64,000 nucleotides of DNA from sequence record OZ035728.1. One strand, written 5' to 3'. The translations under genes and the position numbers were made by a program. The stretch is from Phapecoctavirus 536P1. Under the pieces are notes generated by a model, which saw only the letters and a program-made list of their open reading frames with translations, was not told the origin of the DNA and did not search any database. Numbering within the stretch: the stretch's first letter is position 1; every line of letters begins with the position of its first letter. This document shows, one piece after another, positions 1 to 64,000 of the stretch.

Positions 1-2
1 GT

Positions 3-2345
3 TTGTTAGATGATGAGGTGGCTTACGCAACAGCAGGTCAATCGTTAACAGGGATTAAAGCTCTGTATGATCCAGTAGCACAGTCTTCCTACACATTACC
101 TCCTAACATCACAGGAACTTTAACATCCTTGTCTGTTTCTGGAGTAATGACTTATTCTGGGGGGTCTGTAGATCTTTCTGCACTAGCTGTTGAACGTGGA
201 CAGTTTGTTCATTTGCCTACAAGCTTTGGTAATAACGTAACTCTGACAGCTAAAAATCAAACGATTGGACGTGGTGCTGGTCGTTATCGTTGGGCTGGAA
301 GTTTACCAAAAAGTATTTTGGCCTCCGATACATTGGAGACAAGCGGTGGATTAGGTCCAAATGCATGGGTTCTGACCAATACAGAAGGACTGTTAACCCC
401 TCGTGGTGGAACATACAACGATTTATTCGATGTTGTCTACTTGTCAGAATTTGCTAACAACACAACAACATATACCACACCAGAGGCAGCTTTCCAAGCG
501 GCACTGTTAGCAGCAAAAGCTTCGAAAAGCAAGATTCTCGATGCTTACGGTTGCGATATGACTTTCACGACAAGCTCTTTTGATATTCAAGGTATCACTT
601 TGCGTGGGGGTGTGTTCCGTGGTCAACGCGACTATCGTGTGCAAAATGCTACAGTAGAAGGCACAACTTTCCGTAACTCTCGTGTTATGTATTGGGGTGG
701 TGCTGTGCGCATGTTCGATTGTTTGTGGGACGGTGCTCCTCGCGCAGGTCAAGTTGGTAGCTTGGTATTCCAAGGCAACCCAATATCAGGTACTTTTGAA
801 ATTGATAACTGTACTTTTAAAAACGGGTTGTATGGCATCCTTCAACAAGGAACAGGGGAACCAGTAACACGTGGTGTCTTCCGTAACCTTACCTTCATGG
901 ACATGCAAGGTGATGCAATAGAACTGAACGTCATCAATAAACATTATGACGATGGTTGTGTGATTGAGAATATTTACCTGTCTAATATCGATGGGACTAA
1001 CGCTCCTATTCCTCTGTCCAACTGGGGTATCGGTATCGGTGTAGCTGGTAAAGGACCATATGGTTACGGAATCCCTGATGATCAATATTGCAAGAATATT
1101 ACAATTCGTAACGTTTTTGCAAAACGTTGTCGTCAGATTGTCCACGTAGAAGTTGGTCGTAATATCTCTATCGAAAACATTCATGGCGATCCAGACCAGA
1201 CCGTATCTGTTGGGACAGGTTTGGCAACTGGCGCAGTTGTAATGTATGGAAGTAAAGATTTTACGATTGACGGTGTTTACGGAGAGCCTAAAACAGACGG
1301 TAGCACACTTGCAAGTAATATCCGTATGATTTATTTGGAGTGGGGAACTAACGCAGTTCTGGACGGAGAGGGTAATCCGGTAGTTCCGGCACAGGGCAGA
1401 CCTTCAAATCCATGCTTTAACTATTCTGTTCGTAACATTCACACCAAAACTGGGCGTGTTTTTGCAGGAGTTTCCGCTGGGCCAGGTTATGAAAACAGAG
1501 TTAGCTTTGAAAATATTCGTTGCGCTGCATTGCAGTTGTTCGGTATAGCTTCTTGGCTTTCAATGTCTAACATCACCTGTAATATCTTCGATTGTGTTGG
1601 TCAACCTGAATCTGGTCCAGGGACATTTTATGATGGATTCTTCCGTAGAGAAAAATCTGTTCTTGAAATGGTTAACGTAAACTGTTACCCAGATGGCAAG
1701 ACGATGGTTACTGGTCGTCCACAGTGGAGCCGTTGCCGTTACTCGGATATTCATCGTGTCAACTGTAATGTTGAAGCTAATATGTATACCAATATCGCAG
1801 GTGGTATTGGAGCTATTGTAGGGACAACGGGCAAAGTTTATTACTTAGAGCCTAATCCTAGTCGAAACATTGATGGAATGCATTTCCCAACAGGGAAAGA
1901 GTTTGACAAAGGTGATATGATAGTCAAGGCGGATAATACGTTCTTCCTTGTAACAACAAGTGGGGCATATATTCCAGATATCCCAGCTTTCGGTATTCGA
2001 GCTACACAGGCAGGAGATACCTTCCTGACACAGAACTTGACTCCTAACGGGACAGCAACAAATGCTTCTTGGTTGTATCATTACCCTCTATCAGCAGGGA
2101 CACGTATCCGTATTCCTGGTGCTGGCGTAGGTGGAGCAGATTTGGACACAGTTATTACTCGTGCACCTTATCAAGATAATGATACGTGGACTAACCCAGT
2201 TAAAATAGACATTGCAGATCCAATTGTAACGCCTACAAGTGCTGGAGTTAGAATTAAAACCATACCTAATGATTCCAGTAATGTTTCTGTAGGTAATACT
2301 GCGGTTATTCGCCCAACGCCAGTAGTAGATGTGCCAACAACCTAA
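3..2345 (+). CDS. tail fibre / tailspike protein, 5' end cut by window edge
   Basis: 780-codon ORF open to window start; Gly/Thr/Asn-rich with beta-helix-like repeats; first of three consecutive fibre-like genes. Confidence 0.6.
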   Translation: MLDDEVAYATAGQSLTGIKALYDPVAQSSYTLPPNITGTLTSLSVSGVMTYSGGSVDLSALAVERGQFVHLPTSFGNNVTLTAKNQTIGRGAGRYRWAGSLPKSILASDTLETSGGLGPNAWVLTNTEGLLTPRGGTYNDLFDVVYLSEFANNTTTYTTPEAAFQAALLAAKASKSKILDAYGCDMTFTTSSFDIQGITLRGGVFRGQRDYRVQNATVEGTTFRNSRVMYWGGAVRMFDCLWDGAPRAGQVGSLVFQGNPISGTFEIDNCTFKNGLYGILQQGTGEPVTRGVFRNLTFMDMQGDAIELNVINKHYDDGCVIENIYLSNIDGTNAPIPLSNWGIGIGVAGKGPYGYGIPDDQYCKNITIRNVFAKRCRQIVHVEVGRNISIENIHGDPDQTVSVGTGLATGAVVMYGSKDFTIDGVYGEPKTDGSTLASNIRMIYLEWGTNAVLDGEGNPVVPAQGRPSNPCFNYSVRNIHTKTGRVFAGVSAGPGYENRVSFENIRCAALQLFGIASWLSMSNITCNIFDCVGQPESGPGTFYDGFFRREKSVLEMVNVNCYPDGKTMVTGRPQWSRCRYSDIHRVNCNVEANMYTNIAGGIGAIVGTTGKVYYLEPNPSRNIDGMHFPTGKEFDKGDMIVKADNTFFLVTTSGAYIPDIPAFGIRATQAGDTFLTQNLTPNGTATNASWLYHYPLSAGTRIRIPGAGVGGADLDTVITRAPYQDNDTWTNPVKIDIADPIVTPTSAGVRIKTIPNDSSNVSVGNTAVIRPTPVVDVPTT

Positions 2346-2351
2346 TGGAAT

Positions 2352-2376
2352 AGAGGGGGATTCCCCCTCTTCTTCC
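2352..2376 (+). terminator. GC hairpin AGAGGGGGA-TT-CCCCCTCT after fibre gene 1, weak T tract
   Basis: 9-bp inverted repeat directly after stop codon; near-identical palindrome recurs at 21546. Confidence 0.4.
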
Positions 2377-2406
2377 AATAGAATGGTCTAATGATAGGAG
2401 AGATAA

Positions 2407-4431
2407 ATGAATTTAACAAGACCTAATAGTGCGATAGCCGATCTGGTAGAAGCTACTTATCGAAAACGTCGCAGCTTTGAGGCAGGTTTTACATTACGTA
2501 ATTCCCGTGAAGTTTTGCTGTTAGCAGCAGAAGGGAATTATTACCAATGGAAAGGAACTTTTCCTAAAGTAGTTCCAGCAAACTCTACGCCAGCCACCAC
2601 AGGTGGTATTTCTTCCCTTGCATGGCAAAGTGTTGGGACCGCTGATGATATAGCAATTATCAATGCCAAGTTTACGGCAATGCAGCAACAGATTGATGAT
2701 CTGTCGGAAACAATACCTGAAGCTGGTAAATCGGCTTATCAGATCGCACTTGATAATGGTTTTGTTGGAACAGAAGCACAATGGCTTGCTTCTTTGAAAG
2801 GGGACACTGGTGCTCAACTTAATATTAAAGGATCATTAGCAAGCACTAGTGAACTACCATCCACAGGTAACGTTGCAGGGGATGGTTATATCGTAGGTGA
2901 TGTAATCTACGCTTGGGATGGTTCTGTTTGGAAACTTATTTCTTCTCTTGGACCAGAAGGGAAATCAGCTTATGAGGTATGGTTGGCAGATGGTAATACA
3001 GGATCTGTTTATGATTTTCTTACCTCTATAAAAGGTGATAAAGGTGATGTTGGTCCTACAGGGCCACAGGGAGCACCTGGTGTTAACGCCAACGGTTTTG
3101 ATTATCGTGGGGATTTGCCTTCTACAAGTAACTTACCACAACCTAACTCTGAAAACGTAAGCCAAGCTTATTCTATCAATGGTAATCTTTATGTCTCTAA
3201 CGGGACAGCTTGGGTCAACATGGGTAATATTGTTGGTCCTCAAGGTCCACAAGGTGAGGCAGGTAAAGACGGTCTTGATGGAACAGATGGAGATGAAGGG
3301 AAATCTGCATATCAAAGTTGGCTGGATGCTGGTAATGAAGGGACAGAAGTAGATTTTATTGCCTCACTTAAAGGTCCAAAAGGAGACAAGGGTGATCAAG
3401 GAGAGCGAGGTCCACAAGGTGAACTAGGTCCACAAGGACCAGTGGGTGCAACAGGATCAGGCTTAGAGATTATCGGGGTTCTGAACAGTGAAGCTGAACT
3501 TCCTCCTACTGGAGAAGTAGGCGATGCATATAAAATTAATAATGATTTGTATGTTTGGGTTCAAGATGCTACGGAATGGATGAATGTTGGCAGTCTTGGA
3601 GGAACATCAATTACAGCTAAAGGTCATGTTCCGAACAGTGAAGCTCTCCCTGTTTACAATAACTATGGCGATGCCTACTTAACTGAAGACACCAGTAATC
3701 TTTACATCTATACCTACGATCAAGACACCAATTCCGCATCTTTTGTTGACATGGGAAGTATTAAAGGCGACAAAGGTGAAAAAGGGGATAAAGGAGATAA
3801 GGGTGATCCTGGAACAAACGGAACCAACGGTACTGATGGAACCAACGGTAAGGACGGCGCACAGTGGTTTGTAGCAACAACTAATCCAGTCGCAGGTGAT
3901 GGTGTTATCAATGATTACGCTTTCAATACTACCACTGGAGCAGTGTTTAAGAAAACAGATTCTTCTGCATGGACACTTATAGGAACTCTTCCTAGTATAC
4001 CAGAAGCACCTCAAGACGGCTTGACGTATGGTCGTTCTGATGGGAACTGGATCGAAATATCAGGATCAGATCCTACAGAAGCTATAACACCAACTAGAGT
4101 TACAGCAGGTTTCATGGAACTTGAAACAACTACTGCCAACTCTGGAGCATCTTGGACTCCTTCTGGAACTTCCAATATGTATGTTGTTACAGTAACTGAC
4201 GCTCTGACAGTTGGAGCATGGCCTGGTGTCACTGGATCTACAAAACCTAAAGCATTTTCAGCAATGATTTATTTGATTCAAGATACAACGGGACACACGG
4301 TTACACTAGATGCGTCTTATGGAGCACTGAATGATACAGAAATAGCAACTACTGCTAACGCAGTAACAATTTTGCAATTAACGTATCCTGGTGTGGGTAA
4401 TATCGTGGACATGGTTGTTGTAACACGATAA
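2407..4431 (+). CDS. tail fibre protein with collagen-like G-X-Y repeats
   Basis: 674 aa; runs such as GDKGDVGPTGPQGAPG, GPKGDKGDQGERGPQGELGPQGPVG, GDKGEKGDKGDKGDPGTNGTNGTDG; SD AGGAGAG upstream of ATG. Confidence 0.75.
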   Translation: MNLTRPNSAIADLVEATYRKRRSFEAGFTLRNSREVLLLAAEGNYYQWKGTFPKVVPANSTPATTGGISSLAWQSVGTADDIAIINAKFTAMQQQIDDLSETIPEAGKSAYQIALDNGFVGTEAQWLASLKGDTGAQLNIKGSLASTSELPSTGNVAGDGYIVGDVIYAWDGSVWKLISSLGPEGKSAYEVWLADGNTGSVYDFLTSIKGDKGDVGPTGPQGAPGVNANGFDYRGDLPSTSNLPQPNSENVSQAYSINGNLYVSNGTAWVNMGNIVGPQGPQGEAGKDGLDGTDGDEGKSAYQSWLDAGNEGTEVDFIASLKGPKGDKGDQGERGPQGELGPQGPVGATGSGLEIIGVLNSEAELPPTGEVGDAYKINNDLYVWVQDATEWMNVGSLGGTSITAKGHVPNSEALPVYNNYGDAYLTEDTSNLYIYTYDQDTNSASFVDMGSIKGDKGEKGDKGDKGDPGTNGTNGTDGTNGKDGAQWFVATTNPVAGDGVINDYAFNTTTGAVFKKTDSSAWTLIGTLPSIPEAPQDGLTYGRSDGNWIEISGSDPTEAITPTRVTAGFMELETTTANSGASWTPSGTSNMYVVTVTDALTVGAWPGVTGSTKPKAFSAMIYLIQDTTGHTVTLDASYGALNDTEIATTANAVTILQLTYPGVGNIVDMVVVTR

Positions 4432-4435
4432 CAGA

Positions 4436-4459
4436 AGCCCCGAAAGGGGCTTTCTTTTT
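4436..4459 (+). terminator. intrinsic terminator
   Basis: AGCCCC-GAAA-GGGGCT hairpin followed by TTTCTTTTT immediately after stop of collagen-like fibre gene. Confidence 0.75.
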
Positions 4460-4472
4460 ATGGAGGGTTTAA

Positions 4473-7145
4473 ATGTTTCCAATTCCAATATTTACTATTA
4501 TGACCAGCACTGGTGTCGTTCCTCTGCCAGCAGGTATTGTTAAAAAAGTAATTACTTTAGATTACCCAGATAATGCTGGTAATTCTAACAGTAGTTTAGC
4601 AATTTTGCTTAATGATGGTAGATTGTTTACTCAAGGCGCAAACCTCTTTGGTGAGATTGCAGATGGAACTCGTAGTGCACGATTCAATAATTTCCACTTA
4701 GCTTCTACTGTAGTAGCGGATGTGTTTACCGCAGATCGTTGTTTTGTTATTAAAACTAACAGTGGGGGATGGCAATATTCAGGATTGACAGCAGGGTTGG
4801 TAGGATCTATAGCAGCAGGTGGTACGGATGCATGTGTAACTACTTGGACCAGCTTTCCATCTGTAATAACAGGGACTATTTCTTTAGCCAATCTTAAAGA
4901 GGTTAAAGGAGGGTATAACAATACTCTCTGGTTAATGAATAGCGGTGTTCTTTATGGATCGGGTCAAAACACAGTAGGCAGTTTAGGTGCAAGCACTACT
5001 AACGAAGTTTCTACTCCTCGTCAGATAACAAGCGCAGCAGTTGCTTTTGATGCAGGTTACAACCAATGCTCTTATGTCAACAATGTGGGAACCTTGCGTG
5101 TTTGTGGAGCTAGTAAAGGTTTAGCAGGTAATAATAACACAACAACCGCTTTTGTCAATGCCAAGATATCCACTACTGAAACAGTGTATGTCAAAGATTA
5201 CATCAATACAGTTTCCCAGACAATAGTTGTAGGAGATACCTCCGGTGGTACGGGTACGGTAAACTACTTGTATGTTAGGTCTAATACAGAAACAACCTAC
5301 ACTAAACTGGATACCTTTGCAGCAGGTTTCTCAACATGGAAGTTTCCACCAAGCCGCCACTCTTTTTTCGTTGGTATTAATAATTCCTTGTGGGCTATTG
5401 GTAAGAACTATACGGCAAACTTAGGTTTGGGGTATGATTCTGCGAGCGGAGATCCACTTCAAGTGGGAAAACCAGTTAAACCTGAAGGAGTGGGTTCCTG
5501 GGATATAAACAAGCTCACAAGCGTTCATACGCTGAATATGGATGTTACTAACCAATTAGGTTATCAAGGAACCTTTTTCGTTTATAATGGAGATATGTAT
5601 TATTCCGGTATTTGGAAAGATGGGAAAGCCTCGTATCTGTTCAATAGTGGTCTAAACTATAATAAATTCACACCAATAGCAAGCTCCGTGATTACGGGTG
5701 ATATTCTGGCAACTGGCTTAACTACAGATTCTTTAGGAATTTGTATTGTAGGTGGAACTAAACAGTTGACACATTCTGTTAGCCCAGAAGGAGGTAAACT
5801 TTTCAATATTAAATACACTTCTTCTGCCCCTGCAAACATGACAATATCATCTACTGGTTTAATGACTTTCCATGCAGAAGGTGGTTTTGATGCAGGTATG
5901 ACAGCCTTAAACGCTGAAGGAACAACTTTATCAGATACCTCTGGAGGATATGCTTCAACATTGAGTGTTTACACCCCTAGCTTATCTGCGATGGATGTAG
6001 GAACAACACAAACAATGGTAGCAGAAATAACGCCAACAGGAGCAGCAAGCTTACCTGGTATGGTTGTTGAGTATACAACTACAGATCCTAATGTTGCTAC
6101 AGTAGATCCTACAACTGGTGTAATAACTGGTGTTGGTGATGGTGGTTGTAGAATTGGTTGCACAGCTACGTATCAAGGTGTTGTTACCGCTTCTGATAGT
6201 TCTTATTTAACGGTGAATGCTGTTGCGGGAAAGGAGTTAGCTCCATCTCCGAGTAGTAGCTTAACGGTTCTAAACGGATATTTCAACCACTCGGCAGATG
6301 GGGCAATTACATTCCCAATTTTATCGGGTACTGTCACACCAGCTAACTTTGTAGTTAAGGTGGATGACGTTGTAATACCTTCAAATAAAGTAATATTTAG
6401 AAATAAAGCTTTCTCTACAGTGGATAGTTATCCAGCAGGAGAATATAGACTGGCTATTGAATTTGCAAGTGCTTCAGTAGTGAATAGTGTTGATGTGTCT
6501 ATGGAAGCAAATCCAGATCTTTTAGAATTATGGGGCGGCAACAGAATTGGTTATTCTACAAGCCCAGCCTCACAATTCTTAAAAGGTTGTGCTAACTTAA
6601 GACGAATAACTTCTGATTGTTTTAGTAACACATCTTACACCGGAACATCTATAAGTGGTATCTTCTCTGGCTGTACAAGTTTGACAGCTATCCCTGAAGG
6701 ATTATTCAGTGATGCTTTATTTCCTTCAATGACAACAATGTCAAGCACGTTTGAAGGCTGTACATCTTTAACATCTATTCCTTCAGATTTATTTAAGAAT
6801 CTATCAAAAGTTACAAGATATTCTTACACCTTTAAAGATTGCACCTCTCTTGCAGAAGTTCCAGCAGGAATGTTTGATAATATTCCAACGAAAGTGACCT
6901 CCTTAACAGCTACATTCCAAGGTTGTTTAGCACTTACAGATTTTAATAAAATCTTTAATGACAATCCAGGGTTAACTGTTTGTGGTAAACGTGGAGCATT
7001 ATCTTCTTTCTTTAGTGGATGCACAAATCTTACAGGAACAGGAACAACATTAACAAATACATTAGGCGGAGTAGCTAATAGTTACCTATTCAGGTATTGC
7101 ACAAAACTTTCTGATTATAACAACATTCCTTCGGGTTATAAATAA
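4473..7145 (+). CDS. tail fibre / receptor-binding protein with Ig-like (Big_2-type) domain and C-terminal BspA-type leucine-rich repeats
   Basis: 890 aa; Ig-like segment (TTDPNVATVDPTTGVITGVGDGG) and repeated GCTSLTxIP units near C-terminus; SD GGAGGG upstream. Confidence 0.6.
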   Translation: MFPIPIFTIMTSTGVVPLPAGIVKKVITLDYPDNAGNSNSSLAILLNDGRLFTQGANLFGEIADGTRSARFNNFHLASTVVADVFTADRCFVIKTNSGGWQYSGLTAGLVGSIAAGGTDACVTTWTSFPSVITGTISLANLKEVKGGYNNTLWLMNSGVLYGSGQNTVGSLGASTTNEVSTPRQITSAAVAFDAGYNQCSYVNNVGTLRVCGASKGLAGNNNTTTAFVNAKISTTETVYVKDYINTVSQTIVVGDTSGGTGTVNYLYVRSNTETTYTKLDTFAAGFSTWKFPPSRHSFFVGINNSLWAIGKNYTANLGLGYDSASGDPLQVGKPVKPEGVGSWDINKLTSVHTLNMDVTNQLGYQGTFFVYNGDMYYSGIWKDGKASYLFNSGLNYNKFTPIASSVITGDILATGLTTDSLGICIVGGTKQLTHSVSPEGGKLFNIKYTSSAPANMTISSTGLMTFHAEGGFDAGMTALNAEGTTLSDTSGGYASTLSVYTPSLSAMDVGTTQTMVAEITPTGAASLPGMVVEYTTTDPNVATVDPTTGVITGVGDGGCRIGCTATYQGVVTASDSSYLTVNAVAGKELAPSPSSSLTVLNGYFNHSADGAITFPILSGTVTPANFVVKVDDVVIPSNKVIFRNKAFSTVDSYPAGEYRLAIEFASASVVNSVDVSMEANPDLLELWGGNRIGYSTSPASQFLKGCANLRRITSDCFSNTSYTGTSISGIFSGCTSLTAIPEGLFSDALFPSMTTMSSTFEGCTSLTSIPSDLFKNLSKVTRYSYTFKDCTSLAEVPAGMFDNIPTKVTSLTATFQGCLALTDFNKIFNDNPGLTVCGKRGALSSFFSGCTNLTGTGTTLTNTLGGVANSYLFRYCTKLSDYNNIPSGYK

Positions 7146-7147
7146 GA

Positions 7148-7174
7148 AAAGGAGCCATTTGGCTCCTTTCTTTT
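7148..7174 (+). terminator. intrinsic terminator, probably bidirectional (ends fibre operon; faces end of minus-strand block)
   Basis: AAAGGAGCC-ATTT-GGCTCCTTT hairpin with TTCTTTTATT tail. Confidence 0.7.
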
Positions 7175-7209
7175 ATTCAGCGTTCAACCTCACACACTTG
7201 AAACAAACC

Positions 7210-8142
7210 TTAGAAGCAATGCAGGAAGTTTCGACCATATTGCAGTCCAATAGGAGCAAATGGAATATCATCGTCGAAGTCCATTGGAGGTTCTTCTTGA
7301 TTACTTGGAGTTGGTTCTGGTTGTGGTTCAGGCTTCTTAACTTCTTTCTTCTCTTCTTTCTTAGGTTGTTCTGCGGAACCACGAATGGCAGCAGCAACTT
7401 TATCAGACAGAGCCAGAACTTTACGAGCAGAATCAATCAGATCTTCTACAGAGACAGTCTTAATGGTATGGTCTTTACAAGCATTGAGAATAGCGTGACC
7501 AACAGATGCCCCAAGATCATAATCATTAATATCAACGCCACGAGATTCAGCAATTTCCGATTTCAGCGTGACAGTTGCAGATTGAACAACCCCAGCGATA
7601 TCGAAAGCATCGCCTTTAACACCATTACGAATCAGTTCCAGTGCACCATTTACTGCGTGACCAGTTTCCAGACCTACAGTATCACGTTTTTTATAGGGTT
7701 GCTTAGGAGCAGCATCGTTGGAACCCTTATTGCCAGAAGCTTTGTTAGACTTCTGAACACCATCGGTAGACAATACTGTAATACGAGATTTTTTAGTATT
7801 GTAGTAAGTTTTACCGCCTTTATTGTCAACGCGATCAATATCAATACTTACTTCTACACCTTTTTCAATAGTGATCCAGTTATCACCTTCTTTGACTTGC
7901 AGGTTTTCATAACCCTCTTTCAGTTCAATGTCACCAAGAGAAATCCAAACACCTTTCTCCTCTGGTTTAGCACCTTTCTCTTTCAGAACAAGAGAAGCTC
8001 GGTGAGTTGAAACAATCGTTTTTCCTTCCCAATGAAAAGTTTTAGGTTCAGCGAATTTATCCAGTTTAACGTAGTCTACGATACCAGTTGCATAAGTTAC
8101 GGTTTTGCCTTTACGATCAGTTTCAGTATTAATTACGGACAT
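7210..8142 (-). CDS. ssb: single-stranded DNA-binding protein with E. coli SSB-like acidic C-terminal tip (DFDDDIPF)
   Basis: 310 aa; C-terminus ...PMDFDDDIPF matches SSB C-terminal tip; Pro/Glu/Lys-rich linker; SD GAGGAG. Confidence 0.6.
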   Translation of the reverse strand: MSVINTETDRKGKTVTYATGIVDYVKLDKFAEPKTFHWEGKTIVSTHRASLVLKEKGAKPEEKGVWISLGDIELKEGYENLQVKEGDNWITIEKGVEVSIDIDRVDNKGGKTYYNTKKSRITVLSTDGVQKSNKASGNKGSNDAAPKQPYKKRDTVGLETGHAVNGALELIRNGVKGDAFDIAGVVQSATVTLKSEIAESRGVDINDYDLGASVGHAILNACKDHTIKTVSVEDLIDSARKVLALSDKVAAAIRGSAEQPKKEEKKEVKKPEPQPEPTPSNQEEPPMDFDDDIPFAPIGLQYGRNFLHCF

Positions 8143-8158
8143 TATTATCTCCTCTATA

Positions 8159-8551
8159 TTACATTAATTTTGCACAGAAAGAGCGGAGTCTTTCCATATC
8201 ATCTTGCTCTAACAGGTATTTACCTTTACCTATTCCAACTCCAATTTCACCGTTAGGGAAATGAACTATTTGCACTGGGAAACCTCCGAGTTTAATTGTG
8301 GCAGCTTTGCCTTCTTCGTCTATAACGTTTCGGATTGTATCTTGCAGTGAAATGAATTCTTTGTTTGTAACAGTGGTTTCAATTATTTCAGATGTTTCGA
8401 CACGAGCAGTTAGCTTCTTGTTTCCACCTTGAATAACCAAAATTTGAAAATAAAAAGAGTTGTCAAGACCTACAACATTTTTCTCAACTAGTGTCAAACT
8501 GGTATAGTTTCCATAAACAGTTTCAACAGCTATCTTAGAACGTTCAGTCAT
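8159..8551 (-). CDS. hypothetical protein
   Basis: 130-aa ORF in operon frame between ssb and nucleotidyltransferase; no motif recognised. Confidence 0.55.
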   Translation of the reverse strand: MTERSKIAVETVYGNYTSLTLVEKNVVGLDNSFYFQILVIQGGNKKLTARVETSEIIETTVTNKEFISLQDTIRNVIDEEGKAATIKLGGFPVQIVHFPNGEIGVGIGKGKYLLEQDDMERLRSFCAKLM

Positions 8552-8596
8552 TGAATGCTATCCTATCATAAAATGTTTAATATTGTCAAGCTTTAA

Positions 8597-9190
8597 TTAC
8601 CAAGGAATATCATCTTCTTCCAATCTGGTATCTACTTGAGGTGGACGTGGAACCTTAACCTCTTTCACAAAACGAAGATATGGGAAACGTGTAGCAATTT
8701 TAATAACATGTTTGGCATCTTCTCTAACATCTTTGTGCAAGAAGCAGATCCCTGTTTCCAAGGTTGTTTCAAAATCTTTAGAATAATAACAGTCCTTCCC
8801 ATCAAATGCAGCCTGGCAGATGGACAGATCGAACTCATTTAGAAAGGTTGTCATTACGCTTGGTTCCATAATCATAAGGTTGCAAAGCTGACCATCACGT
8901 TCAAACTCAAAAACGTGTTTAAGACCAGTAACACCTTCATAATTGTCAGAAGCCTCTTTGTTTCCTAGTTTACGAATATTGGTTCCCATTAAAGCAGATG
9001 CAATTAATCCTTGTATTTGTTCTTCAGTCCGATGTGCAGGAAGGGACGTATAGAAATCCAGATCACGTCCAGCAATATCAAGAATACGCCAATCACGAAC
9101 AGCACCGCCAGCCAAGACAGAATTAGGATCAGCGATCTTTAATACGGTAAGAATTTCTTTGGCAATATTGATTTGTTTTGATTTAGTCAT
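8597..9190 (-). CDS. minimal nucleotidyltransferase (Pol-beta superfamily, tRNA CCA-adding-enzyme head-like) with SSB-tip-like C-terminus
   Basis: 197 aa; motif LAGGAVRDW...DIAGRDLDF (G[SG]xVRD ... DxD); C-terminus ...LEEDDIPW resembles SSB tip. Confidence 0.55.
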   Translation of the reverse strand: MTKSKQINIAKEILTVLKIADPNSVLAGGAVRDWRILDIAGRDLDFYTSLPAHRTEEQIQGLIASALMGTNIRKLGNKEASDNYEGVTGLKHVFEFERDGQLCNLMIMEPSVMTTFLNEFDLSICQAAFDGKDCYYSKDFETTLETGICFLHKDVREDAKHVIKIATRFPYLRFVKEVKVPRPPQVDTRLEEDDIPW

Positions 9191-9401
9191 TGATACGCTC
9201 CACAGTTACTTTTACAACATCGTCCATATTAATCTCATCCCCCAAGACCTCAATAACACCTTCCTCATAAAGTCGAGCACATTCTTCCCACACTTCAGCT
9301 TCCGTCATTCCACCTGCAATCTTATTTGCAAGACCTTTAATAACATCTTCATTTTGTTCATCAACAAGAATTGAAACATTAAAGCTCACTAATTTACGCA
9401 T
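9183..9401 (-). CDS. hypothetical small acidic protein
   Basis: 72 aa, SD AAGGAG 6 nt upstream of ATG. Confidence 0.55.
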   Translation of the reverse strand: MRKLVSFNVSILVDEQNEDVIKGLANKIAGGMTEAEVWEECARLYEEGVIEVLGDEINMDDVVKVTVERIND

Positions 9402-9411
9402 TGTTTTCTCC

Positions 9412-9579
9412 TTATACTTCTAAACGGAAAGTTTCTTTAGATACAAAATCGTATCCACCTTTTTCAAGCCAATCATTGTAAACCTCATCAGCTTGAGACT
9501 CTATCATAAAATACCGAGTGGTAACTTCGTCTCCGACAATACGCACAATTTTATAGCAAATCATGATACCATTTCCCAT
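9412..9579 (-). CDS. hypothetical small protein (55 aa)
   Basis: ATG overlaps stop of upstream gene (TAATG); ends just before SD of next gene; below ORF-track size cutoff. Confidence 0.35.
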   Translation of the reverse strand: MGNGIMICYKIVRIVGDEVTTRYFMIESQADEVYNDWLEKGGYDFVSKETFRLEV

Positions 9580-9770
9580 TAATCTTCCTCCAGATCAATT
9601 TCATTATAACAATGTATACAGAAACCATCATTGTGCATATGTTGTTCATAAGACATATCTTTACCACAAGACCAACAACGGATATCCCCATCGTCCCATT
9701 CACGTTCTTCTTCGCCTTCAAATTCATTTGGTAGGTAAGGCATACCAAAATAATCTAAATCGTAACTCAT
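9579..9770 (-). CDS. small acidic zinc-ribbon-like protein
   Basis: CWSCG...CIHC pattern; start placed at internal ATG with SD AGGAG (track ORF begins at upstream GTG 9791). Confidence 0.5.
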   Translation of the reverse strand: MSYDLDYFGMPYLPNEFEGEEEREWDDGDIRCWSCGKDMSYEQHMHNDGFCIHCYNEIDLEED

Positions 9771-9778
9771 ATCTTCTC

Positions 9779-10357
9779 CTACCGAGTCCACTCCTTACGT
9801 TGTTCAATATGTTCAAGCATATCGTTATACAATGTTTTAAGATGTGGAACAACTCTTTGATCTTCTGTTTCAAAAAACTTTGTAAGCTGTTCTGCTTTAG
9901 CTTTCAACCAACAAAGATGTGCTTGGAGTTCCGTATCGAAACGACCGAGTGTTATGATACGTCCTCCGATTTTAATATGGGCCTTATACTTCTTACGATC
10001 CTTCTCATAATTACATCCTACCATTTGACCTGACTTCTTTCTGTAGGCTAAAAACTTATTAAGATTTCCAGAAATCATTAAGCAAGTATCAGGGGAGTAG
10101 ACTCCCCCTCCCATAAGATCCTTATCGAGTTCCGAGTTTTCCCAGTCGTCCCAAGTTTCCAACCAAGAGTAGAAGTTGGAAAACAGCTTCCACTCTTCAC
10201 AAACCGTCACTCCATGATAAACGACATCTCTTGCCTGTTGGCAAGATGAATAACACCTTCCCAACATTGCCATCCATTTCATATAAGCAGGGTGCATAAC
10301 CCCTTCAGGAGATCTTGCAGTAATGCTCCCATCAAAAACACCGTGACCATAAACCAT
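9779..10357 (-). CDS. HNH-family homing endonuclease-like protein with AP2-like DNA-binding domain
   Basis: 192 aa; YMKWMAMLGRCYSS...YHGVTVCEEWKLFSNF pattern typical of phage HNH_3 endonucleases; C-terminal KAHIKIGGRIITLGRFDTELQA resembles AP2; lies directly downstream of DNA polymerase. Confidence 0.5.
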   Translation of the reverse strand: MVYGHGVFDGSITARSPEGVMHPAYMKWMAMLGRCYSSCQQARDVVYHGVTVCEEWKLFSNFYSWLETWDDWENSELDKDLMGGGVYSPDTCLMISGNLNKFLAYRKKSGQMVGCNYEKDRKKYKAHIKIGGRIITLGRFDTELQAHLCWLKAKAEQLTKFFETEDQRVVPHLKTLYNDMLEHIEQRKEWTR

Positions 10358-10386
10358 AAAAACTCCTTAATAAGTAATAGGTTAGA

Positions 10387-13300
10387 CTAATGGCAACTGG
10401 CCCAGGAATTCCCTACATCATATCCAGCAGTAAGCTGAACATTAAGATTGTAAAATTCTCCAGCCTTAGTAACAGCTAAGGCAGCAAGTTCACCTGCCCG
10501 ACTATAGGCTGTAAACCATCCACCTTTGGGAGATTCATGAATGTTAGCCCAAATTTGCCCTGTCTCTTTTTCCTTATTATGCTTCCATTCTTCGACTTTA
10601 GCAAGGCATTCTTTATCAATTTTCTTTTGTTCTTCAGGATCGTCTACTTTCTTCCAACCTAATGATTCAGGTGAAAACCATTTAAATTCTACAAGGTTAC
10701 GAGAAACTTCAAGCTGGGCTTCATCGTGATATGCAATCATTTGTTGCACGAAATCTTTATTCTTCCAGTCATCTTTAAAGAAGTCAACACTTAGTCCTTC
10801 TTCTTCGATCATGTCGTCATAAATAACCATTGCACGTTTAGCACAGATAACCCCACCACTTTGGAACAGAGAGTTAAGAATCGCGTGAGCAGAACGAGTA
10901 GGAACCTTACGACCGTCAATACCCAAAACATATTGTTTACCAGTCTTAACCCAAAAGTCGTTTAAACGTTCTTTAAGACGCGCCAATGGGAATGCAGCTT
11001 CCCAGAAAGCATCAAACACCAATTGACCTGTAAACTTATCGCTACCAATTGTTTTAGCAACCTTGTCGGCTTGTGCACCATAGGTAATACCATACTTAAC
11101 AGATTTAGCAGGACTACGTTCAAATTTACGTCCAATAGTTTCAGTGATACGTTTTGCCATCATTGTGTGAACATCGTTAGGTTTCTCTAACAACAGAGCG
11201 TTACAATACTCGTGTGGCTCCGGCTCGTACCGCCAACAGTTTCCTGTGATGGTAATGCAGTCTTTCTGACGCATGACCCACGTACCAAGTTCTGTTTGTG
11301 GACACCAAACATCCTCTACACCCCACTCTTCAATAGTCAAACTTTGAACAGGAATGTGAGAGCGGTTAGTCAATGTTGCCACTTTTACTTTCTGCTCTTT
11401 TGTATTGAAAGCTACAGAGATATTGCCTCCATGCACCAGGTACGAGGCAGTTAAAGCTGCTTCAAAAAGTTCACCTGGGTTCTGCGCCCAACGCCAAACA
11501 GGTTTTTGTTTATGTTCATGCCAGTAACCATCTGCAATCAAGAAACCTTCCAAGAAAGCTACACGCTCGGCATGAGACATATTAACTACACGCTCTACCC
11601 ACGGAACATCCCATTTACCTTGTTGAACAGAAGTTAAACTATTTACCTGATCTTGTTCCATGTTAAATGGAGCATTACAAATAATATTATCTCCTGTGCA
11701 AAGCTCGGCAGTTGTTCTGACTTTAGGCACATAAGTATTCCCTTTACTACGGGTATTAACATACCAACGGTGATCTGCTGTTGCACGGTAAGTGTGTGAT
11801 TTCCCTTTAATCTCAAACGTCTTACTATTTTTATAGAAGACCTTACCTTTTACTTTAGTCCATTCTTTCATACCTGTTTCAGCATTGTACCCTAAAATCT
11901 CATCCCCTTCCTTCAGGTCGTGATATCCTACCCAACCTTTACGAGTCAAAGCTTGAGCATCCATCGGCACACAGTAATGCGACTCAATCTTTGCTTCCAA
12001 AGAGTCGAAGTCATAACCGATCTGGAAGTATTTAGGAACTTCTACACCAAACAAGTTACGCATCTCCCATCCAAACAAAGATGTGACACGAGGAATATTA
12101 GCTACAGATCTATGCTTCATACGAGAGGTTGCAGCATCACATGTAGCGGCTGGGGTAGGAATACGCCCATCAGCCCTTACTGCGGCTAAGAAACCTTTAT
12201 CGTATTCTTGATCTTCTTCATCTTCTTCCCAATCAGCACCGCCACCTAAAATAGAGTTCCTACGATGCTTATACGTTAAGTATTCTACAATCTGTGTAGC
12301 ATAAGGAAACTTCTCACCCAAAGCTTGCAGGTTAGGACAAATTTCTTTTTCCTGACCTTTGGTAAAACACGGGTTAGTCAATACTTTAAGACCGCGACCT
12401 TTACCTTTTGCTATACGCTCTTGAATCTTCCTTTCCAAGGTTTCCGGTGTGCACTCCAGATGATCACAACGATCCTGACAAAAATTAGAAGATAGAGTTT
12501 GCTCAACGTAAGCTCGAATACCTTTCTGAAGTTCTTCCTCGCTCTTTTTAATTTTGGTGCCAGATTTAAGCGTCAAGTCTTTATCTTTATATTCAGACGG
12601 TACCCAACCTAATCCTACAAGCCAGTTTTTAATATGGGTTGTATCGTTCAATGTTGCAGGGATATTAGGATCACATAGAGGCTCATCTGCTGCAACTGGC
12701 AGTTTCCACTCTTTCCCCAACATAACTAACCACCAATCGCCATCCCTCTCTTCCAAATGACCATCATGTTTCTTAGCAAAATTGATCATATGGTTAGTTG
12801 GCTCTAAGTTCTTTTTAATTTGCAACTTAGGTGGAATAAAAGCTTTAAGATAACCTTTTGTTGCTGGTTTAGGTGGCAAAATAGGCTCAACGAGTAAACG
12901 AAGACGCTCCATTTCTGCATCCAAAAAAGCAAGGTTCTCTTCTGCTTGTTTCATGTTAAAAGCAAACCCACGGTGTTCCTGGCGTGTAATAATGTCTGCT
13001 ACACGTTGTTCAAGTTCAAATGGACCTTCCCATTTATCATAATCACCCCATTCTTCCATAAGGTAATTATATACGCTCGTATTGGCTTTGTTGTCATAGA
13101 TACAGTAATAAAGCATATCCGCAGCAAAAGTCTTAAATCGATCTTCTTCTGGAATCTCTTTACGGAAATCTATTTTTACATCACCACCTGCTTTTCGAGA
13201 AAGTGCTGCCAAGCTATGTCCTGATTTGCCCTCAATCTTTCGATCTGGGTTTAACACTTTACTCAAAATCAAGGAGTCAATAAGTTTTACCTTATTTTTG

Positions 13301-13719
13301 CCCCACGTATTATATTTAACACTGTAATCTAATCCATAAAACAGTTTTGTAGCCAACCAGTCGTAGTTGATACCGTTGTGAGCCACAGCCATTTCAACCA
13401 GATATTCAGGCTTGTCTTTAAAATAACCTTCATGATTAATAAAATCTGGGAAATCTTTTAGTTGAAAATGTGTGTAATCTTGCGCCACATACTCTTTAAG
13501 AACATATGTGTATTTACCATCTGACTCTTCATAAGGACGCCCATCAAAGATGTATTTAGGGCCATCGTGGAAAGCTACTATTTCTCCTGTTTCATGGTTC
13601 TCTAAGACAATACAGTGCATTTGAAATGTGTCTTTGAGACGATAAGGACTAGCTAAATAATCAATAGTGTCATTATTCAACAATCCGTTTGCTTCAATAT
13701 CCCATGTAAACTTACTCAC
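10387..13719 (-). CDS. DNA polymerase, family A, with 3'-5' exonuclease domain, interrupted by an in-frame intein
   Basis: 1110 aa; exo motif WDIEANGL; pol motif A DFDSLEAKIESHY, motif B RSPAKSVKYGITYG, motif C YHDEAQLEV; GTG start with SD AGGAGG. Confidence 0.85.
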   Translation of the reverse strand: MSKFTWDIEANGLLNNDTIDYLASPYRLKDTFQMHCIVLENHETGEIVAFHDGPKYIFDGRPYEESDGKYTYVLKEYVAQDYTHFQLKDFPDFINHEGYFKDKPEYLVEMAVAHNGINYDWLATKLFYGLDYSVKYNTWGKNKVKLIDSLILSKVLNPDRKIEGKSGHSLAALSRKAGGDVKIDFRKEIPEEDRFKTFAADMLYYCIYDNKANTSVYNYLMEEWGDYDKWEGPFELEQRVADIITRQEHRGFAFNMKQAEENLAFLDAEMERLRLLVEPILPPKPATKGYLKAFIPPKLQIKKNLEPTNHMINFAKKHDGHLEERDGDWWLVMLGKEWKLPVAADEPLCDPNIPATLNDTTHIKNWLVGLGWVPSEYKDKDLTLKSGTKIKKSEEELQKGIRAYVEQTLSSNFCQDRCDHLECTPETLERKIQERIAKGKGRGLKVLTNPCFTKGQEKEICPNLQALGEKFPYATQIVEYLTYKHRRNSILGGGADWEEDEEDQEYDKGFLAAVRADGRIPTPAATCDAATSRMKHRSVANIPRVTSLFGWEMRNLFGVEVPKYFQIGYDFDSLEAKIESHYCVPMDAQALTRKGWVGYHDLKEGDEILGYNAETGMKEWTKVKGKVFYKNSKTFEIKGKSHTYRATADHRWYVNTRSKGNTYVPKVRTTAELCTGDNIICNAPFNMEQDQVNSLTSVQQGKWDVPWVERVVNMSHAERVAFLEGFLIADGYWHEHKQKPVWRWAQNPGELFEAALTASYLVHGGNISVAFNTKEQKVKVATLTNRSHIPVQSLTIEEWGVEDVWCPQTELGTWVMRQKDCITITGNCWRYEPEPHEYCNALLLEKPNDVHTMMAKRITETIGRKFERSPAKSVKYGITYGAQADKVAKTIGSDKFTGQLVFDAFWEAAFPLARLKERLNDFWVKTGKQYVLGIDGRKVPTRSAHAILNSLFQSGGVICAKRAMVIYDDMIEEEGLSVDFFKDDWKNKDFVQQMIAYHDEAQLEVSRNLVEFKWFSPESLGWKKVDDPEEQKKIDKECLAKVEEWKHNKEKETGQIWANIHESPKGGWFTAYSRAGELAALAVTKAGEFYNLNVQLTAGYDVGNSWASCH
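11239..11973 (-). mobile_element. intein with degenerate LAGLIDADG homing-endonuclease block inside DNA polymerase (residues about 583-827)
   Basis: 245-aa insertion directly after pol motif A; begins with Cys, ends ...ITITGN followed by Cys; internal block ERVAFLEGFLIADGY resembles LAGLIDADG; extein without insert about 865 aa. Confidence 0.6.
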
Positions 13720-14513
13720 TATTCCTCCTTTCTAATGTTCTCCAGAACCCACTGAAGTTCTTTTAAACTTAAACTTCTTACTCCCGCAGTTTTACTAGCT
13801 TCAGCTTTAAGTAACGGGTAAGCCTCAATGATACGCGTTTTAAGATCAGAAGTCAAGGCTTTTAAAAAATAGGTGGATGCTTCAGATAAAGAATCTTCTT
13901 CTGATAACACTTTACCTGCACTTGCTCCCGCTCTCCTAACGGCTATATCGTAGTCTTTACTGTTACCTAATACGAATAGTCGATTCTCTCCTAAAACAAC
14001 GGGAGAACGCTTCTCATTGCGTTTAATCCATATCTGGAATACACAAGGAACATCCCAAGGTTCTCCATGAAGAATAAAAGATCCTTTTGGACATTCTTCT
14101 TCGTAAAGAAGATGCATGTGGGGATTTAGTTTGTGTGCAAAAAAGATTTTTTGAAATGTGCGAGGCAAGATAAAACAAATACCACCTTCGTTATCCAACA
14201 TTTCAGCACAATGGTTAAAGAACTTAATGGCAAGACTAGCATTTTTTCCAAATGGAGGATTACCGACAAAAGCAGTTACACTACCAACAGACTCAACAGA
14301 TTGAGCTAAAAAATCTGCCTCAATACAATCTTCAAACTTAGGGTCAATATCAAAAGAAGTTATGTTTTTAAAACAAGAAGAGAAAGCTCCTTCTCCCGCA
14401 GATGGTTCTACGTAGTTAGCTTCCTCTCCAAAAATTTCTTTGATCTTATCACATAAGAACCCCGCATAAGCGGGGTTAGTGTAATATTGATCAAGTGTGT
14501 TCAACTTGCTCAA
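13719..14513 (-). CDS. DNA N6-adenine (or N4-cytosine) methyltransferase
   Basis: 264 aa; AdoMet motif EPSAGEGAF and catalytic VGNPPFG; TTG start with SD AAGGAGG. Confidence 0.7.
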   Translation of the reverse strand: MSKLNTLDQYYTNPAYAGFLCDKIKEIFGEEANYVEPSAGEGAFSSCFKNITSFDIDPKFEDCIEADFLAQSVESVGSVTAFVGNPPFGKNASLAIKFFNHCAEMLDNEGGICFILPRTFQKIFFAHKLNPHMHLLYEEECPKGSFILHGEPWDVPCVFQIWIKRNEKRSPVVLGENRLFVLGNSKDYDIAVRRAGASAGKVLSEEDSLSEASTYFLKALTSDLKTRIIEAYPLLKAEASKTAGVRSLSLKELQWVLENIRKEE

Positions 14514-14522
14514 TAGTCCTCC

Positions 14523-14954
14523 TTAGTTGTTAGCGAACTCAATAGTGAGGTCAACTTTACCATCATCAGAAATAACCATGTTTTTAGTATTTTTAAAGAT
14601 GATATCTACTTTACCTTCACTTACACGACAGAAGGCAACACCATCTGCAACTTTATCGATATAATATTTGTAAGAAAGAATACCCACTTTACTACGACCA
14701 GCACCTTTTGTGAAAGAAGGGCTTACATCGAAACGGAAACCTTTAGAAGAAACAACACGGTAAGAACGTCCAGTTGGGATATGTTCAATAACAGAAACAT
14801 TGTTCTCAACAACTTTTACAGCAAACTCTTCAGGATGATCCTCAACAATCATATGTGGGATGGCAAATGCCAACGCTTGTTTGTGTTTAATAACACCAGC
14901 ACCCAGAGCACCAGCAGCTTTAACTTTTGCATTCAGATCGATTGTCATACGCAT
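14523..14954 (-). CDS. hypothetical protein
   Basis: 143 aa; SD GAGGAG; first gene after terminator that ends primase gene. Confidence 0.55.
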   Translation of the reverse strand: MRMTIDLNAKVKAAGALGAGVIKHKQALAFAIPHMIVEDHPEEFAVKVVENNVSVIEHIPTGRSYRVVSSKGFRFDVSPSFTKGAGRSKVGILSYKYYIDKVADGVAFCRVSEGKVDIIFKNTKNMVISDDGKVDLTIEFANN

Positions 14955-15021
14955 TTTTACTTCTCCTCTTGTTTGGTTGATGAGACAAGTATAAGTCCCT
15001 TCCGCAAAGTTGTCAACAGGT

Positions 15022-15048
15022 ATTTTTAATAAAAGGGCCGAAGCCCTT
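15022..15048 (-). terminator. intrinsic terminator after primase-helicase
   Basis: minus-strand reads stop codon then GGGCTTCGGCCC hairpin followed by TTTTATTAAAAATA. Confidence 0.7.
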
Positions 15049-16825
15049 AATAGTTGCTATCCGTAGGCAAATTAGCAGGATTGTTGAAATACTGCTCTTT
15101 GTCATGCAGAGTTGCAGTTCTAATATCATAGTAAAACTGCCCTGCTGGACCAGTTTCCGAGAACTCACGGTTTTTTAGGATAAAGCAATGAGTCGTATTG
15201 CGTTCTACAGGGTCTTCAGCGGCTTTATCTCGTTCCAAAGCCAAGGTAATACCAGCACCTTTAGCCAAGAAACTACTACCCATTGCATCGTCCTCTGTTA
15301 AGTGTTCATTGCCACCATTAGCCGATTTCTTAACGTGTGAGATGACGATAATAGTTATAGCATACTCTTTCATAATGCGCTTCAACCATGTTGCTAACTC
15401 TTCTTGGGCTTGAACATCCATACCAGAAAGCAAATCAGAATAAGGGTCGATAACAAGAATTGTTACTCCAAAATAGATGATCATTTCCAAAACTTTTTCT
15501 TTAATAGACTCCACATCTGCTCCACGATCATCACATACATAAAAACGTGGTGATCCATCTTCTCTTTCGTAAAAATCTAGGATTTTTTCTTTATTCTCTT
15601 CCAAGATTTGAAATTTCTCTTCCGGTGTTTTCCTGTGTAGAGGAATATGCAGGAACGAGGACAACAGGTTACGAGAATATTTCTTATAAGTTGCTTCCAA
15701 GGACAGGATACCTAGGGTATGTTCTGGGTGCGCAACAATAATATGTTTGGTGATCTCGTTCACCATCAAAGTTTTACCGATACTGGTCTTTGCCAGGATG
15801 ACTGTAATCTCTTCCTCTACTAAACCACCACCCAGCATGTTTGCAGCTACACGCATAAAAGGAGGCAAGGTAATCATCTTGGATTCCAAGCATTCTAATG
15901 CAGCTTCATACAAGACATTAGAAGCATAAACACCTGCTGGGGTGTATAGACGAGCACTCCAAAAAGCTTTTACGAAATCTTTTGCACGACCTTCTTCCAG
16001 ATATTGATTGGCATCCTTAAGATCCATCTGCATACGGTAGACTTTGTTACGAGGCAGCACCTTAACAATATTTTCAAATGCCTCATTACCTGCTTTATCA
16101 TTATCCATGCAAACAATAATCTTCTTAAATTTTTCAAAGAAAGGATATTGTGCCTGAACTTGTTTATACATACTGGTTTCACCAGTTGTGCCACTAACTA
16201 CTGCTGGAAGTTCATATTTGTTGTCCAAGTTTTCAGACAGCATTTGATAAGCTGCCAGAGCATCGTGTTCACCACCTGTAATTACCACAGTATGAGAACG
16301 GTCTGCAAAACGAATTTGTCCAAAAAGATCTACATCTTTACCTACTTGACCAATAGGTTTACTGAAATCTTTAGGATGAATACGACGCTTAAAACCAACC
16401 AATTCTTTACCGATAGTAGTTGGATATAAACAACTTTCTACTACCATCTGATCCCCTTCCTGACGGTATTCATAACGAACACCATAGAAAGATGAAACTT
16501 TTTCTTTAATGCCTCGATAACCACGTGGGTTGGTTGATGTTTCTTGAACAATTTTACGATGAATCTGTTTATTAAATTCCGAACCCACAATCTCCTCCTC
16601 TTCTTCTAAAACTTCACCATTTTCTCGTAACCATTCTACACTAGGAATAGTATATTCACACGCAAAGCACTTAGCACCTTTATGCTCTCCATTAGAATCT
16701 AATCCATAAACCATCAGGTTATTACGAGAGCGATCCTTGCCATTTTTCATGCAGCGCGGACAACCTGTATGTCCTTCCTTGCTAAGATCAACATCAAATC
16801 CATATTTAGTTATAATGTGCGACAC
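15047..16825 (-). CDS. T7 gp4-like primase-helicase
   Basis: 592 aa; N-terminal Zn-finger (CPRC...CFAC), TOPRIM motif IIVCMDNDKAGNEA, helicase Walker A AKTSIGKT; GTG start with SD AGGAG. Confidence 0.85.
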   Translation of the reverse strand: MSHIITKYGFDVDLSKEGHTGCPRCMKNGKDRSRNNLMVYGLDSNGEHKGAKCFACEYTIPSVEWLRENGEVLEEEEEIVGSEFNKQIHRKIVQETSTNPRGYRGIKEKVSSFYGVRYEYRQEGDQMVVESCLYPTTIGKELVGFKRRIHPKDFSKPIGQVGKDVDLFGQIRFADRSHTVVITGGEHDALAAYQMLSENLDNKYELPAVVSGTTGETSMYKQVQAQYPFFEKFKKIIVCMDNDKAGNEAFENIVKVLPRNKVYRMQMDLKDANQYLEEGRAKDFVKAFWSARLYTPAGVYASNVLYEAALECLESKMITLPPFMRVAANMLGGGLVEEEITVILAKTSIGKTLMVNEITKHIIVAHPEHTLGILSLEATYKKYSRNLLSSFLHIPLHRKTPEEKFQILEENKEKILDFYEREDGSPRFYVCDDRGADVESIKEKVLEMIIYFGVTILVIDPYSDLLSGMDVQAQEELATWLKRIMKEYAITIIVISHVKKSANGGNEHLTEDDAMGSSFLAKGAGITLALERDKAAEDPVERNTTHCFILKNREFSETGPAGQFYYDIRTATLHDKEQYFNNPANLPTDSNY

Positions 16826-16837
16826 TTTGTTCTCCTG

Positions 16838-17116
16838 TTAAAATGGTTCGTTAGTCTCCATCATATATTCTGCTTCTAGTTCTTCCATGTGCTTTCTAAA
16901 TTGGAAAGCAATTTCTGCTACAGTTACATTTAAATCTTTTTCAAAAACTTCTGTAGATCCTTCATAAAAACGAATACCGTCAATTAAAAGCCCTCCGTGG
17001 TAATCCCAATCGCTTTCACGAGAAAGTGGATTAGGTTCTTCATAATAGTAATCCACCTCCACGACCAAGGCTTTCCCGTTACGAGTGGTGTATTCAAAAT
17101 CAAAAGTGTTAATCAT
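16838..17116 (-). CDS. hypothetical protein
   Basis: 92 aa; SD GAGGAG; stop overlaps next start. Confidence 0.55.
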   Translation of the reverse strand: MINTFDFEYTTRNGKALVVEVDYYYEEPNPLSRESDWDYHGGLLIDGIRFYEGSTEVFEKDLNVTVAEIAFQFRKHMEELEAEYMMETNEPF

Positions 17117-18060
17117 TATAGCTCCTCAAATAAAAGTCTACGACGCTCATTCAACACATCAATGTGATAATGAGTCCTGACATACTTAGCTAATGCTAAT
17201 CCTTTCTCCATGCAAACATCGGGAGCACTTAATAAGTATTCCGTAATATCTTTCCACTCGGAAGGTGTTTCAGCAAAGAATAACAAATCTTTAAACTCTT
17301 GTGTATGATAATTCTCACGAGGAGAGCAGATTAAAGGTAAACCCTTAGCACCTGCCTCAAGAATTTTAAGATTGCTTTTTGCATTATTAAACACGTTATC
17401 GATCAATGGTGCAAGACTGATTTGATGACCATCGTAAGATTCCATGTAGTTGGCATATGGTCTTACACCTTCATAAACACAAGTTGGTGCTACATTTTCT
17501 CTGATTAAAGACCATTCACGACTACTTAAAACTTCAGAATCCCTACGAAAACCACATATTGTAAGATCTTTACCAAAATCGGGTAAGATAGCCAAATCTT
17601 GTTTATGTGTTTCACTTCCAGCCCAGACTAATGGAGTTTTGGAGTAGCGATCACGGGTCAACACAAATTGACCTTCATCGTAAGGAAGTCCATTAGGGAT
17701 TATGTGCACATTATCATTGTATTGTGAAAGTTCAACTTGCAAGGCAGGTGTCGTAGTTGTAACAAGATCACTGTGCTCTAAAAACCATTTTAAATGTTCA
17801 CGAATACCTGATTCAAAAATACCTTCTAACATGTGTCCTTTTGGAATAACTAAAGAGTCATCCAAATCCATAACCATTTTAAAGCCTAGGTTTTTAAGGG
17901 CTAAAAAGCCCTCTTTACCTTTTGTTGGCACTCCGTTAAAAACGAAAACGTTGTGTTTAGGTTGTGAAGAGAACTGCCTTGAGTAAGGCAGCACTACCCT
18001 ATGGAAATCGCAGACACTATAATTGATTCCGTTACGATTGTCAAGAATTATTTGTCCCAT
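17116..18060 (-). CDS. glycosyltransferase-like protein (GT-B-type C-terminal motif), paralogue of 18068..19015
   Basis: 314 aa; conserved KSNLKILEAGAKGLPLICS and VWAG blocks shared with neighbouring paralogue. Confidence 0.5.
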   Translation of the reverse strand: MGQIILDNRNGINYSVCDFHRVVLPYSRQFSSQPKHNVFVFNGVPTKGKEGFLALKNLGFKMVMDLDDSLVIPKGHMLEGIFESGIREHLKWFLEHSDLVTTTTPALQVELSQYNDNVHIIPNGLPYDEGQFVLTRDRYSKTPLVWAGSETHKQDLAILPDFGKDLTICGFRRDSEVLSSREWSLIRENVAPTCVYEGVRPYANYMESYDGHQISLAPLIDNVFNNAKSNLKILEAGAKGLPLICSPRENYHTQEFKDLLFFAETPSEWKDITEYLLSAPDVCMEKGLALAKYVRTHYHIDVLNERRRLLFEEL

Positions 18061-18067
18061 ACTTCAC

Positions 18068-19015
18068 CTACAAACTTTCAATAACCTGGCGTCGCAATTC
18101 GTTTGCATCTGCCAGATTATAATGTGTTCGAACATGTTCCGCTAAGAACAAGCCGCGATCTTCCCGATAGTTCGGATTGCGAAGAAGCTTAACAATTTCG
18201 TAATGCCATTCTGCTTTATTCTCTGCATAAGCAACAGCGCGAGCATCTACAGGGTTAAAATAAGGTAATACCTTAGAACAAACAATCGGAATACCTTTTG
18301 CCCCAGCTTCAAGGATTTTGAGATTACTTTTACAATTATTAAAATCATTATCTACCAAAGGAGCTATAGCAATAGCATGACTTTCGTAAACACTCATGTA
18401 ATTATCTAAATCTTTTACAGCAGCTTTATATTTGGCGTTTGGTAAATTTCTACGGATCTTAATCCACTCTTGACCTGTGATACTCTGCGATGCTTCATAT
18501 CCTGCAATAGTAAGAAGTTCATCATCGAAAGTATTAGAGACTAGTCGTAAATCGGGTTCGTGACTAGCACCGCCAGCCCATACAACAGGGGTACCGGATG
18601 AACGATCATTTGACAAAGTGAATTGTCCGCTATCAAAAGGAAGTGCATTTCGGATCACAACAACATTTCTATTTAAATGACGGATTTTATATGCCAAATA
18701 TTCCGTAGTCACAATGACCACATCAGCAAGCTTAACCATAGCCACAATAGCGTGAGTGTTTGACTCATATAAACTTGCTAAATAATGTTCTGGATTAAGT
18801 TGGTAGAAATCATCTAAATCTACAACAATCTTAACACCTTGACGTTTCAGGGACAGAACATATTCTGCACCTTTAGAATGAATACGGTTAAACACGACAA
18901 CATCTTTCTTAGGCTGAAAATTATTGTTGTTAAATGGCATAACAATACGATGATAATCACAACCACTGTGAGGTTTTGCATCAATTTTCAGTTTAGTCCA
19001 TTTTTTATTTGACAT
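18068..19015 (-). CDS. glycosyltransferase-like protein, paralogue of 17116..18060
   Basis: start placed at internal ATG with SD GAGGAGG (track ORF extends to 19054); shares CDYHRIV, VWAG, KSNLKILEAGAKGIPIVCS, HVRTHY blocks with paralogue. Confidence 0.5.
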   Translation of the reverse strand: MSNKKWTKLKIDAKPHSGCDYHRIVMPFNNNNFQPKKDVVVFNRIHSKGAEYVLSLKRQGVKIVVDLDDFYQLNPEHYLASLYESNTHAIVAMVKLADVVIVTTEYLAYKIRHLNRNVVVIRNALPFDSGQFTLSNDRSSGTPVVWAGGASHEPDLRLVSNTFDDELLTIAGYEASQSITGQEWIKIRRNLPNAKYKAAVKDLDNYMSVYESHAIAIAPLVDNDFNNCKSNLKILEAGAKGIPIVCSKVLPYFNPVDARAVAYAENKAEWHYEIVKLLRNPNYREDRGLFLAEHVRTHYNLADANELRRQVIESL

Positions 19016-19688
19016 GTGCCAGTGCCTCCTCATAAGAAATTCGGATTTTCCCATTTTTAATATCTTCTAAAGACGCTTTATATTCTTCCCAGTTAATGCC
19101 AATAGCAGCTTCTTTCTCTTCTTTTGTCAGATTAGCAAAAGGCATAGGATTGTTTCCAAAAACATCGTCTGGGTGGATATAAGCCATGATACGAAGTGGA
19201 CAAGGTATTGCCTGAATACCCTGATTCAAACCAGCAGCTTTCAAACGGTGTACCCATTCAGCATCTTCAAAACCATAGCCGTGAGTGTAAGGGCGGAAAT
19301 AACCCATCTTCTCAACAACGGCACGAGAATACATTGCAAATTGACACATTGCAAGTTCCCAGAGAATAACTTCTCCTTTACTCCCAACAACTTTATCTTT
19401 GAAATACTCCGGCATACCAAAGAAATCCCATCCTCCAGAGACAGCTTGATCTACAAAATATGTTTCCCATCCCTCCATGATTGGGTAGCAATCGTCGTCA
19501 AAAATAAACCAATAATCATAACCTTCTTCATAAAACTGGTGCATAAGTTCATTCCTGGCGTAAGCTACACCTTTACGATCTGGATCGTTGAATACTCGAA
19601 AATCTGCACGTGGATCTGTTACAAGGTAATCTTTAAGTGGACGGACACCTACAGTGATAACACCAACTCCGATTTTAATATTTTCCAT
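19005..19688 (-). CDS. glycosyltransferase (GT-A-like, DxD-type)
   Basis: 227 aa; acidic DDD in WFIFDDDCYP; SD AGGAGAG. Confidence 0.45.
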   Translation of the reverse strand: MENIKIGVGVITVGVRPLKDYLVTDPRADFRVFNDPDRKGVAYARNELMHQFYEEGYDYWFIFDDDCYPIMEGWETYFVDQAVSGGWDFFGMPEYFKDKVVGSKGEVILWELAMCQFAMYSRAVVEKMGYFRPYTHGYGFEDAEWVHRLKAAGLNQGIQAIPCPLRIMAYIHPDDVFGNNPMPFANLTKEEKEAAIGINWEEYKASLEDIKNGKIRISYEEALAHVK

Positions 19689-19696
19689 TTTCTCTC

Positions 19697-20260
19697 CTAA
19701 ATAGTTTTACTGTGATCATGACAGTGTAATAAATGATGTATAGACCGTTGAGGATTTGTTTGACCTAATCTGTAAATGTGAAACAGATACATTCCCCGCA
19801 TCAATCCTAACCTCTTTCCTTTTTCATGTAAAGTGCGAGAGAAAATTAAGTCGAATTGGATAGATTTTTCTTCGAAAGGAATTTCATTCCACAATGATTT
19901 TCTAAAAAGCAAAAAGAAACCTGCCAGAGGTATTCCGAAAGGAACTTCTTCAACACTCACTTTATGATGTTCTCTTGCAACCTTAGCATATTCTATATGA
20001 TTTAGAATATCTGGGTCATCGTTAATTTGGTTAGAGAAAAGCTGATAACCACTACCTAACCTGTTACAAGTTGCACCTATTACATCAAAAGGTGGGTTTG
20101 ACATAACAAGTTCTTCAAGCATAGATGGTTGATCAGGCAGAAGGAACATTGTATCGGTATCTCTTAAACACACCCAACTATCATCTGGAAGAACGGCAAT
20201 AGCTTCATTGATAGCCTTGCCGATATTTCCTGTCAGATAGGGAGTAATATAATAAATCAT
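19697..20260 (-). CDS. glycosyltransferase-like protein (GT-A-like)
   Basis: 187 aa; CLRDTDTMF DxD-like motif; SD GGAGGGGGA. Confidence 0.4.
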   Translation of the reverse strand: MIYYITPYLTGNIGKAINEAIAVLPDDSWVCLRDTDTMFLLPDQPSMLEELVMSNPPFDVIGATCNRLGSGYQLFSNQINDDPDILNHIEYAKVAREHHKVSVEEVPFGIPLAGFFLLFRKSLWNEIPFEEKSIQFDLIFSRTLHEKGKRLGLMRGMYLFHIYRLGQTNPQRSIHHLLHCHDHSKTI

Positions 20261-20277
20261 TCTCCCCCTCCGTCATA

Positions 20278-20469
20278 TTAGCTGTCGGCTACAATTCCAC
20301 GTTTAATCATTTCTTGTTGGATCTGAATGACACGATCTCGTGCTTCCATATATTCTTTAAAAGATTCTTGGAGATGGTCACGAGCTACATCTCGTAGTTT
20401 AATCAGTTTGTCGTTTGTCACTTCTTGAAGAGAGATTTCGCCAGTTTCATTGGTCCCAAGCGTTTTCAT
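20278..20469 (-). CDS. hypothetical small protein
   Basis: 63 aa ORF in operon. Confidence 0.45.
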   Translation of the reverse strand: MKTLGTNETGEISLQEVTNDKLIKLRDVARDHLQESFKEYMEARDRVIQIQQEMIKRGIVADS

Positions 20470-20677
20470 TTACAACCTCCTTAATAGCTACTGCACAGTT
20501 CTTACAGATACATTGACCTTTGTTCTTAGAAATTTCAATGTAAGGTTCATTTTCGTTTTCCCCGCGTCGTGAGTCGTATATTACCGTATTGAAGCAGACA
20601 ACGCAAATGTTTTTAATAACGACATATTTTTGCACTTTTTGTTTAGTGCGAAAATTAACTTCAATGATTTCTCCCAT
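20447..20677 (-). CDS. hypothetical small Cys-rich protein
   Basis: start at internal ATG overlapping upstream stop; contains CVVCF...CICKNC. Confidence 0.45.
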   Translation of the reverse strand: MGEIIEVNFRTKQKVQKYVVIKNICVVCFNTVIYDSRRGENENEPYIEISKNKGQCICKNCAVAIKEVVNENAWDQ

Positions 20678-20961
20678 CAGTGAATCTCCCCTAAAATGTT
20701 GTTTTGAGACATTACTGCGGAGCATTCTACAGCATCATGAGTTCTTGCAAAACGCTCCCACAACACAGCATCTACTTTAAGAACCATACAAGGATAAATA
20801 CTATCGTTGATCATATCAATACTATATTTATCTACATCTTTTTCATCTTCCATAAACAAAGTAGCGTATGCTTCCAAATGCTTACGGGTGTAGTATACGT
20901 CCTCTTCGGTAAGACCAACAACCAGGTAACTTGCTACAACAACAGTATTATCTTCTTGCAT
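20677..20961 (-). CDS. hypothetical protein
   Basis: 94 aa from internal ATG with SD AGGGGAG. Confidence 0.5.
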   Translation of the reverse strand: MQEDNTVVVASYLVVGLTEEDVYYTRKHLEAYATLFMEDEKDVDKYSIDMINDSIYPCMVLKVDAVLWERFARTHDAVECSAVMSQNNILGEIH

Positions 20962-20962
20962 T

Positions 20963-21484
20963 TTAACTCCCCTTTGGTAGATAGAAACCATGCACTTTAT
21001 CTCGGTAAACAAGACGCATATCACGTTCCCAGTGTGTCCTTATATTCCGTTTCTTGAAGTATAGAGCACCTTTAGTAACATCTAAAACAGACCGCAATTC
21101 AGGAAAATGTTTCTCTAAATAAAGTAAACGTTCCGCTATTGCTTTTGCTTCCTGCCACTTATCTTTCTCTGTCACGTTAAAAGTTTTCGCATATGAAAAT
21201 TGCCCTTTCTGGAGCAAGACTCCCCTGACTGTGTTAGGGAAGTAGGCATCATTTCTTCTGTTGATTACCACATTCCCAACGGCATTCATTCCTTTTTTAC
21301 CCAGACCGCGACCTTCTGCGTAAATTGCACAAGCTAATAGAATTTTATCATTATATTGCTTTGTACATTTGTGAACTACTTTAGCGGTTTTTACGTTTGC
21401 AGCTTCGGCTTTCGCCACAACAGGTGTAAATGTAAAAGCAGTTAAGGATAGTAACGCAACTGTTACAAAGTTTTTTATCAGCAA
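20963..21484 (-). CDS. secreted cell-wall hydrolase (SleB/Hydrolase_2-like), possible lysis enzyme
   Basis: 173 aa; N-terminal signal-like hydrophobic segment ending AKAEA; TTG start with SD AGGAGG. Confidence 0.45.
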   Translation of the reverse strand: MLIKNFVTVALLSLTAFTFTPVVAKAEAANVKTAKVVHKCTKQYNDKILLACAIYAEGRGLGKKGMNAVGNVVINRRNDAYFPNTVRGVLLQKGQFSYAKTFNVTEKDKWQEAKAIAERLLYLEKHFPELRSVLDVTKGALYFKKRNIRTHWERDMRLVYRDKVHGFYLPKGS

Positions 21485-21545
21485 ATTTTGCCTCCTTTTT
21501 AAGTTAACGAACTTCTAGTATAACACGATAGAGGCTTTATTGCAA

Positions 21546-21565
21546 GAGGGGGATTTCTCCCCCTC
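21546..21565 (-). other. GC palindrome GAGGGGGA-TTTC-TCCCCCTC between terD and hydrolase gene (no U-tract)
   Basis: perfect 8-bp arms; same core as hairpin at 2352. Confidence 0.4.
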
Positions 21566-21583
21566 AAAATCATTTGTTAATTA

Positions 21584-22186
21584 TTATGGACATTCATACC
21601 ATTCTTTTTTACCACCGAAGGCCATCACCACATCACAAATATCCAGACCAGCTTTACCTACACCATATGCTTTCAGCTTCCATTCCCCATCTTCACGAAC
21701 CAAGGAAGCCACGTGGCAGATTGTGTTGCCAGCTACTTCAGGAGCCAGGAAGTCAAAATCCAGAATTTCCACATTACGCTCGGAGTCGAAGATTTTAAGC
21801 ATACCTTCAGAAGCATGACCGAAACGTTTCAGACCTGTATCATCATCAATAGTCAGAACAAAGGCAATCTCTTGTGCATCAGGAGAGATTTTAGCCAGAG
21901 TAATATCAATCTGCTCCATGCTGCCAGTTCCATCACGAACATCGTCACCAGCGAAGGTAGAACGTTCAGGATCAAACTTGTTAGCATAGCAAACCAGATG
22001 ACGTGCAGACAGCATTTCAGGATTGCCAGCGGCATTGTGACGACAAACCAGTGCACTTACATCCAGATCCAGTTTAGAATCAGATTTCCAAGAGAACTCC
22101 AGGCGTAGTTCTTTCAGAGCCGGAGCAACTTTCTTCAGGGAAATTTTTTCGCTAGAGCCTTTTTTCAGGGAAATTTTATCAGTCAT
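21584..22186 (-). CDS. terD: TerD-family protein
   Basis: 200 aa; N-terminal ISLKKG...ISLKK repeat, DLDVSAL, GDDVRDGTG, EWKLKAYGVGKAGL blocks match E. coli TerD layout. Confidence 0.8.
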   Translation of the reverse strand: MTDKISLKKGSSEKISLKKVAPALKELRLEFSWKSDSKLDLDVSALVCRHNAAGNPEMLSARHLVCYANKFDPERSTFAGDDVRDGTGSMEQIDITLAKISPDAQEIAFVLTIDDDTGLKRFGHASEGMLKIFDSERNVEILDFDFLAPEVAGNTICHVASLVREDGEWKLKAYGVGKAGLDICDVVMAFGGKKEWYECP

Positions 22187-22201
22187 CTTTTGTCTCCTCT
22201 A

Positions 22202-22471
22202 TTATTTAAGTGTAATACCAGTTACAGTCAATTCTACTTCCAAAAGCTTAGATGTGTTTTGGATTGATACTAATTGTGCATGATGGTTTAGTTCTACAGC
22301 AGAATAATCATTTTCCCCATCATCTACTTTTAAATAAACAATGATTTCACTAAGGTCTAAACCATTTTCGTCAAATGCATTTTCATAGACGAAAGTATCT
22401 CCTACATCCAAATCTTTAATGGTAAGGCATCGTTTATTTACTTTTTGCTCATCAATTTCGAAGTTTAACAC
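22202..22471 (-). CDS. hypothetical protein, paralogue of 23493..23771
   Basis: 89 aa; GTG start with SD AGGAGG; shares DVGDTF and VTGITLK-type blocks with paralogue. Confidence 0.5.
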   Translation of the reverse strand: MLNFEIDEQKVNKRCLTIKDLDVGDTFVYENAFDENGLDLSEIIVYLKVDDGENDYSAVELNHHAQLVSIQNTSKLLEVELTVTGITLK

Positions 22472-22700
22472 TTCTTCCTCCTAATATTATCTCCGGTTTA
22501 TATATACGAAGAATTATAGCATTTTCATTTTCTTTGTCAACCCATTCTTCATAATCAGGCCATACATGAATCTCTACTCTACTTACAATATCTTCCATTC
22601 GCACAGTCCCAATGAAATACTCTTTGAGACTGCACATAATGAAAGCTTCTCTCTCGCGCCAATAATTTTCTATGACTTGAGAGGCAAGCTCGTCGATCAT
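22452..22700 (-). CDS. hypothetical protein
   Basis: 82 aa; start overlaps stop of vWA gene (ATGA). Confidence 0.45.
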   Translation of the reverse strand: MIDELASQVIENYWREREAFIMCSLKEYFIGTVRMEDIVSRVEIHVWPDYEEWVDKENENAIILRIYKPEIILGGRSVKLRN

Positions 22701-23491
22701 TTTTTAGCACCTACTTTAACAACCCACTCTCCGAACTCTTCAGATAAGAGTTTGTCATAAAGCTCTGAATCTGTCAAGTCTAAATCTTTAATGCCAATAA
22801 AACCAACATTATCATAAGCATTTGCCAGTTCTTTCAGGAAGCCAAACTTCTCATTACCAACGCCAACCATGAACCAATAAATAGGTTTATTCTTATTCTC
22901 TTCAATAAGACGACGAACAGCACTAGGATCACCATTCTCACCATCCGTCTGGAAGAATACAACACCAGGGGTAACGTCAGCACCTGGTTCAGACACAGCT
23001 ACAACCTTTTCACGCTCTACAGATACTGTTTCAGTTTTACCAAGCAGACGATTAAAGAAGCCTTTCTTTGGAGCCTCTTCTTGTACCACTTGTTTAGTGG
23101 TAATATATTTGGTAACAGTGCCAAAATACTCATCGTAGATATCTGCCATTACAGGGGCGTAATTTGTTCCACCTCCGATACGAACATTACGCATACATTT
23201 ACCAACATAGTCATCGTAAACGTCTGCTGTTGCTGGAGTAAGCTCTTGGGAACTCGTATTGAAGGCCCACATATCAATTTGTTGATTATCGTCGAACAGC
23301 ATACCAAAAGGAAGCAGTTTACCTACAAAATCACTCACTACCCCACTAGAATATAGACCATGCATACTACCAGAAATATCTAGAGCACATGCTACACGAA
23401 GAACAATCTTACCTTCATTCAGGTTCTTATTCTTTTTCAGAGAGAAAGCAAGGTTTTCTTGACGTTTTTTCAGGCTGATTTTATCGGACAT
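22697..23491 (-). CDS. von Willebrand factor A domain protein (TerY-like)
   Basis: 264 aa; MIDAS motif DISGSM; N-terminus SDKISLKK echoes TerD N-terminus; SD AGAAGGAG. Confidence 0.7.
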   Translation of the reverse strand: MSDKISLKKRQENLAFSLKKNKNLNEGKIVLRVACALDISGSMHGLYSSGVVSDFVGKLLPFGMLFDDNQQIDMWAFNTSSQELTPATADVYDDYVGKCMRNVRIGGGTNYAPVMADIYDEYFGTVTKYITTKQVVQEEAPKKGFFNRLLGKTETVSVEREKVVAVSEPGADVTPGVVFFQTDGENGDPSAVRRLIEENKNKPIYWFMVGVGNEKFGFLKELANAYDNVGFIGIKDLDLTDSELYDKLLSEEFGEWVVKVGAKK

Positions 23492-23492
23492 A

Positions 23493-23771
23493 TTATTTCT
23501 CCTTCTTAAGTGTAATGTTGGTAACTTCTAAATCTACTTCCACCACGTTTGTATCTGGTGCGATACAATGTGTATAACCTCGTTGTGCCATTCCCCCATT
23601 CATGCAGATTGCGCTATTTAGGGAACTTTTAATGAATACTAAATGAACGTAAGGGTCCAATCCTGCGTCTTGATAGGCAGCATAATACATAAATGTGTCC
23701 CCTACATCAAGATATTCAAAAGGAACAAATAAATCTTGACACTTTTCTTCTTGAATATTGAATCTAAACAC
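23493..23771 (-). CDS. hypothetical protein, paralogue of 22202..22471
   Basis: GTG start with SD GAGGAGG chosen (track ORF extends to 23837). Confidence 0.45.
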   Translation of the reverse strand: MFRFNIQEEKCQDLFVPFEYLDVGDTFMYYAAYQDAGLDPYVHLVFIKSSLNSAICMNGGMAQRGYTHCIAPDTNVVEVDLEVTNITLKKEK

Positions 23772-24327
23772 GCATACCTCCTCTACCAATTTTGAAGCCC
23801 AAATCGTAAGCTTCCTTAGTGATCTTTTGTAACTCACTTATAGGAAGTGTTACAAGAGGATCATCTTCTTCAATTTCCATCTTGTCATCTTCTGTTTCAA
23901 TGAGAGTATTATGCACTTTGTGATAAGGGTTGTCAACACGTTTAAACTTATTCTTTTCTGTGCTGAAAAAACAATCTGGATCTTCTTCACCATCACCCCA
24001 ACCTTGGTTAGGATCTCCGTCAGATTGTTCTGTAGGGATTTCACCTGTAAAGTACTCTTCCAGCACCATAGCGATACCGTCCCTTGGATTTGAGGAATGC
24101 ATCAAATCACAAACCTTACCCCAATCCATAGCCCATTCGAACCGTTCACGAACGCCATTTTCATCCTCTTTTCCAGAGAAAACACAACCATAACTATCAT
24201 AGTTGCCATACATCTCTTCAATAACAACACCGTCTTTCAAAAGAAAGAGGTAGCAAGGTGATCCGTCGAAAGAAGTAGAAAGGGCAGCTTTGCCCGATTC
24301 TTTGCACAAAAAACTAAAACAACCCAT
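23764..24327 (-). CDS. hypothetical acidic protein
   Basis: 187 aa; SD AGGAGGG. Confidence 0.55.
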   Translation of the reverse strand: MGCFSFLCKESGKAALSTSFDGSPCYLFLLKDGVVIEEMYGNYDSYGCVFSGKEDENGVRERFEWAMDWGKVCDLMHSSNPRDGIAMVLEEYFTGEIPTEQSDGDPNQGWGDGEEDPDCFFSTEKNKFKRVDNPYHKVHNTLIETEDDKMEIEEDDPLVTLPISELQKITKEAYDLGFKIGRGGMRV

Positions 24328-24530
24328 TACAAACCCTCCTTCAGATTATCAAGAGCTACAGTGGTTTCACAAAATTCTCCATAAGCTTTATGATGTTCCA
24401 GAAAAGCTTCGGGTCCACCCCAGTCATTATCTTGTGTATTCCAACCATCAATAAAAGCATCTTCAATGATTGTGATCAGTTCTTGTCGGGTTAACTGGAT
24501 AATATTAGGATCGTTATCGTAGTTAAACAT
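24327..24530 (-). CDS. hypothetical small protein
   Basis: 67 aa; SD GAGGAGG. Confidence 0.5.
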   Translation of the reverse strand: MFNYDNDPNIIQLTRQELITIIEDAFIDGWNTQDNDWGGPEAFLEHHKAYGEFCETTVALDNLKEGL

Positions 24531-24696
24531 CTTCTTCCTCCTCTAAAATATGAAACCCGTAATTACAATAGTCCTGAAAGGTTTCGTGCGCAAGATCTTC
24601 TATATCCTCTTGAGACATATCATCTTCAATTTCGATATCCACAACCTCATTGCATCCACACCAAGCAGTTTCAATATTCACTCGTAATATTTTCAT
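24526..24696 (-). CDS. hypothetical small Cys-containing protein (56 aa)
   Basis: SD GAGGAGG; start overlaps upstream stop and stop overlaps downstream start. Confidence 0.4.
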
Positions 24697-24890
24697 TACT
24701 CCTCCTCATTGAAGTCAATATCTGCAAGGAGTTGGAATTTACGGAAGTTACGACAACCTTCATAAATATAACAATCACGACAAACTGCTAGAACACTTGG
24801 GGGATATATGCCTCCCATCGGTGCGAATCGTTTTTCGTCATCATAACGGACACCAATGTCTTCATCAATTATATAGATACGGATTCTCAT
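24696..24890 (-). CDS. hypothetical small protein
   Basis: 64 aa; start overlaps stop of TelA-like gene. Confidence 0.45.
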   Translation of the reverse strand: MRIRIYIIDEDIGVRYDDEKRFAPMGGIYPPSVLAVCRDCYIYEGCRNFRKFQLLADIDFNEEE

Positions 24891-25999
24891 TTACCAAGCC
24901 CTCGTTTCACAGCAGCTACCATCCCGTCTTCCAGAGATTGAACTTCATTAATATAATCAACACGAGCAGCACGGGCTTCCGTATTGATGCGGTTAGTTTC
25001 TTCTAACATCTTAACCAAGTTTTCCTGATCGTGACGCAGAGTTTCAATATCGAGCACTTGACGGTTAGCCAGGGCTGCTGCTTCGATCTGATTCTGTGTG
25101 GCAAGATCGCTACCCAGTTTAATTGCCAGGTTAAATTCATCAAGAACGTTATTCTGCGTCTCTGCTGCTTTCATTTGACGTAAGCTCTCGATATACATTG
25201 AGAAGTTAGCAGAGTAAGCAGGAATAACATTATTTACTATGTTACGCGCAGATCGCATTAAGCTTGCAGAAACTTTTTGCATACCTTGTACACGCGGTCC
25301 CATTTGGACACACAGTAGGCGCAATGCCTTTAAATCTGCAATACGAATCTCCAGAAGATCCAAAGTGTCTCGGATCACTTGTCGCTGTTCTACTGCATCT
25401 TCTGGAAGAGCAGCCAAAGCTTGTTCTTCTTTTTCATAGGTTGCTGTTAGAAGCTGCATATCTCGGTTCAAACTTGCAGCATATTGTCCAATAGCTTGAT
25501 GTAGTTTTTCAAGATATACCAAGGAATCTTCTTCTTTGCGAATATCCGTTTGAAGGTTCTTTACCAACTCTTCAATACGGTTATTAACATTATCAAACTC
25601 CCCAAACAGGTCTTCTTTCATACCCATAACTTTTTTAATGAGTTTAGTAATACCTTTGCTTTGTTTAATAGAGTTTGGATCAAGTTGTTTTGCCTGTTTA
25701 ATCAAAGCTGTGAGTCGTTCACTCATCTGATCGCCTTGATTACTACGTTGATGTTTTAATACCTCGGCATTCAAGGAACGCAAGGTTGTTCCTGCCTCTG
25801 CCCCAATCTCTTCGATCTCTTGTCGGGTCATAGAAGGTAAAACTGGAACTTCTTGCGGTGCTGCTGGTGCATAAACAGGACTGGCATCTAACACGCTTGG
25901 AGCGAATACAGATTTACTTGCATCTGTTGTTGCAGCAAATACGCTCATTTCAGGCTTCTTCTGACCACCAGTAGCTGCTTTTAAAAATGGACTTGTCAT
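24887..25999 (-). CDS. TelA-like (toxic anion resistance family) coiled-coil protein, tentative
   Basis: 370 aa, long heptad-like helical segments; size and context beside TerD/vWA/TerC; assignment by context, not by a clear motif. Confidence 0.4.
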   Translation of the reverse strand: MTSPFLKAATGGQKKPEMSVFAATTDASKSVFAPSVLDASPVYAPAAPQEVPVLPSMTRQEIEEIGAEAGTTLRSLNAEVLKHQRSNQGDQMSERLTALIKQAKQLDPNSIKQSKGITKLIKKVMGMKEDLFGEFDNVNNRIEELVKNLQTDIRKEEDSLVYLEKLHQAIGQYAASLNRDMQLLTATYEKEEQALAALPEDAVEQRQVIRDTLDLLEIRIADLKALRLLCVQMGPRVQGMQKVSASLMRSARNIVNNVIPAYSANFSMYIESLRQMKAAETQNNVLDEFNLAIKLGSDLATQNQIEAAALANRQVLDIETLRHDQENLVKMLEETNRINTEARAARVDYINEVQSLEDGMVAAVKRGLGK

Positions 26000-26586
26000 T
26001 CTTCATTCTCCTCTTCTGCATCTCTTATATATGGTGAAACACCGTACTCTTTAGCTACTTTAACCCAATCATCCCATTTATACAACCATAATTTTCCTTC
26101 AGTTCCTTCTTTATCTGATTTCAACCACATATTAGGTTGCTTACCTGGGTACATGCGATTAGGTTTACGATTATAACCTCTAACACATCTTGTCGCAAAC
26201 CTATCTACCAGAACAAGAACATATTTATACTCGTGGTTCAACGGCTCTTTGGAAGTGGCTTTAGGATTAGCCCCTAACTCTGCTGCCAGTTTTTGCCAAT
26301 GAGCACCGTGCCTACTAAACTTACCCATACAACCATCAATAGCATGAGCAATTTCGTGCTTCATTGTATCCACGATCATATCTCTTGTAGAGTTCTTATG
26401 CAAGTGCCAATTTACAACAACAATTTTATCTCGGTAGTTGCACCAACCGAAAGAGTTATTAACTTTGTTTCTAACACAAGCTTTATATCCTGCTTCACGT
26501 AACATGTTGTAGTAAACAGGAAAATCTTCTTTTATTTCCTGCATCACTTCCCACCACAAGAGTTGCAAGTCTCTCTCGGTATACAT
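25996..26586 (-). CDS. SprT-like zinc metallopeptidase domain protein
   Basis: 196 aa; HEIAH...HGAHW (HExxH plus third His). Confidence 0.5.
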   Translation of the reverse strand: MYTERDLQLLWWEVMQEIKEDFPVYYNMLREAGYKACVRNKVNNSFGWCNYRDKIVVVNWHLHKNSTRDMIVDTMKHEIAHAIDGCMGKFSRHGAHWQKLAAELGANPKATSKEPLNHEYKYVLVLVDRFATRCVRGYNRKPNRMYPGKQPNMWLKSDKEGTEGKLWLYKWDDWVKVAKEYGVSPYIRDAEEENEE

Positions 26587-26589
26587 AAC

Positions 26590-27183
26590 TTACACCTTAA
26601 AAGTGAAATGCGTGGTCGTGGCTTCAAAATCAAGGCCAGATAAACGTGCACTGAAATCTGAAATATTTGTAATTAAAAAGCTTTTATGCATACCTAACAC
26701 AGCCACGCTTTCAATATCTTCTACTAACATTTCAATCATGTTAGAAACATGGCTGAACGTAGAGTTTTGTTTTTTGATGGTGTAGAAAGAAAGATTCCCA
26801 CCTGCTGTATAAGATACCTCTTCAAAATCTTTAATCGTATATTGTGTGCCATCAGTAAAGAAAATGGTAGCTTTATTAGTAGCACGTTTCTTGTTTTTTG
26901 GTCCTTTTTTACGTTTACTGCGAGTAGGCAAACCGTTTGGAAATACCGTAGCTACAAATTCTTCAGGAGAAACCTCCTTACCGAAATCATAACCGTAAGA
27001 AACAGCGTCTATAAACTCGTCGTCTTCATTTTTAAAATAATGAAAATAGGGCCAATTTGAGAGATTATCGAGCATCTTATGCTCATCCACAGCAGAGAAC
27101 GTATCCCTCAAAGCACGTGTGATTTGCAAAGCATTAGGCAAACTTTTAACACCTGTAATGGAAGTACGAATAGAAATTGTCAT
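26590..27183 (-). CDS. hypothetical protein
   Basis: 197 aa; SD AAGGAG. Confidence 0.55.
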   Translation of the reverse strand: MTISIRTSITGVKSLPNALQITRALRDTFSAVDEHKMLDNLSNWPYFHYFKNEDDEFIDAVSYGYDFGKEVSPEEFVATVFPNGLPTRSKRKKGPKNKKRATNKATIFFTDGTQYTIKDFEEVSYTAGGNLSFYTIKKQNSTFSHVSNMIEMLVEDIESVAVLGMHKSFLITNISDFSARLSGLDFEATTTHFTFKV

Positions 27184-27197
27184 TGTTTTTCTCCTTA

Positions 27198-27635
27198 TTA
27201 ACGTCGCTTGCTACGAGATGAACTCTTTTTACTTAAAGGGCTATTGTAAGATTTACGAGTTGTATAGCTACTATTTGTTTTAAAAGTTTGTCTCGGCTTT
27301 TCATAAGTTTTTATCTCTTGTTTAGGCTTACTATAAAAATTAGTTTTCGGTTTAGGTGTATTATAATGCTTATTAATAATCGTTCTGTTATCGTTATAAT
27401 CCCCACTGCTACGATTACTACCGCCACTCATCATATGCCCTAACAACATACCTGTAGCAAACTCACCAACACCGCTACTACTAGAACCGCCACCATTGTT
27501 GATAATAGTTGTATCTCCGTCAGATCCTTGTTGAGCGTATTGTTGAGGAGGTTGTTGGTATTGTGCAGGATTTGTTTCATCCTCGCAAGCTGTTAAAAAG
27601 ATACAACCAATTAAAATCAGGGCTAGTTTTTTCAT
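27198..27635 (-). CDS. lipoprotein with Gly/Ser-rich and basic C-terminal regions
   Basis: start at internal ATG giving MKKLALILIGCIFLTAC lipobox signal. Confidence 0.55.
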   Translation of the reverse strand: MKKLALILIGCIFLTACEDETNPAQYQQPPQQYAQQGSDGDTTIINNGGGSSSSGVGEFATGMLLGHMMSGGSNRSSGDYNDNRTIINKHYNTPKPKTNFYSKPKQEIKTYEKPRQTFKTNSSYTTRKSYNSPLSKKSSSRSKRR

Positions 27636-27818
27636 ATTTGCTTTCCTCGTTTTGGCTATTAATACATCTGTGTTTGAAATCTCCAGAGAAGCAATAAAGT
27701 TGCTCTCCATCTCGGTATAAACTCACTTTACTGCCGTTGATTACGCTTGTCAATACAAAAATTACAACAAACAACCCTATTGCAAAACAAATATTTTCAA
27801 ACACAACCAACAAGTATT

Positions 27819-28169
27819 TCATTTTAAAAATACCTCATCATCAGTTTCATTATCCCAGAAGAACAAGTCCCAACCATTCGGATCATTCCATTTAGCTGCT
27901 GGAGAAGTCCATATTTGCTCGATATCAATATTCAAAACTTCACCGTTTCGTTTTGAAACAGCTTTAGTTAATTCCCAACGGGATACAGGCTCCACTTCCC
28001 CTGAACCACTCCCACAACAAGCTACCACATTAGGAGGCAAATTAATTGGATCTTTGGTCACAATCATAACGCTTACCCCAGGGTAAACTTTTGAAAGATA
28101 ATCTGAAACGTAATCAACATCATCAGGTAAATCCCAAACAAGTTTTTGAATTTCATCAAAATTACTCAT
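27819..28169 (-). CDS. hypothetical acidic protein
   Basis: 116 aa; SD AGGAGAG. Confidence 0.55.
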   Translation of the reverse strand: MSNFDEIQKLVWDLPDDVDYVSDYLSKVYPGVSVMIVTKDPINLPPNVVACCGSGSGEVEPVSRWELTKAVSKRNGEVLNIDIEQIWTSPAAKWNDPNGWDLFFWDNETDDEVFLK

Positions 28170-28211
28170 AAGTCTCTCCTATAAAATAGCCTCCCGAAGG
28201 AGGCTCATCTA

Positions 28212-29186
28212 TTAAACAGCAGCTTCTTCTTTTTCAGGGAAGATAAAGCTTGCAATAACACCAAGAGCTAATGTGCCTAGAACAATCATCAGACTTACGT
28301 TAGGGGAAATATCATGCGGGAGGAATGACCACTTGGCATGAAGTGTTTCACCGAACGGGTGATACATAAGTTTAGCACCAACAAACACCAGAACCACAGC
28401 AACAGCTTTCTCTAAGTGAACCAGATATTTCACAGCTACACTTAACACAAAGAAAAGTGCACGTAAACCAAGAACAGCCATCAGCATTGCAGAATAAACT
28501 AGCAGAGGTTCTTGTGTCACACCAATAACAGCCGGAACTGAATCAAAAGAGAACACAATATCTGTAAGCTCAATAACAAACACACAAAGAAGAGCAGGAG
28601 TTGCATATTTAATACCATTCTTAATGGTAATGAACTTTTCACCATCCAGTGCGTTGTGCACAGGCAGAACTTTACCTACTAAACGAACAGCCCAATGTTT
28701 AGAGTAATCAATATCTTCTTCTTCGTCACCACCTTTGATAATAGCAACGGCAGACCAAGCTACAATCAGACCGAACAACACTTGGACCGACCAATGCAGG
28801 TTAAACAAAGCTGTCCCTGCTGCAACAAAAACACCTCGGAAGACAATGGCACCTGCAATACCCCAAAGTAAAATCTTATGTTGGAGATGTGTGCTCTTAA
28901 TTCCAAAGCTTGCAAAAATTGCCATGAACACCATTAGGTTATCTACAGAAAGACTCTTTTCCAACACATATCCACTTAGGAAAAGTGCGGCAAACTCTTT
29001 ACCATGCTCTACCCAAATGAATGCGTAATATCCTAAAGCTAAAGCAATCCAAAAAACAGACCAAAGCAAAGCAGATTTAATTCCAATTTCTTTATTCTCT
29101 TTATGACCAAAGAAATCGATACCAATAGACAATGCCAAAATACCAACTAAAACAACTACATCAATAATTGGGAAACCGAGTTGCAT
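28212..29186 (-). CDS. terC: TerC-family integral membrane protein
   Basis: 324 aa, multiple TM segments; duplicated TerC motifs VLEKSLSVDNLMVF and IELTDIVFSFDSVPAV. Confidence 0.8.
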   Translation of the reverse strand: MQLGFPIIDVVVLVGILALSIGIDFFGHKENKEIGIKSALLWSVFWIALALGYYAFIWVEHGKEFAALFLSGYVLEKSLSVDNLMVFMAIFASFGIKSTHLQHKILLWGIAGAIVFRGVFVAAGTALFNLHWSVQVLFGLIVAWSAVAIIKGGDEEEDIDYSKHWAVRLVGKVLPVHNALDGEKFITIKNGIKYATPALLCVFVIELTDIVFSFDSVPAVIGVTQEPLLVYSAMLMAVLGLRALFFVLSVAVKYLVHLEKAVAVVLVFVGAKLMYHPFGETLHAKWSFLPHDISPNVSLMIVLGTLALGVIASFIFPEKEEAAV

Positions 29187-29213
29187 TCTTTTCTCCTCTC
29201 TTTGCGGGGAACT

Positions 29214-29262
29214 ATTCCCCGCTTCATGTGATATATCTTACTCTTTTTAAGAACTATGTCAA
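29214..29262 (-). promoter_or_regulatory. promoter-hairpin cassette upstream of terC (same architecture as the 51-60 kb array)
   Basis: minus strand reads TTGACA-N16-TAAGAT, then GCGGGGAA-TAG-TTCCCCGC stem-loop, then AAAGAGAGGAG leader and terC ATG. Confidence 0.6.
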
Positions 29263-29265
29263 CAC

Positions 29266-29487
29266 TTATTTTGTTGAATGAGAGGAAAAGATTCCTCGTA
29301 ATACCGCCAGAATAAACGAAACACAAACCACGGTCCAGAAGGTTACTGGGACAGTGATATCTGCATGACCCATAACTTCAGCAACATAGTTGTAAGCCAG
29401 CAACAGTAACCAAGCTGGAATCAAACTAAGCATAAAAGCAATAACAAAAAAGCTTACCACTGCAACAATACCTGCAAAAACACCCAT
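29266..29487 (-). CDS. small membrane protein
   Basis: 73 aa, two hydrophobic helices; SD AGAGGAG. Confidence 0.55.
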   Translation of the reverse strand: MGVFAGIVAVVSFFVIAFMLSLIPAWLLLLAYNYVAEVMGHADITVPVTFWTVVCVSFILAVLRGIFSSHSTK

Positions 29488-29499
29488 ACTAATCTCCTC

Positions 29500-29973
29500 T
29501 TAAAGTTTATAAATAGTCACATCGTGACCTGTTTTTACTAAAGTTTCTTCAATCATCACTTGGATGATAGCCCAATTACCTCCAGCATATCCAGCGCCAA
29601 TCATAGGTAAGCCGATCTTACATTTTTGGTCACGGAGAAGCAAATCATTAGCCATAGCTATTAGTGCATCGTAAAGTGCATCATAGTCCAACTGACGACC
29701 TTTAGCATTGTATCCGTAACGGTATTGTCCGTATAGATTATATACCAAAGGGTCTGATTGTTCGTCTGGCACCCCTAAACTAAAAGAACCTAACTTACTT
29801 TGATCACCAGCCATTGTGTCTAAATCTGCCGCATATGCATAAGGGAATGCTCGTTTAATTTGCGGAGCAATTCCTGCTCCCATATTACACATACAATTGC
29901 AACAATGAGCAATAACAGTTACTTCTCCTGCTTTAGCGGCATCAATAAGATTACCTGTTTTCATTTTAAGCAT
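29500..29973 (-). CDS. macro domain protein (ADP-ribose binding/processing)
   Basis: start at internal ATG with SD AAGGAG (track ORF extends to 30078); VIAHCCNCMCNMGAGIA and LPMIGAGYAGG macro-like blocks. Confidence 0.55.
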   Translation of the reverse strand: MLKMKTGNLIDAAKAGEVTVIAHCCNCMCNMGAGIAPQIKRAFPYAYAADLDTMAGDQSKLGSFSLGVPDEQSDPLVYNLYGQYRYGYNAKGRQLDYDALYDALIAMANDLLLRDQKCKIGLPMIGAGYAGGNWAIIQVMIEETLVKTGHDVTIYKL

Positions 29974-29986
29974 TTTTAGCTCCTTA

Positions 29987-30814
29987 TTACAGAATATGTT
30001 GTTTTGTGTAACGATCCAAGAATTCAAAGTTTTCAGCATACTTTGAAATTCGGTTGTAACCTTCTCCCAAACATCCAAAGAAAAGTTGCTCTACATAGTA
30101 GTGTGGCAATTGGCTAAGAATGATTTTGAAGTCTTCGTGATTTTGGCCCATAAGATACTTAATAGGACGAACAAGGCACTGTGCATCACGTTCTTCATTA
30201 ATCATTTTAACAAACGCTTCTGGTGTATTAATGTAGTTAAAATTCAGTTTAGCTTCGGTATCTGCTTGATTACCTTCGTATTTTGCAAAATACAAGAAGT
30301 AAACATCATTTTTAACTTGATTTTCATCAAGGATCTCAATCAGTTTGTCTTCATGCGTTCCAGTGATATTTACATCATCAATGAATACAAGCTTCTTATC
30401 ACCCCAGAATTCTTTGTTGCAGTAGAATGTATCACCATCAATAAGTTTCTTACGACTAGCTTTATCCAAGAAACCATAATCGTTGATATAGCTAACTTTA
30501 CGATGAATAATGTCCAGTTCTGCTGAACGACCTTGATCATATTGTGATTGCAACATATTAAAATAATTAATAAAATGATCTGTCATCATTGTTGCAGCAT
30601 TATGCACATGGTTATAAGGAGAAGGAATGATAACAAATTGTTCCCCAATATGTTTCATTGCCACTTGAGCAAAAAACTGAAGTGCCAATTCTTTACCCAT
30701 ACGACGCGCAGCCTGGTTACTACCAAATTTCAATTTTGAATAATCTTGGATATCAAAAGTAGCAGTTTCCAAGTCATCAAATTTATTTGCAAAAATTTGA
30801 GTTTGATTACGCAT
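29987..30814 (-). CDS. type I phosphoribosyltransferase-family protein
   Basis: 275 aa; PRPP-binding-like KKLVFIDDVNITGTH; SD GAGGAG. Confidence 0.55.
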   Translation of the reverse strand: MRNQTQIFANKFDDLETATFDIQDYSKLKFGSNQAARRMGKELALQFFAQVAMKHIGEQFVIIPSPYNHVHNAATMMTDHFINYFNMLQSQYDQGRSAELDIIHRKVSYINDYGFLDKASRKKLIDGDTFYCNKEFWGDKKLVFIDDVNITGTHEDKLIEILDENQVKNDVYFLYFAKYEGNQADTEAKLNFNYINTPEAFVKMINEERDAQCLVRPIKYLMGQNHEDFKIILSQLPHYYVEQLFFGCLGEGYNRISKYAENFEFLDRYTKQHIL

Positions 30815-31463
30815 TTACAATTTCTCCTCTTTTAAGTTTCTCTAGTAAGTCGTTAGGGTTCTTAATATGACAAAAGTTAAATCCTAAGTCAACACATTTT
30901 CCATCATATTCTTCACTATCGCCTACGTGCAACACTTCGTGCCCTAATAGAGGGATCGGAGAATACGTGAGCGTGCGAGCAAAGAATCGCGGGTCTGGTT
31001 TACAAAGTAAAGCTTCATCCGAGAAATGGGTGAACTCAAAACAATTCCAACTATCAAACTTACAAGCACGACGCAGGATATCCCCTGATATGAAGTTGGT
31101 GTTGCTCTTAATACTCAAATCATAACGCCCCGAAAGATACAGCAAGTACATCGGCAGATCTACGGCTACGTGTGGTGGAAACTTAAGGAACCACTGTTCA
31201 CACTCGAAACGAAGCTTTGCAGACTTCCAAGGCGTTATCCCAAGTTCAGAACCAAGTCTTTCCCAGGCGTATGCTGCACACTCGGCTTTGCCTTGAAGTG
31301 CTGCATTATCCAGTTCCTTTTTGATCTTTTTATAAGCTGCTCTTGCTTCCACTTCCGTAATATCTCCATATTTTGCGATAGTCCAGGCTCGCATGTCTGC
31401 GTAATTGGAGTTTGCTGTGATCAGTGTGTTCCATACATCAAAAGAGATATGTTTAATAGTCAT
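30807..31463 (-). CDS. HAD-superfamily hydrolase/phosphatase-like protein
   Basis: 218 aa; motif I-like ISFDVWNTLI and motif IV-like HVGDSEEYD. Confidence 0.5.
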   Translation of the reverse strand: MTIKHISFDVWNTLITANSNYADMRAWTIAKYGDITEVEARAAYKKIKKELDNAALQGKAECAAYAWERLGSELGITPWKSAKLRFECEQWFLKFPPHVAVDLPMYLLYLSGRYDLSIKSNTNFISGDILRRACKFDSWNCFEFTHFSDEALLCKPDPRFFARTLTYSPIPLLGHEVLHVGDSEEYDGKCVDLGFNFCHIKNPNDLLEKLKRGEIVNA

Positions 31464-31464
31464 A

Positions 31465-32070
31465 TTAAGCCCACCATGCGTCTAAGTTAAGATTACTGTC
31501 CACTACTACTTGTTCTATGTGGTAGCCTTTTATCTGTATCCCACTGTTCAAGAGCATATCATACGCTTCATTGAAACGCAACTTATCTTCTGCGGAATAT
31601 AAGCGAGCATTATAAAATCGGTAATCAATTTCTTCAGCATTAGAAGAAATACGGAAGAAGTTTGTTTCTACTTCGGGATCACTTGCTGAAGTCTTAATGT
31701 GAACTTCTCCATAATTTTCTTTACTTAGATCCATGAAAAGAACACAGGCGACATGTTTAAACATTCGTTCCAGTTTGTAACGAACAACATTGAAACCTGC
31801 ATTCTCAAGTTTTTCTACACACTGCAACATTAAAGTAGTGTCGAGATCGCTTTGATATTTTGTTAACATACGATCACGTTGAGATTTTGTATCCCGATGT
31901 AAATCAATTGTTGTGCATTTGGCACCAATAATCTTAGCTGCTTTCATCAACTCTTCAGAACTAACGTTAGATAAAGTAAGATGAAAATGGGCTTTCCACA
32001 CTTTTTTAGCAGGGACACCAAAAGATTTATCCCCGCTATTTGGCATGTTAACTACTACACTATGTTGCAT
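31465..32070 (-). CDS. hypothetical protein
   Basis: start at ATG after SD GAGGAG (track begins at adjacent GTG). Confidence 0.55.
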   Translation of the reverse strand: MQHSVVVNMPNSGDKSFGVPAKKVWKAHFHLTLSNVSSEELMKAAKIIGAKCTTIDLHRDTKSQRDRMLTKYQSDLDTTLMLQCVEKLENAGFNVVRYKLERMFKHVACVLFMDLSKENYGEVHIKTSASDPEVETNFFRISSNAEEIDYRFYNARLYSAEDKLRFNEAYDMLLNSGIQIKGYHIEQVVVDSNLNLDAWWA

Positions 32071-32085
32071 CACTTATCTCCTCAC

Positions 32086-32277
32086 TTAAAATGGAAGTCT
32101 TTGAAGTTCATCTCCTCCGATATCAAGTAATTTAGCAACATCTCGATCAGAAAGCAACTCTTTTCTTTGTAAAATATCCACAAGGGTTGCAAGAATGTCC
32201 TTAACGTCCCGATCACTGTTCTTCAAAAGTTCTCCTGCCGTCCCTACTCTATCTCCTACAGCAAAATATGTAACCAT
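32086..32277 (-). CDS. hypothetical small protein
   Basis: start at internal ATG with SD AGGAGG (track ORF extends to 32310). Confidence 0.45.
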   Translation of the reverse strand: MVTYFAVGDRVGTAGELLKNSDRDVKDILATLVDILQRKELLSDRDVAKLLDIGGDELQRLPF

Positions 32278-32290
32278 GAAACCTCCTAAG

Positions 32291-32761
32291 TTAATCTGAT
32301 TGCCAACCACTTGCCGTTTTGGTCCATAATCTTTGATTATCTGACCCTCTGAAAGGTTTTGTAGTTGGATTGTTTATTTCATACTTTCCGTCTACAATAA
32401 TGTCAACAAGATTTTTAATATACAAAGGCACTTCCTCAAAAGTATATCCTGTATACACCATTATATCTTTGCTTGACCCATAAACGTCTCTAACCTTTTC
32501 TATAAGGTTTTTAACATTGTAAATATTCTGCGGATCTAATGGCTCTCCTCCTAAAATTGTTAAACCTTTTACAAACGGTCTTGACAAATCTTTTAAAACT
32601 TGCTCTACATTTTCGTGAGTAAATGGTTTCCCATAAGAATAAGACCAGGCTTTTTGGTTAAAACAGCCACGACAACCGTGGCTACAACCACTAACCCAGA
32701 GGGAGCACCTAACTCCCTCGCCATTAATAAGATCTACAGGTTCATATCCTGCAAAATTCAA
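32291..32761 (-). CDS. nrdG: anaerobic ribonucleotide reductase activating protein (radical SAM)
   Basis: 156 aa; YEPVDLINGEGVRCSLWVSGCSHGCRGCFN matches NrdG N-terminus with CxxxCxxC cluster; TTG start overlapping nrdD stop. Confidence 0.85.
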   Translation of the reverse strand: MNFAGYEPVDLINGEGVRCSLWVSGCSHGCRGCFNQKAWSYSYGKPFTHENVEQVLKDLSRPFVKGLTILGGEPLDPQNIYNVKNLIEKVRDVYGSSKDIMVYTGYTFEEVPLYIKNLVDIIVDGKYEINNPTTKPFRGSDNQRLWTKTASGWQSD

Positions 32762-33729
32762 AGATGTTTCTCCCTTTGCAAAACTTCCTGCATTTTACCT
32801 TTGTTGTAAGGGCGTGAATTAGGGGCAGAAAGATACCCTGACACACGTCTAACTACAGAAATAGTTTCTTCTTCATGGTTGCCACAATCAGGACACTCAA
32901 ACCCTTTAGCCGTTGCCTTAAATTCTCCATGAAAACCACACTTAAAGCATTGATCCACGGGCTGATTAATACCAAAATAGTGAATATGTTCATAAGCGTA
33001 GTCTACTAAAGTCTCCAAAGCTTCTAAGTTATTCTTTAAGTTTGGTGTTTCTACGTAACTTATGTTACCACCATTACTAATCTGTGCAAAACCTGCTTCA
33101 TAATCCCATTTTTCAAAAGGATTTGTTACCAACCATACAGGTTGATGAAAAGAGTTAGTAAGATAGTCTCTTTCTACCAAACCTGGGTATTTTTCATTTA
33201 AAGCTGTTGCAAACTTATAGCACAAGGATTCTGCTGGAGTTCCATAGAGACTAAACGCCAGCTTAGATCGCTCTTTAAACACAGCACACACATCTTTCAT
33301 ATGTTGCAGAATGTTTTTACCAAGTTCCTTTTTATCTTTTTCTTCTGGATAAAGGATTTCCAAAGCTTCAGCAAGACCTACATAACCAATACTAATAGAA
33401 GCATAACCACCTTCAAACAAAACACCAATTTCATCATTGGCATTTAAACGCGCTAAAGCCCCTTCCATGAAAAGAATAGGGTTTTCAGATGCTTTGGTAT
33501 GTCTGATACGGTTTACACGTAGCATGTGAGCATCGTAGGCTATCTCCATATGTTTATTAAGAAGATCGGTGAAAGATTCTCCTTTACTTCTCGCTTCCGC
33601 AGCAATCAGAGGCAAGTTGATAGAAACTACTCCAAGGTTGAATCGTCCATCATATTTTTCTCCTTGCTCTGTTGCATAGTATGACAAGAAACTTCTACAC
33701 ATTATGTTCAAAGTGGCTCGCAAGGCCAC
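32758..33729 (-). CDS. nrdD: anaerobic ribonucleoside-triphosphate reductase, C-terminal part (downstream exon/fragment)
   Basis: Zn-ribbon CFKCG...CPDCG and glycyl-radical motif RRVSGYL at C-terminus; first residues of the ORF are probably insertion-derived. Confidence 0.75.
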   Translation of the reverse strand: MALRATLNIMCRSFLSYYATEQGEKYDGRFNLGVVSINLPLIAAEARSKGESFTDLLNKHMEIAYDAHMLRVNRIRHTKASENPILFMEGALARLNANDEIGVLFEGGYASISIGYVGLAEALEILYPEEKDKKELGKNILQHMKDVCAVFKERSKLAFSLYGTPAESLCYKFATALNEKYPGLVERDYLTNSFHQPVWLVTNPFEKWDYEAGFAQISNGGNISYVETPNLKNNLEALETLVDYAYEHIHYFGINQPVDQCFKCGFHGEFKATAKGFECPDCGNHEEETISVVRRVSGYLSAPNSRPYNKGKMQEVLQREKHL

Positions 33730-34520
33730 TCCCGCACCATTACGTGCTGCTGCATGTCACCATGCAGATCAGACTATATCTTCATGCTTAAAGCATGTCT
33801 ACCATTTGGGGTGTCATAGGCTTACACCCTACGCTGCTACATTCATCACAGCTAGTCGTTAGGCATTTCGTAACAGAACTCATAATCATAATTATTTGGT
33901 GCTCCTTGTTTTAAGATTGCAGATATTCTTTTTCTGTCCAACCCTAAAGCGTCAGCACAACATCTCAGACTTTTAAAGTAAAAAACTTCACCAGTAGCCT
34001 TATGAGTAGCTTTTACACTGTGACACCTTGTGTAGAAAGCATAACAGTTATTATCGTAACCCTCTTGCGTGTTGTCTGGACAAGATCCCCACTCAAGATT
34101 GTATACACTGTTGTCTTTCCTATTGTCACCTTTATGCTTCACATAAGGTAAATTGTCTGGATTGGGTAAAAACGCTTCAGCTACAAGTCTGTGCACCCGA
34201 AAGCAAACAGTTTTCTTGTTTTTACGTATTCTGACAAGTTGGTATCCTGTGTTTATTTCTTCCCACGAGCGAAGGATTCTTTCATCCTTATACCTGGTAC
34301 AATAAACATTTCCAAGCTCGTCAATTTCATACCCTTCAAAATCACGAATTTGTTTTCTCATATCAGTACCCCCCTTCTTCTGTGTTGGGAGTTCTGTTAC
34401 GTTTAGCACGGGATTGTCTCTGTTGAGAGTTCCCCCGTTTAGGCAGATTTTACATGAGCAGTTATAGTTTACCCATACTCGTAACAGTGCCATCTGCTGA
34501 TCCCGTAACTTCTTTGTTCA
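33730..34520 (-). mobile_element. insertion splitting nrdD: putative group I intron carrying an HNH homing endonuclease ORF (boundaries approximate)
   Basis: nrdD reading frame broken into 293-aa and 323-aa pieces that together give about 600 aa; about 120 nt of GC-rich, hairpin-rich non-coding sequence lies between HNH stop and downstream nrdD piece. Confidence 0.45.
33852..34361 (-). CDS. HNH homing endonuclease (intron-encoded candidate)
   Basis: start at internal ATG (MRKQIRDFEGYEIDELGNVY); VHRLVAEAF and KHKGDNRKDNSVYNLEWGS HNH-type blocks. Confidence 0.6.
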   Translation of the reverse strand: MRKQIRDFEGYEIDELGNVYCTRYKDERILRSWEEINTGYQLVRIRKNKKTVCFRVHRLVAEAFLPNPDNLPYVKHKGDNRKDNSVYNLEWGSCPDNTQEGYDNNCYAFYTRCHSVKATHKATGEVFYFKSLRCCADALGLDRKRISAILKQGAPNNYDYEFCYEMPND

Positions 34521-35343
34521 AAGGAACAGAAATAAAATCTGGATAAATACGATCAGCACAACATGCCAAAGCTTGTTGCTTAAGGTCATAGTTAGGATCA
34601 CTAGGTTTCATGTTAACACCTTCTTGTAAAAAGAAAATAACTTTAGGGAATACAGGCGTTACATGATCTTTGCCTAGACCGTTACTATGCACTTTAAGAT
34701 AGTTAGCTGTAATCATTCTGCCAAAAACAGAGGTATCCAGACCCATACTGATTGTAATAAAAGGAGATTGTCCATTAACACTCATTAAAGTATTAACCTG
34801 ATACAAGAGAGTTTGCATAGCATCATATACATCTTGTTCGGTCATTTCTAGGGCTTCTTTCCTTGCATAACAACCGTAGCGACGTTTGGTTATCTCCATG
34901 TTTTTAAGGAAACTAGCTTCAACATAAGGACTAAGACCTTTATCAATGTGCGCACACGTCTGACCTCCATACTGACTGGAGGCAACAGCTTGGATAATTT
35001 GAGTTAGCACTGTGGTAGCTACCCCAATAGATTTTGGTTTTTCTATCTGTGCGGCTCCGATCTTAAAACCATTCTCTAACATATCTTGATAATTAACAAG
35101 ACAACAGTTTGTAAGAGGAGAGAGTAGATAATCCAAGTCGTGAATATGTCCAAAACCTTCTGTATGCCATTCTGACAAGTTTTTTGGCAGTATCTGTGTC
35201 ATTGCCATATGTTTGCTTAAAATCCCCGCCAAGAGATCCCTATGCGTGTTAACGAGGTGGGAAGGTTTGTTTGCATTCTCTCTAGTGTATGTTTCTGAAG
35301 TGCGATCTAAAAAAGAAAAAACATCTTGGTACAAATCTTTCAT
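34462..35343 (-). CDS. nrdD: anaerobic ribonucleoside-triphosphate reductase, N-terminal part (upstream exon/fragment; 3' end of ORF runs into insertion)
   Basis: 293-aa ORF upstream of and co-linear with C-terminal nrdD piece; SD AAGGA. Confidence 0.6.
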   Translation of the reverse strand: MKDLYQDVFSFLDRTSETYTRENANKPSHLVNTHRDLLAGILSKHMAMTQILPKNLSEWHTEGFGHIHDLDYLLSPLTNCCLVNYQDMLENGFKIGAAQIEKPKSIGVATTVLTQIIQAVASSQYGGQTCAHIDKGLSPYVEASFLKNMEITKRRYGCYARKEALEMTEQDVYDAMQTLLYQVNTLMSVNGQSPFITISMGLDTSVFGRMITANYLKVHSNGLGKDHVTPVFPKVIFFLQEGVNMKPSDPNYDLKQQALACCADRIYPDFISVPLNKEVTGSADGTVTSMGKL

Positions 35344-35418
35344 TATTAATCCTTATTTTGTGAGTAGAACTATTATTCTACCTCTTCCAACCGAAAAAAG
35401 CTTTGAGGAAAATCAAAA

Positions 35419-35439
35419 AAGGCGCAAAGTGCGCCTTTA
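35419..35439 (-). terminator. intrinsic terminator after the 448-aa gene
   Basis: AAAGGCGCACTTTGCGCCTTT hairpin followed by TTTTTGATTTT on minus strand. Confidence 0.6.
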
Positions 35440-35443
35440 AGTT

Positions 35444-36790
35444 TTATTGTTTGGAGAGGAATTGTCTTCCCATAATCTTACCGTTCTTTACAGCGGTCCC
35501 ATCATGTCCATTATAATCCCAAGTTCCGTCGATATTACGCAAGAAGCTATCACGAACAGTGTAGGCTTTACCGTTCTCTACTTTACTTTCTTCCACAATG
35601 ATCGCCATAACAAGCTTATTTTCAATTTCGGTAGTAACCGATTCTTTGATACCCTCTGTAACTTCACGATCATATTGGATATAAACTCGCTCCTCGGTTA
35701 CTTGCACGTCTACCACATTTTTAAATGTGTAGGTCTGTTGTGTAGTGTAGAGGACACGAACGACACTCTTCTTACCTACTGGCGGCTTCTGACGACGTTT
35801 GCGGTAACGTGGAGATGGGTTAAGTTTAATATAACCTACAATATCTGATCCATCTCCAGAGTGGCTCCAATAAAATGTCTCTGCCAAACCTTTTCCTTGG
35901 TCCCCATTTCGAAAAAGAACATTAACAGGACCATCACAAGGGCGTCTACCTCCGATGTGTGCTTGGTATTTTGCTGTTCTTGGGAGAACAAAATATTCTT
36001 CAATCTGCCATTCACTATCGTATTTCTCCCATTCGAAGTGGTTGGCTTTACATACTTCTAAAACACCATTTTTGTAACGGACTTGAACAAAGTCTTCACA
36101 AGGTTGAATACCTGTATTAGGAATATAGGTAGGCTCTGTGTCTTCTGGTTCAAAAGTCTCTTTTTGTTGTTCCACATCTTCCACTTTTCTTACATGCTTA
36201 GTATAAAACATATCTTTAAACTCCTGCGCTTCAACCTCAACTGCAAATTCATGTTCTCTGACAGCCGGAGGCACAAGGCTTCCACACTCAAGATGCAGCG
36301 CATCCAGACCTGCCATTTTATCGTAAAAGATAACTTTTCGATACTTCTTACCGTCTTCTGGAATAGCAGGGTCTACTCGTTTAAGACGGGAAGCATCGCT
36401 TTTAGTCCAAAAACTCTTCCCTGTTGTATTATTGAAAGTAGTAATCATTTCTTCAATTTCTTCTTCAGAAAGGTTACTAGTGTCTGTGTAAACATCTTCA
36501 ATTTTTAGCATTTTAGTTTTCTTAAGAATTAAATCTAGCATTGCATCTCCTGTAAAACGTAGCTCATTATCTCCTACTGTCGGCTCTCCAGAAAATTCAT
36601 TGGTCCCGACTGTATGACAGATGTATGGAAAATTTGTGCAACCGTGTAAAAGAGCATATTGTCCTGTAAGTTTAGGATCTGTCTCTTTAGTCCAACCATA
36701 TGCAATTTCAATAGCTTTGCAAAGCCTATCGAACAAGCCCCGATTGTTTGCCGCTGTTACCAAATCTTGCTTATGTGTATATACATTCAT
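35444..36790 (-). CDS. hypothetical protein (448 aa)
   Basis: long ORF with SD GAGGAGGG; no motif recognised. Confidence 0.65.
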   Translation of the reverse strand: MNVYTHKQDLVTAANNRGLFDRLCKAIEIAYGWTKETDPKLTGQYALLHGCTNFPYICHTVGTNEFSGEPTVGDNELRFTGDAMLDLILKKTKMLKIEDVYTDTSNLSEEEIEEMITTFNNTTGKSFWTKSDASRLKRVDPAIPEDGKKYRKVIFYDKMAGLDALHLECGSLVPPAVREHEFAVEVEAQEFKDMFYTKHVRKVEDVEQQKETFEPEDTEPTYIPNTGIQPCEDFVQVRYKNGVLEVCKANHFEWEKYDSEWQIEEYFVLPRTAKYQAHIGGRRPCDGPVNVLFRNGDQGKGLAETFYWSHSGDGSDIVGYIKLNPSPRYRKRRQKPPVGKKSVVRVLYTTQQTYTFKNVVDVQVTEERVYIQYDREVTEGIKESVTTEIENKLVMAIIVEESKVENGKAYTVRDSFLRNIDGTWDYNGHDGTAVKNGKIMGRQFLSKQ

Positions 36791-37341
36791 AATAACCCTC
36801 CTCGTTTTATTGCAATAGATGCCCTAGGCTCTGCGATACCAGTGGCGTATAAATACGGATGACCTTGTGGAGAAGTTCTCATCCCAAACGAACCTAATTC
36901 TAACCCATACATATCTTCCACGTCAAGACCAATATCTGTCTCTATGATTTGAGTTTGAACTTTGTAATACGTCCAAAAGAAATAGCGCATAGTTTCGGCA
37001 TATTCTTTGATGGATGCTCCTGGATAAAACTCAATAATTTCCAACTTCAAGAAAATGTTAAAATGAACATCATCTAACTCTTCTTCTGTTCGGTAGCAAG
37101 GTGTTAGAGCCATATAAGGATGATCTGTTGAAAATTCAAACCCGTCTTTCTCCATCTGGAGGAAAGACTGCTCTGCACTGGCTACGTAGAACTTACCATT
37201 AGGATGCCCCAAGGGGCAATCCTCTTTACCTTCTGGTAATGTATATGCAAGGATATCCGCATCTACAAGATAAGGGACTTCCAACATCTCCGCAAATCGC
37301 CCATAGTAATCAATAGCTTGAGCAATAACAGCTACGTTCAT
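36787..37341 (-). CDS. class II aminoacyl-tRNA synthetase-like / AsnA-like catalytic-core protein, tentative
   Basis: 184 aa; YVASAEQSF, ALTPCYRTEEE and GLELGSFGMR resemble class II aaRS motifs; SD GGAGGA. Confidence 0.35.
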   Translation of the reverse strand: MNVAVIAQAIDYYGRFAEMLEVPYLVDADILAYTLPEGKEDCPLGHPNGKFYVASAEQSFLQMEKDGFEFSTDHPYMALTPCYRTEEELDDVHFNIFLKLEIIEFYPGASIKEYAETMRYFFWTYYKVQTQIIETDIGLDVEDMYGLELGSFGMRTSPQGHPYLYATGIAEPRASIAIKRGGLL

Positions 37342-37589
37342 GATCTTCCTCCTGTGCGGAAAGCACGTTTAGTAATGTTGGACATAACGATTAAATCTTG
37401 TAAAGTCATGTCTGGGAACTGTTGTTCTAAAACTCCCTCAACAGCACCTATAATATCTGATAATTCAACAAGTTGCATTATTTTGCAATCCTGTTCAACA
37501 GCATCAAAAAGTTCTTCTACTTCCTCTTTAATCTTTTCTATGCTGCCATAAGGTTGTTTCTTAATGTCTGTTATGTGATACCCTGCCAT
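37338..37589 (-). CDS. MazG-like nucleotide pyrophosphohydrolase, tentative
   Basis: 83 aa all-helical; EEVEELFDAV...ELSD pattern; start abuts helicase stop. Confidence 0.35.
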   Translation of the reverse strand: MAGYHITDIKKQPYGSIEKIKEEVEELFDAVEQDCKIMQLVELSDIIGAVEGVLEQQFPDMTLQDLIVMSNITKRAFRTGGRS

Positions 37590-39182
37590 TTAACGATCCT
37601 CTCTGATTTGATTAATCTTACGAGCAAGGGCAGCTATAAGTTTATCTTCTTCGGATATAGGAGCCGTGCTCTTACCTAAACGATGCATGTCTAGAATCTC
37701 TTGAACAGTCCGGTTCCATTGTAGACATTTAATACAACGTGTATGTGCAACATACAGAAGATTTCGTTCTGATTCTTCAAGACCTACCCACTCACCCTTC
37801 TTATCATAATTAGAAGGAAAGTCATTTGCAACAATAACCTGATCCCACTCCAAACCTTTTGATTTATGGGCCGTAGTTAAAGTAACTTTAGCCGTTGGAG
37901 AGTTACGGTGCATACGTAAAGTGTATGCAATATTATTAGCTTTACCAGAAACAACAATGTTTAAAAGTCGTTTTGCATCAGGATCTGATTCTGCACACTC
38001 TACAAATTCTTCCCAAGAAGTGTAAGGTAGAACTGTCTCATGCTTAACTTTGTCCAAATCACCTCTACGTAAAGCATTAACACTATCAACCATAGAAATG
38101 AAATCTTTGGTATCTACGTTAATAATAATCTCTTCTCCGTTAGCGATTCGGTCCATAGCTTCGAGCAACAGGGTCAAATTCTTACGGAAAATAATGGTGT
38201 AAGGTTTACTATAATCTACCACATCAGAATGAAAACTTCCAGTGACAGTATCATAACCTTTCCCTACCAGCGGATGCTTCAGAGGTGAGCGATCAGAAAG
38301 GATCGCATTAGCAATGTCCGCAACTTTAGGACCAAAGCGAAAACAAGCTGTCAGAGGCAACTCAACCCCATATGTAGCCGTTTGCTTCATCATGTTCTGG
38401 CTTCCACGGAACTGATAAATACTCTGAAACTCATCACCCACAACAACAATACGTTTAGCCGATTTAGCATTGCGAAGGATAGACAGGAATGCAGGGTTAA
38501 CATCCTGGAATTCATCTCCAAAAATAATATCGTATCCTAAATCTTCTTTACTCAATTCAAAGAGTTTCACATAGGTGTCATGAGTCATAATGGTTTCTGA
38601 TTTAGGATCAATACGCTCACGCCAAAGTTGCTTCGCATATTTAACAACTTCGTTAATAAGTTTTTGTTCGTTGATGTTCTTACGTTTAAGATCTGACATA
38701 TGCACTTTAGGAAAATGTTTATGTCCAATATGTTCATCGTCAGAAAACTCGTATTTAGCTAAAGTTTGTTTTACCATTAACCCGATCATTGCACGAGTCA
38801 GTAGCACTTTACCATTCTTATCAATCAAGTTCTGAATCTTGAATTTTTTGGCAATCTCACTACCAGTTCCAGCTACGTTAACATATTGACCTTCTGGACG
38901 AGACAATTTGTGTCGAAGGTTTTGTGGAAGACGCTGGTAACAGATTGAATGTAGCGTTCGGCACATAACATTAGGCGGCATTTTACGTCGAGCTTCCTCT
39001 GCCATACTTTTGTTAAACGCCAAGTATAGAATACTATCATTTGTGCCATTAGCCAACATATACAGTGTTGACGTTTTACCTGATCCAGATTTAGCTTGAA
39101 TTGTAACGAAACGATTTTCTTGATACCCACTTTCAATAGCGTATTGTTCATCGGTAGGTGTAAAACTCAATTGTGTAGACAC
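37590..39182 (-). CDS. UvrD/PcrA-like superfamily 1 DNA helicase
   Basis: 530 aa; Walker A QAKSGSGKTSTL and DExQ-type box IIFGDEFQD; GTG start with SD AGAGGAG. Confidence 0.8.
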   Translation of the reverse strand: MSTQLSFTPTDEQYAIESGYQENRFVTIQAKSGSGKTSTLYMLANGTNDSILYLAFNKSMAEEARRKMPPNVMCRTLHSICYQRLPQNLRHKLSRPEGQYVNVAGTGSEIAKKFKIQNLIDKNGKVLLTRAMIGLMVKQTLAKYEFSDDEHIGHKHFPKVHMSDLKRKNINEQKLINEVVKYAKQLWRERIDPKSETIMTHDTYVKLFELSKEDLGYDIIFGDEFQDVNPAFLSILRNAKSAKRIVVVGDEFQSIYQFRGSQNMMKQTATYGVELPLTACFRFGPKVADIANAILSDRSPLKHPLVGKGYDTVTGSFHSDVVDYSKPYTIIFRKNLTLLLEAMDRIANGEEIIINVDTKDFISMVDSVNALRRGDLDKVKHETVLPYTSWEEFVECAESDPDAKRLLNIVVSGKANNIAYTLRMHRNSPTAKVTLTTAHKSKGLEWDQVIVANDFPSNYDKKGEWVGLEESERNLLYVAHTRCIKCLQWNRTVQEILDMHRLGKSTAPISEEDKLIAALARKINQIREDR

Positions 39183-39196
39183 GTATTTCTCCTCTC

Positions 39197-39706
39197 TTAA
39201 TAAAAACTCTTGACAATCCTCATCATTTCCTTAGCTCTGCTGGCGTAAGGTTCTTTTAGATTAGGTGGCAAATGTGCATTAATGTACCCCATTTGTTTTT
39301 CCCATGTCCACTTATCTTTAAATCTTGGCATGGTGTCTCCTGCTAAACTGTTTTCTTTTCGTGTTTGAATAATCCAATTACATGGAAAATGCACACCACC
39401 TTTACGGAAGGGAATATAATGTCCCAATGTGAATGCCTTATTATTCTTTAAACGTCCAGCTAAATTAAGATTAACAATAAGACTACGAAACACGTAGTAT
39501 TGATAAAGATTGTCAACAGTATATACAGAGTAGTATGCTCTAAGTGCATTATCTCGACTAAGATTACCAACATCCAAACTGCACCAGTTTAAATTACTTG
39601 GATCGTAGTTGTGATTATCAATCCATTCTTCTCTTTCCTCAAATTCTGCATTAACAGCAGACTGCCCTGCTGTAGATACAAAAAGAGAATTTGCATCAAA
39701 GAACAT
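39197..39706 (-). CDS. hypothetical protein
   Basis: start at ATG after SD AAGGGGGA (track begins at GTG 39712). Confidence 0.55.
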   Translation of the reverse strand: MFFDANSLFVSTAGQSAVNAEFEEREEWIDNHNYDPSNLNWCSLDVGNLSRDNALRAYYSVYTVDNLYQYYVFRSLIVNLNLAGRLKNNKAFTLGHYIPFRKGGVHFPCNWIIQTRKENSLAGDTMPRFKDKWTWEKQMGYINAHLPPNLKEPYASRAKEMMRIVKSFY

Positions 39707-39719
39707 ACTCACTCCCCCT

Positions 39720-40073
39720 TTAGTTTACATCGTTTAGAGCATTACCAATCTTTAAGATAATAACATCGTTAAGAGCTTCTTCTCCATTAAGGCCAGAGAA
39801 AGCAGGAGTAACGAAAGTTACCATGTAATAATGGTCTTCTTGTAGGATTGCGATAACGCCGTCTAGTTTAACATCTCCTGTGAAACGAAAAACTTTCAAC
39901 TTTTGTTCTAAAGGAAGATCTCCTTCAACATTTAAAACCATATCTCCAACACCAAACTTTTCTGCCCCGATGTAGATGTAAGCTTGGTCCTCTTTTTTAT
40001 GATAATACAGTGTTGCTTGTTTGTCTTGTAGTGTTGTGATACCAAACACATCTACATCAATAATATTTTTCAA
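39720..40073 (-). CDS. hypothetical protein
   Basis: 117-aa ORF. Confidence 0.5.
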   Translation of the reverse strand: MKNIIDVDVFGITTLQDKQATLYYHKKEDQAYIYIGAEKFGVGDMVLNVEGDLPLEQKLKVFRFTGDVKLDGVIAILQEDHYYMVTFVTPAFSGLNGEEALNDVIILKIGNALNDVN

Positions 40074-40085
40074 AAAATTCTCCTC

Positions 40086-40628
40086 TTATTTTGTGTTGAC
40101 CTTATTTCGCATTAACCTGTGGGATACAGAGTTGCGAGATCTGTTTAGAACCTTACCAATCCCTGCATGACTATACCCTTCACTATTTAACTTTTCAAGA
40201 ATCTGGTCTTCTTCCTCTGTCCAGTAGCGGCGTTTAGCTTGTCTATCATCCACACCATACATGATAGGTTGCTTTACATCCATCACTTTTAGCAATCTGA
40301 CAGCCTCTTCCGCTTTCTCTTTTTTGAAACGGAGATAAGGGATTAAATTCTCAAGCAATCTTATCACACTTTCTCTGCTGCTAACATTGATATTATACAT
40401 CAAATTATCATATTTTTCAGCCCAAGCTACGCGCGATGTGAAAGAGACAGTATATCCATAACTTTCCAACTCTTTAGCCAAATCGGTCATTTCTTCTGCC
40501 GATCTCTCGTGTTGTGTAAGGTTTACTGTGTAGGAGTCTGAAGTCTCCCTGTTTCTGCTTATAATAGACCCATCACAATCTATGCAACCTGCGTAGTAAG
40601 CATAAAACAGTTGTTCTTTTATGTCCAC
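40086..40628 (-). CDS. LAGLIDADG-like domain protein fused to C-terminal helix-turn-helix
   Basis: YYAGCIDCDGSI resembles LAGLIDADG; C-terminal WTEEEDQIL...GKVLNRSRNSV HTH-like; GTG start. Confidence 0.45.
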   Translation of the reverse strand: MDIKEQLFYAYYAGCIDCDGSIISRNRETSDSYTVNLTQHERSAEEMTDLAKELESYGYTVSFTSRVAWAEKYDNLMYNINVSSRESVIRLLENLIPYLRFKKEKAEEAVRLLKVMDVKQPIMYGVDDRQAKRRYWTEEEDQILEKLNSEGYSHAGIGKVLNRSRNSVSHRLMRNKVNTK

Positions 40629-40632
40629 AATA

Positions 40633-40995
40633 TTAACCTAAACACATACGTGCGATCAGACCCTGGATGAGTTTATCTGCTTCTTCACGATCATAGTCGG
40701 TATCTTCTATACCACCATCTTCGTCACGATAAACTTTACCTTCCAGGTACCCAGCATCGATCAAACCAATAATCAAATCGAACTGCCAGCAAGAGTTACC
40801 GAAAGGGCGTTTTCCACTGAAACTATCTTCTTCTTCCCAAAGTGTAGAGAGCAGTCGTCTGAAATATTCACGCACAGTAACAGTGCCAAGATCATCGTCT
40901 TCAAAAACAACATCTAAAGCGTCTGGTTCAGCTTTCTCTACAACAGGTACATAACGTTGACCATTAATAACAACATCTACAATCGTTTCTCTCAT
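40633..40995 (-). CDS. hypothetical acidic protein
   Basis: 120-aa ORF, start overlaps upstream stop. Confidence 0.5.
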   Translation of the reverse strand: MRETIVDVVINGQRYVPVVEKAEPDALDVVFEDDDLGTVTVREYFRRLLSTLWEEEDSFSGKRPFGNSCWQFDLIIGLIDAGYLEGKVYRDEDGGIEDTDYDREEADKLIQGLIARMCLG

Positions 40996-41354
40996 TTTTC
41001 CTCCTTCTTGTATTCTAAGAACATGTCAACTTCATAAGCTGTCCGTTCATTAAATTTACTAGGATCTACTAAAATAAAAAGTTGTTTATTTATATCTTGA
41101 AACTCTTTTACTACAATGTAAAGGTGTTTCTTACAAGAGAAGCCTGTTGCTTGATAAGCATCGCCCCAATCATCCACACCTTTTAATGTTTCTACATACT
41201 TACATTTTATTTTATCTTTACCGTCTTGGTAAAGTGCTTCACCTCCGAACCATGTGAAGAACTTAGTGCGATCTGCCCCAACCTTAAAGCCGTCACGAGC
41301 AAAAACACCAGTAGAGGCTAATAACAGCAAGGCAAACAGCACTTTTCTCATCAC
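40992..41354 (-). CDS. secreted/periplasmic protein
   Basis: signal peptide MMRKVLFALLLLASTGVFA. Confidence 0.55.
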   Translation of the reverse strand: MMRKVLFALLLLASTGVFARDGFKVGADRTKFFTWFGGEALYQDGKDKIKCKYVETLKGVDDWGDAYQATGFSCKKHLYIVVKEFQDINKQLFILVDPSKFNERTAYEVDMFLEYKKEEK

Positions 41355-41659
41355 ATCTCCTCGTCGGACTTCAAGGCTTTAGAGAATACTACATTAAACA
41401 TTTCACCGCAACCATTATTAACATAATACATGATGTAATTATCATCTTCGTCTACAGGCGCACGATACTCCAATTCATAACTATATAGATTAGAATTACT
41501 TGTGCAACCTTGTGGAAACCAAAAGTAAAGTTCACCACAAGATTCTACCCATTTAAGACCAGTCCGATCTTCAAATACTAATGTAGATGGATTTTCTGAA
41601 TCTTTTACAGCTTCTTCGTAATACTGGTGCACCGTAACTGCTAATGATAATGTACTCAT
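41351..41659 (-). CDS. hypothetical protein
   Basis: start at ATG after SD GGAGG (track begins at adjacent GTG 41662). Confidence 0.5.
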   Translation of the reverse strand: MSTLSLAVTVHQYYEEAVKDSENPSTLVFEDRTGLKWVESCGELYFWFPQGCTSNSNLYSYELEYRAPVDEDDNYIMYYVNNGCGEMFNVVFSKALKSDEEM

Positions 41660-41832
41660 CACGCCTCCAAATAGTGTTTACAAATGACAAAACGCCATGT
41701 TTGTTTATAATAGTCTCTTTTTTCAAGAGCCTCTTTGTAAGAGGGTATACGTTGCGACAGAAGCATCCATTCACAATCTGCACCCATTCTTCCATAAAGC
41801 GCGTAACGGATGTTACTTTGTTTATCTCCCAT
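41659..41832 (-). CDS. hypothetical small protein (57 aa)
   Basis: strong SD AAGGAGG 5 nt before ATG; stop overlaps next start; replaces out-of-frame track ORF 41571..41795. Confidence 0.4.
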   Translation of the reverse strand: MGDKQSNIRYALYGRMGADCEWMLLSQRIPSYKEALEKRDYYKQTWRFVICKHYLEA

Positions 41833-41875
41833 AAATGCCTCCTTAATCTTGTTTACAAGTATACCCTCTAATTAG

Positions 41876-42073
41876 TTACACTTTTTCCCAAGTACCAAAA
41901 GCACAGGAAGGGTAGATCCCAACTTGAGGGTTTCCGTTATCATCTTTGAAAGTAAAACTGTTGTTGTCTTTATCAAGAACTGTAGAATAAATCTTACCAA
42001 CAGTAACGCAGTTGGAAGCTTGACCCAGTTCAGTGAGAGTAAGACATTTCATTTTCTGTTTCTTTGTAGCCAT
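41876..42073 (-). CDS. hypothetical small protein
   Basis: 65 aa; SD AAGGAG; promoter upstream. Confidence 0.55.
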   Translation of the reverse strand: MATKKQKMKCLTLTELGQASNCVTVGKIYSTVLDKDNNSFTFKDDNGNPQVGIYPSCAFGTWEKV

Positions 42074-42103
42074 TTATAAAATCTCCTTAGTAAGTGAATC
42101 TTT

Positions 42104-42133
42104 ATTCTACACAAAGAGCTTTGCACATGTCAA
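42104..42133 (-). promoter_or_regulatory. sigma70-like promoter (TTGACA-N18-TAGAAT)
   Basis: consensus hexamers about 25 nt upstream of ATG 42073; -35 embedded in an inverted repeat. Confidence 0.5.
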
Positions 42134-42155
42134 GTAGCTCTTTATCAGATTAGTC

Positions 42156-42425
42156 TTAATGATTGGTGATGTTGATGACAATCTTAGTTTCAACCTTAGC
42201 CCAACAGGAGTCTGCTTCATTAAAACGACTATTCACAATGTATTCTCCTGCACGAGAACCTGTTAAGCACACTGCACCTGTATCTGTAGCCAAATAGTAT
42301 TCCCGTTCTTGTTCATCTACTTCTGCAATGTAATAGTAGAAAACAGACATAGGTTCAATTTCAGATAAACGGTATAACTTTGGAACAGGGGATTTCTCGA
42401 TAAACTCAACAGAAGTTTTACTCAT
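42156..42425 (-). CDS. hypothetical protein
   Basis: 89 aa; SD AGGAG; ATGA overlap with upstream gene. Confidence 0.55.
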   Translation of the reverse strand: MSKTSVEFIEKSPVPKLYRLSEIEPMSVFYYYIAEVDEQEREYYLATDTGAVCLTGSRAGEYIVNSRFNEADSCWAKVETKIVINITNH

Positions 42426-42619
42426 TTGTTTTCTCCTAGATCTAAACTAATTAAGAAGTCACGAAGGATGATCATTTGTTCTGTAGACAATGATAATACA
42501 CCTTCTCCATAAATATCACCAGACCATTCAGCAGTAAGATCTAACACACCAGTACCAGGGAACCAGTCTACTGTGATCTGATTACCATTAGAATCAGGTA
42601 GTACACCATTAACTAACAT
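42422..42619 (-). CDS. hypothetical small protein
   Basis: start moved to internal ATG with SD AGGAGAG because a TTGTTC-N17-TAAGAT promoter lies inside the longer track ORF. Confidence 0.45.
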   Translation of the reverse strand: MLVNGVLPDSNGNQITVDWFPGTGVLDLTAEWSGDIYGEGVLSLSTEQMIILRDFLISLDLGENK

Positions 42620-42645
42620 AACACACTCTCCTATTATTGTTCTTG

Positions 42646-42674
42646 ATCTTACGATCATCTACCGATAAGAACAA
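42646..42674 (-). promoter_or_regulatory. sigma70-like promoter (TTGTTC-N17-TAAGAT)
   Basis: hexamers positioned about 25 nt upstream of revised ATG 42619. Confidence 0.4.
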
Positions 42675-42795
42675 GTACTTAAATCTCTGTTCTTCGAACA
42701 TCTGACGATAGAGATTAATCTATTACATAATCTATACTCGCTATCGCTCGACCCTTCGGGGTTAGGGTAGCATATTTTTTGAAAAAAGTCAACAC

Positions 42796-43146
42796 TTATT
42801 TTTTGGTAAGTAGATAAATCAATTGTTCACCTGCTTCTGGTGCATATAGTGCTTTAGTATCGAAGTCAAAGAAGTGAGTGACTCCTGTTACTTTGGATGT
42901 ATGAATAGATAATCGTGCAAGCTTAAGCAGATTATCCATTTCCGCAATCTTTGCACGAAATACTGCACGTGTAGCGTCAAAAGCTGCATGTGGCATGTAT
43001 TTACGATTTAGACTACTACGTTTAAATTTACGATAATCTGCAATGATCCTGTTACGTTCTTTGTTCAAGTGCTTTACCAGTGCAGTATATACATGTGGTT
43101 CTTTGTTAGCCATTGTTAATCTCCTCTTCATATATTGGTAGTGCAT
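42796..43146 (-). CDS. hypothetical basic protein
   Basis: 116-aa ORF. Confidence 0.5.
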   Translation of the reverse strand: MHYQYMKRRLTMANKEPHVYTALVKHLNKERNRIIADYRKFKRSSLNRKYMPHAAFDATRAVFRAKIAEMDNLLKLARLSIHTSKVTGVTHFFDFDTKALYAPEAGEQLIYLLTKK

Positions 43147-43318
43147 GGTATGCGATCACAGGTGCCAAGTCAAAATAAAAATGACCATTGATAACAGCTA
43201 TCGTGCCATTGCGTGTTTTGTTAACTTCACAGAATCCCTTCTTGCCGTTTGCCATGATTACAAGCCACTCTCCGATAGGAACATCCTCGGTACCAGATAC
43301 TTTAATCCATCCACTCAC
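43106..43318 (-). CDS. hypothetical small protein
   Basis: 70-aa ORF overlapping neighbours at both ends. Confidence 0.4.
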   Translation of the reverse strand: MSGWIKVSGTEDVPIGEWLVIMANGKKGFCEVNKTRNGTIAVINGHFYFDLAPVIAYHALPIYEEEINNG

Positions 43319-43575
43319 TTTACTTCCCCTTTGTAATCGGACACTATACCAGGTCTTACTTTTGCCTTAAGATGTTTCAACTCTGCCATAGGAGTTGCCA
43401 CTTGTATAAGGTTAATAATTTCAACCTCGTAGATAGTATACTCATAACCCGCATACTTCCCAATGGAATGCAGGTATTTGATAGCATGTTCAGGTGAATC
43501 TGCTTCAACATACCCCAAATCTTTTGTAGTGCGGCCTTCACAGTCGCCTTCTGTAGTTACGTGATAAAGTGTCAT
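43315..43575 (-). CDS. hypothetical protein
   Basis: 86 aa; SD GAGGAGG. Confidence 0.55.
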   Translation of the reverse strand: MTLYHVTTEGDCEGRTTKDLGYVEADSPEHAIKYLHSIGKYAGYEYTIYEVEIINLIQVATPMAELKHLKAKVRPGIVSDYKGEVK

Positions 43576-43721
43576 AAAACCTCCTCATAGTAAGGTAAAG
43601 CCTTGATCAGTTGTTCTGAAGTGCCATTTTGCACCCACGTAACACCCTTGTCAAGAGAAACATACCCTTTCTTATTGATAAATTTACGGAGACAACCAGT
43701 GAACTTGTTTTTGTAGATCAT
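43572..43721 (-). CDS. hypothetical small basic protein (49 aa)
   Basis: ATGA overlaps at both ends link it translationally to neighbours. Confidence 0.35.
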   Translation of the reverse strand: MIYKNKFTGCLRKFINKKGYVSLDKGVTWVQNGTSEQLIKALPYYEEVL

Positions 43722-44152
43722 TTCTTCTTTCCTTTCTTTAATTTGTTGTGACCTTTACCCTTATAAAGCTTGTGATTACGAGCAGACGGGTTATTTTGGT
43801 TCTCCAGACGGCTAACAGGTGTATTCCAAAGGTTTCCTACTACAAAAGATGCTGCCACAAGTTCTTCCAGGTATACAAAATCCAAAGCAGGTATCTTTGT
43901 TTCCCTCATCTCGCGTTCTACATTAGACAACACGCCTTCTTCCTTACTGTCTTCTTTTTCAATTACAGACCAACCCTCTTCCTGCCAAGCTTCCCCTCTG
44001 AACCAAGTTTCCATGTTATAACCTTGTTCGTCGAGAATAACACCATCTCGCATCTCAAACCATTCGCCACCACAAAAATGGCGGTGCTCAACACGTCTAC
44101 CTTCCTTCATTGCTTCTTTAGCTTCGGGCCAAGTCAGTTTGATGTTTTGCAT
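43718..44152 (-). CDS. hypothetical protein, first gene of minus-strand block
   Basis: 144 aa; SD AAGGAG; promoter immediately upstream. Confidence 0.6.
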   Translation of the reverse strand: MQNIKLTWPEAKEAMKEGRRVEHRHFCGGEWFEMRDGVILDEQGYNMETWFRGEAWQEEGWSVIEKEDSKEEGVLSNVEREMRETKIPALDFVYLEELVAASFVVGNLWNTPVSRLENQNNPSARNHKLYKGKGHNKLKKGKKK

Positions 44153-44182
44153 TTGTTTTCTCCTTTTGTTTGGTAGGAGTTG

Positions 44183-44210
44183 ATCTTAACAAGATTAAAA
44201 AGTATGTCAA
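44183..44210 (-). promoter_or_regulatory. sigma70-like promoter (TTGACA-N16-TAAGAT) for minus-strand block
   Basis: consensus -35 with recurrent TAAGAT -10 about 30 nt upstream of ATG 44152. Confidence 0.55.
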
Positions 44211-44213
44211 TAC

Positions 44214-44241
44214 TTGATCTGAAATTATTTTCAGGTATCAT
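44214..44241 (+). promoter_or_regulatory. divergent sigma70-like promoter (TTGATC-N16-TATCAT) for plus-strand early genes
   Basis: back-to-back with minus-strand promoter; about 25 nt upstream of ATG 44267. Confidence 0.45.
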
Positions 44242-44266
44242 GTATGAACATTAACAAGAGAGGTAG

Positions 44267-44560
44267 ATGATGAACATTACTTTAGCAACTAAGAATATTT
44301 CTGAAACAATTAACGGTTTTGGTGTGATTGTAGCCTTGCACGGTAACAATGAGAAATGGTTGGCTTCTTTTGAAGAGGATCGTCAACACAACATTATTTT
44401 AGATGCCCCTATAAAAGTTATGCATATCGTTGGTGAAAGCAAAGTGCTCACTTCCTCCCGTTCAAAAGAACAAATTACAAATGAATTAGTAAAACTGCTT
44501 GACAATGTTCTTAACATGTTTGATAATGCACCCATCGATACAAAACGTGTCTTAATGTGA
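44267..44560 (+). CDS. hypothetical protein
   Basis: 97 aa; SD AAGAGAGG. Confidence 0.55.
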   Translation: MMNITLATKNISETINGFGVIVALHGNNEKWLASFEEDRQHNIILDAPIKVMHIVGESKVLTSSRSKEQITNELVKLLDNVLNMFDNAPIDTKRVLM

Positions 44561-44572
44561 GAGGAGAACAAA

Positions 44573-44710
44573 ATGTACTATTCACAAGACGAAGTAGCAA
44601 ACATTAAACTGGCAGTGGGAGATCTTATTGTGTCACCTAACTACTATTGGGATAACAGAGATTTGGTTGAAGTAGTAACCCATGTTGGAGTTGAAGGTAT
44701 TGTGCTCTAG
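44573..44710 (+). CDS. hypothetical small protein (45 aa)
   Basis: SD GAGGAG 7 nt before ATG. Confidence 0.4.
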   Translation: MYYSQDEVANIKLAVGDLIVSPNYYWDNRDLVEVVTHVGVEGIVL

Positions 44711-44856
44711 ATACTAGGTGGAGGTGTTGTTGGGGAAATGGAACGTTATACGACAACGAAGAAACTGGTAAGCTCTTATCACATGTTTTTACACCAAGGT
44801 TCGGAAGAGTATACAGCTTTCTTGTTGAAATTAGATGCAGATCGGGAGAAGGCACG

Positions 44857-45213
44857 ATGAAAATTGTACACGATGAAATTCAAATAGAAGAAAGTGACCT
44901 GATGGATTTGGATGCAGTTTTGGGGGAGGTAATCTATGCAGGAATTAAAGCCTTCCGTGAGAAGGCAAACAATAGCACGTTTGTCATGATCCCCACTAAA
45001 CTGATGCGTGTTTTGTATCCAAATAGAAGTGCGCCGTATACAGATGAAGAAGAGGAGACAGGTAGAAGAGAGTGGTTAAATATTTTAGAAAAGATGGAGA
45101 ATGCTTTTATTGATAGTGGTAATCCAGAAATCGTGTATGCTGAAGATCAAAGGAAGGCACGGTTAGAGGGCCGTCTTTTATTCGCTAGTTATTTTGATAA
45201 TCTTTGGAGCTAA
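44857..45213 (+). CDS. hypothetical acidic protein
   Basis: 118-aa ORF. Confidence 0.55.
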   Translation: MKIVHDEIQIEESDLMDLDAVLGEVIYAGIKAFREKANNSTFVMIPTKLMRVLYPNRSAPYTDEEEETGRREWLNILEKMENAFIDSGNPEIVYAEDQRKARLEGRLLFASYFDNLWS

Positions 45214-45215
45214 AT

Positions 45216-45392
45216 ATGTCTGAATTCTTCACAATGGCTTTCTTAGGGATCTATCTGATTATTAGTGCTGTTGGCTTAATCATGTCTCTAATAGAGGAAA
45301 TGGGAATTAAGTGGAATTGTGCATTCGGTATAGCTCTTATGCTCACTCCAGTTTGGATCTACATTTGCAAATCGGTTGAACTAATTGGTTAA
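45216..45392 (+). CDS. small membrane protein
   Basis: 58 aa from internal ATG with SD GGAG; two hydrophobic segments. Confidence 0.5.
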   Translation: MSEFFTMAFLGIYLIISAVGLIMSLIEEMGIKWNCAFGIALMLTPVWIYICKSVELIG

Positions 45393-45402
45393 TGGAGGTA
45401 AT

Positions 45403-45741
45403 ATGTTTAGTAAAGAAATGAGAGAGGTGATCGCTACTCTGGTAGTTGATCATGGTGTTGAAGTTGAGCGTCACGTTTGGAAAGACGAGCCTCCTTTCTT
45501 TGATTTGGCATCACGGGCTAAAAGTCACATGTATCTCCTTGAAGATGATAAGGATTTTATTCTGCGTATGCGTTATGATCGAGAGTTTAGAATTCCTCTT
45601 GACACAGATCCTGATGATGTAGTATTGTGGTTGGCAGAGCATTTCGCATTTAACGCTCTACATGGAAGAAGTTTTGGTAATGAACGTTGGGATACCATTT
45701 GTCGTAAACATAATATTGAACCAGAATACGGGAGTATGTAA
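45403..45741 (+). CDS. hypothetical protein
   Basis: start at ATG after SD GGAGG. Confidence 0.55.
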   Translation: MFSKEMREVIATLVVDHGVEVERHVWKDEPPFFDLASRAKSHMYLLEDDKDFILRMRYDREFRIPLDTDPDDVVLWLAEHFAFNALHGRSFGNERWDTICRKHNIEPEYGSM

Positions 45742-45992
45742 TGTTAAGTATCAAACCTAAAATGATTACTGAAGATCAAAAAGATTACATTTATAAATGT
45801 GGTCGGGTGTGGAAAGAATACACTAAAGGTAATGAAGTTATTGTAGTTACGGAACATGCTATTTCTTTATCAGATCTTTTTGGTGATTATTTGCAAGTCA
45901 TTAAAATTGGTATTGACAGAGGTTTGGTGCAGGTGTTAACATTATCCCAAGTTGAAGCAGAACACTTAGACAAAATCATTGTCGAGTTCTAA
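45741..45992 (+). CDS. hypothetical protein
   Basis: 83 aa; TAATG overlap with upstream gene. Confidence 0.55.
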   Translation: MLSIKPKMITEDQKDYIYKCGRVWKEYTKGNEVIVVTEHAISLSDLFGDYLQVIKIGIDRGLVQVLTLSQVEAEHLDKIIVEF

Positions 45993-46005
45993 GAGGAGAA
46001 AGAAT

Positions 46006-46170
46006 ATGATCTCTTTAGAATCAATAGCTTTTAAGAAAGGGTATACCGCAGGGTTCAAGTTTGGTATGTTTAATAAAGTAAATCCATATTGTCCAATGAC
46101 ACACAAAAAGGAATTCGAAGAATGGGAAGATGGATTTTCTAAAGGCTATCAGGCAAAGGGTTGGTTGTAA
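46006..46170 (+). CDS. hypothetical small protein
   Basis: 54 aa from ATG after SD GAGGAG. Confidence 0.45.
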   Translation: MISLESIAFKKGYTAGFKFGMFNKVNPYCPMTHKKEFEEWEDGFSKGYQAKGWL

Positions 46171-46179
46171 GGAGAGAAT

Positions 46180-46344
46180 ATGATTTTAAACTTCATCATC
46201 AACTTGTGTTTGACATTGGGACTACTTTGTGCAATAGTATCTCCTTTGGTTGGTGAATATTGTTCTGAATTGGCGATGTTTATAGTTCTTGGTGCGGCTA
46301 TTGCTAATATGTTTGTCGCTGCGATTTGTATGTTGTGGGAATAG
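46180..46344 (+). CDS. small hydrophobic membrane peptide (54 aa)
   Basis: SD AAGGAGAG; two predicted TM helices. Confidence 0.45.
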   Translation: MILNFIINLCLTLGLLCAIVSPLVGEYCSELAMFIVLGAAIANMFVAAICMLWE

Positions 46345-46355
46345 GAGGGAAGTTT

Positions 46356-46712
46356 ATGAAAAAATTAATCTTAGCCACATTGCTGGCTACCGTAAGCTTC
46401 ACCACTTACGCTCAAAAATTTGTAGCAGTTAAAACGAATATTGGTAAAGATGTTGTGATCACAGGCAACAAGTTTTACTATACACTTGGGAATGGTGTTC
46501 TAGAAGAGTGCAAAGATGTTGAGGCATATACAGGAAAAGAAGATAACACGGAACGTCCTTTTTATTCGATTATAGCTACTTGCAAAAATGAAATAGTAGC
46601 TATTAAACAATACAAAGATGCACCTGGAGGAGAGTACTTATTAATCAAGAATATTAAGAGTGAAAAAACTGCAAAGTTTACAGTAATTATTTTAAAAGGA
46701 GAAACGTTCTAA
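46356..46712 (+). CDS. secreted protein
   Basis: start at ATG after SD AGGAGG; signal peptide MKKLILATLLATVSFTTYA. Confidence 0.6.
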   Translation: MKKLILATLLATVSFTTYAQKFVAVKTNIGKDVVITGNKFYYTLGNGVLEECKDVEAYTGKEDNTERPFYSIIATCKNEIVAIKQYKDAPGGEYLLIKNIKSEKTAKFTVIILKGETF

Positions 46713-47851
46713 TGAAATACACTATTTTTGGAGATGTGGCTGTTGTAAATAAGGAATATGGTGTTGAAGCTAATAAACTTCCTGCTGGAGTTTGGGTTGT
46801 CAACTGCGATCCGCACGGTAACTACTCTTTAGTGCGTGGCGAAAGTTTCTCTCTTCCAAACACTCTTTATGGGGAAACTAAAGACCGCGCCGCACATGTT
46901 ATTAAAACATTTGCTCGTCGTAGCAAAGAAGGTAAAAATACTGGAGTGTTACTGACAGGGACAAAGGGCAGTGGTAAGACGATGTTAGCTAAACTGATTA
47001 GCATGTCCCTAATGTCCACAGAAGGTTTAGGTATTCCAACCATTTTGGTGACACAGCCTTACACAGATGCTGGATTCTTAGAATTTATGAGTAAAATTAC
47101 AGATCGTGCTGTTGTTTTATTTGACGAGTTTGATAAAGTGTACGCTAAGAAAGAAGATCAGGAAGCACTGTTGACCTTGTTGGATGGAACAGGAAGTGGA
47201 AATAAACTTTACATCCTCACTAAAAATAGCGGCTATATCTCGGAATATTTTGTAAACCGTCCTAGTCGTATCTATTACAGTTTCAATTACGATAAACTGT
47301 CTAGTGAAACTATGTTAGATTACTTGGATAAGAACTTGGTAAATAAAAAACACGTAGATAACTTCCAACGTTTATGGGATGTTAGCACAGAGTTGTCTTT
47401 CGATGTTATTCAAGGCATTGTAGAAGAATTGAATTTCTATCCAAAAATGACTTTTAAAGAATGCCTTGAAATGATGGGTATTTCTTTAGGCAATGATGCT
47501 AAATGGAATGTGGCTTCTATCGTAGCTAATGGCAAAACTCTGAAGGTGAATTGGATCAATAACTGGCACGACTTCACCCCTACTAAGTTTTTGTCGGGTG
47601 CTTGTTCCTTGAACATCTATCTGCAAAGCTTGAAAGATGATGAAGTTGAAGCAATGGAAACCAACAGTTATGTTATCCTGGATGAAGATGGTGATCCACA
47701 TATTGATCTATGTGCAACGACGGATGGTCTAACTTGTGATCTGATTGAAGGTGGTAAGATTCTGGTTATGAGCACCACACCAGGAAACACTCTGCGAGTG
47801 GTGCTGGAGCCTGTAACACAACGTTCCACCACACTAGGTAGCGTGTTCTAA
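46712..47851 (+). CDS. AAA+ family ATPase
   Basis: 379 aa; Walker A GTKGSGKT, Walker B VVLFDEFDK. Confidence 0.7.
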   Translation: MKYTIFGDVAVVNKEYGVEANKLPAGVWVVNCDPHGNYSLVRGESFSLPNTLYGETKDRAAHVIKTFARRSKEGKNTGVLLTGTKGSGKTMLAKLISMSLMSTEGLGIPTILVTQPYTDAGFLEFMSKITDRAVVLFDEFDKVYAKKEDQEALLTLLDGTGSGNKLYILTKNSGYISEYFVNRPSRIYYSFNYDKLSSETMLDYLDKNLVNKKHVDNFQRLWDVSTELSFDVIQGIVEELNFYPKMTFKECLEMMGISLGNDAKWNVASIVANGKTLKVNWINNWHDFTPTKFLSGACSLNIYLQSLKDDEVEAMETNSYVILDEDGDPHIDLCATTDGLTCDLIEGGKILVMSTTPGNTLRVVLEPVTQRSTTLGSVF

Positions 47852-47866
47852 TAAGGCTCCCTTATT

Positions 47867-47890
47867 AAACCCGCTTCGGCGGGTTTTGTT
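47867..47890 (+). terminator. intrinsic terminator
   Basis: AAACCCGC-TTCG-GCGGGTTT hairpin followed by TGTT after ATPase gene. Confidence 0.65.
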
Positions 47891-47928
47891 ATATTGATTT
47901 CAGTTTAATAGGAAGAGAATTGTTAGAT

Positions 47929-48921
47929 ATGCCAGTAAAGAAGAGTATTGAAACATATATGGAAGAATGTAAGCCGATAGCTGAGGCTAAAGGGATTACC
48001 ATTCTCGGCACGTATGGAGAAGATAAAGGTGTGCATACGAAGATGATCAATCGTTGTGAACATGGTCATGAATGGAACACTACAACCTTTAATAAATTTA
48101 AGTCTGGTCGTGGTTGCCCTGTTTGTAGGTATGAGAGAGCAGGACAAGCTAAAACTATTCCAGATGATCAGCACATACAAGATTTTATGAATACAGGCAA
48201 GTTTAAACCTGGGACTATCTTCACTAATACAGGAAAACGAGCTAAAGGAGGGCGCAATATTTTATGGTGTGTAGAGTGTCCTGTTTGTAGTGTTGATGAA
48301 TATGTTCAAGCGGGTGTCTGCAATGGTAAATTTTACTCTACAGGGAGTAGCCTTAAAAAAGGGCAAACCCCTTGCCGTTGTGCAACTAACTATCACCACA
48401 CAGAAGAACAGATCACCTACAGAACAAAGAAGGAAGTAGAGAGTAAAGGATACATTTGGATAGGATGGATCGGGAAACCTTTTGCACATGGTAAGTTTAA
48501 ATATGGATGTAAGGAGCACGGAGAGCAGATAGGACGTGCAAGGGATTTATTACACCAGGGTAGTGGTTGTCCTGGTTGCGCTGGCAAGAATCAACAACAG
48601 GCATACATTAACAACGTCTATGATGAACAAGGTGTTCTTTGTGCATTGAAGTTTGGCATTGCCAATAATAGCGATCAGCGTATTAAGATCCAGAACTACA
48701 ACAATGTGTTTACGATGAAACAAACCCAAGTGTGGCGCTTCCCTACTGTGAAGCAATGCAAAGATGCAGAAAAGCGTTGTAAGCGTGTCCTTCACACGGA
48801 AGCAGTGAGCAAATATTCTATGCCAGATGGCTACACAGAGACAGTGGAGTTATCTTGCATGGCATCAATACAAAATATTTATAAACTTTATGGTGGAACA
48901 TTACAGGAGGAAACATGTTAG
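47929..48921 (+). CDS. zinc-ribbon repeat protein (possible nucleic-acid-binding / endonuclease-like)
   Basis: 330 aa; three spaced CxxC-type clusters (GCPVC, ECPVC, GCPGC), each preceded by His-rich segment. Confidence 0.5.
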   Translation: MPVKKSIETYMEECKPIAEAKGITILGTYGEDKGVHTKMINRCEHGHEWNTTTFNKFKSGRGCPVCRYERAGQAKTIPDDQHIQDFMNTGKFKPGTIFTNTGKRAKGGRNILWCVECPVCSVDEYVQAGVCNGKFYSTGSSLKKGQTPCRCATNYHHTEEQITYRTKKEVESKGYIWIGWIGKPFAHGKFKYGCKEHGEQIGRARDLLHQGSGCPGCAGKNQQQAYINNVYDEQGVLCALKFGIANNSDQRIKIQNYNNVFTMKQTQVWRFPTVKQCKDAEKRCKRVLHTEAVSKYSMPDGYTETVELSCMASIQNIYKLYGGTLQEETC

Positions 48922-49280
48922 TTGACGTTCAAATTATGCGCAACGAAAGAATGGACTTCTTTGAAGCAGTAGAGAAACATCTGATCCGATGGGACTATGA
49001 ATTTGTTCCTGCTGGATGTGGACCAGTAGAGCATTTAGCGGAAGACGACGATGTATACATGATCATTCGTCAAGCGTACCAGACAGACCAGTGTGAAGAA
49101 ACTCCCGAACTGATTTTGTTTGAGTGTAAAGATCTTGCAAAATATTTTGACTATGGTGGAAAAGAGGGTCATAATCTCTCCAGATACAATAAACGTCTAC
49201 TTATCTTAGACTACATGCGGAACAACAAACACAAACTCATCGACGCAGACGCAGTTTATGGCTACTGGTGGATGGACTAA
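48915..49280 (+). CDS. hypothetical acidic protein
   Basis: 121 aa; SD AGGAGG. Confidence 0.55.
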   Translation: MLVDVQIMRNERMDFFEAVEKHLIRWDYEFVPAGCGPVEHLAEDDDVYMIIRQAYQTDQCEETPELILFECKDLAKYFDYGGKEGHNLSRYNKRLLILDYMRNNKHKLIDADAVYGYWWMD

Positions 49281-49293
49281 CAAAGGAGAAACT

Positions 49294-49473
49294 ATGGCAC
49301 GTTTAGCAGACCATGAAATCTTTAAACCTATTCTGAACCACTATGATGAACTTAAGGCAGTGTTGGATTGTTATAGAGAGGATGAAGAACGTTTGGAAGT
49401 GAATCTTAAGATAGTTCTGATGAAAGCTTTTCAAGACGGGCAAGCTGAAGTCTTAGGAGGCATGAAAAAATGA
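49294..49473 (+). CDS. hypothetical small protein
   Basis: 59 aa from ATG after SD AAGGAG. Confidence 0.45.
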   Translation: MARLADHEIFKPILNHYDELKAVLDCYREDEERLEVNLKIVLMKAFQDGQAEVLGGMKK

Positions 49474-50012
49474 GAATAACTGATGAATATGTATTCTTCT
49501 TTTCACATAAAGATGTGTTTAGTAATTGGTATATTGCACCCTTTACAGAAACCGAACCAGGTTACAATCAGACATTTAATTGTGTCGAACAATACATGAT
49601 GTGGCGTAAAGCTTTGCTTTTTAATGACCACAACACGGCACAGGCTATTCTGACTCATAGTTTGATACGAAAAGATGAGAAGATCCAAGCTTATTACAAA
49701 CGTATGGGTAGGGCAGTGTCGGATTTTGATAACAACGTATGGGAAGAGAACCGTGAGCGTATTGTTATGCGAGGTTTATGTTTGAAATATGTACAGAATC
49801 CAGATTTGTATGCAGACTTACACCTTTACCAATACAAAACGTTTGTTGAAGCAAGCCCTTACGATAAGGTTTACGGAATTGGAATGGGGATGTATGAACC
49901 AGGGGTGCTAAACCCTGCTACCTGGAAAGGGCAGAATCTTTTAGGCAAATATCATAATAAACTGATCGAAATACTTTTCCCAGACAAAATACCGCAAAGA
50001 CGATATTTGTGA
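49470..50012 (+). CDS. NADAR-domain protein (YbiA-like N-glycosidase family)
   Basis: 180 aa; FFFSHKDVFSNWY and EQYMMWRKALLF blocks parallel E. coli YbiA FYS...FSNF and EHYFQAxKF; SD AGGAGG. Confidence 0.65.
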   Translation: MRITDEYVFFFSHKDVFSNWYIAPFTETEPGYNQTFNCVEQYMMWRKALLFNDHNTAQAILTHSLIRKDEKIQAYYKRMGRAVSDFDNNVWEENRERIVMRGLCLKYVQNPDLYADLHLYQYKTFVEASPYDKVYGIGMGMYEPGVLNPATWKGQNLLGKYHNKLIEILFPDKIPQRRYL

Positions 50013-50066
50013 TATTTTAACTTTTTTCATTTTTAGAACAAAGGTGTCACTTTGTAGCACAGAAAT

Positions 50067-50103
50067 AAGGCTCCTACAGCACCGTAGAGAGCCTATTATT
50101 TTG
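50067..50103 (+). terminator. probable intrinsic terminator after NADAR gene
   Basis: imperfect GGCTCCTAC...GTAGAGAGCC hairpin followed by TATTATTTTG. Confidence 0.45.
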
Positions 50104-50255
50104 TCCTATACAAACACTTGTCTTTTTCAGTTGGCATTGCTAGGATTCGATCTGGGTGGGTTCCTGAAGGTCTACCAATAAGATTAAAGGTTATCTCAAA
50201 TTCCCACTACCTGTTATCTCAAAAATCCCTCAAATTATTTAAACTTTTTAAGAAT

Positions 50256-50302
50256 TTACAAAAGTGAAAGTTGAAAACCAAAATTTAAAGTTTAGGAAAA
50301 TT
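50256..50302. repeat. 47-bp A-rich direct repeat, copy 1
   Basis: TTACAAAAGTGAAAGTTGAAAACCAAAATTTAAAGTTTAGGAAAATT; about 42/47 identical to copy 2. Confidence 0.6.
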
Positions 50303-50393
50303 ATCTTAAAATGTTAGATACAAAACAAAACTCAAAAGTCAAGGAAAATTTTAAAAATTTTGCGCGCCCACAGTATTTAAAGTTTTTTTGCTT

Positions 50394-50440
50394 TTACAAA
50401 AATGAAAGTACAAAAGCAAAATTTAAAGTTTACAAAAATT
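50394..50440. repeat. 47-bp A-rich direct repeat, copy 2
   Basis: TTACAAAAATGAAAGTACAAAAGCAAAATTTAAAGTTTACAAAAATT. Confidence 0.6.
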
Positions 50441-50455
50441 TTTATGCAGGTGAGA

Positions 50456-50472
50456 ATGAGAAGAGTTCTCAT
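50456..50472. promoter_or_regulatory. perfect palindrome ATGAGAAGAGTTCTCAT (operator-like)
   Basis: 7-bp arms around GAG; shares TTCTCAT half-site with Fur-box-like sites. Confidence 0.4.
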
Positions 50473-50480
50473 GTGGAAAT

Positions 50481-50503
50481 GCAAATGATAATGATTCGCA
50501 TTT
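50481..50503. promoter_or_regulatory. Fur-box-like site (weaker)
   Basis: AAATGATAATGATTCGCATTT; shares TGATAAT core with Fur consensus GATAATGATAATCATTATC. Confidence 0.3.
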
Positions 50504-50540
50504 AAGTTTATAAATGAGATTGATTCTTATTCAATAAGGT

Positions 50541-50569
50541 AAATGATAATCATTCTCATTTAGAGAATG
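50541..50569. promoter_or_regulatory. Fur-box-like palindromic operator
   Basis: TGATAATCATTCTC matches Fur consensus core TGATAATCATTATC at 13/14; continues into palindrome TCATTCTCATTTAGAGAATGA. Confidence 0.45.
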
Positions 50570-50819
50570 ACGCGCAGGGGTGGTGTTTATCTCGCGCTCC
50601 CGTGTCCCCTCGCCATGTAATAAGAATAACAGATCCAGCCAGGAAAGCAAGCGATTATTTTTATCTTTACATTTCTTTACAAATTTATTTTAGACGAGCT
50701 ACCGGCGATCAACCTTCCAACCAGCGCCCTGGTATGTTAGCCCCGCCTTTACGCCGTGGGGTGGCGCTTCCTCTTCTGTATGTAAAACAGTATAAGCCCG
50801 ATCCCTGGGCTTGTCAAGA

Positions 50820-51086
50820 TTATTTTTTGTTTTCTTGCCAGGATAGGACACCTAACCAAAAATGCATATCGCCCCGCGCCCCTGGTGGGATCTTGCTTTC
50901 CCCGCCGCCACTGCAAGCCCATAAATAACCATCAGCGAACGGATCAAAGTTTTCTATTTCTTCCACCTTATGATCGCCCAGGTTGAGAACTGTTTCAGCC
51001 TTTAAGCCCGTTGCGCTTGCTACCTGGTGCACCGTGCCGCCTTGCCAGCCCAATGAGTGCATAAGGTGTAATGTAGTATTTGTCAT
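50820..51086 (-). CDS. hypothetical protein in GC-rich island
   Basis: 88-aa ORF with GC-rich codon usage unlike surrounding genes; weak SD. Confidence 0.35.
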   Translation of the reverse strand: MTNTTLHLMHSLGWQGGTVHQVASATGLKAETVLNLGDHKVEEIENFDPFADGYLWACSGGGESKIPPGARGDMHFWLGVLSWQENKK

Positions 51087-51195
51087 GGTGTCGCCCTTTC
51101 TTTGTTGTGCGCCCTGGTTGGCGCGGTAGAAAGATGATAGCCTTTTCCTTTATATATAGCAAGCAAAAAGAAAATAAAAAAGATTGAAAAAGTGG

Positions 51196-51224
51196 TTGAC
51201 GTTCCTCACCTGGTAGCGTAGTAT
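51196..51224 (+). promoter_or_regulatory. sigma70-like promoter (TTGACG-N17-TAGTAT) heading the cassette array
   Basis: hexamers about 135 nt upstream of ATG 51360. Confidence 0.45.
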
Positions 51225-51359
51225 TCATCTTGTCGAGGGGGGCGAGGCACAACGACAATAAACAACAGGAGGGCGCAATGTAGGACGGGCAAAGGTGAGG
51301 ATCTCCATAATCCACCGTCAACCAACAAAAAACATCATTCATCACCTGGAGTTAAAATC

Positions 51360-51557
51360 ATGGCAACATTGCACATTGTGGCGAAAGCTGGACAAATCAA
51401 CGTAATAGTAAACGGTTTTACTGAGTTCAGTCATCCCCAGGATGATCATGAAACGGTTTTATCTTTCATTGATTCCCTGTTAGAAATGGGAGTCATTACA
51501 GAAGACCAGCACGCTACAAAATGCAAGCGCGTTAATCAAATTGCAGGAATAGAATAA
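51360..51557 (+). CDS. hypothetical small protein
   Basis: 65 aa; first ORF of array. Confidence 0.55.
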   Translation: MATLHIVAKAGQINVIVNGFTEFSHPQDDHETVLSFIDSLLEMGVITEDQHATKCKRVNQIAGIE

Positions 51558-51563
51558 AAACTA

Positions 51564-51626
51564 TTGACAACAAACAACAACCTGATAAGATGTGTCACAT
51601 AGGGCGGCGGAATGGTCCAGCCGCTC
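51564..51626 (+). promoter_or_regulatory. promoter-hairpin cassette A
   Basis: TTGACA-N16-TGaTAAGAT then GGGCGGCGGAATGGTCCAGCCGCTC stem-loop starting about 3 nt after predicted +1. Confidence 0.6.
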
Positions 51627-51649
51627 ACAACAGAAGAGAGATTATAATC

Positions 51650-51922
51650 ATGGCATCATATAGCGCAACAATGATCGTAGCTGGCACCACTGGTAAACCT
51701 ATGAGCGGTGGCGGATCTTTCGCAAATATCAACATTGACGGGCGTTTATCCCTGGACGCAGCGATCACCGTGGCGCGGGAAACATTTAAGAAAGAATGTA
51801 AATTCAATAAACAAGATTATCTCGGTTTTGCTATTGAAAAAACCGCGCGCTTTGTTGATTATAAAAGCCCGAAAATGGTTGATACTACACTAAAAGCGCA
51901 AGATGTAGCGTTTTTGCTTTAA
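51650..51922 (+). CDS. hypothetical small protein
   Basis: 90 aa from ATG after purine-rich leader AGAAGAGAG. Confidence 0.6.
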   Translation: MASYSATMIVAGTTGKPMSGGGSFANINIDGRLSLDAAITVARETFKKECKFNKQDYLGFAIEKTARFVDYKSPKMVDTTLKAQDVAFLL

Positions 51923-51925
51923 GGC

Positions 51926-51980
51926 TTGACATTAACGAATAATTTGTTAATATGTTACATAAAGCGGGAATAGTTCCCGC
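51926..51980 (+). promoter_or_regulatory. promoter-hairpin cassette B
   Basis: TTGACA-N16-TAATAT then GCGGGAA-TAG-TTCCCGC. Confidence 0.6.
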
Positions 51981-51998
51981 TATTTGTAAGGTGGTAGA

Positions 51999-52256
51999 AT
52001 GTTTTACATCAAATTAAAAGGTCACGTGATCGCGTTCAAAGATAACGCTTTTTACAGATTAGCAAAATATGCGTTAATACATCCCCACTATGTTTATATA
52101 AGGGGGCGTGATGAAATAAATATCTTTGATCAAACAACATGCGAGAACATCGAGATCCGCAAGGTTGGCGTACGTGATTATCGTACATCTTTCTACCCTT
52201 GCAAGGATTCAGCAAGTCTTTTTAAAGTATGCCAATTGTTGAAAAAAGGTGGTTAA
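51999..52256 (+). CDS. hypothetical small protein
   Basis: 85 aa. Confidence 0.6.
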   Translation: MFYIKLKGHVIAFKDNAFYRLAKYALIHPHYVYIRGRDEINIFDQTTCENIEIRKVGVRDYRTSFYPCKDSASLFKVCQLLKKGG

Positions 52257-52257
52257 T

Positions 52258-52815
52258 ATGGGCCGCGAATATGTGATCCAGTCTTGGGTAAAACATGAAG
52301 CAGATGATCCGCGCATCATTCCCGATCATCTTATCGATGAATCCACGGGATATAGCGGTGAGCAAATAGGTAACAGATTAGCACGTAGTAACGGCAACGT
52401 AAAAGCGCGTTATGTGCGCCCTGGCTGGCTGGCAAATGGTAACGCTGATTTATCCAGTGCGGAAGATGCGAGCGACGGCGCGAAAGATAATCCTTTGTAC
52501 AAAATTGATCCGGCTTTTCGTGTCCTGGATGAATACCCCAGCAAGATAGCGGCGCTCGATCAGGCCCTGGAAAGTAAGCGCATCACCTGGACCGCTTACA
52601 ACATGGCAAAAAACGTACTTGATGGTAAATTGATTCAAGCTGAAAGGAAATTAGCCAAAATTGCAGCCATAGCCCAGGAGGAAGACGAGGAGACAACGGA
52701 AGAGGAAGAGTACGAAGAGATCCCGCCGTTGTTGTGTGTTGATGCTTTTCCTGATTATCAGCCGACAGAGGAAGAAAAAAGGATTGCACTAGAAAACTTT
52801 GAAAATAGTCTTTGA
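52258..52815 (+). CDS. hypothetical protein with acidic C-terminus
   Basis: 185 aa from ATG after SD AGGTGG. Confidence 0.6.
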   Translation: MGREYVIQSWVKHEADDPRIIPDHLIDESTGYSGEQIGNRLARSNGNVKARYVRPGWLANGNADLSSAEDASDGAKDNPLYKIDPAFRVLDEYPSKIAALDQALESKRITWTAYNMAKNVLDGKLIQAERKLAKIAAIAQEEDEETTEEEEYEEIPPLLCVDAFPDYQPTEEEKRIALENFENSL

Positions 52816-52869
52816 CATATCGCCGCCACTGGCATAATATTTACCACGTAGGGCGGCAATGGTGCCGCT
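52812..52869 (+). promoter_or_regulatory. promoter-hairpin cassette C
   Basis: TTGACA-N17-TAATAT then GGCGGCA-ATGG-TGCCGCT. Confidence 0.6.
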
Positions 52870-52897
52870 CATAGTGAAATTATGCAAGAGGTTTACA

Positions 52898-52993
52898 ATG
52901 ATTAATAAAGAAAATAGCTTGACGGTTGGAACGATTAACGCTATCATTTTCGCCGTTCCATTTTGGGTTGTAGTAGCGGCTATTATTTTCTAA
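52898..52993 (+). CDS. small hydrophobic peptide (31 aa)
   Basis: SD AGAGG; single predicted TM helix. Confidence 0.4.
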   Translation: MINKENSLTVGTINAIIFAVPFWVVVAAIIF

Positions 52994-53002
52994 AAAATAT
53001 TC

Positions 53003-53063
53003 TTGACAACGTTTTTTAATCTGATAAGATGTGTCACATAGGGCGGCGGAATACTTCCCCGCC
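53003..53063 (+). promoter_or_regulatory. promoter-hairpin cassette D
   Basis: TTGACA-N16-TGaTAAGAT then GGCGGCGGAATACTTCCCCGCC. Confidence 0.6.
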
Positions 53064-53084
53064 AAAACAAAAAAGGGTAACACA

Positions 53085-53447
53085 ATGAGCAAGCAAATCA
53101 ATACTATCATGTTTAATCTGGTATCTTTCCGCGATGATATGAAAAATTTACCACGTGAAACGGTTGATATTCATGTTTCAGCTTATCGCGCCCTTATTGA
53201 TATGTTACCGCTAAAACGTGATCAACATGCCGCTAATATGATGCTTAATGCTATGCTTAAAAAGATGATTCAAACGGATCTCACCCTGGCGTATGAGTAT
53301 CAAGGGCGCTTATATGCAACTTACAACAAGGCGGTACCTGGTCTGGGAAGTACCGAAGAGTTGCACGGCTTAAACCTGGATCAAAACACTTGGGATAGTA
53401 TGCGCCGCGTTATGATATGGGCCGAAAGCGGTAAAATTTACGAATAA
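53085..53447 (+). CDS. hypothetical protein
   Basis: 120 aa from ATG after leader AAAAAAGGG. Confidence 0.6.
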   Translation: MSKQINTIMFNLVSFRDDMKNLPRETVDIHVSAYRALIDMLPLKRDQHAANMMLNAMLKKMIQTDLTLAYEYQGRLYATYNKAVPGLGSTEELHGLNLDQNTWDSMRRVMIWAESGKIYE

Positions 53448-53452
53448 AAACG

Positions 53453-53512
53453 GTTGACACTGTTTAAACTTCTGGTATAGTTTACCACATAGGGCGGGAA
53501 GTGGTTTCCCGC
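53453..53512 (+). promoter_or_regulatory. promoter-hairpin cassette E
   Basis: TTGACA-N16-TGgTATAGT then GGCGGGAA-GTGG-TTTCCCGCC. Confidence 0.6.
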
Positions 53513-53535
53513 CAACAATGAAAAAGGTTATCATC

Positions 53536-53901
53536 ATGGCTATTAATATTAATGTTTCCGCTTATGCTACCCTGGCTAACACGGCTAAAATTGAATTATC
53601 CAGCATTGAGGCGGTGCATATTAGCGCCCGTCGCTGGTTTCAACGGTCCTACGGTAACACATATTTTTCTTTAATGGTTGACGTTGAGATCGGCGGTAAA
53701 CTGATCGAGGTGGTTAACGTTCCGTTTCAATATGGCTATGGTGATCATTTTGATACCGTCGCCCTGGAAGAGTTTAGCAAGGTTATCAACCTGGAAGGTA
53801 AAGAGTTTTCAAATTATGCCTACCTTTCCCGTTTTTGCCGTGACAATGGGATCACTGTATACAGTCATGCAAGCGATGTTAAACGTAAAAAAGATCTATA
53901 A
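53536..53901 (+). CDS. hypothetical protein
   Basis: 121 aa from ATG after AAAAAGG leader. Confidence 0.55.
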   Translation: MAININVSAYATLANTAKIELSSIEAVHISARRWFQRSYGNTYFSLMVDVEIGGKLIEVVNVPFQYGYGDHFDTVALEEFSKVINLEGKEFSNYAYLSRFCRDNGITVYSHASDVKRKKDL

Positions 53902-53907
53902 AAAGCA

Positions 53908-53969
53908 TTGACAGCACGAATAAAAAGAGTAAACTGTATTACATAGAGAGCGGGAATACTTCCCGCCTC
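53908..53969 (+). promoter_or_regulatory. promoter-hairpin cassette F
   Basis: TTGACA-N16-TAAACT then GCGGGAA-TAC-TTCCCGC. Confidence 0.55.
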
Positions 53970-53990
53970 ACTGAAAAAGAGATTAATATC

Positions 53991-54230
53991 ATGGCTAAAT
54001 CAAAAATGTTCTTAGGTCACAAAAATAAAACCCATTGGAATGTAAGCCTCTGGATTAATAACGATGAATCATTATATCGGTTGGCGAAAGAATTTATCGC
54101 CGCTAATACTAATCGTAATGATGCTGCGCGGGATATGATGCTTTTTCTGGAACAAACTGGACAAGATAAAACGCCAGACGGTTTCAAATATAGCACTACT
54201 GCGATCCGTGCCGCGATGGTTGGAATGTAA
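53991..54230 (+). CDS. hypothetical small protein
   Basis: 79 aa. Confidence 0.6.
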   Translation: MAKSKMFLGHKNKTHWNVSLWINNDESLYRLAKEFIAANTNRNDAARDMMLFLEQTGQDKTPDGFKYSTTAIRAAMVGM

Positions 54231-54239
54231 TAAAAACAG

Positions 54240-54299
54240 TTGACAACGTTTAAAATTAGTGTAAGATGTATCATATAGGGCGGGAAGTGGTTTCCCGCC
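54240..54299 (+). promoter_or_regulatory. promoter-hairpin cassette G
   Basis: TTGACA-N16-TGTAAGAT then GGCGGGAA-GTGG-TTTCCCGCC. Confidence 0.6.
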
Positions 54300-54320
54300 A
54301 AAACAGAGAGATTAAAGATT

Positions 54321-54548
54321 ATGGCTATCAATATTGTTCGCGTATCCGGCACCGTTGGCACTTCCCAGGTTATTGCAGTTGTAACAAACAAAAAGATTAA
54401 TGATGTATGTGAGATCTTGAATAAGTGGGCTGTTGCTAATTTTGGGGAATATGCAAGCGTCGAGTACATCGAATCCTACCAGGTGCCAACCATCAGCCTA
54501 ACCGATCTCAACGTTGATCGCCTGTTATGCCTGGATGAATTAATCTGA
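54321..54548 (+). CDS. hypothetical small protein
   Basis: 75 aa. Confidence 0.6.
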   Translation: MAINIVRVSGTVGTSQVIAVVTNKKINDVCEILNKWAVANFGEYASVEYIESYQVPTISLTDLNVDRLLCLDELI

Positions 54549-54557
54549 AAAAGATTG

Positions 54558-54620
54558 TTGACACGGGAAAGAAAAAGAGTAAACTGTATTACATCAAGGC
54601 GGCGGAATGGTCCACCGCCT
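54558..54620 (+). promoter_or_regulatory. promoter-hairpin cassette H
   Basis: TTGACA-N16-TAAACT then GGCGGCGGAATGGTCCACCGCC. Confidence 0.55.
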
Positions 54621-54643
54621 AACAAAGAGAAGAGGAAAACACC

Positions 54644-54811
54644 ATGATCACTTTCGCTACCCGTGAAGCCGCTCGCAATGTTGCCCGTAAAGTTAACGCC
54701 GCCAACCTGGGTGCTACGTTTAAAGCACCTGTAAAAGATGAATCAGGAAAATGGATCTTCCCTGGTCTGCGTCACGCTGATAAGCTAGGCACTTTAAGCC
54801 TTAAAAAATAA
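54644..54811 (+). CDS. hypothetical small protein (55 aa), N-terminus MITFA shared with next gene
   Basis: SD-like AGAGAAGAGG leader. Confidence 0.45.
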   Translation: MITFATREAARNVARKVNAANLGATFKAPVKDESGKWIFPGLRHADKLGTLSLKK

Positions 54812-54814
54812 TCG

Positions 54815-54854
54815 TTGACTTTTCGTTATAGCGCCCATCATAAGGCGCTATAGA
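54815..54854 (+). promoter_or_regulatory. atypical cassette I (TTGACT then ATAGCGCC-loop-GGCGCTAT palindrome)
   Basis: -35-like hexamer but hairpin sits where -10 is expected; different stem sequence. Confidence 0.35.
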
Positions 54855-54885
54855 GAAGAGAAACCACTACTAACAAGGAAACATC

Positions 54886-55107
54886 ATGATCACTTTCGCT
54901 ATTGTCGCCGTTGTTGCTGGTCAGGTTTACATAAACGATACATTCACCACAGAAGACAAGGCCGCAGGAGACATAACCGCCGTTTACAATGAGTGCAAGG
55001 CAGTAGAAAGGATGTTAGCGCCTTGTATGCTAATGAGTGAACGCCAGGACGGGATAACAGTATTTACTAACATTGAAACAGGGTACCAAATGGTAGTAAC
55101 AAAATAA
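54886..55107 (+). CDS. hypothetical small protein
   Basis: 73 aa. Confidence 0.55.
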   Translation: MITFAIVAVVAGQVYINDTFTTEDKAAGDITAVYNECKAVERMLAPCMLMSERQDGITVFTNIETGYQMVVTK

Positions 55108-55110
55108 AGC

Positions 55111-55167
55111 TTGACACGGATTTAATTTTCAGTAAACTGTTACACGTAGGGCGGGAATAGTTCCCGC
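55111..55167 (+). promoter_or_regulatory. promoter-hairpin cassette J
   Basis: TTGACA-N16-TAAACT then GCGGGAA-TAG-TTCCCGC. Confidence 0.6.
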
Positions 55168-55185
55168 TAAAAAGAGAGAAAGACC

Positions 55186-55539
55186 ATGAAAGCACAAAAT
55201 ACAATTAAAGAGTACATCCTTGCCGCTATCGATTTTAATGATTATGGTATTACAACCGAAAAAGAGAAGATCGCGGAATTGATGCGCCGTTTTAATTCCG
55301 AGTACTGGTACCCTGATAACCAATCACGTTTTAATTATAGTATTGTTAAAGCACTTGCATCATGGTTACAAGGTTTGCCATCAGATATCAATATCGCTTT
55401 CGAATATTGGGAAATTGATCGCTTGTTAACATCCTGGGGATACATTAAAGAGAATAGCAGCGATGATAAAATCCAACGAGAAAGGGAAAATTATTGGCTT
55501 TATATTGCAGGAGTGATCCTTGCTTGCTCTTATGAATGA
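55186..55539 (+). CDS. hypothetical protein
   Basis: 117 aa. Confidence 0.6.
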   Translation: MKAQNTIKEYILAAIDFNDYGITTEKEKIAELMRRFNSEYWYPDNQSRFNYSIVKALASWLQGLPSDINIAFEYWEIDRLLTSWGYIKENSSDDKIQRERENYWLYIAGVILACSYE

Positions 55540-55545
55540 TAAACC

Positions 55546-55600
55546 TTGACAATTTTACAAAACAGTTTAAATTAACAATATAGCGGCAATGGTGCCGCTC
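55546..55600 (+). promoter_or_regulatory. promoter-hairpin cassette K
   Basis: TTGACA-N16-TAAATT then GCGGCA-ATGG-TGCCGC. Confidence 0.5.
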
Positions 55601-55618
55601 ATATGAAGAGGAAACAAA

Positions 55619-55765
55619 ATGAAGACATCTAATCGCGCAGAAAAAATTCAATCTTCCAAGATCCGCAAGGCCTGGAACGAGGAAGTGATCCGCAAAGGCG
55701 ACAAGCGCAATAAAACAAAGCGCGGGAAGAGTGACAAATATAATTGGATGGATTTAGAGGATTAA
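55619..55765 (+). CDS. small basic protein (48 aa)
   Basis: Lys/Arg-rich; followed directly by terminator. Confidence 0.45.
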   Translation: MKTSNRAEKIQSSKIRKAWNEEVIRKGDKRNKTKRGKSDKYNWMDLED

Positions 55766-55772
55766 CATAACA

Positions 55773-55799
55773 AGGGCGCACCAAGCGCCCTTTCTTTTT
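55773..55799 (+). terminator. intrinsic terminator (GGGCGC-ACCAA-GCGCCC + T tract), copy 1
   Basis: identical hairpin and T tract recur at 60792. Confidence 0.75.
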
Positions 55800-55820
55800 A
55801 TATGTAGAGGATAAACAAAG

Positions 55821-56006
55821 ATGACTTTAAGCGAGCTTAAAACAGCCTACAACGCAACATTAAAAATAGCCGTGCGTTACCGTGATGCGTATGGTTTTAT
55901 CGCGCAGGGCGTGATCCTGGGCTTTTCTGACGATGGTTTGATCTATGTTGATGCACATCATAACAAGGTAAAACCTGAAAACGTCATTAGCATAAAATAT
56001 CTTTAA
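55821..56006 (+). CDS. hypothetical small protein
   Basis: 61 aa; SD GAGGA. Confidence 0.55.
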   Translation: MTLSELKTAYNATLKIAVRYRDAYGFIAQGVILGFSDDGLIYVDAHHNKVKPENVISIKYL

Positions 56007-56012
56007 AAGTGG

Positions 56013-56072
56013 TTGACACCATAACCGGACCTGTTAAACTGTATTACATCAGGCGGGGAATAGTTCCCCACC
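56013..56072 (+). promoter_or_regulatory. promoter-hairpin cassette L
   Basis: TTGACA-N16-TAAACT then GGCGGGGAA-TAG-TTCCCCACC. Confidence 0.55.
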
Positions 56073-56091
56073 ATACAAAAAGGTAAATATT

Positions 56092-56298
56092 ATGATCACC
56101 GCAAAACAAGAGAAAATCATTATCGACGTTGCAGCCGTTGCCGCTATTGCTATTATTGGATCTTATTATGATACCCGTTTCCCGTCGGCTATGCATGAGG
56201 TCGCCGCCGTTGCATCAGTTGGCGTACTGTTTTACGTTGGTAAACGCTATTTATCACCAATGATTAACAAGCTGACACCGTGGAAAAATAAAGGTTGA
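56092..56298 (+). CDS. small membrane protein
   Basis: 68 aa with hydrophobic segment. Confidence 0.55.
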   Translation: MITAKQEKIIIDVAAVAAIAIIGSYYDTRFPSAMHEVAAVASVGVLFYVGKRYLSPMINKLTPWKNKG

Positions 56299-56353
56299 TC
56301 CTGTTTTATATTGTGTTATAGTTATCGTGTAGGGCGGCAATGGTGCCGCGCCC
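56295..56353 (+). promoter_or_regulatory. promoter-hairpin cassette M
   Basis: TTGATC-N16-TATAGT then GGCGGCA-ATGG-TGCCGCG. Confidence 0.5.
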
Positions 56354-56369
56354 CTTTGAGGATGCAATC

Positions 56370-56654
56370 ATGAGTAAAGCTAACACCGTGCTAATGTTTT
56401 CCCTGATTAATGATCCCGCTTACTTGTCCAACATGACGCAGGAGGGTAACACATTAACGGCAACATTCACCAATAAGCTTGACCGAGTGATCATCATCTC
56501 ACTGAAAACAGTTAGTAAAGGCTTTTACTCGTTAGCTTATCATTGGATCACCGATACCGATGAGACAAGCCAGGACTATAGCGCCCCTTTCCCTGAATCA
56601 ATGGCACGGGAGATCATCGCCGCCGTTGTAAATGATGGTTTGTTTACTGAATAA
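56370..56654 (+). CDS. hypothetical protein
   Basis: 94 aa from ATG after SD GAGGA. Confidence 0.55.
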   Translation: MSKANTVLMFSLINDPAYLSNMTQEGNTLTATFTNKLDRVIIISLKTVSKGFYSLAYHWITDTDETSQDYSAPFPESMAREIIAAVVNDGLFTE

Positions 56655-56672
56655 AATAATTTAGAAAAAGGC

Positions 56673-56729
56673 TTGCAATCATTTTGAGATAGTGTATATT
56701 TAATTCATAGGGCGGCGGGAATAGTTCCC
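56673..56729 (+). promoter_or_regulatory. promoter-hairpin cassette N
   Basis: TTGCAA-N16-TATATT then GGCGGCGGGAA-TAG-TTCCC. Confidence 0.5.
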
Positions 56730-56752
56730 AAAGCAAACGAGAGGATTACACG

Positions 56753-56872
56753 ATGAGCAAGTACACAGTAGAATACACGGTAGAAAATCCGGCAGTATCC
56801 GAAGGTAAAAAGATGACATTTGCCATCAATATAATCGCTTTCGTTGTCACTATCTTATCAATCATCTTATAA
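56753..56872 (+). CDS. small hydrophobic peptide (39 aa)
   Basis: SD GAGAGGA; C-terminal TM helix. Confidence 0.45.
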   Translation: MSKYTVEYTVENPAVSEGKKMTFAINIIAFVVTILSIIL

Positions 56873-56882
56873 GGTGCACACC

Positions 56883-57044
56883 ATGAAAACAACAGATATT
56901 ATCAAAGAGATCGCCCTTGCCGCTGGCGTTGAGATCGAGGAAGTGATCGCGCTCAATCTTACAGAAAACGATCTGCGCAACTATGAAGCGGAAAGCGTGA
57001 AAGCAAGCGGCGCGGTCCTGGTATATGATCCGGCTAACAAGTAA
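56883..57044 (+). CDS. hypothetical small protein (53 aa)
   Basis: ATG 10 nt after stop of preceding peptide gene. Confidence 0.45.
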   Translation: MKTTDIIKEIALAAGVEIEEVIALNLTENDLRNYEAESVKASGAVLVYDPANK

Positions 57045-57053
57045 GGGGATAAC

Positions 57054-57203
57054 ATGAATCCGAAAGATATGCAAGCATGGAAAGGGTACGACGATCTAAG
57101 CGCCTTGCGCAATAAGTCAAGCCGTAACTTTAGACGGTTGGAAGCAAAGAAAAAGAAAAATAGTTTGACAAGTCCGCCTAGTCTGATAATATATATCTTG
57201 TAG
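57054..57203 (+). CDS. hypothetical small basic protein (49 aa)
   Basis: SD AAGGGGA; 3' end overlaps cassette O promoter. Confidence 0.35.
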   Translation: MNPKDMQAWKGYDDLSALRNKSSRNFRRLEAKKKKNSLTSPPSLIIYIL

Positions 57204-57222
57204 GGCGGCAATGGTGCCGCTC
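57165..57222 (+). promoter_or_regulatory. promoter-hairpin cassette O
   Basis: TTGACA-N16-TGaTAATAT then GGCGGCA-ATGG-TGCCGCT. Confidence 0.6.
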
Positions 57223-57241
57223 ACAAGAAGAGAGAAAAATC

Positions 57242-57526
57242 ATGAAAATCACAAAAAGCCTAACTAATTATGCAGCACGTCGCGGATTATGTTTAACCGT
57301 TGAAAACTTAGGGAAAGAAGACTTTTTGTGTTTTTGGGAGCTTGAAAATGATTGCGAGTGGATGTTTTCTTATTCTATCTGCGAAGATCAAAACGGTTGT
57401 TTGTTAACCTGGCGCGGTAATATCTGTTTACCGGAAGAAATTAAAGAAGAGTTACCAGGTACGATCATGACAGAGAGACAGCTTAAGGAAGTGATCAATT
57501 TTGTAGGGCAAAACATTAAAAAATAA
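57242..57526 (+). CDS. hypothetical Cys-containing protein
   Basis: 94 aa. Confidence 0.6.
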   Translation: MKITKSLTNYAARRGLCLTVENLGKEDFLCFWELENDCEWMFSYSICEDQNGCLLTWRGNICLPEEIKEELPGTIMTERQLKEVINFVGQNIKK

Positions 57527-57527
57527 T

Positions 57528-57590
57528 TTGACAGTAGGCAAACAACGTAGTAAAGTTTATTACATAGAGCGGCGGAATGGTCCACCGCTC
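57528..57590 (+). promoter_or_regulatory. promoter-hairpin cassette P
   Basis: TTGACA-N17-TAAAGT then GCGGCGGAATGGTCCACCGC. Confidence 0.55.
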
Positions 57591-57611
57591 ACAACAGAAG
57601 AGAAACAAATC

Positions 57612-57782
57612 ATGATCCCGACTATGTTTTATGTATCGCGCAAAGGTCACAATATTTTTTGGTCTGAAGATTTAAATGAAGCTATGACGTTTGCCCGTGA
57701 TCGTGTTGCTATCGGTGGCGTTAACATCACCGTAACCGATGAAAATGGCATTGAATACTATAACGGCGACGATGAAGAATAA
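57612..57782 (+). CDS. hypothetical small protein (56 aa)
   Basis: ATG after leader AGAAGAGAAACAAATC. Confidence 0.5.
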   Translation: MIPTMFYVSRKGHNIFWSEDLNEAMTFARDRVAIGGVNITVTDENGIEYYNGDDEE

Positions 57783-57788
57783 TTAATG

Positions 57789-57813
57789 AGGCGGGGGGAG
57801 TATTCCCCGCCGT
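57789..57813 (+). promoter_or_regulatory. leader stem-loop Q without recognisable promoter
   Basis: GGCGGGGGGAG-TAT-TCCCCGCC directly upstream of SD of gene 57831. Confidence 0.4.
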
Positions 57814-57830
57814 CAATAAAGAGGTAAATC

Positions 57831-58100
57831 ATGAAAATATCATTGGACGTTGCAATCAAGGCCATCGAATCCGGTTACATCCTGGTAAAAGATGATAAGG
57901 CTAAAATAGTGCATCATGTTAACAAGGAAACAGGCGAAAGCATGATCACATATAAAGCCGCCTACTTTCTCCAATCAGTAGCAGATCCGCGCGTACAACG
58001 CCAGGTTACGGCGGCTATTGCTAAAAAATTATGTGCTTTACAGGGTGCAAGTTTTAACGAGATTGCCCCGTGTTTTGAGTGGTCAAGCTTGAAAAAATAA
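57831..58100 (+). CDS. hypothetical protein
   Basis: 89 aa; SD AGAGG. Confidence 0.6.
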   Translation: MKISLDVAIKAIESGYILVKDDKAKIVHHVNKETGESMITYKAAYFLQSVADPRVQRQVTAAIAKKLCALQGASFNEIAPCFEWSSLKK

Positions 58101-58101
58101 T

Positions 58102-58163
58102 TTGACAACAATTATAAATCGGGTAGAATGTATTTCGTAGGGCGGGGCAATAAGGCAACGCCC
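58102..58163 (+). promoter_or_regulatory. promoter-hairpin cassette R
   Basis: TTGACA-N16-TAGAAT then GGGCG...CGCCC stem with long loop. Confidence 0.5.
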
Positions 58164-58181
58164 ATTAATGAGGGTAGAATC

Positions 58182-58286
58182 ATGTTAGAGAAAATTTTCA
58201 CGGTCGTAGTAGTGGGCCTGGCGTTATCGGTTGGAGTAGTTGCAACTATGGCTAATATGATCCTATCTTCCCACGGTATCGGCTAA
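58182..58286 (+). CDS. small hydrophobic peptide (34 aa)
   Basis: SD GAGGG; single TM helix. Confidence 0.4.
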   Translation: MLEKIFTVVVVGLALSVGVVATMANMILSSHGIG

Positions 58287-58300
58287 AAGAGAGACACAAC

Positions 58301-58687
58301 ATGAAAACAGAAATCATTATTGAAATCATCAACGGCTATAAAGAAGCCTTTATTTTTGCTGAATCAGCAAGGGATCATGAAGGTAATTTTATTGATAACT
58401 TAGACGATTATGATTTTTCTCCTAGCGCGGACGAACGGATCGCCCAGGATGTAACAGCCTTTATTAATGCTAATCTTGCCGCTATCTCTGAGGCAATGAG
58501 CGACGGCGCAACAGCCATCCAGATCGGGAGTGATTTACATTTTACCCGTAACGGTCACGGCATAGGCTTTTGGAATCGCCCTGAAATATACACTACTAAC
58601 ACGGCGAACCGCCTAACAAATGCCGCTAAGTTTATGCCTATTGTGTCGGCTTACATTGGTGAAGATAATTTGATTTATATTGAATAA
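58301..58687 (+). CDS. hypothetical acidic protein
   Basis: 128 aa; leader AAAGAGAGACACAAC. Confidence 0.6.
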   Translation: MKTEIIIEIINGYKEAFIFAESARDHEGNFIDNLDDYDFSPSADERIAQDVTAFINANLAAISEAMSDGATAIQIGSDLHFTRNGHGIGFWNRPEIYTTNTANRLTNAAKFMPIVSAYIGEDNLIYIE

Positions 58688-58693
58688 AAAGTA

Positions 58694-58751
58694 TTGACAC
58701 AGATCGCCAGTGTGCTAATATTTACCACGTAGGGCGGCAATGGTGCCGCTC
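58694..58751 (+). promoter_or_regulatory. promoter-hairpin cassette S
   Basis: TTGACA-N16-TGcTAATAT then GGCGGCA-ATGG-TGCCGCT. Confidence 0.6.
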
Positions 58752-58770
58752 ACTGTAAAAGGTAAACATT

Positions 58771-58962
58771 ATGAAAACTATCACCTATCTGGAATCTAAT
58801 AACATGTTTTTCGCCCCCGTTGATGAAATCATCGAAGCATTAAACAACGAGGAAGGGATCAAAGGTTTATCTTATAGCCAACTTTTAGGAATGGTTGCAG
58901 CAAATGAGGAGCTTGCTTACTATATTGAAAATTTTGATGAAGCTGTAATCTTTACAAAATAA
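58771..58962 (+). CDS. hypothetical small acidic protein
   Basis: 63 aa. Confidence 0.55.
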   Translation: MKTITYLESNNMFFAPVDEIIEALNNEEGIKGLSYSQLLGMVAANEELAYYIENFDEAVIFTK

Positions 58963-58964
58963 TC

Positions 58965-59021
58965 CTTGATCTAATCTCTCAGATAACTTATATTTAATGC
59001 GTAGGGCGGCAATGGTGCCGC
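58965..59021 (+). promoter_or_regulatory. promoter-hairpin cassette T
   Basis: TTGATC-N16-TATATT then GGCGGCA-ATGG-TGCCGCC. Confidence 0.5.
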
Positions 59022-59040
59022 CGATAATGAGGAAAACAAA

Positions 59041-59340
59041 ATGGAAACTATCGCTATTGTTACCGTAGAAAAACTGGTTGTTGGTGATGTATTCGCGTTA
59101 ATGGTGCCTAACAGCAGCAAGCTGGGCGCTTATGAAGTAATGGATCATAAAAATGAATCATTTGGCGACGGTTGCACAATGGCGGTAAAATCTTTAAAGG
59201 ATGGAATCATCCGCCAGGCTAACTGGCACAAAGGGAATCAAGTCGGTTTAATATCAGCTAATTTCTTGCCAGAAGAGCAAACATTAGATCAACTATCAGG
59301 CGGTAAGACGTTAGCCGAACTACTGGAAACAGCGATCTAA
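59041..59340 (+). CDS. hypothetical protein
   Basis: 99 aa. Confidence 0.6.
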   Translation: METIAIVTVEKLVVGDVFALMVPNSSKLGAYEVMDHKNESFGDGCTMAVKSLKDGIIRQANWHKGNQVGLISANFLPEEQTLDQLSGGKTLAELLETAI

Positions 59341-59347
59341 TCGACAA

Positions 59348-59364
59348 GGGGCGGCAACGCCCCC
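59348..59364 (+). promoter_or_regulatory. leader stem-loop U (GGGGCG-GCAA-CGCCCC, GNRA-type loop)
   Basis: hairpin 30 nt upstream of ATG 59394; no promoter hexamers seen. Confidence 0.4.
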
Positions 59365-59393
59365 ATTAAACGCAATAGGAAGAGGATAGACAC

Positions 59394-59678
59394 ATGAAAA
59401 AGACGATCGCAGTAGTTGCCCTGGTTGTTGGTATTAACGCGCCTGTAATGGCGAAAGAGTTGCCAGAATCCATCACGTTAACCGATATTAACGCAGTGAA
59501 CCGGATCGGTGTTAATTATCGCCTATGCCTTGCCGCTAAAACTTTCCAGGACGGCACAACAGAGTACTACGGATTCGAGGGTGTTCGGTGCGGTGAGCTT
59601 GCACGCGACCTTAAGGAAGATCCAGACCTTGAGGCCATACCGATGACCGTAAACGGTAAAGCCCAGGTAAACCGCTAA
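59394..59678 (+). CDS. secreted/periplasmic protein
   Basis: signal peptide MKKTIAVVALVVGINAPVMA; SD AGGAAGAGGA. Confidence 0.6.
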   Translation: MKKTIAVVALVVGINAPVMAKELPESITLTDINAVNRIGVNYRLCLAAKTFQDGTTEYYGFEGVRCGELARDLKEDPDLEAIPMTVNGKAQVNR

Positions 59679-59680
59679 CC

Positions 59681-59815
59681 ATGAGAAAGGTAATCATCAC
59701 AATGGGGATCGTAGTAGCAACGCTGGCGCTTATTCCCTTCCTGGTTGAATATGTGCTGATTAATGTTGTCCTAGTAGTCAGTGACCTATTGGAAACGGTT
59801 GGCACCTGGTTTTAA
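59681..59815 (+). CDS. small membrane peptide (44 aa)
   Basis: ATG 2 nt after upstream stop; two hydrophobic stretches. Confidence 0.4.
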   Translation: MRKVIITMGIVVATLALIPFLVEYVLINVVLVVSDLLETVGTWF

Positions 59816-59823
59816 AAATAAAT

Positions 59824-59853
59824 AAACAGGACTTGTTTTTGTCCTGTTTTTTG
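59824..59853 (+). terminator. intrinsic terminator
   Basis: ACAGGAC-loop-GTCCTGT hairpin followed by TTTTTTG. Confidence 0.65.
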
Positions 59854-59991
59854 TTATACTTATTAAACGGGCGGCACTTGGGAGCAGGTGAAGATAATCA
59901 CCGGAAGATCCCGCTATATATCGATAGCTAATACCTATCAAACAACAAAACATCAAAGAGATAAACTATTAAATCTTTACAATCCTACATA

Positions 59992-60020
59992 TTGACCGAT
60001 AAATCACAACAGTTTAATAT
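59992..60020 (+). promoter_or_regulatory. sigma70-like promoter (TTGACC-N17-TAATAT), no leader hairpin
   Basis: about 50 nt upstream of ATG 60069. Confidence 0.45.
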
Positions 60021-60068
60021 TGTTTTCAGAGGTTAAAATATTCCCCAAACGAAAACAGGAAAAAGAAA

Positions 60069-60305
60069 ATGAAAGAAGTTATGATCCTCAAAAAATCACC
60101 TATTTTACGTGGTGGCTTTATCGCTTACTCTGATGATCTGTTAATTGCAACAGTTGCAAAAATACTAAAATCAGAAGATGACAGTAAAAACGGCGTTTAT
60201 CGTATCTGTTTCACCCGTGGAAAATTACAAGGTAAGATCGCTTATGCCTTTGACTTACAAGATGTAAACGATAAAATATGCGCTGTTATTGATTATGCAA
60301 AATAG
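60069..60305 (+). CDS. hypothetical small protein
   Basis: 78 aa; A-rich SD. Confidence 0.55.
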   Translation: MKEVMILKKSPILRGGFIAYSDDLLIATVAKILKSEDDSKNGVYRICFTRGKLQGKIAYAFDLQDVNDKICAVIDYAK

Positions 60306-60317
60306 TTAATTTTCTTA

Positions 60318-60358
60318 TTGACACCGGATCACGCTTGCATTATTATTTATCACGTAGG
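60318..60358 (+). promoter_or_regulatory. cassette V: promoter with degenerate leader (CACGTAGGGC retained, stem lost)
   Basis: TTGACA-N17-TATTAT then CACGTAGGGCAAATCATTTT. Confidence 0.45.
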
Positions 60359-60392
60359 GCAAATCATTTTAAACGGTAAACGAGGAATCACC

Positions 60393-60776
60393 ATGAGCAA
60401 TATCATCAACCTGGCAGCGACTGTAAACGGTAAAGACTTTAACGGCGCTGTAGACCGTGATCCTATGTGGTGCTTATCAGTGTTTAAAGGCGACCTGGTT
60501 GAAGTTAGAACAACCGAAGGGTATAGCGATGATTATAAATGTGAGATCCATTTGCATAACTGGTACACGGGTAAAACTTATGCGCTGAATCACGCGTTTA
60601 TCGGAAAAATCGAATATTGTGAGATGATTGACGAAGAAACGGGGCAAGATTTTAGCGAAAACGTTTATATTCGTTCAGAAACATTAGCCGAACGTTTGAT
60701 CGAGAAAATGAAAGCAAAAAATAAAATTAATTTATCTCATTGGATTGATATAACAAACGATCCAGCTTATCAATAA
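60393..60776 (+). CDS. hypothetical protein
   Basis: 127 aa from ATG after SD GAGGAA. Confidence 0.6.
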   Translation: MSNIINLAATVNGKDFNGAVDRDPMWCLSVFKGDLVEVRTTEGYSDDYKCEIHLHNWYTGKTYALNHAFIGKIEYCEMIDEETGQDFSENVYIRSETLAERLIEKMKAKNKINLSHWIDITNDPAYQ

Positions 60777-60791
60777 ATAACATTTCACACC

Positions 60792-60818
60792 AGGGCGCAC
60801 CAAGCGCCCTTTCTTTTT
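60792..60818 (+). terminator. intrinsic terminator (GGGCGC-ACCAA-GCGCCC + T tract), copy 2; closes cassette array
   Basis: identical to terminator at 55773. Confidence 0.75.
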
Positions 60819-60959
60819 GCCCGAACAATGTTGATAGCTTTCGCCTATGAAAAACCGACACAGAACAAAATTGAATAAATAGCGGTATCAAGCTAATCAA
60901 CCATTAAACGAATAACCATACCTCCCAGGGTAACAGGCTGTTAGAGAGCCATTTATAGC

Positions 60960-61320
60960 GGTTAAAATCGATCAACAACCAACAACAAACCATCAAAAAC
61001 ACCTTTTTACCTCCTTTCTAGTGCAATGATAACCATTATCATCTACCCATGATTATCTATGCAATATAAGCGCATAACTATAATGTTGATAATAGTTCGC
61101 AACAACTAACCAACAAACAACATAAAACAATAAGCAAACTAATCATAATCAAAGGAATAATAGCAAGATGATTGATAACGACAAACAATCAAACCATGAT
61201 AAATACTAAGCAAAATAACGATAACACGACAAAACAACCAACTAACGAACAATAACAAACGAAACCATTAAAATAATAACTATTAGCAAAATAGTGCATG
61301 AATGAAATCATTACAAAACG
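60960..61320. repeat. A/C-rich, G- and T-poor low-complexity tract without ORFs
   Basis: runs such as CAACAACCAACAACAAACCATCAAAAACACC and AACAACATAAAACAATAAGCAAACTAATCATAATC; strong strand asymmetry. Confidence 0.6.
61026..61043. promoter_or_regulatory. Fur-box-like site
   Basis: TGATAACCATTATCATC resembles 3' two-thirds of Fur consensus. Confidence 0.3.
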
Positions 61321-61882
61321 AATCATTCACAGAGTCATCATTAGCACGCTACGCCGGACACGTAGCGAGCTAATAATAAGCCAACTACACCCCAACAATC
61401 ATAACCATCGGTGACGGTTATTTCTTGTTACTGCGTAGCTTGCAATAATTGCAAGCGTAATGACGCTTACACTTATTGCGCTGGCTTATTATTAGCATTA
61501 TATGTAATTACCAAGATCATAACATTAGCGCAATAACAATAATCATTGTGGTAATTACAAGAGTTATCACTATCGTTCAGTGTGATCATCATTAGCAGGA
61601 TGAATAATTGCACGTAGCAACATGAGCGAATAGCGACAGGTTGCATAGTGTGCACATAGTGTATAAACATACAAGAAAATAAAGGCTAATCTTTTGGGGG
61701 CGAATACTATCGCGTAGCGATATGTTGAGCACTAAGAGAAGAGATAAACCTTAATCATGGGGGCGTAAATATCCGCAGGATTGCCAACGGCGATCCGGTA
61801 GGATGTTGAGCACCTTCTCTTAAACGTAAATAAAATCAGAAAATTCTTGATTTATTTTAGTTTTTATGTTAATAAACGTTTA

Positions 61883-61900
61883 AATAATAATCATTCTCAT
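61883..61900. promoter_or_regulatory. Fur-box-like site
   Basis: AATAATAATCATTCTCAT; 12/14 to TGATAATCATTATC core. Confidence 0.4.
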
Positions 61901-62061
61901 ATAAATAATAGTCCGTCTGTCATGAGCGGGATCAGTTGACAATGTTCCGTCATATGATGAAGTTGCCAAACCATTGATAAATAAGTGTTTGTGTGATTTA
62001 TAATCAGGTGGCCCACCTTGTCGCTATGTTGGCATGAGCCTTGCATAAGTCATTGAATACG

Positions 62062-62085
62062 AATGATAATTATTCTCATTCTCAT
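62062..62085. promoter_or_regulatory. Fur-box-like site
   Basis: AATGATAATTATTCTCATTCTCAT; 12/14 to Fur core with duplicated TTCTCAT. Confidence 0.4.
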
Positions 62086-62421
62086 GATATTTGGGAATTG
62101 TCGCTGCGTGGACCTGACGGCCCGAAAATTCGCGTTAAGCACTTCTTACGTATGCGCCATGATTTTTGCCATATCATATTGATTCTATTAGATATTCTTG
62201 CCATGATTGCCATGAAACAGGGTGTCCCGAAATAATCTCTCCCCGTAGATATTTTGGGTTACTTTTTATACAAGAGCGGGGTGTCAAAAATAATCGGTAT
62301 ATATGGGATAATTGATAGGAATCCCCTATGATAATTCGATTGTAATTCCCTAAGATTGATCGTATGATGTTGGTGATTGATGATTGCCATGAAAGATGGC
62401 TAACGATGAGAGGAGATTGTC

Positions 62422-62766
62422 ATGCAAGAGAGTAAAAATGTTCCGTTGAGTAGTTTACGTCTAATGAAGTTTTACAAAGCTTGGCTTGCTGGTGAGGTAG
62501 AAGGTCACACAACGAGTGGCTTGTGCATATGTTTGATTAAGTATGTAGAGGGAACATATCCTGATGAACTGTTACCTCGTCTACAACAGGAGATGAAATC
62601 ACAGTTTATTGGTGCAGGACTGGATTACAATTTCCCGTTTAATGAAGGTGGTTATGAGGAATACACCTTCGAACATAAAAAACATATTTGCCATAAAAAC
62701 AAACATCGTATACAATGGGTGCTAGATAGAATTCAAGATTACGAAGGAGAGAAAAATGACAAATAG
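62422..62766 (+). CDS. hypothetical protein, paralogue of 62756..63124
   Basis: 114 aa; SD GAGAGGAG; shares SSLRLMKFYKAWLA...TTSGLCICL pattern with next gene. Confidence 0.6.
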   Translation: MQESKNVPLSSLRLMKFYKAWLAGEVEGHTTSGLCICLIKYVEGTYPDELLPRLQQEMKSQFIGAGLDYNFPFNEGGYEEYTFEHKKHICHKNKHRIQWVLDRIQDYEGEKNDK

Positions 62767-63124
62767 TATTCCGTTGAGCAGTGCAACATTGCTTCGCTTC
62801 TATAAAGCATGGATTGCCAACTATCCTGCAATGAATCGCACAACGAGTGGCTTATGTGGTTGTCTGGTAGATTATGTAGATGATTTTGTTGGTGAGACAA
62901 CTAGAGAAGAAGATAGAAGATGGCGGGATAGTTTGTTGGACCGTTTGAAATATGAAATGAGGAAACAATTTACATGTGCAGGGCTGGACTATAATCTTCC
63001 GTTCAATGCAGATTGCATGGATTACCTTTCAGAGTGTATAAACTTGGCGTGTCATACCAACACGTTACGTCTTCAATGGGTGAAAGACAGAATTGAAGAT
63101 GCAAATAATGCTTGCATTGAATAA
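62756..63124 (+). CDS. hypothetical protein, paralogue of 62422..62766
   Basis: 122 aa; SD AGGAGAG; SSATLLRFYKAWIA...TTSGLCGCL. Confidence 0.6.
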   Translation: MTNSIPLSSATLLRFYKAWIANYPAMNRTTSGLCGCLVDYVDDFVGETTREEDRRWRDSLLDRLKYEMRKQFTCAGLDYNLPFNADCMDYLSECINLACHTNTLRLQWVKDRIEDANNACIE

Positions 63125-63173
63125 AAATGTCTGTATAGTGGATGACATAACAGATAGCCAATGAGGAGATGAA

Positions 63174-63383
63174 ATGAAGAATTTGAAAACTGTCACAATG
63201 TTCTTGACTGATCCTACACGTGTGCAAGCACTGGCTAAAGCCAGCCGTGTAGCTGTAGAATTCCAAAACTTTAAGCCGTCCGTTGTGACAGGCAGTGAAA
63301 CGTGTGTTATCGATTTCATTAACGAATACTTCCGAGGGAATCCGGTTAGTCGTTACTTCATTAAGGGTCTGAAGGATGCATAA
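63174..63383 (+). CDS. hypothetical small protein
   Basis: 69 aa; SD GAGGAG. Confidence 0.55.
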   Translation: MKNLKTVTMFLTDPTRVQALAKASRVAVEFQNFKPSVVTGSETCVIDFINEYFRGNPVSRYFIKGLKDA

Positions 63384-63384
63384 T

Positions 63385-63606
63385 ATGAAACGCATGAAAA
63401 TTCGTATTGAGAATGATGGTGGTTATAAAGGATTGGCACATGCAAAATTTCCACTTGTGTTGGAAGCTACGGTGGAATACAGTGGGCTTGCTCATGTGCG
63501 ATTCTCGAAGATGATGGAAGTGCAGGAATGGTTTTGGGACGAGATAGATGCACGAGAAGGAGAAGATTATGTTTTCTTTCCTCACGAATATAACATTGTC
63601 TATTAA
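63385..63606 (+). CDS. hypothetical small protein
   Basis: 73 aa from ATG after SD AAGGA. Confidence 0.5.
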   Translation: MKRMKIRIENDGGYKGLAHAKFPLVLEATVEYSGLAHVRFSKMMEVQEWFWDEIDAREGEDYVFFPHEYNIVY

Positions 63607-63618
63607 AGGTTGTGTGCA

Positions 63619-63858
63619 ATGATCACACCACAACAGAATGAAGCCGCAATGGATCTTCTTGATAGTTTGTATTTCGATAATTGGTACTCTGAATGTGAAT
63701 GGATGAATATGCAAACTCTGAAAGAGAAGACAAAAGCGTTGATTACAGTAGATCAATTTCTTGCAGAGACGGAAAGAATGAATTATGATATGGCATCTCG
63801 CGCACGACGCGTTTCCATTTTCAATAAAATGTTAGCATTATGGGGAGGTAGAAAATGA
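63619..63858 (+). CDS. hypothetical small protein
   Basis: 79 aa from internal ATG. Confidence 0.5.
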   Translation: MITPQQNEAAMDLLDSLYFDNWYSECEWMNMQTLKEKTKALITVDQFLAETERMNYDMASRARRVSIFNKMLALWGGRK

Positions 63859-64000
63859 GACAATTCACTATACTGGCAGCTTATGTGCAATGTGTTCACG
63901 ATTATGTTAGTGCTCATACAGGTTTGCTGGAAGTTACCAGTAAAATTGAAGGTAATATGGGTACTGTCTGTGTGCAACATACTTTATCCAATGTGCCGTT
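63855..64000 (+). CDS. hypothetical protein, 3' end beyond window
   Basis: ATGA overlap with upstream stop, SD GGGGAGG; ORF open to window end. Confidence 0.45.
   Translation, partial: MRQFTILAAYVQCVHDYVSAHTGLLEVTSKIEGNMGTVCVQHTLSNVP

Follow-up and report, generated by a model that had tools for sequence, protein, structure and literature searches.

Operators bound by Fur in Escherichia coli, such as those of ryhB, fhuA, fecI and entC, consist of a 19 bp quasi-palindrome accompanied by secondary sites, and native clusters show these at offsets of 6 bp (Chen et al. 2007). Only 42 clusters scoring above 17 bits are found in the E. coli chromosome, that of ryhB reaching 25.2 bits on the same scale, and 39 of these strong clusters overlap promoters (Chen et al. 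2007), covering the -35 and -10 sequences of the promoter that they regulate. Host Fur boxes are also carried by temperate phages where, according to two published studies, they bring cargo genes, such as stx1 of Shiga-toxin phages and sitABCD on lambdoid coliphages, into the Fur regulon (PMC6969025; PMC5552940). Such boxes are promoter operators of bacterial-type accessory genes expressed from the prophage.

In phage T5, the injection-stop-signal region corresponds to the annotated 'Repeat Region 3' (Wang et al. 2005; Davison, bioRxiv 10.1101/866236). Of its annotated features, palindromes E, G, H and I together with direct repeat C are box arrays similar to those described here, with the same sequence scoring 14-20 bits, and boxes of the T5-like phage pork27 reach 23 bits; a search of the T5 literature found no link of palindromes E, G, H and I to Fur. 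Elsewhere, host regulators act as accessory factors, examples being found at cer of ColE1 (ArgR, PepA) and at cos of lambda (IHF). We know of no report of Fur in an accessory or architectural role of the cer or cosB type.

The 64 kb window considered here, the whole stretch of DNA analysed, is from a phAPEC8-like Phapecoctavirus, a virulent E. coli phage that, judged by its sequence, contains almost perfect copies of the site bound by host Fur. Unlike those of the temperate phages, its boxes are associated with no cargo gene and are instead structural parts of non-coding hubs and genome ends, being found within a 329 bp terminal repeat and as a phased array next to a conserved promoter module, not at early-gene promoters. 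A literature search found no paper on Fur boxes in this arrangement, whether in a terminal repeat, an array, the relatives of this phage or T5.

A preliminary description of the window had listed six elements resembling the E. coli Fur box, all of which were located at the coordinates given, and this observation is confirmed as both real and strong, the resemblance being borne out by every sequence test available. The Fur matrix was built by unseeded random-start EM from 14 Fur-regulated intergenic regions of MG1655, with 12 E. coli K-12 sites used; the Fur box was thus recovered by an unseeded motif search on native operators. Five flagged sites score 25.3, 23.2, 21.0, 19.6 and 18.2 bits, ranking first to fifth among the approximately 128,000 positions of the window, and equal or exceed native sites, which range from 12.9 to 22.1 bits (median 17.7) in a leave-one-out comparison. 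Based on dinucleotide-preserving shuffles, the number of matches of at least 18 bits expected by chance is 0.057 per window, 0.0015 in region A, which holds the phased array, and 0.0045 in region B; the observed count was reached in none of the shuffles of the window. Scanning the phAPEC8 genome (~148 kb) at the same threshold returned no match besides these five sites.

The sites match 14-16 positions of the 19 bp Fur consensus and 12-13 of the 14 in its 7-1-7 core, the 13/14 originally given for the best site being correct. The ArgR, Zur and IHF consensus sequences fit them less well than that of Fur. They carry secondary matches at a 6 bp offset like native clusters, and are near-identical to the ryhB, fhuA, fecI and entC operators: in the box termed A3, 18 of 19 positions agree with ryhB and 15 nt are shared with entC, while 15 nt of box D1 are identical to the fhuA operator. 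The exact 19-mer of A3 occurs in more than 120 bacterial genomes from many phyla, with iron-uptake genes or fur homologues within 1.5 kb in 36 of 120. A matrix of base frequencies in the phased phage boxes and the native Fur matrix have a correlation of 0.85, compared with a maximum of 0.62 in 2000 column permutations. The two differ at symmetric positions 6 and 14, where the phage consensus favours GAGAAT half-sites (G in 47%) and the native one GATAAT (T in 75%), a preference that could point to a different protein.

At the first hub, an AT-rich stretch (50231-50440) containing two 72 nt direct repeats (50231-50302 and 50369-50440; 82% identity) adjoins the box array on its left; the region 50182-50601 has a G+C content of 28.6% and contains no GATC and no DnaA box. 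The array (50455-50560) comprises four boxes exactly 29 bp apart, a regular phasing that is not a feature of native clusters. Its anchor is A3 (AATGATAATCATTCTCATT; 50542-50560), the window's best match at 25.3 bits. Box A1 (AATGATAATGATTCGCATT; 50484-50502) scores 18.2 bits, with an overlapping match of 15.7 bits at -6 bp (50478-50496), and a 29 nt stretch around it is identical to a box unit of pork27. Box A2 (AATGAGATTGATTCTTATT; 50513-50531), a seventh box absent from the preliminary description, is weaker at 12.5 bits and keeps the 29 bp phasing, with equivalents at -29 bp in other genera. The degenerate member A0 (AATGAGAAGAGTTCTCATG; 50455-50473), a palindrome with perfect 7 nt arms flanking GAG, scores 7.6 bits alone and is in 29 bp register with A1-A3.

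To the right of the array lies a GC-rich non-coding element (50561-50786, minus strand) conserved in 236 phage records from several genera and subfamilies. It is probably transcribed leftward, and is annotated in phAPEC8 as 'gp009' on the plus strand; an Rfam search of the element gave no match, and its covariation is weak, consisting of one pair changing from G-C to A-U in 7 versus 6 sequences. Beyond it is the strong leftward sigma-70 promoter P1 (50789-50817, minus strand; TTGACA-17-TATACT), which matches 11 of 12 consensus positions, scores 14.1, on par with the best cassette promoters, and is directed at the box array. In Certrevirus and Seunavirus relatives its -35, spacing and -10 are conserved and its spacer sequence differs. 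A second conserved leftward sigma-70-like promoter, P2 (50623-50650, minus strand), reads TTGCTT-16-TATTCT here and TTGCAA-17-TATATT in other genera, being weak in the window and stronger in Vequintavirinae contigs; A3 starts at about +57 to +59 from its predicted start. The array occupies a fixed distance downstream of both promoters. An inverted repeat, GTCATTCTC-TAAAT-GAGAATGAT (50549-50571, minus strand), uses the proximal half of A3 as its 3' arm; its 5' arm differs between genera with complementarity retained, and it could be a weak hairpin ending leftward transcripts.

This geometry does not fit the preliminary description's proposal that operators bordering the cassette array control early genes, in which respect its Fur interpretation fails while the identity of the boxes stands: the sites on the left are downstream of two opposite-strand promoters firing towards them, and those on the right, taken to flank the array, are actually inside the 329 bp direct terminal repeat. 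Native strong Fur sites overlap their promoters, whereas no strong promoter overlaps any phage box, and the near-consensus sigma-70 promoters of the cassette array are all without one. Classical operators, repressing early-gene sigma-70 promoters when iron is plentiful and inducing them on its limitation, are improbable. Each box does hold -10-like hexamers (GATAAT and TATCAT on opposite strands), as in the ryhB promoter, weak promoter-like matches are present at 50429-50457 (TTTACA-17-GAGAAT), 50534-50505 on the minus strand (TTGAAT-18-TAAACT) and 61974-62004 (TTGATA-19-TATAAT), and on the right-hand side of the terminal repeat is a 17 kb operon without an annotated promoter of its own. However, these matches score 7-10, compared with 11.6-14.1 for the phage's real early promoters, and are not conserved in phiWec188 or Justusliebigvirus alia; furthermore, a lytic phage that plaques on rich media would pay a high price for having its early genes repressed in iron-replete hosts.

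Most likely, host Fur-Fe2+ instead binds these sites, which would act in cis as architectural elements or roadblocks; compared with this, both early-promoter repression and titration of Fur are less likely. The favoured explanation, to which a probability of roughly 0.45 is assigned, is that genuine Fur-Fe2+ sites have been kept as cis elements in two non-coding hubs, where they would block transcription or mark the DNA. In iron-replete cells the boxes would be occupied by Fur-Fe2+ dimers, the 6 bp offset matches permitting two dimers per box. At the first hub, P1 and P2 would fire leftward through the GC-rich element into the array, with the AT-rich repeats beyond, and bound Fur would form a stable block halting RNA polymerase; at the second, it would prevent transcription across the terminal repeat; and at both it may serve as an architectural mark on the DNA segments. 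When iron is scarce, apo-Fur would depart and allow read-through, such that phage functions at both hubs would be coupled to host iron status. Occupancy of the boxes by Fur appears very probable and selection for Fur binding probable, while a roadblock or insulator effect is a more tentative proposal. The P1 and P2 transcripts are predicted, the latter from a promoter of little strength in the window; as so many strong E. coli Fur clusters overlap promoters, boxes used architecturally or as a roadblock would be out of the ordinary; and the good growth of these phages in iron-replete laboratory media means that any Fur block cannot be essential-negative.

The second hub contains the direct terminal repeat (61809-62137), which forms the physical DNA ends of the virion and has TTR^AGCAC at both of its borders. 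In phage Schickermooser the first 329 nt equal the last 329 nt exactly and map to 61809-62137 at 97.6% identity, several GenBank records begin at 61809 or finish near 62137, and a terminal repeat length of 328 bp has been published (Korf et al. 2019). Inside the repeat, D1 (AATAATAATCATTCTCATA; 61883-61901; 21.0 bits) is 74 bp from the left border, and D2 (AATGATAATTATTCTCATT; 62062-62080; 23.2 bits), with an overlapping match of 16.9 bits at -6 bp (62056-62074), ends 57 bp from the right border. The solitary box B1 (AATGATAACCATTATCATC; 61025-61043; 19.6 bits) is 215 bp past the terminator of the cassette array and approximately 780 bp upstream of the repeat.

A roadblock does not obviously account for boxes placed symmetrically just inside both borders. 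Host Fur might alternatively assist, as an architectural accessory factor, in some DNA transaction at the ends of the genome and not in transcription, for instance in terminase cutting or duplication of the terminal repeat, in synapsis of the two repeats for concatemers, or in control of DNA entry as in the T5 injection stop, with region A as a second nucleoprotein site such as an origin. The positions of D1 and D2, 74 and 57 bp inward of the cut sites, accord with this, as does the comparison with phiWec188, in which conservation of the terminal repeat is confined to blocks at its borders and at the two boxes. T5 resembles this phage in having boxes inside the terminal repeat, where they form arrays in a large untranslated region. 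In T5 they adjoin major nick 1 and coincide with the shear point calculated for first-step transfer; its repeat is 10 kb long, with the boxes about 500 bp from the inner border beside paired DnaA boxes, whereas this phage has a 329 bp repeat and no DnaA boxes. No two-step injection is known to us for this phage, unlike T5. Among viral contigs the motif is enriched near the ends, with 24 occurrences within 500 bp against 10.3 expected, although this enrichment is modest and could be explained by assembly breaking at repeats. Region A, for its part, combines phased boxes, AT-rich repeats, inward-firing promoters and, upstream, an AAA ATPase with faint DnaC or clamp-loader similarity. By analogy, the boxes resemble cer (ArgR, PepA) and cosB (IHF) as host-protein sites seemingly without a promoter role, and lambda ori iterons or cos as phased 19 bp palindromes or host-protein sites beside an AT-rich segment or terminase cut sites; a recombination, packaging or origin role would here be hypothetical. 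An iron-dependent binder would be an odd choice for an essential step, and the array of region A is 11 kb from the terminus; a genome-end role is considered unlikely.

The boxes are conserved across genera and families. In phiWec188 all sites are kept although the terminal repeat is only 72% identical: B1 scores 19.6 bits both there and in phAPEC8, D1 is conserved at 18 of 19 positions, and D2 is retained with an in-phase inserted GATAAT hexamer (22.2 and 23.2 bits). In alia, equivalent sites are kept, some with a different yet Fur-like sequence, as in the region equivalent to B1 (21.6 bits) and at the position of D1 (19.1 bits), while the D2 19-mer is identical. In 16 of 17 genomes the anchor box keeps a fixed distance from the conserved core (-185 to -195), and additional boxes occur at -29 and -58 bp relative to it.

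The same boxes are present in T5-like Demerecviridae, Vequintavirinae and Stephanstirmvirinae, and in viral contigs of 21-53% G+C, being common to T5-like, Seunavirus and Certrevirus phages. A Fur homologue was sought in these phage families and none is encoded. The occurrence of the boxes in unrelated families lacking such a homologue weakens the other suggestion of the preliminary description, a private phage repressor with a Fur-like half-site. More broadly, the boxes could be iterons or operators of a phage-encoded replication initiator, small terminase or repressor, resembling Fur sites through coincidence or mimicry. Four 19 bp palindromes regularly spaced at 29 bp beside an AT-rich region recall the origin iterons of lambda, a resemblance that also counts against a roadblock; the systematic GAGAAT preference is likewise consistent with a phage protein, and dozens of nearby genes encode small function-unassigned proteins. 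This is nevertheless quite unlikely: chance is not expected to yield a match of 25 bits to an unrelated host operator, the boxes recur in families whose gene content is unrelated, and the sites turned over between alia and the window remain Fur-like rather than lineage-specific.

Multicopy Fur boxes titrate Fur in vivo. Replicating phage DNA might accordingly act as a decoy, as in the FURTA assay, derepressing RyhB and the iron uptake of the host and so providing iron for the class Ia ribonucleotide reductase of the phage, which encodes NrdA and NrdB. Each virion genome has seven boxes of at least 18 bits (three unique and two in each copy of the terminal repeat), all at the high-affinity end of the native range. 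Yet a decoy needs no fixed positions, 29 bp phasing or terminal-repeat placement, and titration, also raised in the preliminary description, is implausible early in infection, when five to seven sites would face several thousand Fur molecules. As T5, with the same arrays, degrades host DNA before replication, derepression of host genes would be pointless there and cannot be the shared function. A decoy is considered highly improbable.

A further candidate weak box (ATTGATAACGACAAACAAT; 61171-61189), which scores 17.0 bits and is not palindromic, is conserved in phAPEC8 and phiWec188.

The region was assigned by megablast to Phapecoctavirus (Stephanstirmvirinae), a genus of virulent myoviruses that infect E. 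coli and have genomes of ~148 kb. The relative phAPEC8 shares ~97% identity with the window, and its positions 142682 and 5502 correspond to window positions 50200 and 60800, respectively. GenBank records of phages named for Campylobacter, Acinetobacter, Pseudomonas and 'Dompiswa' are 91-97% identical to E. coli phage 536P1 in the searched regions, and the host labels of these records look doubtful. The cassette array (51300-60800, + strand) comprises ~35 small genes in a row. In each unit an A-tract and a sigma-70 promoter close to consensus (TTGACA, 16-17 nt, TAnnnT) are followed by a conserved hairpin in the leader, GTAGGGCGGCAATGGTGCCGCTCA, and then by a small ORF. The phAPEC8 annotation calls this hairpin a 'PHIRE promoter', although the real sigma-70 promoter is located upstream of it. 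No tRNAs were found in the window, and no Rfam families were detected in 49500-63000 by a scan admitting E values up to 1.

Palindromes resembling the E. coli Fur box had been noted in the preliminary description on either side of this array, and all of the flagged sequences are present at their reported positions. Random-start EM, used instead of an idealised consensus, recovered the Fur box as a motif from 14 Fur-regulated intergenic regions of E. coli MG1655 (fhuA, fepA-fes, fepD-entS, fepB, entC, fur, fiu, tonB, cirA, exbB, ryhB, fecI, fecA and fhuF), and a scoring matrix was derived from 12 sites. When this matrix was applied, the check that had been proposed, the five flagged sites took ranks one to five among all window positions; these comprise two boxes in the left-hand hub (A1 at 50484 and A3 at 50542) and three in the right-hand hub (B1 at 61025-61043, D1 at 61883-61901 and D2 at 62062-62080). 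From rank one to rank five (A3, D2, D1, B1 and A1) the scores are 25.3, 23.2, 21.0, 19.6 and 18.2 bits (native sites, leave-one-out: 12.9-22.1 bits). The boxes agree with the Fur consensus at 14-16 of 19 positions and, within the 7-1-7 core, at 12-13 of 14, which puts them on a par with proven sites. Dinucleotide-preserving shuffles give a chance expectation for sites of at least 18 bits of 0.057 per window, 0.0015 for the left-hand and 0.0045 for the right-hand non-coding region; the same matrix finds no site above 14.2 bits in the other 84 kb of phAPEC8. The whole E. coli chromosome has only 42 clusters above 17 bits, and the ryhB site, at 25.2 bits, is among the strongest reported (Chen et al. 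2007). Of the 19 positions of A3, AATGATAATCATTCTCATT, all but one are identical to the ryhB operator; A3 also has 15 nt in common with the entC operator, as does D1 with that of fhuA. More than 120 bacterial genomes, drawn from many phyla, contain the exact A3 19-mer, and in 36 of 120 there is an iron-uptake or fur homologue no more than 1.5 kb away, such genes occupying 8% of the bases nearby and dropping to 2-3% beyond 2 kb. Overlapping sites at a 6-bp offset (50478/50484, 50536/50542 and 62056/62062), partly a consequence of the motif's own 6-bp periodicity, are arranged as in the Fur clusters described by Chen et al. (2007), where two dimers occupy opposite faces. The ARG-box, Zur and IHF consensus sequences were also considered as the identity of the boxes, and all fit more poorly than Fur.

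Fur boxes are textbook promoter operators, and control of early genes was one of the roles initially suggested for those of the phage. This part of the earlier proposal did not hold. Two scans found no promoter scoring above 10 at any box, only weak, unconserved matches (real phage promoters: 11.6-14.1), such that the phage boxes do not overlap the -35 and -10 hexamers of a regulated sigma-70 promoter, as Fur operators typically do. The classical operator model is poorly supported because the boxes miss all strong or conserved promoters and because the promoters of the cassettes lack boxes.

The four boxes of the left-hand hub, A0-A3, lie at 50455, 50484, 50513 and 50542, a spacing of exactly 29 bp. 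Directly to their right is a GC-rich element of ~225 nt, part of 50561-50817 (minus strand), which is found in 236 phage records from Stephanstirmvirinae, Vequintavirinae and relatives on Klebsiella, Salmonella, Cronobacter, Erwinia and Pectobacterium. It is annotated in phAPEC8 as a + strand ORF, 'gp009' (108 aa), that is conserved to the same degree in every frame and has a P- and R-rich product; it is probably no gene, and the annotation is probably wrong. Two sigma-70 promoters are predicted on the minus strand, P1 at 50817-50789 (TTGACA-17-TATACT), with a score equal to those of the cassette promoters, and P2 at 50650-50623. In alignments their hexamers and spacing are kept while the spacer sequences diverge, and both are predicted to direct transcription leftward, into the boxes. 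Relative to the predicted start of P2, the anchor box (A3) begins at ~+57 to +59. Its distance from the conserved core is 185-195 bp in all but one of 17 genomes or contigs, with more boxes 29 and 58 bp further out. The element has no Rfam match, and an RNAalifold alignment of the P1/P2 transcripts contains just one or two covarying pairs, too few to call a structured RNA. The element is a candidate for a new phage ncRNA, or for a transcript priming an origin; the literature search found no Phapecoctavirus transcriptome.

Four boxes at 29-bp spacing beside repeats of 28.6% G+C, with P1 and P2 firing inward, are laid out as in an iteron origin. A serious rival to Fur binding is that the boxes are iterons for a phage protein of another kind, for which both the origin-like appearance of the left-hand hub and the preference of the half-sites for GAGAAT over GATAAT would argue. 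The sole hint of an initiator protein is an upstream AAA ATPase with faint similarity to DnaC or a clamp loader. In relatives from Vequintavirinae (L014, L015, L133 and L143-L153), repeated GATC palindromes (TCTCGATCGAGA) and A6T6 tracts are present ~100-250 bp to the left of the box arrays, and this region looks like a replication origin; the same position in Phapecoctavirus is instead occupied by AT-rich 72-nt repeats.

At the right-hand hub, many GenBank records of the genus begin at window position 61809 or finish near 62137. Likewise, the first and last 329 nt of the relative Schickermooser are identical and map to 61809-62137, its terminal repeat having been reported as 328 bp (PMC6563267). 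As these identical ends include both boxes, D1 and D2 are placed inside a direct terminal repeat, D1 74 bp from the left border and D2 57 bp from the right one, and within an ORF-free region of 1.6 kb. The motif TTR^AGCAC is common to both borders (within 61696-61813 and 62132-62145). The terminal repeat of phiWec188, another relative, is merely 72% identical, the conserved blocks being the two borders and the two boxes; its D2 contains exactly one extra GATAAT hexamer, with the register maintained. The equivalent ORF-free region of the relative Justusliebigvirus alia (1.8 kb) harbours three boxes, which score 21.6, 19.1 and 23.2 bits; the third precedes the same GCGTTA^AGCAC border as in the window. 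Two of these three boxes differ in sequence yet stay Fur-like, the pattern of turnover that would be expected if selection acts on binding rather than on sequence. Two other placements of the genome ends were not upheld. An end in the left-hand hub was suggested by the ETEC-TG record, which starts at window position 50184; this record is circular and without a repeat, and the real terminal repeat is that at 61809-62137. A long, T5-like terminal repeat across the cassette array is not supported, since the left-hand hub is single-copy in the longer records WPEC1 and WPEC2.

In distant BLAST searches the array region also matches T5-like phages, within their left terminal repeat. In T5 itself (L154, AY587007), the Fur-like boxes (9468-9637) fall on the sequences annotated as palindromes E, G, H and I and as copies 1-4 of direct repeat C, which score 14-20 bits. 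These boxes lie just left of major nick 1, with paired DnaA boxes on one side and a terminator hairpin on the other, and position 9618, which Davison gives as the calculated shear point of first-step transfer, falls within them; Davison's account of this region discusses the DnaA boxes and not Fur. The T5-like phage pork27 (L013) has boxes of up to 23 bits at 2041-2561. The window resembles the T5 injection-stop region, whose hallmarks include paired DnaA boxes, the genes A1 and A2 and DNA transfer in two steps, in having these palindromes in untranslated terminal-repeat DNA. By contrast, neither window hub contains DnaA boxes, and the 329-bp repeat of the window differs from the ~10 kb repeat of T5, which carries pre-early genes.

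A scan of IMG/VR for the degenerate palindrome matched more than 120 contigs, of which 120 were fetched, and 54 of these, with G+C contents of 21-53%, have at least two sites of at least 16 bits. The motif is enriched at contig ends, with 24 occurrences within 500 bp against 10.3 expected (KS p = 2e-4). Clusters of Fur-like boxes are seen in many unrelated viral contigs of this set (L020-L139); for instance, L043 (21% G+C) has nine boxes of at least 19.8 bits at 850-2751, within 2 kb of the contig start. Binding by a phage-encoded protein other than Fur is possible. A repressor confined to a single phage lineage does not match the distribution of the motif, which is common to Demerecviridae, Vequintavirinae, Stephanstirmvirinae and diverse IMG/VR contigs, and a tblastn search with E. 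coli Fur against 50,697 phage records found no match in these phage families. Given this span of phages and the lack of a Fur homologue in their families, the common factor would most simply be the Fur of the host.

Titration of host Fur by the boxes, the other role suggested in the preliminary description, would leave their fixed positions and phasing unexplained. Nor could it be the common function in T5, whose host DNA is degraded early. The contexts of the boxes share one feature: the DNA is untranslated, separates transcription units that are terminated or convergent, and is situated in or close to terminal repeats. On the basis of this shared context and the failings of the operator and titration models, the favoured reading is that Fur-Fe2+ bound in cis would act as a roadblock, insulator or architectural mark, although we infer all of its functional steps from sequence. 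Its most concrete prediction is that transcripts from P1 and P2 would be arrested at the array in an iron-dependent manner. A purely architectural role for Fur at DNA ends is a serious rival. More generally, several families of large virulent phages of enterobacteria that are unrelated to one another (myoviruses like rV5 and phAPEC8, and siphoviruses like T5) may have recruited Fur in a structural capacity, as a host factor for their terminal repeats and the non-coding hubs beside them, a conjecture that we would give about a one in five chance of being correct. If so, the long unexplained injection-stop palindromes of T5 would be Fur boxes, and Fur, perhaps with DnaA, would help to arrest, mark or process phage DNA ends in response to iron.

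Within the literature searched, the only Fur boxes known on phage DNA belong to cargo genes of prophages (stx1 and sitABCD, for example). A full-text search retrieved no description of them in T5-like, rV5-like or phAPEC8-like phages, with subscription papers partly outside its reach and an earlier mention therefore possible. Here, boxes that equal the best host operators are conserved at the physical ends of a virulent phage's DNA, and also in a non-coding module found in over 200 sequenced phages that serve in therapy and biocontrol. If Fur binds the boxes, host iron status would feed directly into DNA-end or ncRNA functions; since the gut, urine and blood are iron-limited, phage efficacy in vivo could be affected. 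The link to T5 bears on a question open for more than 50 years, namely what stops first-step DNA transfer.

Further repeats are found around the terminal repeat. The ORF-free interval 60811-61300 has a strong strand asymmetry (A 45%, G 12%) and many CAACAA-type repeats at spacings of 76 and 128 nt. It is followed at 61369-61496 by an inverted repeat with perfect 15-nt arms, GCTAATAATAAGCCA and the complementary TGGCTTATTATTAGC, which are 98 nt apart and enclose a perfect 19-bp palindrome, GCTTGCAATAATTGCAAGC (61438-61456). The unit GGGGGCG...ATGTTGAGCAC is present twice, at 61696-61732 and 61759-61813; because the left cut site marks the end of the second copy, a role as a pseudo-cut site or in terminase recognition is possible for the first. 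The first two genes to the right of the terminal repeat (62422-63124), encoding 114 and 122 aa, are paralogues that each match phrog_2510, a family with no assigned function, and neither has a Pfam match. Between the terminal repeat and the first of these genes, ATGATTGCCATGAAA occurs at 62203 and 62380, and GGGGTGTC-N3-AAATAATC occurs at 62220-62237 and again at 62278-62295, the latter motif also being conserved in Justusliebigvirus alia. The 17-kb left-end operon may be controlled through these repeated motifs (62203-62399), as phage-specific promoters or regulatory sequences.

Follow-up and report, generated by a model that had tools for sequence, protein, structure and literature searches.

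A host-type strong promoter and a short RNA hairpin ahead of about 20 tiny genes in a phage of the phAPEC8/phi92 group

A tandem array of promoter–hairpin units

Why would a phage place the same promoter and hairpin in front of one tiny gene after another? Between 51.2 and 60.8 kb of the window (i.e., the whole 64-kb stretch of DNA analyzed), this Phapecoctavirus-type coliphage carries 30 small plus-strand genes of 31–185 aa together with 18 canonical units, confirming the tandem promoter/stem-loop/small-ORF array described in the initial annotation. Each canonical unit runs, in order, TTGACA, a spacer of 16–17 nt, TAnnnT, an initial transcribed region of ~10 nt, a GC hairpin, an A-rich leader, an SD, and the ATG (Table 1). 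All 18 promoters are near-consensus and sigma70-type: 15 carry TTGACA as the -35 without mismatch, the -35/-10 spacer is 16 nt long in 14 units, with the other 4 at 17 nt, the -10 reads TAAGAT, TAATAT, TAAACT, TATAGT, or similar, and TG directly precedes it in 8. The initial transcribed region (GTATCACRTAG) is conserved across these units; the first paired base of the hairpin comes 10–12 nt past the -10, and the ATG follows the hairpin at 13–23 nt. Overall, the composite pattern TTGACN-N20-32-TAGRGCGG was matched 10 times when 0.02 matches were expected by chance, while the TAGGGCGG core was restricted to the plus strand and to 51.6–59.0 kb. The covariance-model search suggested earlier, seeded from the hairpins, likewise returned matches in the 64-kb window only within the array and on the plus strand. 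Degraded units, retaining the hairpin only or the promoter only, are also present. Strong promoters that work without a hairpin also occur in this phage.

Table 1 Coordinates of array features, with comparisons to related phages (L001–L008)
Position	Strand	Feature	Support	Relatives
51196..51359	+	First array promoter, TTGACG-17-TAGTAT, long atypical leader, before gene 51360-51557		Orthologous promoter has canonical type-A hairpin in L001, L002, L003; ~113-nt replacement in window allele (junction mapping)
51564..51649	+	Canonical, TTGACA-16-(TG)TAAGAT, hairpin 51602-51626, ATG 51650	dG -16.6, z -4.8, covariance-model search	
51926..51998	+	Canonical, hairpin 51963-51981 (AGCGGGAA-TAG-TTCCCGCT), ATG 51999	z -4.3	
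52812..52897	+	Canonical, type-A hairpin 52851-52870 (GGGCGGCA-ATGG-TGCCGCTC), ATG 52898, 31-aa TM peptide	z -3.6, 46.6 bits	
53003..53084	+	Canonical, hairpin 53042-53063, ATG 53085	z -3.1	
53454..53535	+	Canonical, hairpin 53493-53513, ATG 53536	z -4.0	Indel junction in L002, L004, L006, L007, L008
53908..53990	+	Canonical, hairpin 53946-53969, ATG 53991 (DUF7249 protein)	z -4.7	
54240..54320	+	Canonical, hairpin 54279-54299, ATG 54321	z -4.0	
54558..54643	+	Canonical, hairpin 54597-54620, ATG 54644	z -4.6	54572-54603 aligns to both units bordering an extra ~270-nt gene in 7/7 relatives
54815..54885	+	Variant, TTGACT, hairpin 54828-54851 (ATAGCGCC-CATCATAA-GGCGCTAT), ATG 54886	dG -23	Junction in L004, L005, L007, L008
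55111..55185	+	Canonical, hairpin 55150-55168, ATG 55186	z -3.5	
55546..55618	+	Canonical, hairpin 55582-55599, ATG 55619	z -2.7, covariance-model search	
55772..55800	+	Genuine intrinsic terminator within array, hairpin and TTTCTTTTT	Terminator scan	
56013..56091	+	Canonical, hairpin 56052-56072, ATG 56092	z -4.4	
56295..56369	+	Canonical, weaker -35 TTGATC, partly degenerate hairpin 56332-56352, ATG 56370	z -1.5, covariance-model search	
56673..56752	+	Canonical, -35 TTGCAA, lower stem lost, upper stem 56717-56729 retained, ATG 56753, 39-aa TM peptide	z -1.0	
57165..57241	+	Canonical, extended hairpin 57199-57225, ATG 57242	dG -21.2, z -4.1, covariance-model search	
57528..57611	+	Canonical, hairpin 57567-57590, ATG 57612	z -5.3	
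57783..57830	+	Hairpin only (57787-57815), no promoter, before gene 57831-58100	z -3.6	Gene missing from L002
58102..58181	+	Canonical, two-tier hairpin 58140-58163, ATG 58182, 34-aa TM peptide	z -4.0	
58694..58770	+	Canonical, type-A hairpin 58732-58751, ATG 58771	z -3.3	With unit 58966, brackets a gene missing from L004 and L005; single chimeric unit left there
58966..59040	+	Canonical, -35 TTGATC, hairpin 59005-59022, ATG 59041	z -3.0, covariance-model search	See unit 58694
59341..59393	+	Hairpin only (59348-59363, GGGGCG-GCAA-CGCCCC), no promoter, before gene 59394	z -3.3	Hairpin duplicated, flanking an extra gene, in five relatives (L002-L006)
59824..59855	+	Genuine intrinsic terminator, bidirectional by scan	Terminator scan	
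59992..60068	+	Promoter only, TTGACC-17-TAATAT, before gene 60069		Deletion/replacement junction in L002, L003, L004, L006
60318..60392	+	Degraded, TTGACA-17-TATTAT and CACGTAGGGC, no hairpin, before Gp30.8-like gene 60393-60776		Junction at +26 in L007; matching promoter hairpin-bearing in relatives (L004 11606, L003 11862)
60792..60818	+	Intrinsic terminator closing array	Terminator scan	
29176..29262	-	Isolated canonical unit outside array, TTGACA-16-TAAGAT, ATATCACATGAA, hairpin GCGGGGAA-TAG-TTCCCCGC, before membrane-protein gene		

Among the array products, five are TM-like peptides (31, 34, 39, 44, and 68 aa) and one, from gene 59394, is signal-peptide-like, in agreement with the TM peptides and secreted proteins noted previously; no known function was found for the remaining products of the 30 genes. 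As in the hyperplastic regions of PeSL (promoter-early stem-loop) cassettes, the array ORFs are orphans with no known function. More generally, the array corresponds to the PeSL cassettes described in T4-like phages (PMC2839356, PMC4122927), from which it differs in the fixed 5′-UTR position of the hairpin; in unit 54815, the hairpin overlaps the -10 as in RB49-type PeSLs. The initial annotation did not name this closest known system. On balance, we favor reading the array as a hyperplastic early-gene region made up of self-contained PeSL-type cassettes, in which the hairpin would stabilize and insulate the mRNA and the repeats would drive modular gene shuffling.

Selection on hairpin pairing

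Leaders of 16 of the 18 canonical units folded far better than dinucleotide shuffles (z -2.7 to -5.3), and partly degenerate hairpins were found in two units (ATG 56370 and ATG 56753). The geometry is tightly kept across phages: in 123 of the 131 units compared across 9 sources, the first paired base lies 10–12 nt past the -10, with the initial transcribed region and hairpin constrained and the -35/-10 spacer nearly free (information 0.2–0.7 bit). Paired cells reached 95.6%, vs 91.3% in shuffles (0/500) and 34–62% with slid partners. Between near-identical variants, we counted 19 substitutions: pairing survives in 10 and is lost in 2, and the other 7 fall at unpaired positions, when neutrality predicts 21/60/19% (p = 5e-5), i.e., a kept-to-broken ratio of 10:2 against an expected 26:74. 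All 10 pairing-keeping changes go via a plus-strand G·U, the 2 breaking ones being C·A (10:2, p = 0.019). The hairpin is thus a selected structure, as had been proposed, and since pairing is kept 10:2 and always via G·U, selection acts on the sense strand: the hairpin most probably functions as sense-strand RNA. Folding energy favored the plus strand in 23 hairpins vs 10 (p = 0.13), i.e., the overall strand asymmetry is weak.

The compensatory variation claimed in the initial annotation held in part. Double changes affect 2 of the 8 modelled pairs (C-G<->G-C in 8 sequences, G-C<->A-U in 2 sequences), counts that are non-independent and reflect few independent events, the units being related by duplication or conversion. 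Four pairs, forming the GCGG/CCGC core, are unchanged throughout 44 distinct sequences, and strict covariation is modest; the upper stem, loop, and two outer pairs vary.

Two further readings bear on this pattern. If the inverted repeat acted as DNA, it could be the operator of a dimeric repressor downstream of the start, or a cruciform/hairpin recombination site mobilizing cassettes. Operators typically lie where it does (~+5 to +30), yet its invariant half-sites GCGG/CCGC are separated by anything from 8 to 13 nt, a range that a rigid dimer could not accommodate, and a duplex palindrome or the cruciform suggested earlier would be strand-symmetric rather than preserved on the sense strand only. 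We consider a DNA-level role improbable. Alternatively, the hairpin and the conserved YAYRTAGGGCGG could tag all early transcripts for joint control by a phage or host factor (antiterminator, shut-off nuclease, or translational repressor), much like the RNA-binding or antitermination element first proposed. Within Stephanstirmvirinae, the 5′ arm and preceding bases are indeed conserved in sequence and not just in structure, the element is limited to one gene class, and AAURGU is common to many loops. However, concerted evolution via recombination at units can account for the sequence conservation, and loops and upper stems vary freely (ATGG/AAUGG, TAG/UAG, TAC/UAC, GTGG, GCAA/GTAA, ACAAG, AATAAG; one apex is inverted). 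This variation, together with that in half-site spacing, argues against a specific protein site or double-stranded DNA operator. In the rV5-like phage FV3, the same architecture is built from stems and loops unrelated in sequence, so that what is kept is a generic structure and not a given sequence. No conserved boxA-like element followed the hairpin in the sequences read, the 3′ flanks differing (CACAACAG, AAAACA, AACAAT, TAAAAAG); an Rfam search gave no match, and none of the 30 array products emerged as a candidate RNA-binding protein. We regard such a tag as quite unlikely.

Termination and message stability

Stem-loops of this kind were interpreted as terminators or attenuators when PeSLs were first described, and the GenBank annotation reads them likewise. 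They would then stop or dampen transcription from upstream promoters, leaving each gene chiefly under its own. In favor of this, the stems are stable and rich in GC, WebGeSTer and TransTermHP called them rho-independent terminators in MZ726793, and an isolated RB49 PeSL stem-loop cut downstream lacZ as much as rrnB T1 (PMC2839356). Where the hairpin lies inside the promoter, as in FV3 and unit 54815, it could moreover act only on upstream transcripts or on DNA. Against this, the 8-nt tails after the hairpins average 1.2 T and 4.6 A, i.e., there is no U tract, and a terminator scan of the region passed none of the cassette hairpins but did pass three canonical terminators. In all 18 canonical units, moreover, the hairpin lies downstream of its own predicted start site and would terminate its own transcript. 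Finally, three conserved genes with a good SD (57831, 59394, and an extra one in L002) sit behind promoter-less hairpins and therefore need read-through to be expressed. The cassette hairpins are not intrinsic terminators; they may have some attenuating activity, and termination as their main role is unlikely.

A 5′-terminal protective stem-loop is also known from the T7 gene 10 leader. Here, promoter geometry predicts a single-stranded 5′ tail of 2–5 nt ahead of the hairpin, and the 3–4 nt given in the initial annotation is likewise a prediction; a tail of 2–5 nt was reportedly placed by Emory, Bouvet and Belasco in 1992 at the upper edge of protective length. The hairpin is positioned as such a stem-loop would be in the ompA and papA arrangement (principle: PMC3997798), and decay that depends on RNase E is slower when the 5′ end is base-paired (PMC3997798 and references cited there). 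Under the PeSL-type cassette model, each cassette would equip a single small accessory gene with its stem-loop and a strong host sigma70 promoter. Host RNA polymerase would start ~6–8 nt past the -10, at the conserved CAC-R, yielding a primary transcript in which 2–5 unpaired nt precede the stable GC hairpin (dG -11 to -17 kcal/mol) and an A/CA-rich leader free of structure then runs to the SD and ATG. At the 5′ end, the hairpin would hinder RppH and 5′-end-dependent RNase E attack and block RNase E scanning; it probably stabilizes early messages. While the location fits the 5′-end protection initially put forward, promoter-less hairpins between genes make a purely 5′-terminal role incomplete. 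In read-through transcripts, where the hairpin would stand between cistrons without terminating transcription efficiently, it could stop 3′ exonucleases and insulate ribosome-binding sites from upstream sequence.

Intercistronic hairpins in the early region of a virulent coliphage also evoke RNase III sites, at which one long early message would be processed into monocistronic mRNAs, much as T7 early mRNAs are processed at hairpins between cistrons. The stems here count just 6–11 pairs, however, whereas natural RNase III sites are much longer, at roughly two helical turns, and with a promoter in front of nearly every gene, processing is not needed. This makes RNase III processing very improbable.

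Gene exchange at promoter–hairpin units

The promoter–hairpin unit was found in every relative examined, i.e., phAPEC8-like, phi92-like, and the rV5-like FV3. Units coincide with junctions of gene insertion, deletion, and replacement between related phages: 75 of 122 junction ends fall inside units, which make up 22% of the region. At 24 of the 61 junctions, a single unit aligns to both units flanking an extra gene, with overlaps of 8–64 nt, and in L004 a chimeric unit takes the place of two window units and their gene. Judging from these alignments, the units appear to mark points where related phages swap genes. This strongest comparative signal was absent from the initial annotation. Junctions between genes are expected anyway, and some lie at short unit-free gaps (57043/57045, 58286/58296).

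Promoter, initial transcribed region, and hairpin are near-identical over 25–60 nt among many units, which would make these also substrates for homologous recombination, with "unit + gene" modules inserted, deleted, and swapped between and within phage genomes. A dedicated DNA recombination site, the second form of the DNA-level role considered above, would fit the junctions lying exactly in the hairpin (59348-59363 and the L004 chimeric unit), the single apex inversion, and findings in RB49, in which crossovers were mapped in the PeSL loop and minicircles were detected (PMC2839356). Other crossovers, however, map to the promoter portion of a unit (54572-54603) or to a -35 (59996/60308), and these fit ordinary homologous recombination over any shared stretch.

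A small-gene array built from repeated promoter–hairpin units

The 9.6-kb array region is 94–97% identical to the matching part of many Phapecoctavirus genomes, including those of ECML-183-2, KKP 3954, Mt1B1_P17 and SKA64 (Stephanstirmvirinae phages of ~150 kb), and 248 phage records match it in total. In the window, the array starts at a divergent promoter region near 51.1–51.2 kb and is closed by an intrinsic terminator (see table). Because the homologous block of phi92 (genes 225–248), a phage of the sister genus, stops ~1.1 kb short of the right direct terminal repeat, the array can be placed next to the physical genome end.

Re-annotation of the array yielded 30 plus-strand genes encoding products of 31–185 aa. 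For each gene, we took the best sigma70 match in the upstream 110 nt and folded the leader, which placed a canonical unit before 18 of the 30 genes. The −35 of these units is an exact TTGACA in 15 cases and TTGATC or TTGCAA in three, with an A-rich tract upstream; the −35/−10 spacer measures 16 nt (14 units) or 17 nt (4 units), and the −10 has the form TAnnnT, preceded by TG in 8/18. The first paired base of the hairpin lies 10–12 nt beyond the −10, an A/purine-rich leader comes next, and the ATG follows 13–23 nt past the hairpin. Hairpin folding energies range from −11 to −17 kcal/mol, and 16 of the 18 leaders fold with z scores of −2.7 to −5.3 relative to dinucleotide shuffles, the other two being partly degenerate. 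For the composite pattern TTGACN-N20-32-TAGRGCGG, 10 occurrences compare with an expected 0.02, the core TAGGGCGG is found on the plus strand only, between 51.6 and 59.0 kb, and an independent consensus scan put nearly all of the best promoter matches (10–11 of 12 positions) at unit sites. The initial annotation, which had described about 18 promoter/stem-loop/small-gene cassettes with transmembrane and secreted products, was accurate in its account of the array. Over nine sources, which together hold 131 units, the hairpin position is fixed at 10–12 nt after the −10 in 123. Incomplete and variant units of the window are listed in the table, together with features outside the array.

Non-canonical units of the array and other features of the window, with coordinates
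Feature	Position	Strand	Remark
Isolated canonical unit	29176–29262	−	promoter and hairpin, far from the array
Direct repeats	50231–50440		72-nt repeat (2 copies, 82% identical) and 29-nt repeat (3 copies)
Fur-box-like sites, upstream stretch (50484–50560)	50484, 50513, 50542		29-nt spacing
Variant unit	54815	+	hairpin overlaps the −10
Hairpin-only unit	57787–57815	+	without promoter
Hairpin-only unit	59348–59363	+	without promoter
Promoter-only unit	59992	+	no hairpin
Degraded unit	60318	+	promoter and conserved CACGTAGGGC, no hairpin
Intrinsic terminator closing the array	60792–60818
AC-rich stretch	60820–61400		ORF-free, CAACAA/CCAACA-type runs
Fur-box-like sites, downstream stretch (61025–62080)	61025, 61883, 62062

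The hairpin is a trait of this cassette class, not of phage promoters generally. Elsewhere in the 64 kb, a unit-type hairpin accompanies only 1 of 16 exact-TTGACA promoter-like sites (minus strand, 29262), while the remaining sites with a recognisable gene start lead directly into the SD and ATG, with no hairpin between. The isolated unit at that one site precedes a gene for an integral-membrane protein (MQLGFPIIDVVVLVGILALS...), putatively TerC-like as judged by eye.

As to the array products, five are TM-like peptides and one is signal-peptide-like. PHROGs assigned most to families of unknown function, with one labelled “membrane protein”, and returned no family for four products of the 30 genes; Pfam matched Phage_30_8 and DUF7249 only. 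Beyond these two families and the single “membrane protein” label, neither database gave a functional lead for the cassette genes. The array is a hyperplastic region of small orphan genes of no known function.

Constraint within the unit and the predicted transcript start

Across paralogous units, the −35/−10 spacer carries 0.2–0.7 bit per position, compared with 0.7–1.7 bit in the hairpin and in the initial ~11 nt past the −10 (GTATCACRTAG). When the window was compared with its four more distant relatives, orthologue identity was 98% for the −35, 88% for the −10, 85% for the hairpin and leader, 82% for the initial transcribed region and 79% for the spacer; in the coding sequences it was 90–94% at codon positions 1–2 and 76% at codon position 3.

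The start-site preferences of E. coli RNA polymerase favour pyrimidine–purine steps, and transcription of the units would be expected to start at the conserved steps 5/6 and 7/8, counted in nt from the −10. With the purine of either step (nt 6 or 8) as the start, the predicted transcript would carry a 5′ tail of 2–5 unpaired nt ahead of the stem. Since its position is fixed just downstream of this predicted start site, we take the stem-loop to be part of the unit’s own 5′ UTR.

Selection on hairpin pairing

As the initial annotation had proposed, we built a covariance model from the hairpins, seeded with 10 equal-length type-A hairpins, and ran it on the window and seven related loci. At E<0.005, it returned 78 plus-strand matches and one minus-strand match, and the reverse strand at the model’s sites scored ~30 bits lower. 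Whole-leader MAFFT alignments, in place of which the model was used, left the 3′ arms out of register and gave only three pairs in RNAalifold. In the resulting alignment of 44 distinct hairpin sequences, 95.6% of cells are paired compared to 91.3% in shuffles (0/500 reach the observed value), and sliding the partners leaves only 34–62% pairing. The claim of compensatory variation holds in part: classical covariation exists, with a double change from C-G to G-C at one pair (8 sequences) and from G-C to A-U at another (2 sequences), and one further pair cycles among G·U, G-C and A-U, but this variation is narrower than had been claimed, the four core pairs GCGG/CCGC being invariant in all 44 sequences.

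We then linked near-identical hairpin variants by a minimum spanning tree and classified the substitutions between them. Out of 19 substitutions, 10 kept pairing, two broke it and seven were unpaired, against a neutral expectation of 21/60/19% (p=5e-5). All 10 pairing-preserving changes pass through a sense-strand G·U and both breaking changes are C·A (10:2, p=0.019). Because the preserving changes all use plus-strand G·U, the pattern points to selection on sense-orientation RNA rather than on a symmetric DNA structure. The overall difference in folding energy between strands was suggestive only (p=0.13), the substitution test being the more informative of the two.

Among more distant phages, the small-gene array of FV3, an rV5-like phage of the Vequintavirinae, has the same architecture with unrelated stems (GGGGCAAACGTCTTGCCCC, GGGGAGACACTCCCC, GGGCCAAAAGGCCC). 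Judging from these stems and from the 10:2 substitutions on the transcribed strand, conservation concerns the presence of a stable hairpin at a given position rather than its sequence. A hairpin serving as a recognition tag for some factor we rate as improbable: loops vary freely (ATGG, TAG, TAC, GTGG, GCAA/GTAA, ACAAG, AATAAG, and one inverted apex), and a sequence-specific binding factor is disfavoured because FV3 keeps the hairpin position with unrelated stems. For a nut/put-type antitermination site in particular, no conserved loop or boxA-like element was found, and loops and 3′ flanks vary. A boxA/nut-like reading of the ...GCTCACAACAG flank was rejected, as this flank differs among unit types and its GCTC belongs to the stem; CsrA-type GGA-in-loop sites were likewise rejected on inspection, the GGA lying in stems, not loops. 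Cleavage of the hairpins by RNase III can be given hardly any credence, and was rejected since the stems are too short. An Rfam scan of 44–64 kb at permissive thresholds matched no family; a sub-threshold istR match at 47814–47890 on the plus strand (25.3 bits, where the gathering score is 45; E=0.21) is most likely due to chance.

Two variants of the hairpin deserve separate mention. In SKA64 (~5046–5073 of the locus examined), the hairpin GGGCGGCACTATTGCCGCCC is an apex-inverted form of the common GGGCGGCAATAGTGCCGCTC: the loop, together with the two pairs that close it, is replaced by its reverse complement, suggesting an inversion within the palindrome. FV3 also carries units whose hairpin encloses the −35: four near-identical intergenic units (1466–1543, 2085–2172, 2419–2494 and 5804–5888 of its locus) have a 10-bp hairpin (GATGGCCTTG-ACTC-CAGGGCCATC) around a −35 TTGACT, followed by TAAACT. 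These correspond to an RB49-type PeSL subclass and coexist with 5′-UTR-hairpin units in the same array.

Termination, read-through and transcript stability

The GenBank record of the relative MZ726793 labels the unit hairpins rho-independent terminators, each ~10 nt after a promoter, and the accompanying paper gives only a count of them. The hairpins do resemble intrinsic terminators in being GC-rich with 6–11 pairs, software annotates them as such, and a terminator role was proposed for the RB49 stem-loops and supported by one reporter construct (PMC2839356). However, the 8-nt tails after the hairpins average 1.2 T and 4.6 A, with no U tract, the hairpins sit downstream of their own promoters rather than ahead of them, and no unit hairpin passes a terminator scan of the array region, in which three canonical terminators do. 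In addition, genes 57831 and 59394 each stand behind a hairpin without a promoter of their own, and an extra gene of ECML-183-2, also promoter-less, is flanked by two GNRA-loop hairpins; lacking promoters, these three genes are reachable only by transcription through a hairpin. A function as terminator or attenuator thus appears unlikely from the sequence, and the terminator annotation of dozens of such hairpins in GenBank records of therapeutic-candidate phages is very probably wrong.

The T7 gene 10 leader is a known case of a 5′-terminal stabilising stem-loop. Hairpins of this class begin within about 0–4 nt of the 5′ end, compared with the predicted 2–5 nt in the units. As in that leader and those of ompA and papA, the units would place a stable hairpin a few nt from the predicted 5′ end, followed by an unstructured leader and a ribosome-binding site, and the effect in these leaders is independent of hairpin sequence, which matches the free variation seen in the units. 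Unlike ompA, papA and T7 gene 10, which are single elements on single genes with an experimentally shown gain in half-life, the unit hairpin occurs in ~20 copies as a repeated, recombining module, some of them internal and without promoter, and both its stabilising effect and its start site are predictions. Decay that depends on RppH and RNase E is slower when the 5′ end is base-paired (PMC3997798).

We favour, as the probable explanation, that each unit is a self-contained early expression cassette, in which the hairpin serves as RNA stabiliser and insulator and the repeats provide homology for gene shuffling. The hairpin would act in two settings: 5′-terminally on the transcript of its own unit, and in read-through transcripts between cistrons. 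T4 Srd stimulates RNase E, and an Srd in these phages would have accounted for a need of 5′ protection; an Srd-like protein is reported in the rV5 paper. A tblastn search of the window with T4 Srd gave nothing meaningful (best E=1.2), and in the phage collection the matches, judged by the organism counts and the 40 records listed, were mostly T4-like, with Phapecoctavirus and Justusliebigvirus absent among them. The Srd explanation was dropped.

Units as recombination junctions

Array gene content differs in every relative examined. By chaining blastn matches between the window and seven relatives, we mapped 61 junctions representing ~28 distinct events: 75 of the 122 junction ends (61%) fall in units, which make up 22% of the region. 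At 24 of the 61 junctions, one unit aligns to both units that flank an extra gene in the other genome, with overlaps of 8–64 nt. All seven relatives have two copies of window positions 54572–54603 (promoter and initial transcribed region), one on each side of a ~270-nt gene, and five (L002–L006) have two copies of the hairpin at 59348–59363 on either side of a ~250–270-nt gene. Gene 58771–58962 lies between two type-A units in the window; at the corresponding place, Mt1B1_P17 shows one chimeric unit whose crossover lies within the hairpin. A deletion runs between two −35 regions (59996/60308). Some insertions instead occupy unit-free gaps and brought their own unit along, e.g., after 57043 in SKA64.

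The repeated promoter–hairpin sequence would supply the homology for this modular shuffling, and homologous recombination between repeats would fit the junctions better than a site-specific event. That the hairpin is a DNA-level operator or recombination site is very unlikely: the invariant half-sites GCGG and CCGC are spaced 8–13 nt apart, a range that a rigid dimeric DNA-binding protein could not tolerate, and crossovers are found anywhere within the shared stretch, which speaks against site-specific recombination.

Relation to known cassette systems

PeSL (promoter-early stem-loop) cassettes are known from the T4-like phages RB49/phi1 and, later, T4/PST and KVP40/nt-1 (Arbiol et al. 2010, PMC2839356; Comeau et al. 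2014, PMC4122927), in which minicircles arise by recombination between flanking units (PMC2839356, PMC4122927). Like these cassettes, the units combine a near-consensus sigma70 promoter, of predicted activity and preceded by an A/T-rich tract, with a stable stem-loop next to it, an SD and an ATG. Further shared features are the dense packing of units in hyperplastic regions made up of small orphan early genes, their presence at junctions where close relatives differ by insertion, deletion or replacement, the occurrence of degraded “half” units and G·T pairs in stems. The units differ in lineage, being found in Stephanstirmvirinae and also Vequintavirinae rather than Straboviridae, and in carrying a conserved initial transcribed motif, GTATCACRTAG. 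Whereas RB49/phi1 have five positional subclasses with the stem-loop mostly inside the promoter, here it is nearly fixed in the unit’s own 5′ UTR, and, unlike for RB49 PeSL, sequence evidence argues against terminator or attenuator function.

Lambdoid morons are promoter–gene–terminator insertions, and the units are like them autonomous single-gene expression modules placed between genes and variable among relatives; morons, however, are isolated, with a true terminator and no common repeat, whereas a common promoter–hairpin repeat organises the tandem array. Our literature search found neither a paper on this unit nor transcript start mapping in phAPEC8, phi92 or rV5-type phages.

Until now, descriptions of PeSL-type cassettes were confined to T4-like phages, and the same organisation in Stephanstirmvirinae and Vequintavirinae suggests convergence or wide spread. 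Cassette organisation of this kind points to a general design for the banks of early “accessory” genes that evolve fast in large virulent phages, and regions like the array are the usual place to seek anti-defence and host-takeover genes. With a fixed 5′-UTR hairpin and sense-strand selection, the units offer a natural system in which the RNA role of the stem-loop (stabiliser/insulator) can be separated from a DNA role (recombination substrate) more cleanly than in the T4-like phages. They are useful for annotation correction and as a clean model, rather than as a new principle, and could be reused in synthetic biology as compact, strong and insulated expression parts.

Two independent further readings seem to us far-fetched. 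In an integron-like, structure-directed cassette system of virulent phages, the stem-loop, in ssDNA or as a cruciform, would itself be the recombination site at which single-gene cassettes leave as minicircles and integrate again; on this view, the array would be a platform for gene capture that is actively kept up, not a passive product of homologous recombination. Alternatively, the 5′ hairpin would be a “self” mark, protecting the early mRNAs of the phage when it induces a burst of host mRNA decay.

Sequence flanking the array and database records

In phi92, ~1.1 kb separate the Gp30.8-like gene from the start of the right terminal repeat; by analogy, we would expect a terminal repeat or the physical end of the genome near 61.5–62 kb, and the window would run across the ends. 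The AC-rich stretch follows right after the array-closing terminator. Upstream of the array, the direct repeats, which are A/T-rich and include TTTACA...CAAAAT promoter-like matches, occupy an ORF-poor stretch, and the record of phage alia has repeat regions annotated at the corresponding place.

The Fur box of E. coli has the consensus GATAATGATAATCATTATC. Palindromic 19-mers resembling it (AATGATAATCATTCTCATT) cluster in two non-coding stretches flanking the array, with six sites (nine strand matches at ≤3 mismatches) compared to 0.07 expected. These might be control sites that respond to iron or Fur, a sink for Fur close to the end of the genome, or binding sites of a phage protein.

Finally, near-identical Phapecoctavirus genomes have been deposited as Pseudomonas, Campylobacter and Acinetobacter phages (OR584014, which is our locus L006, MG065650 and OP562383), and these odd host names probably reflect contamination or host mislabelling.
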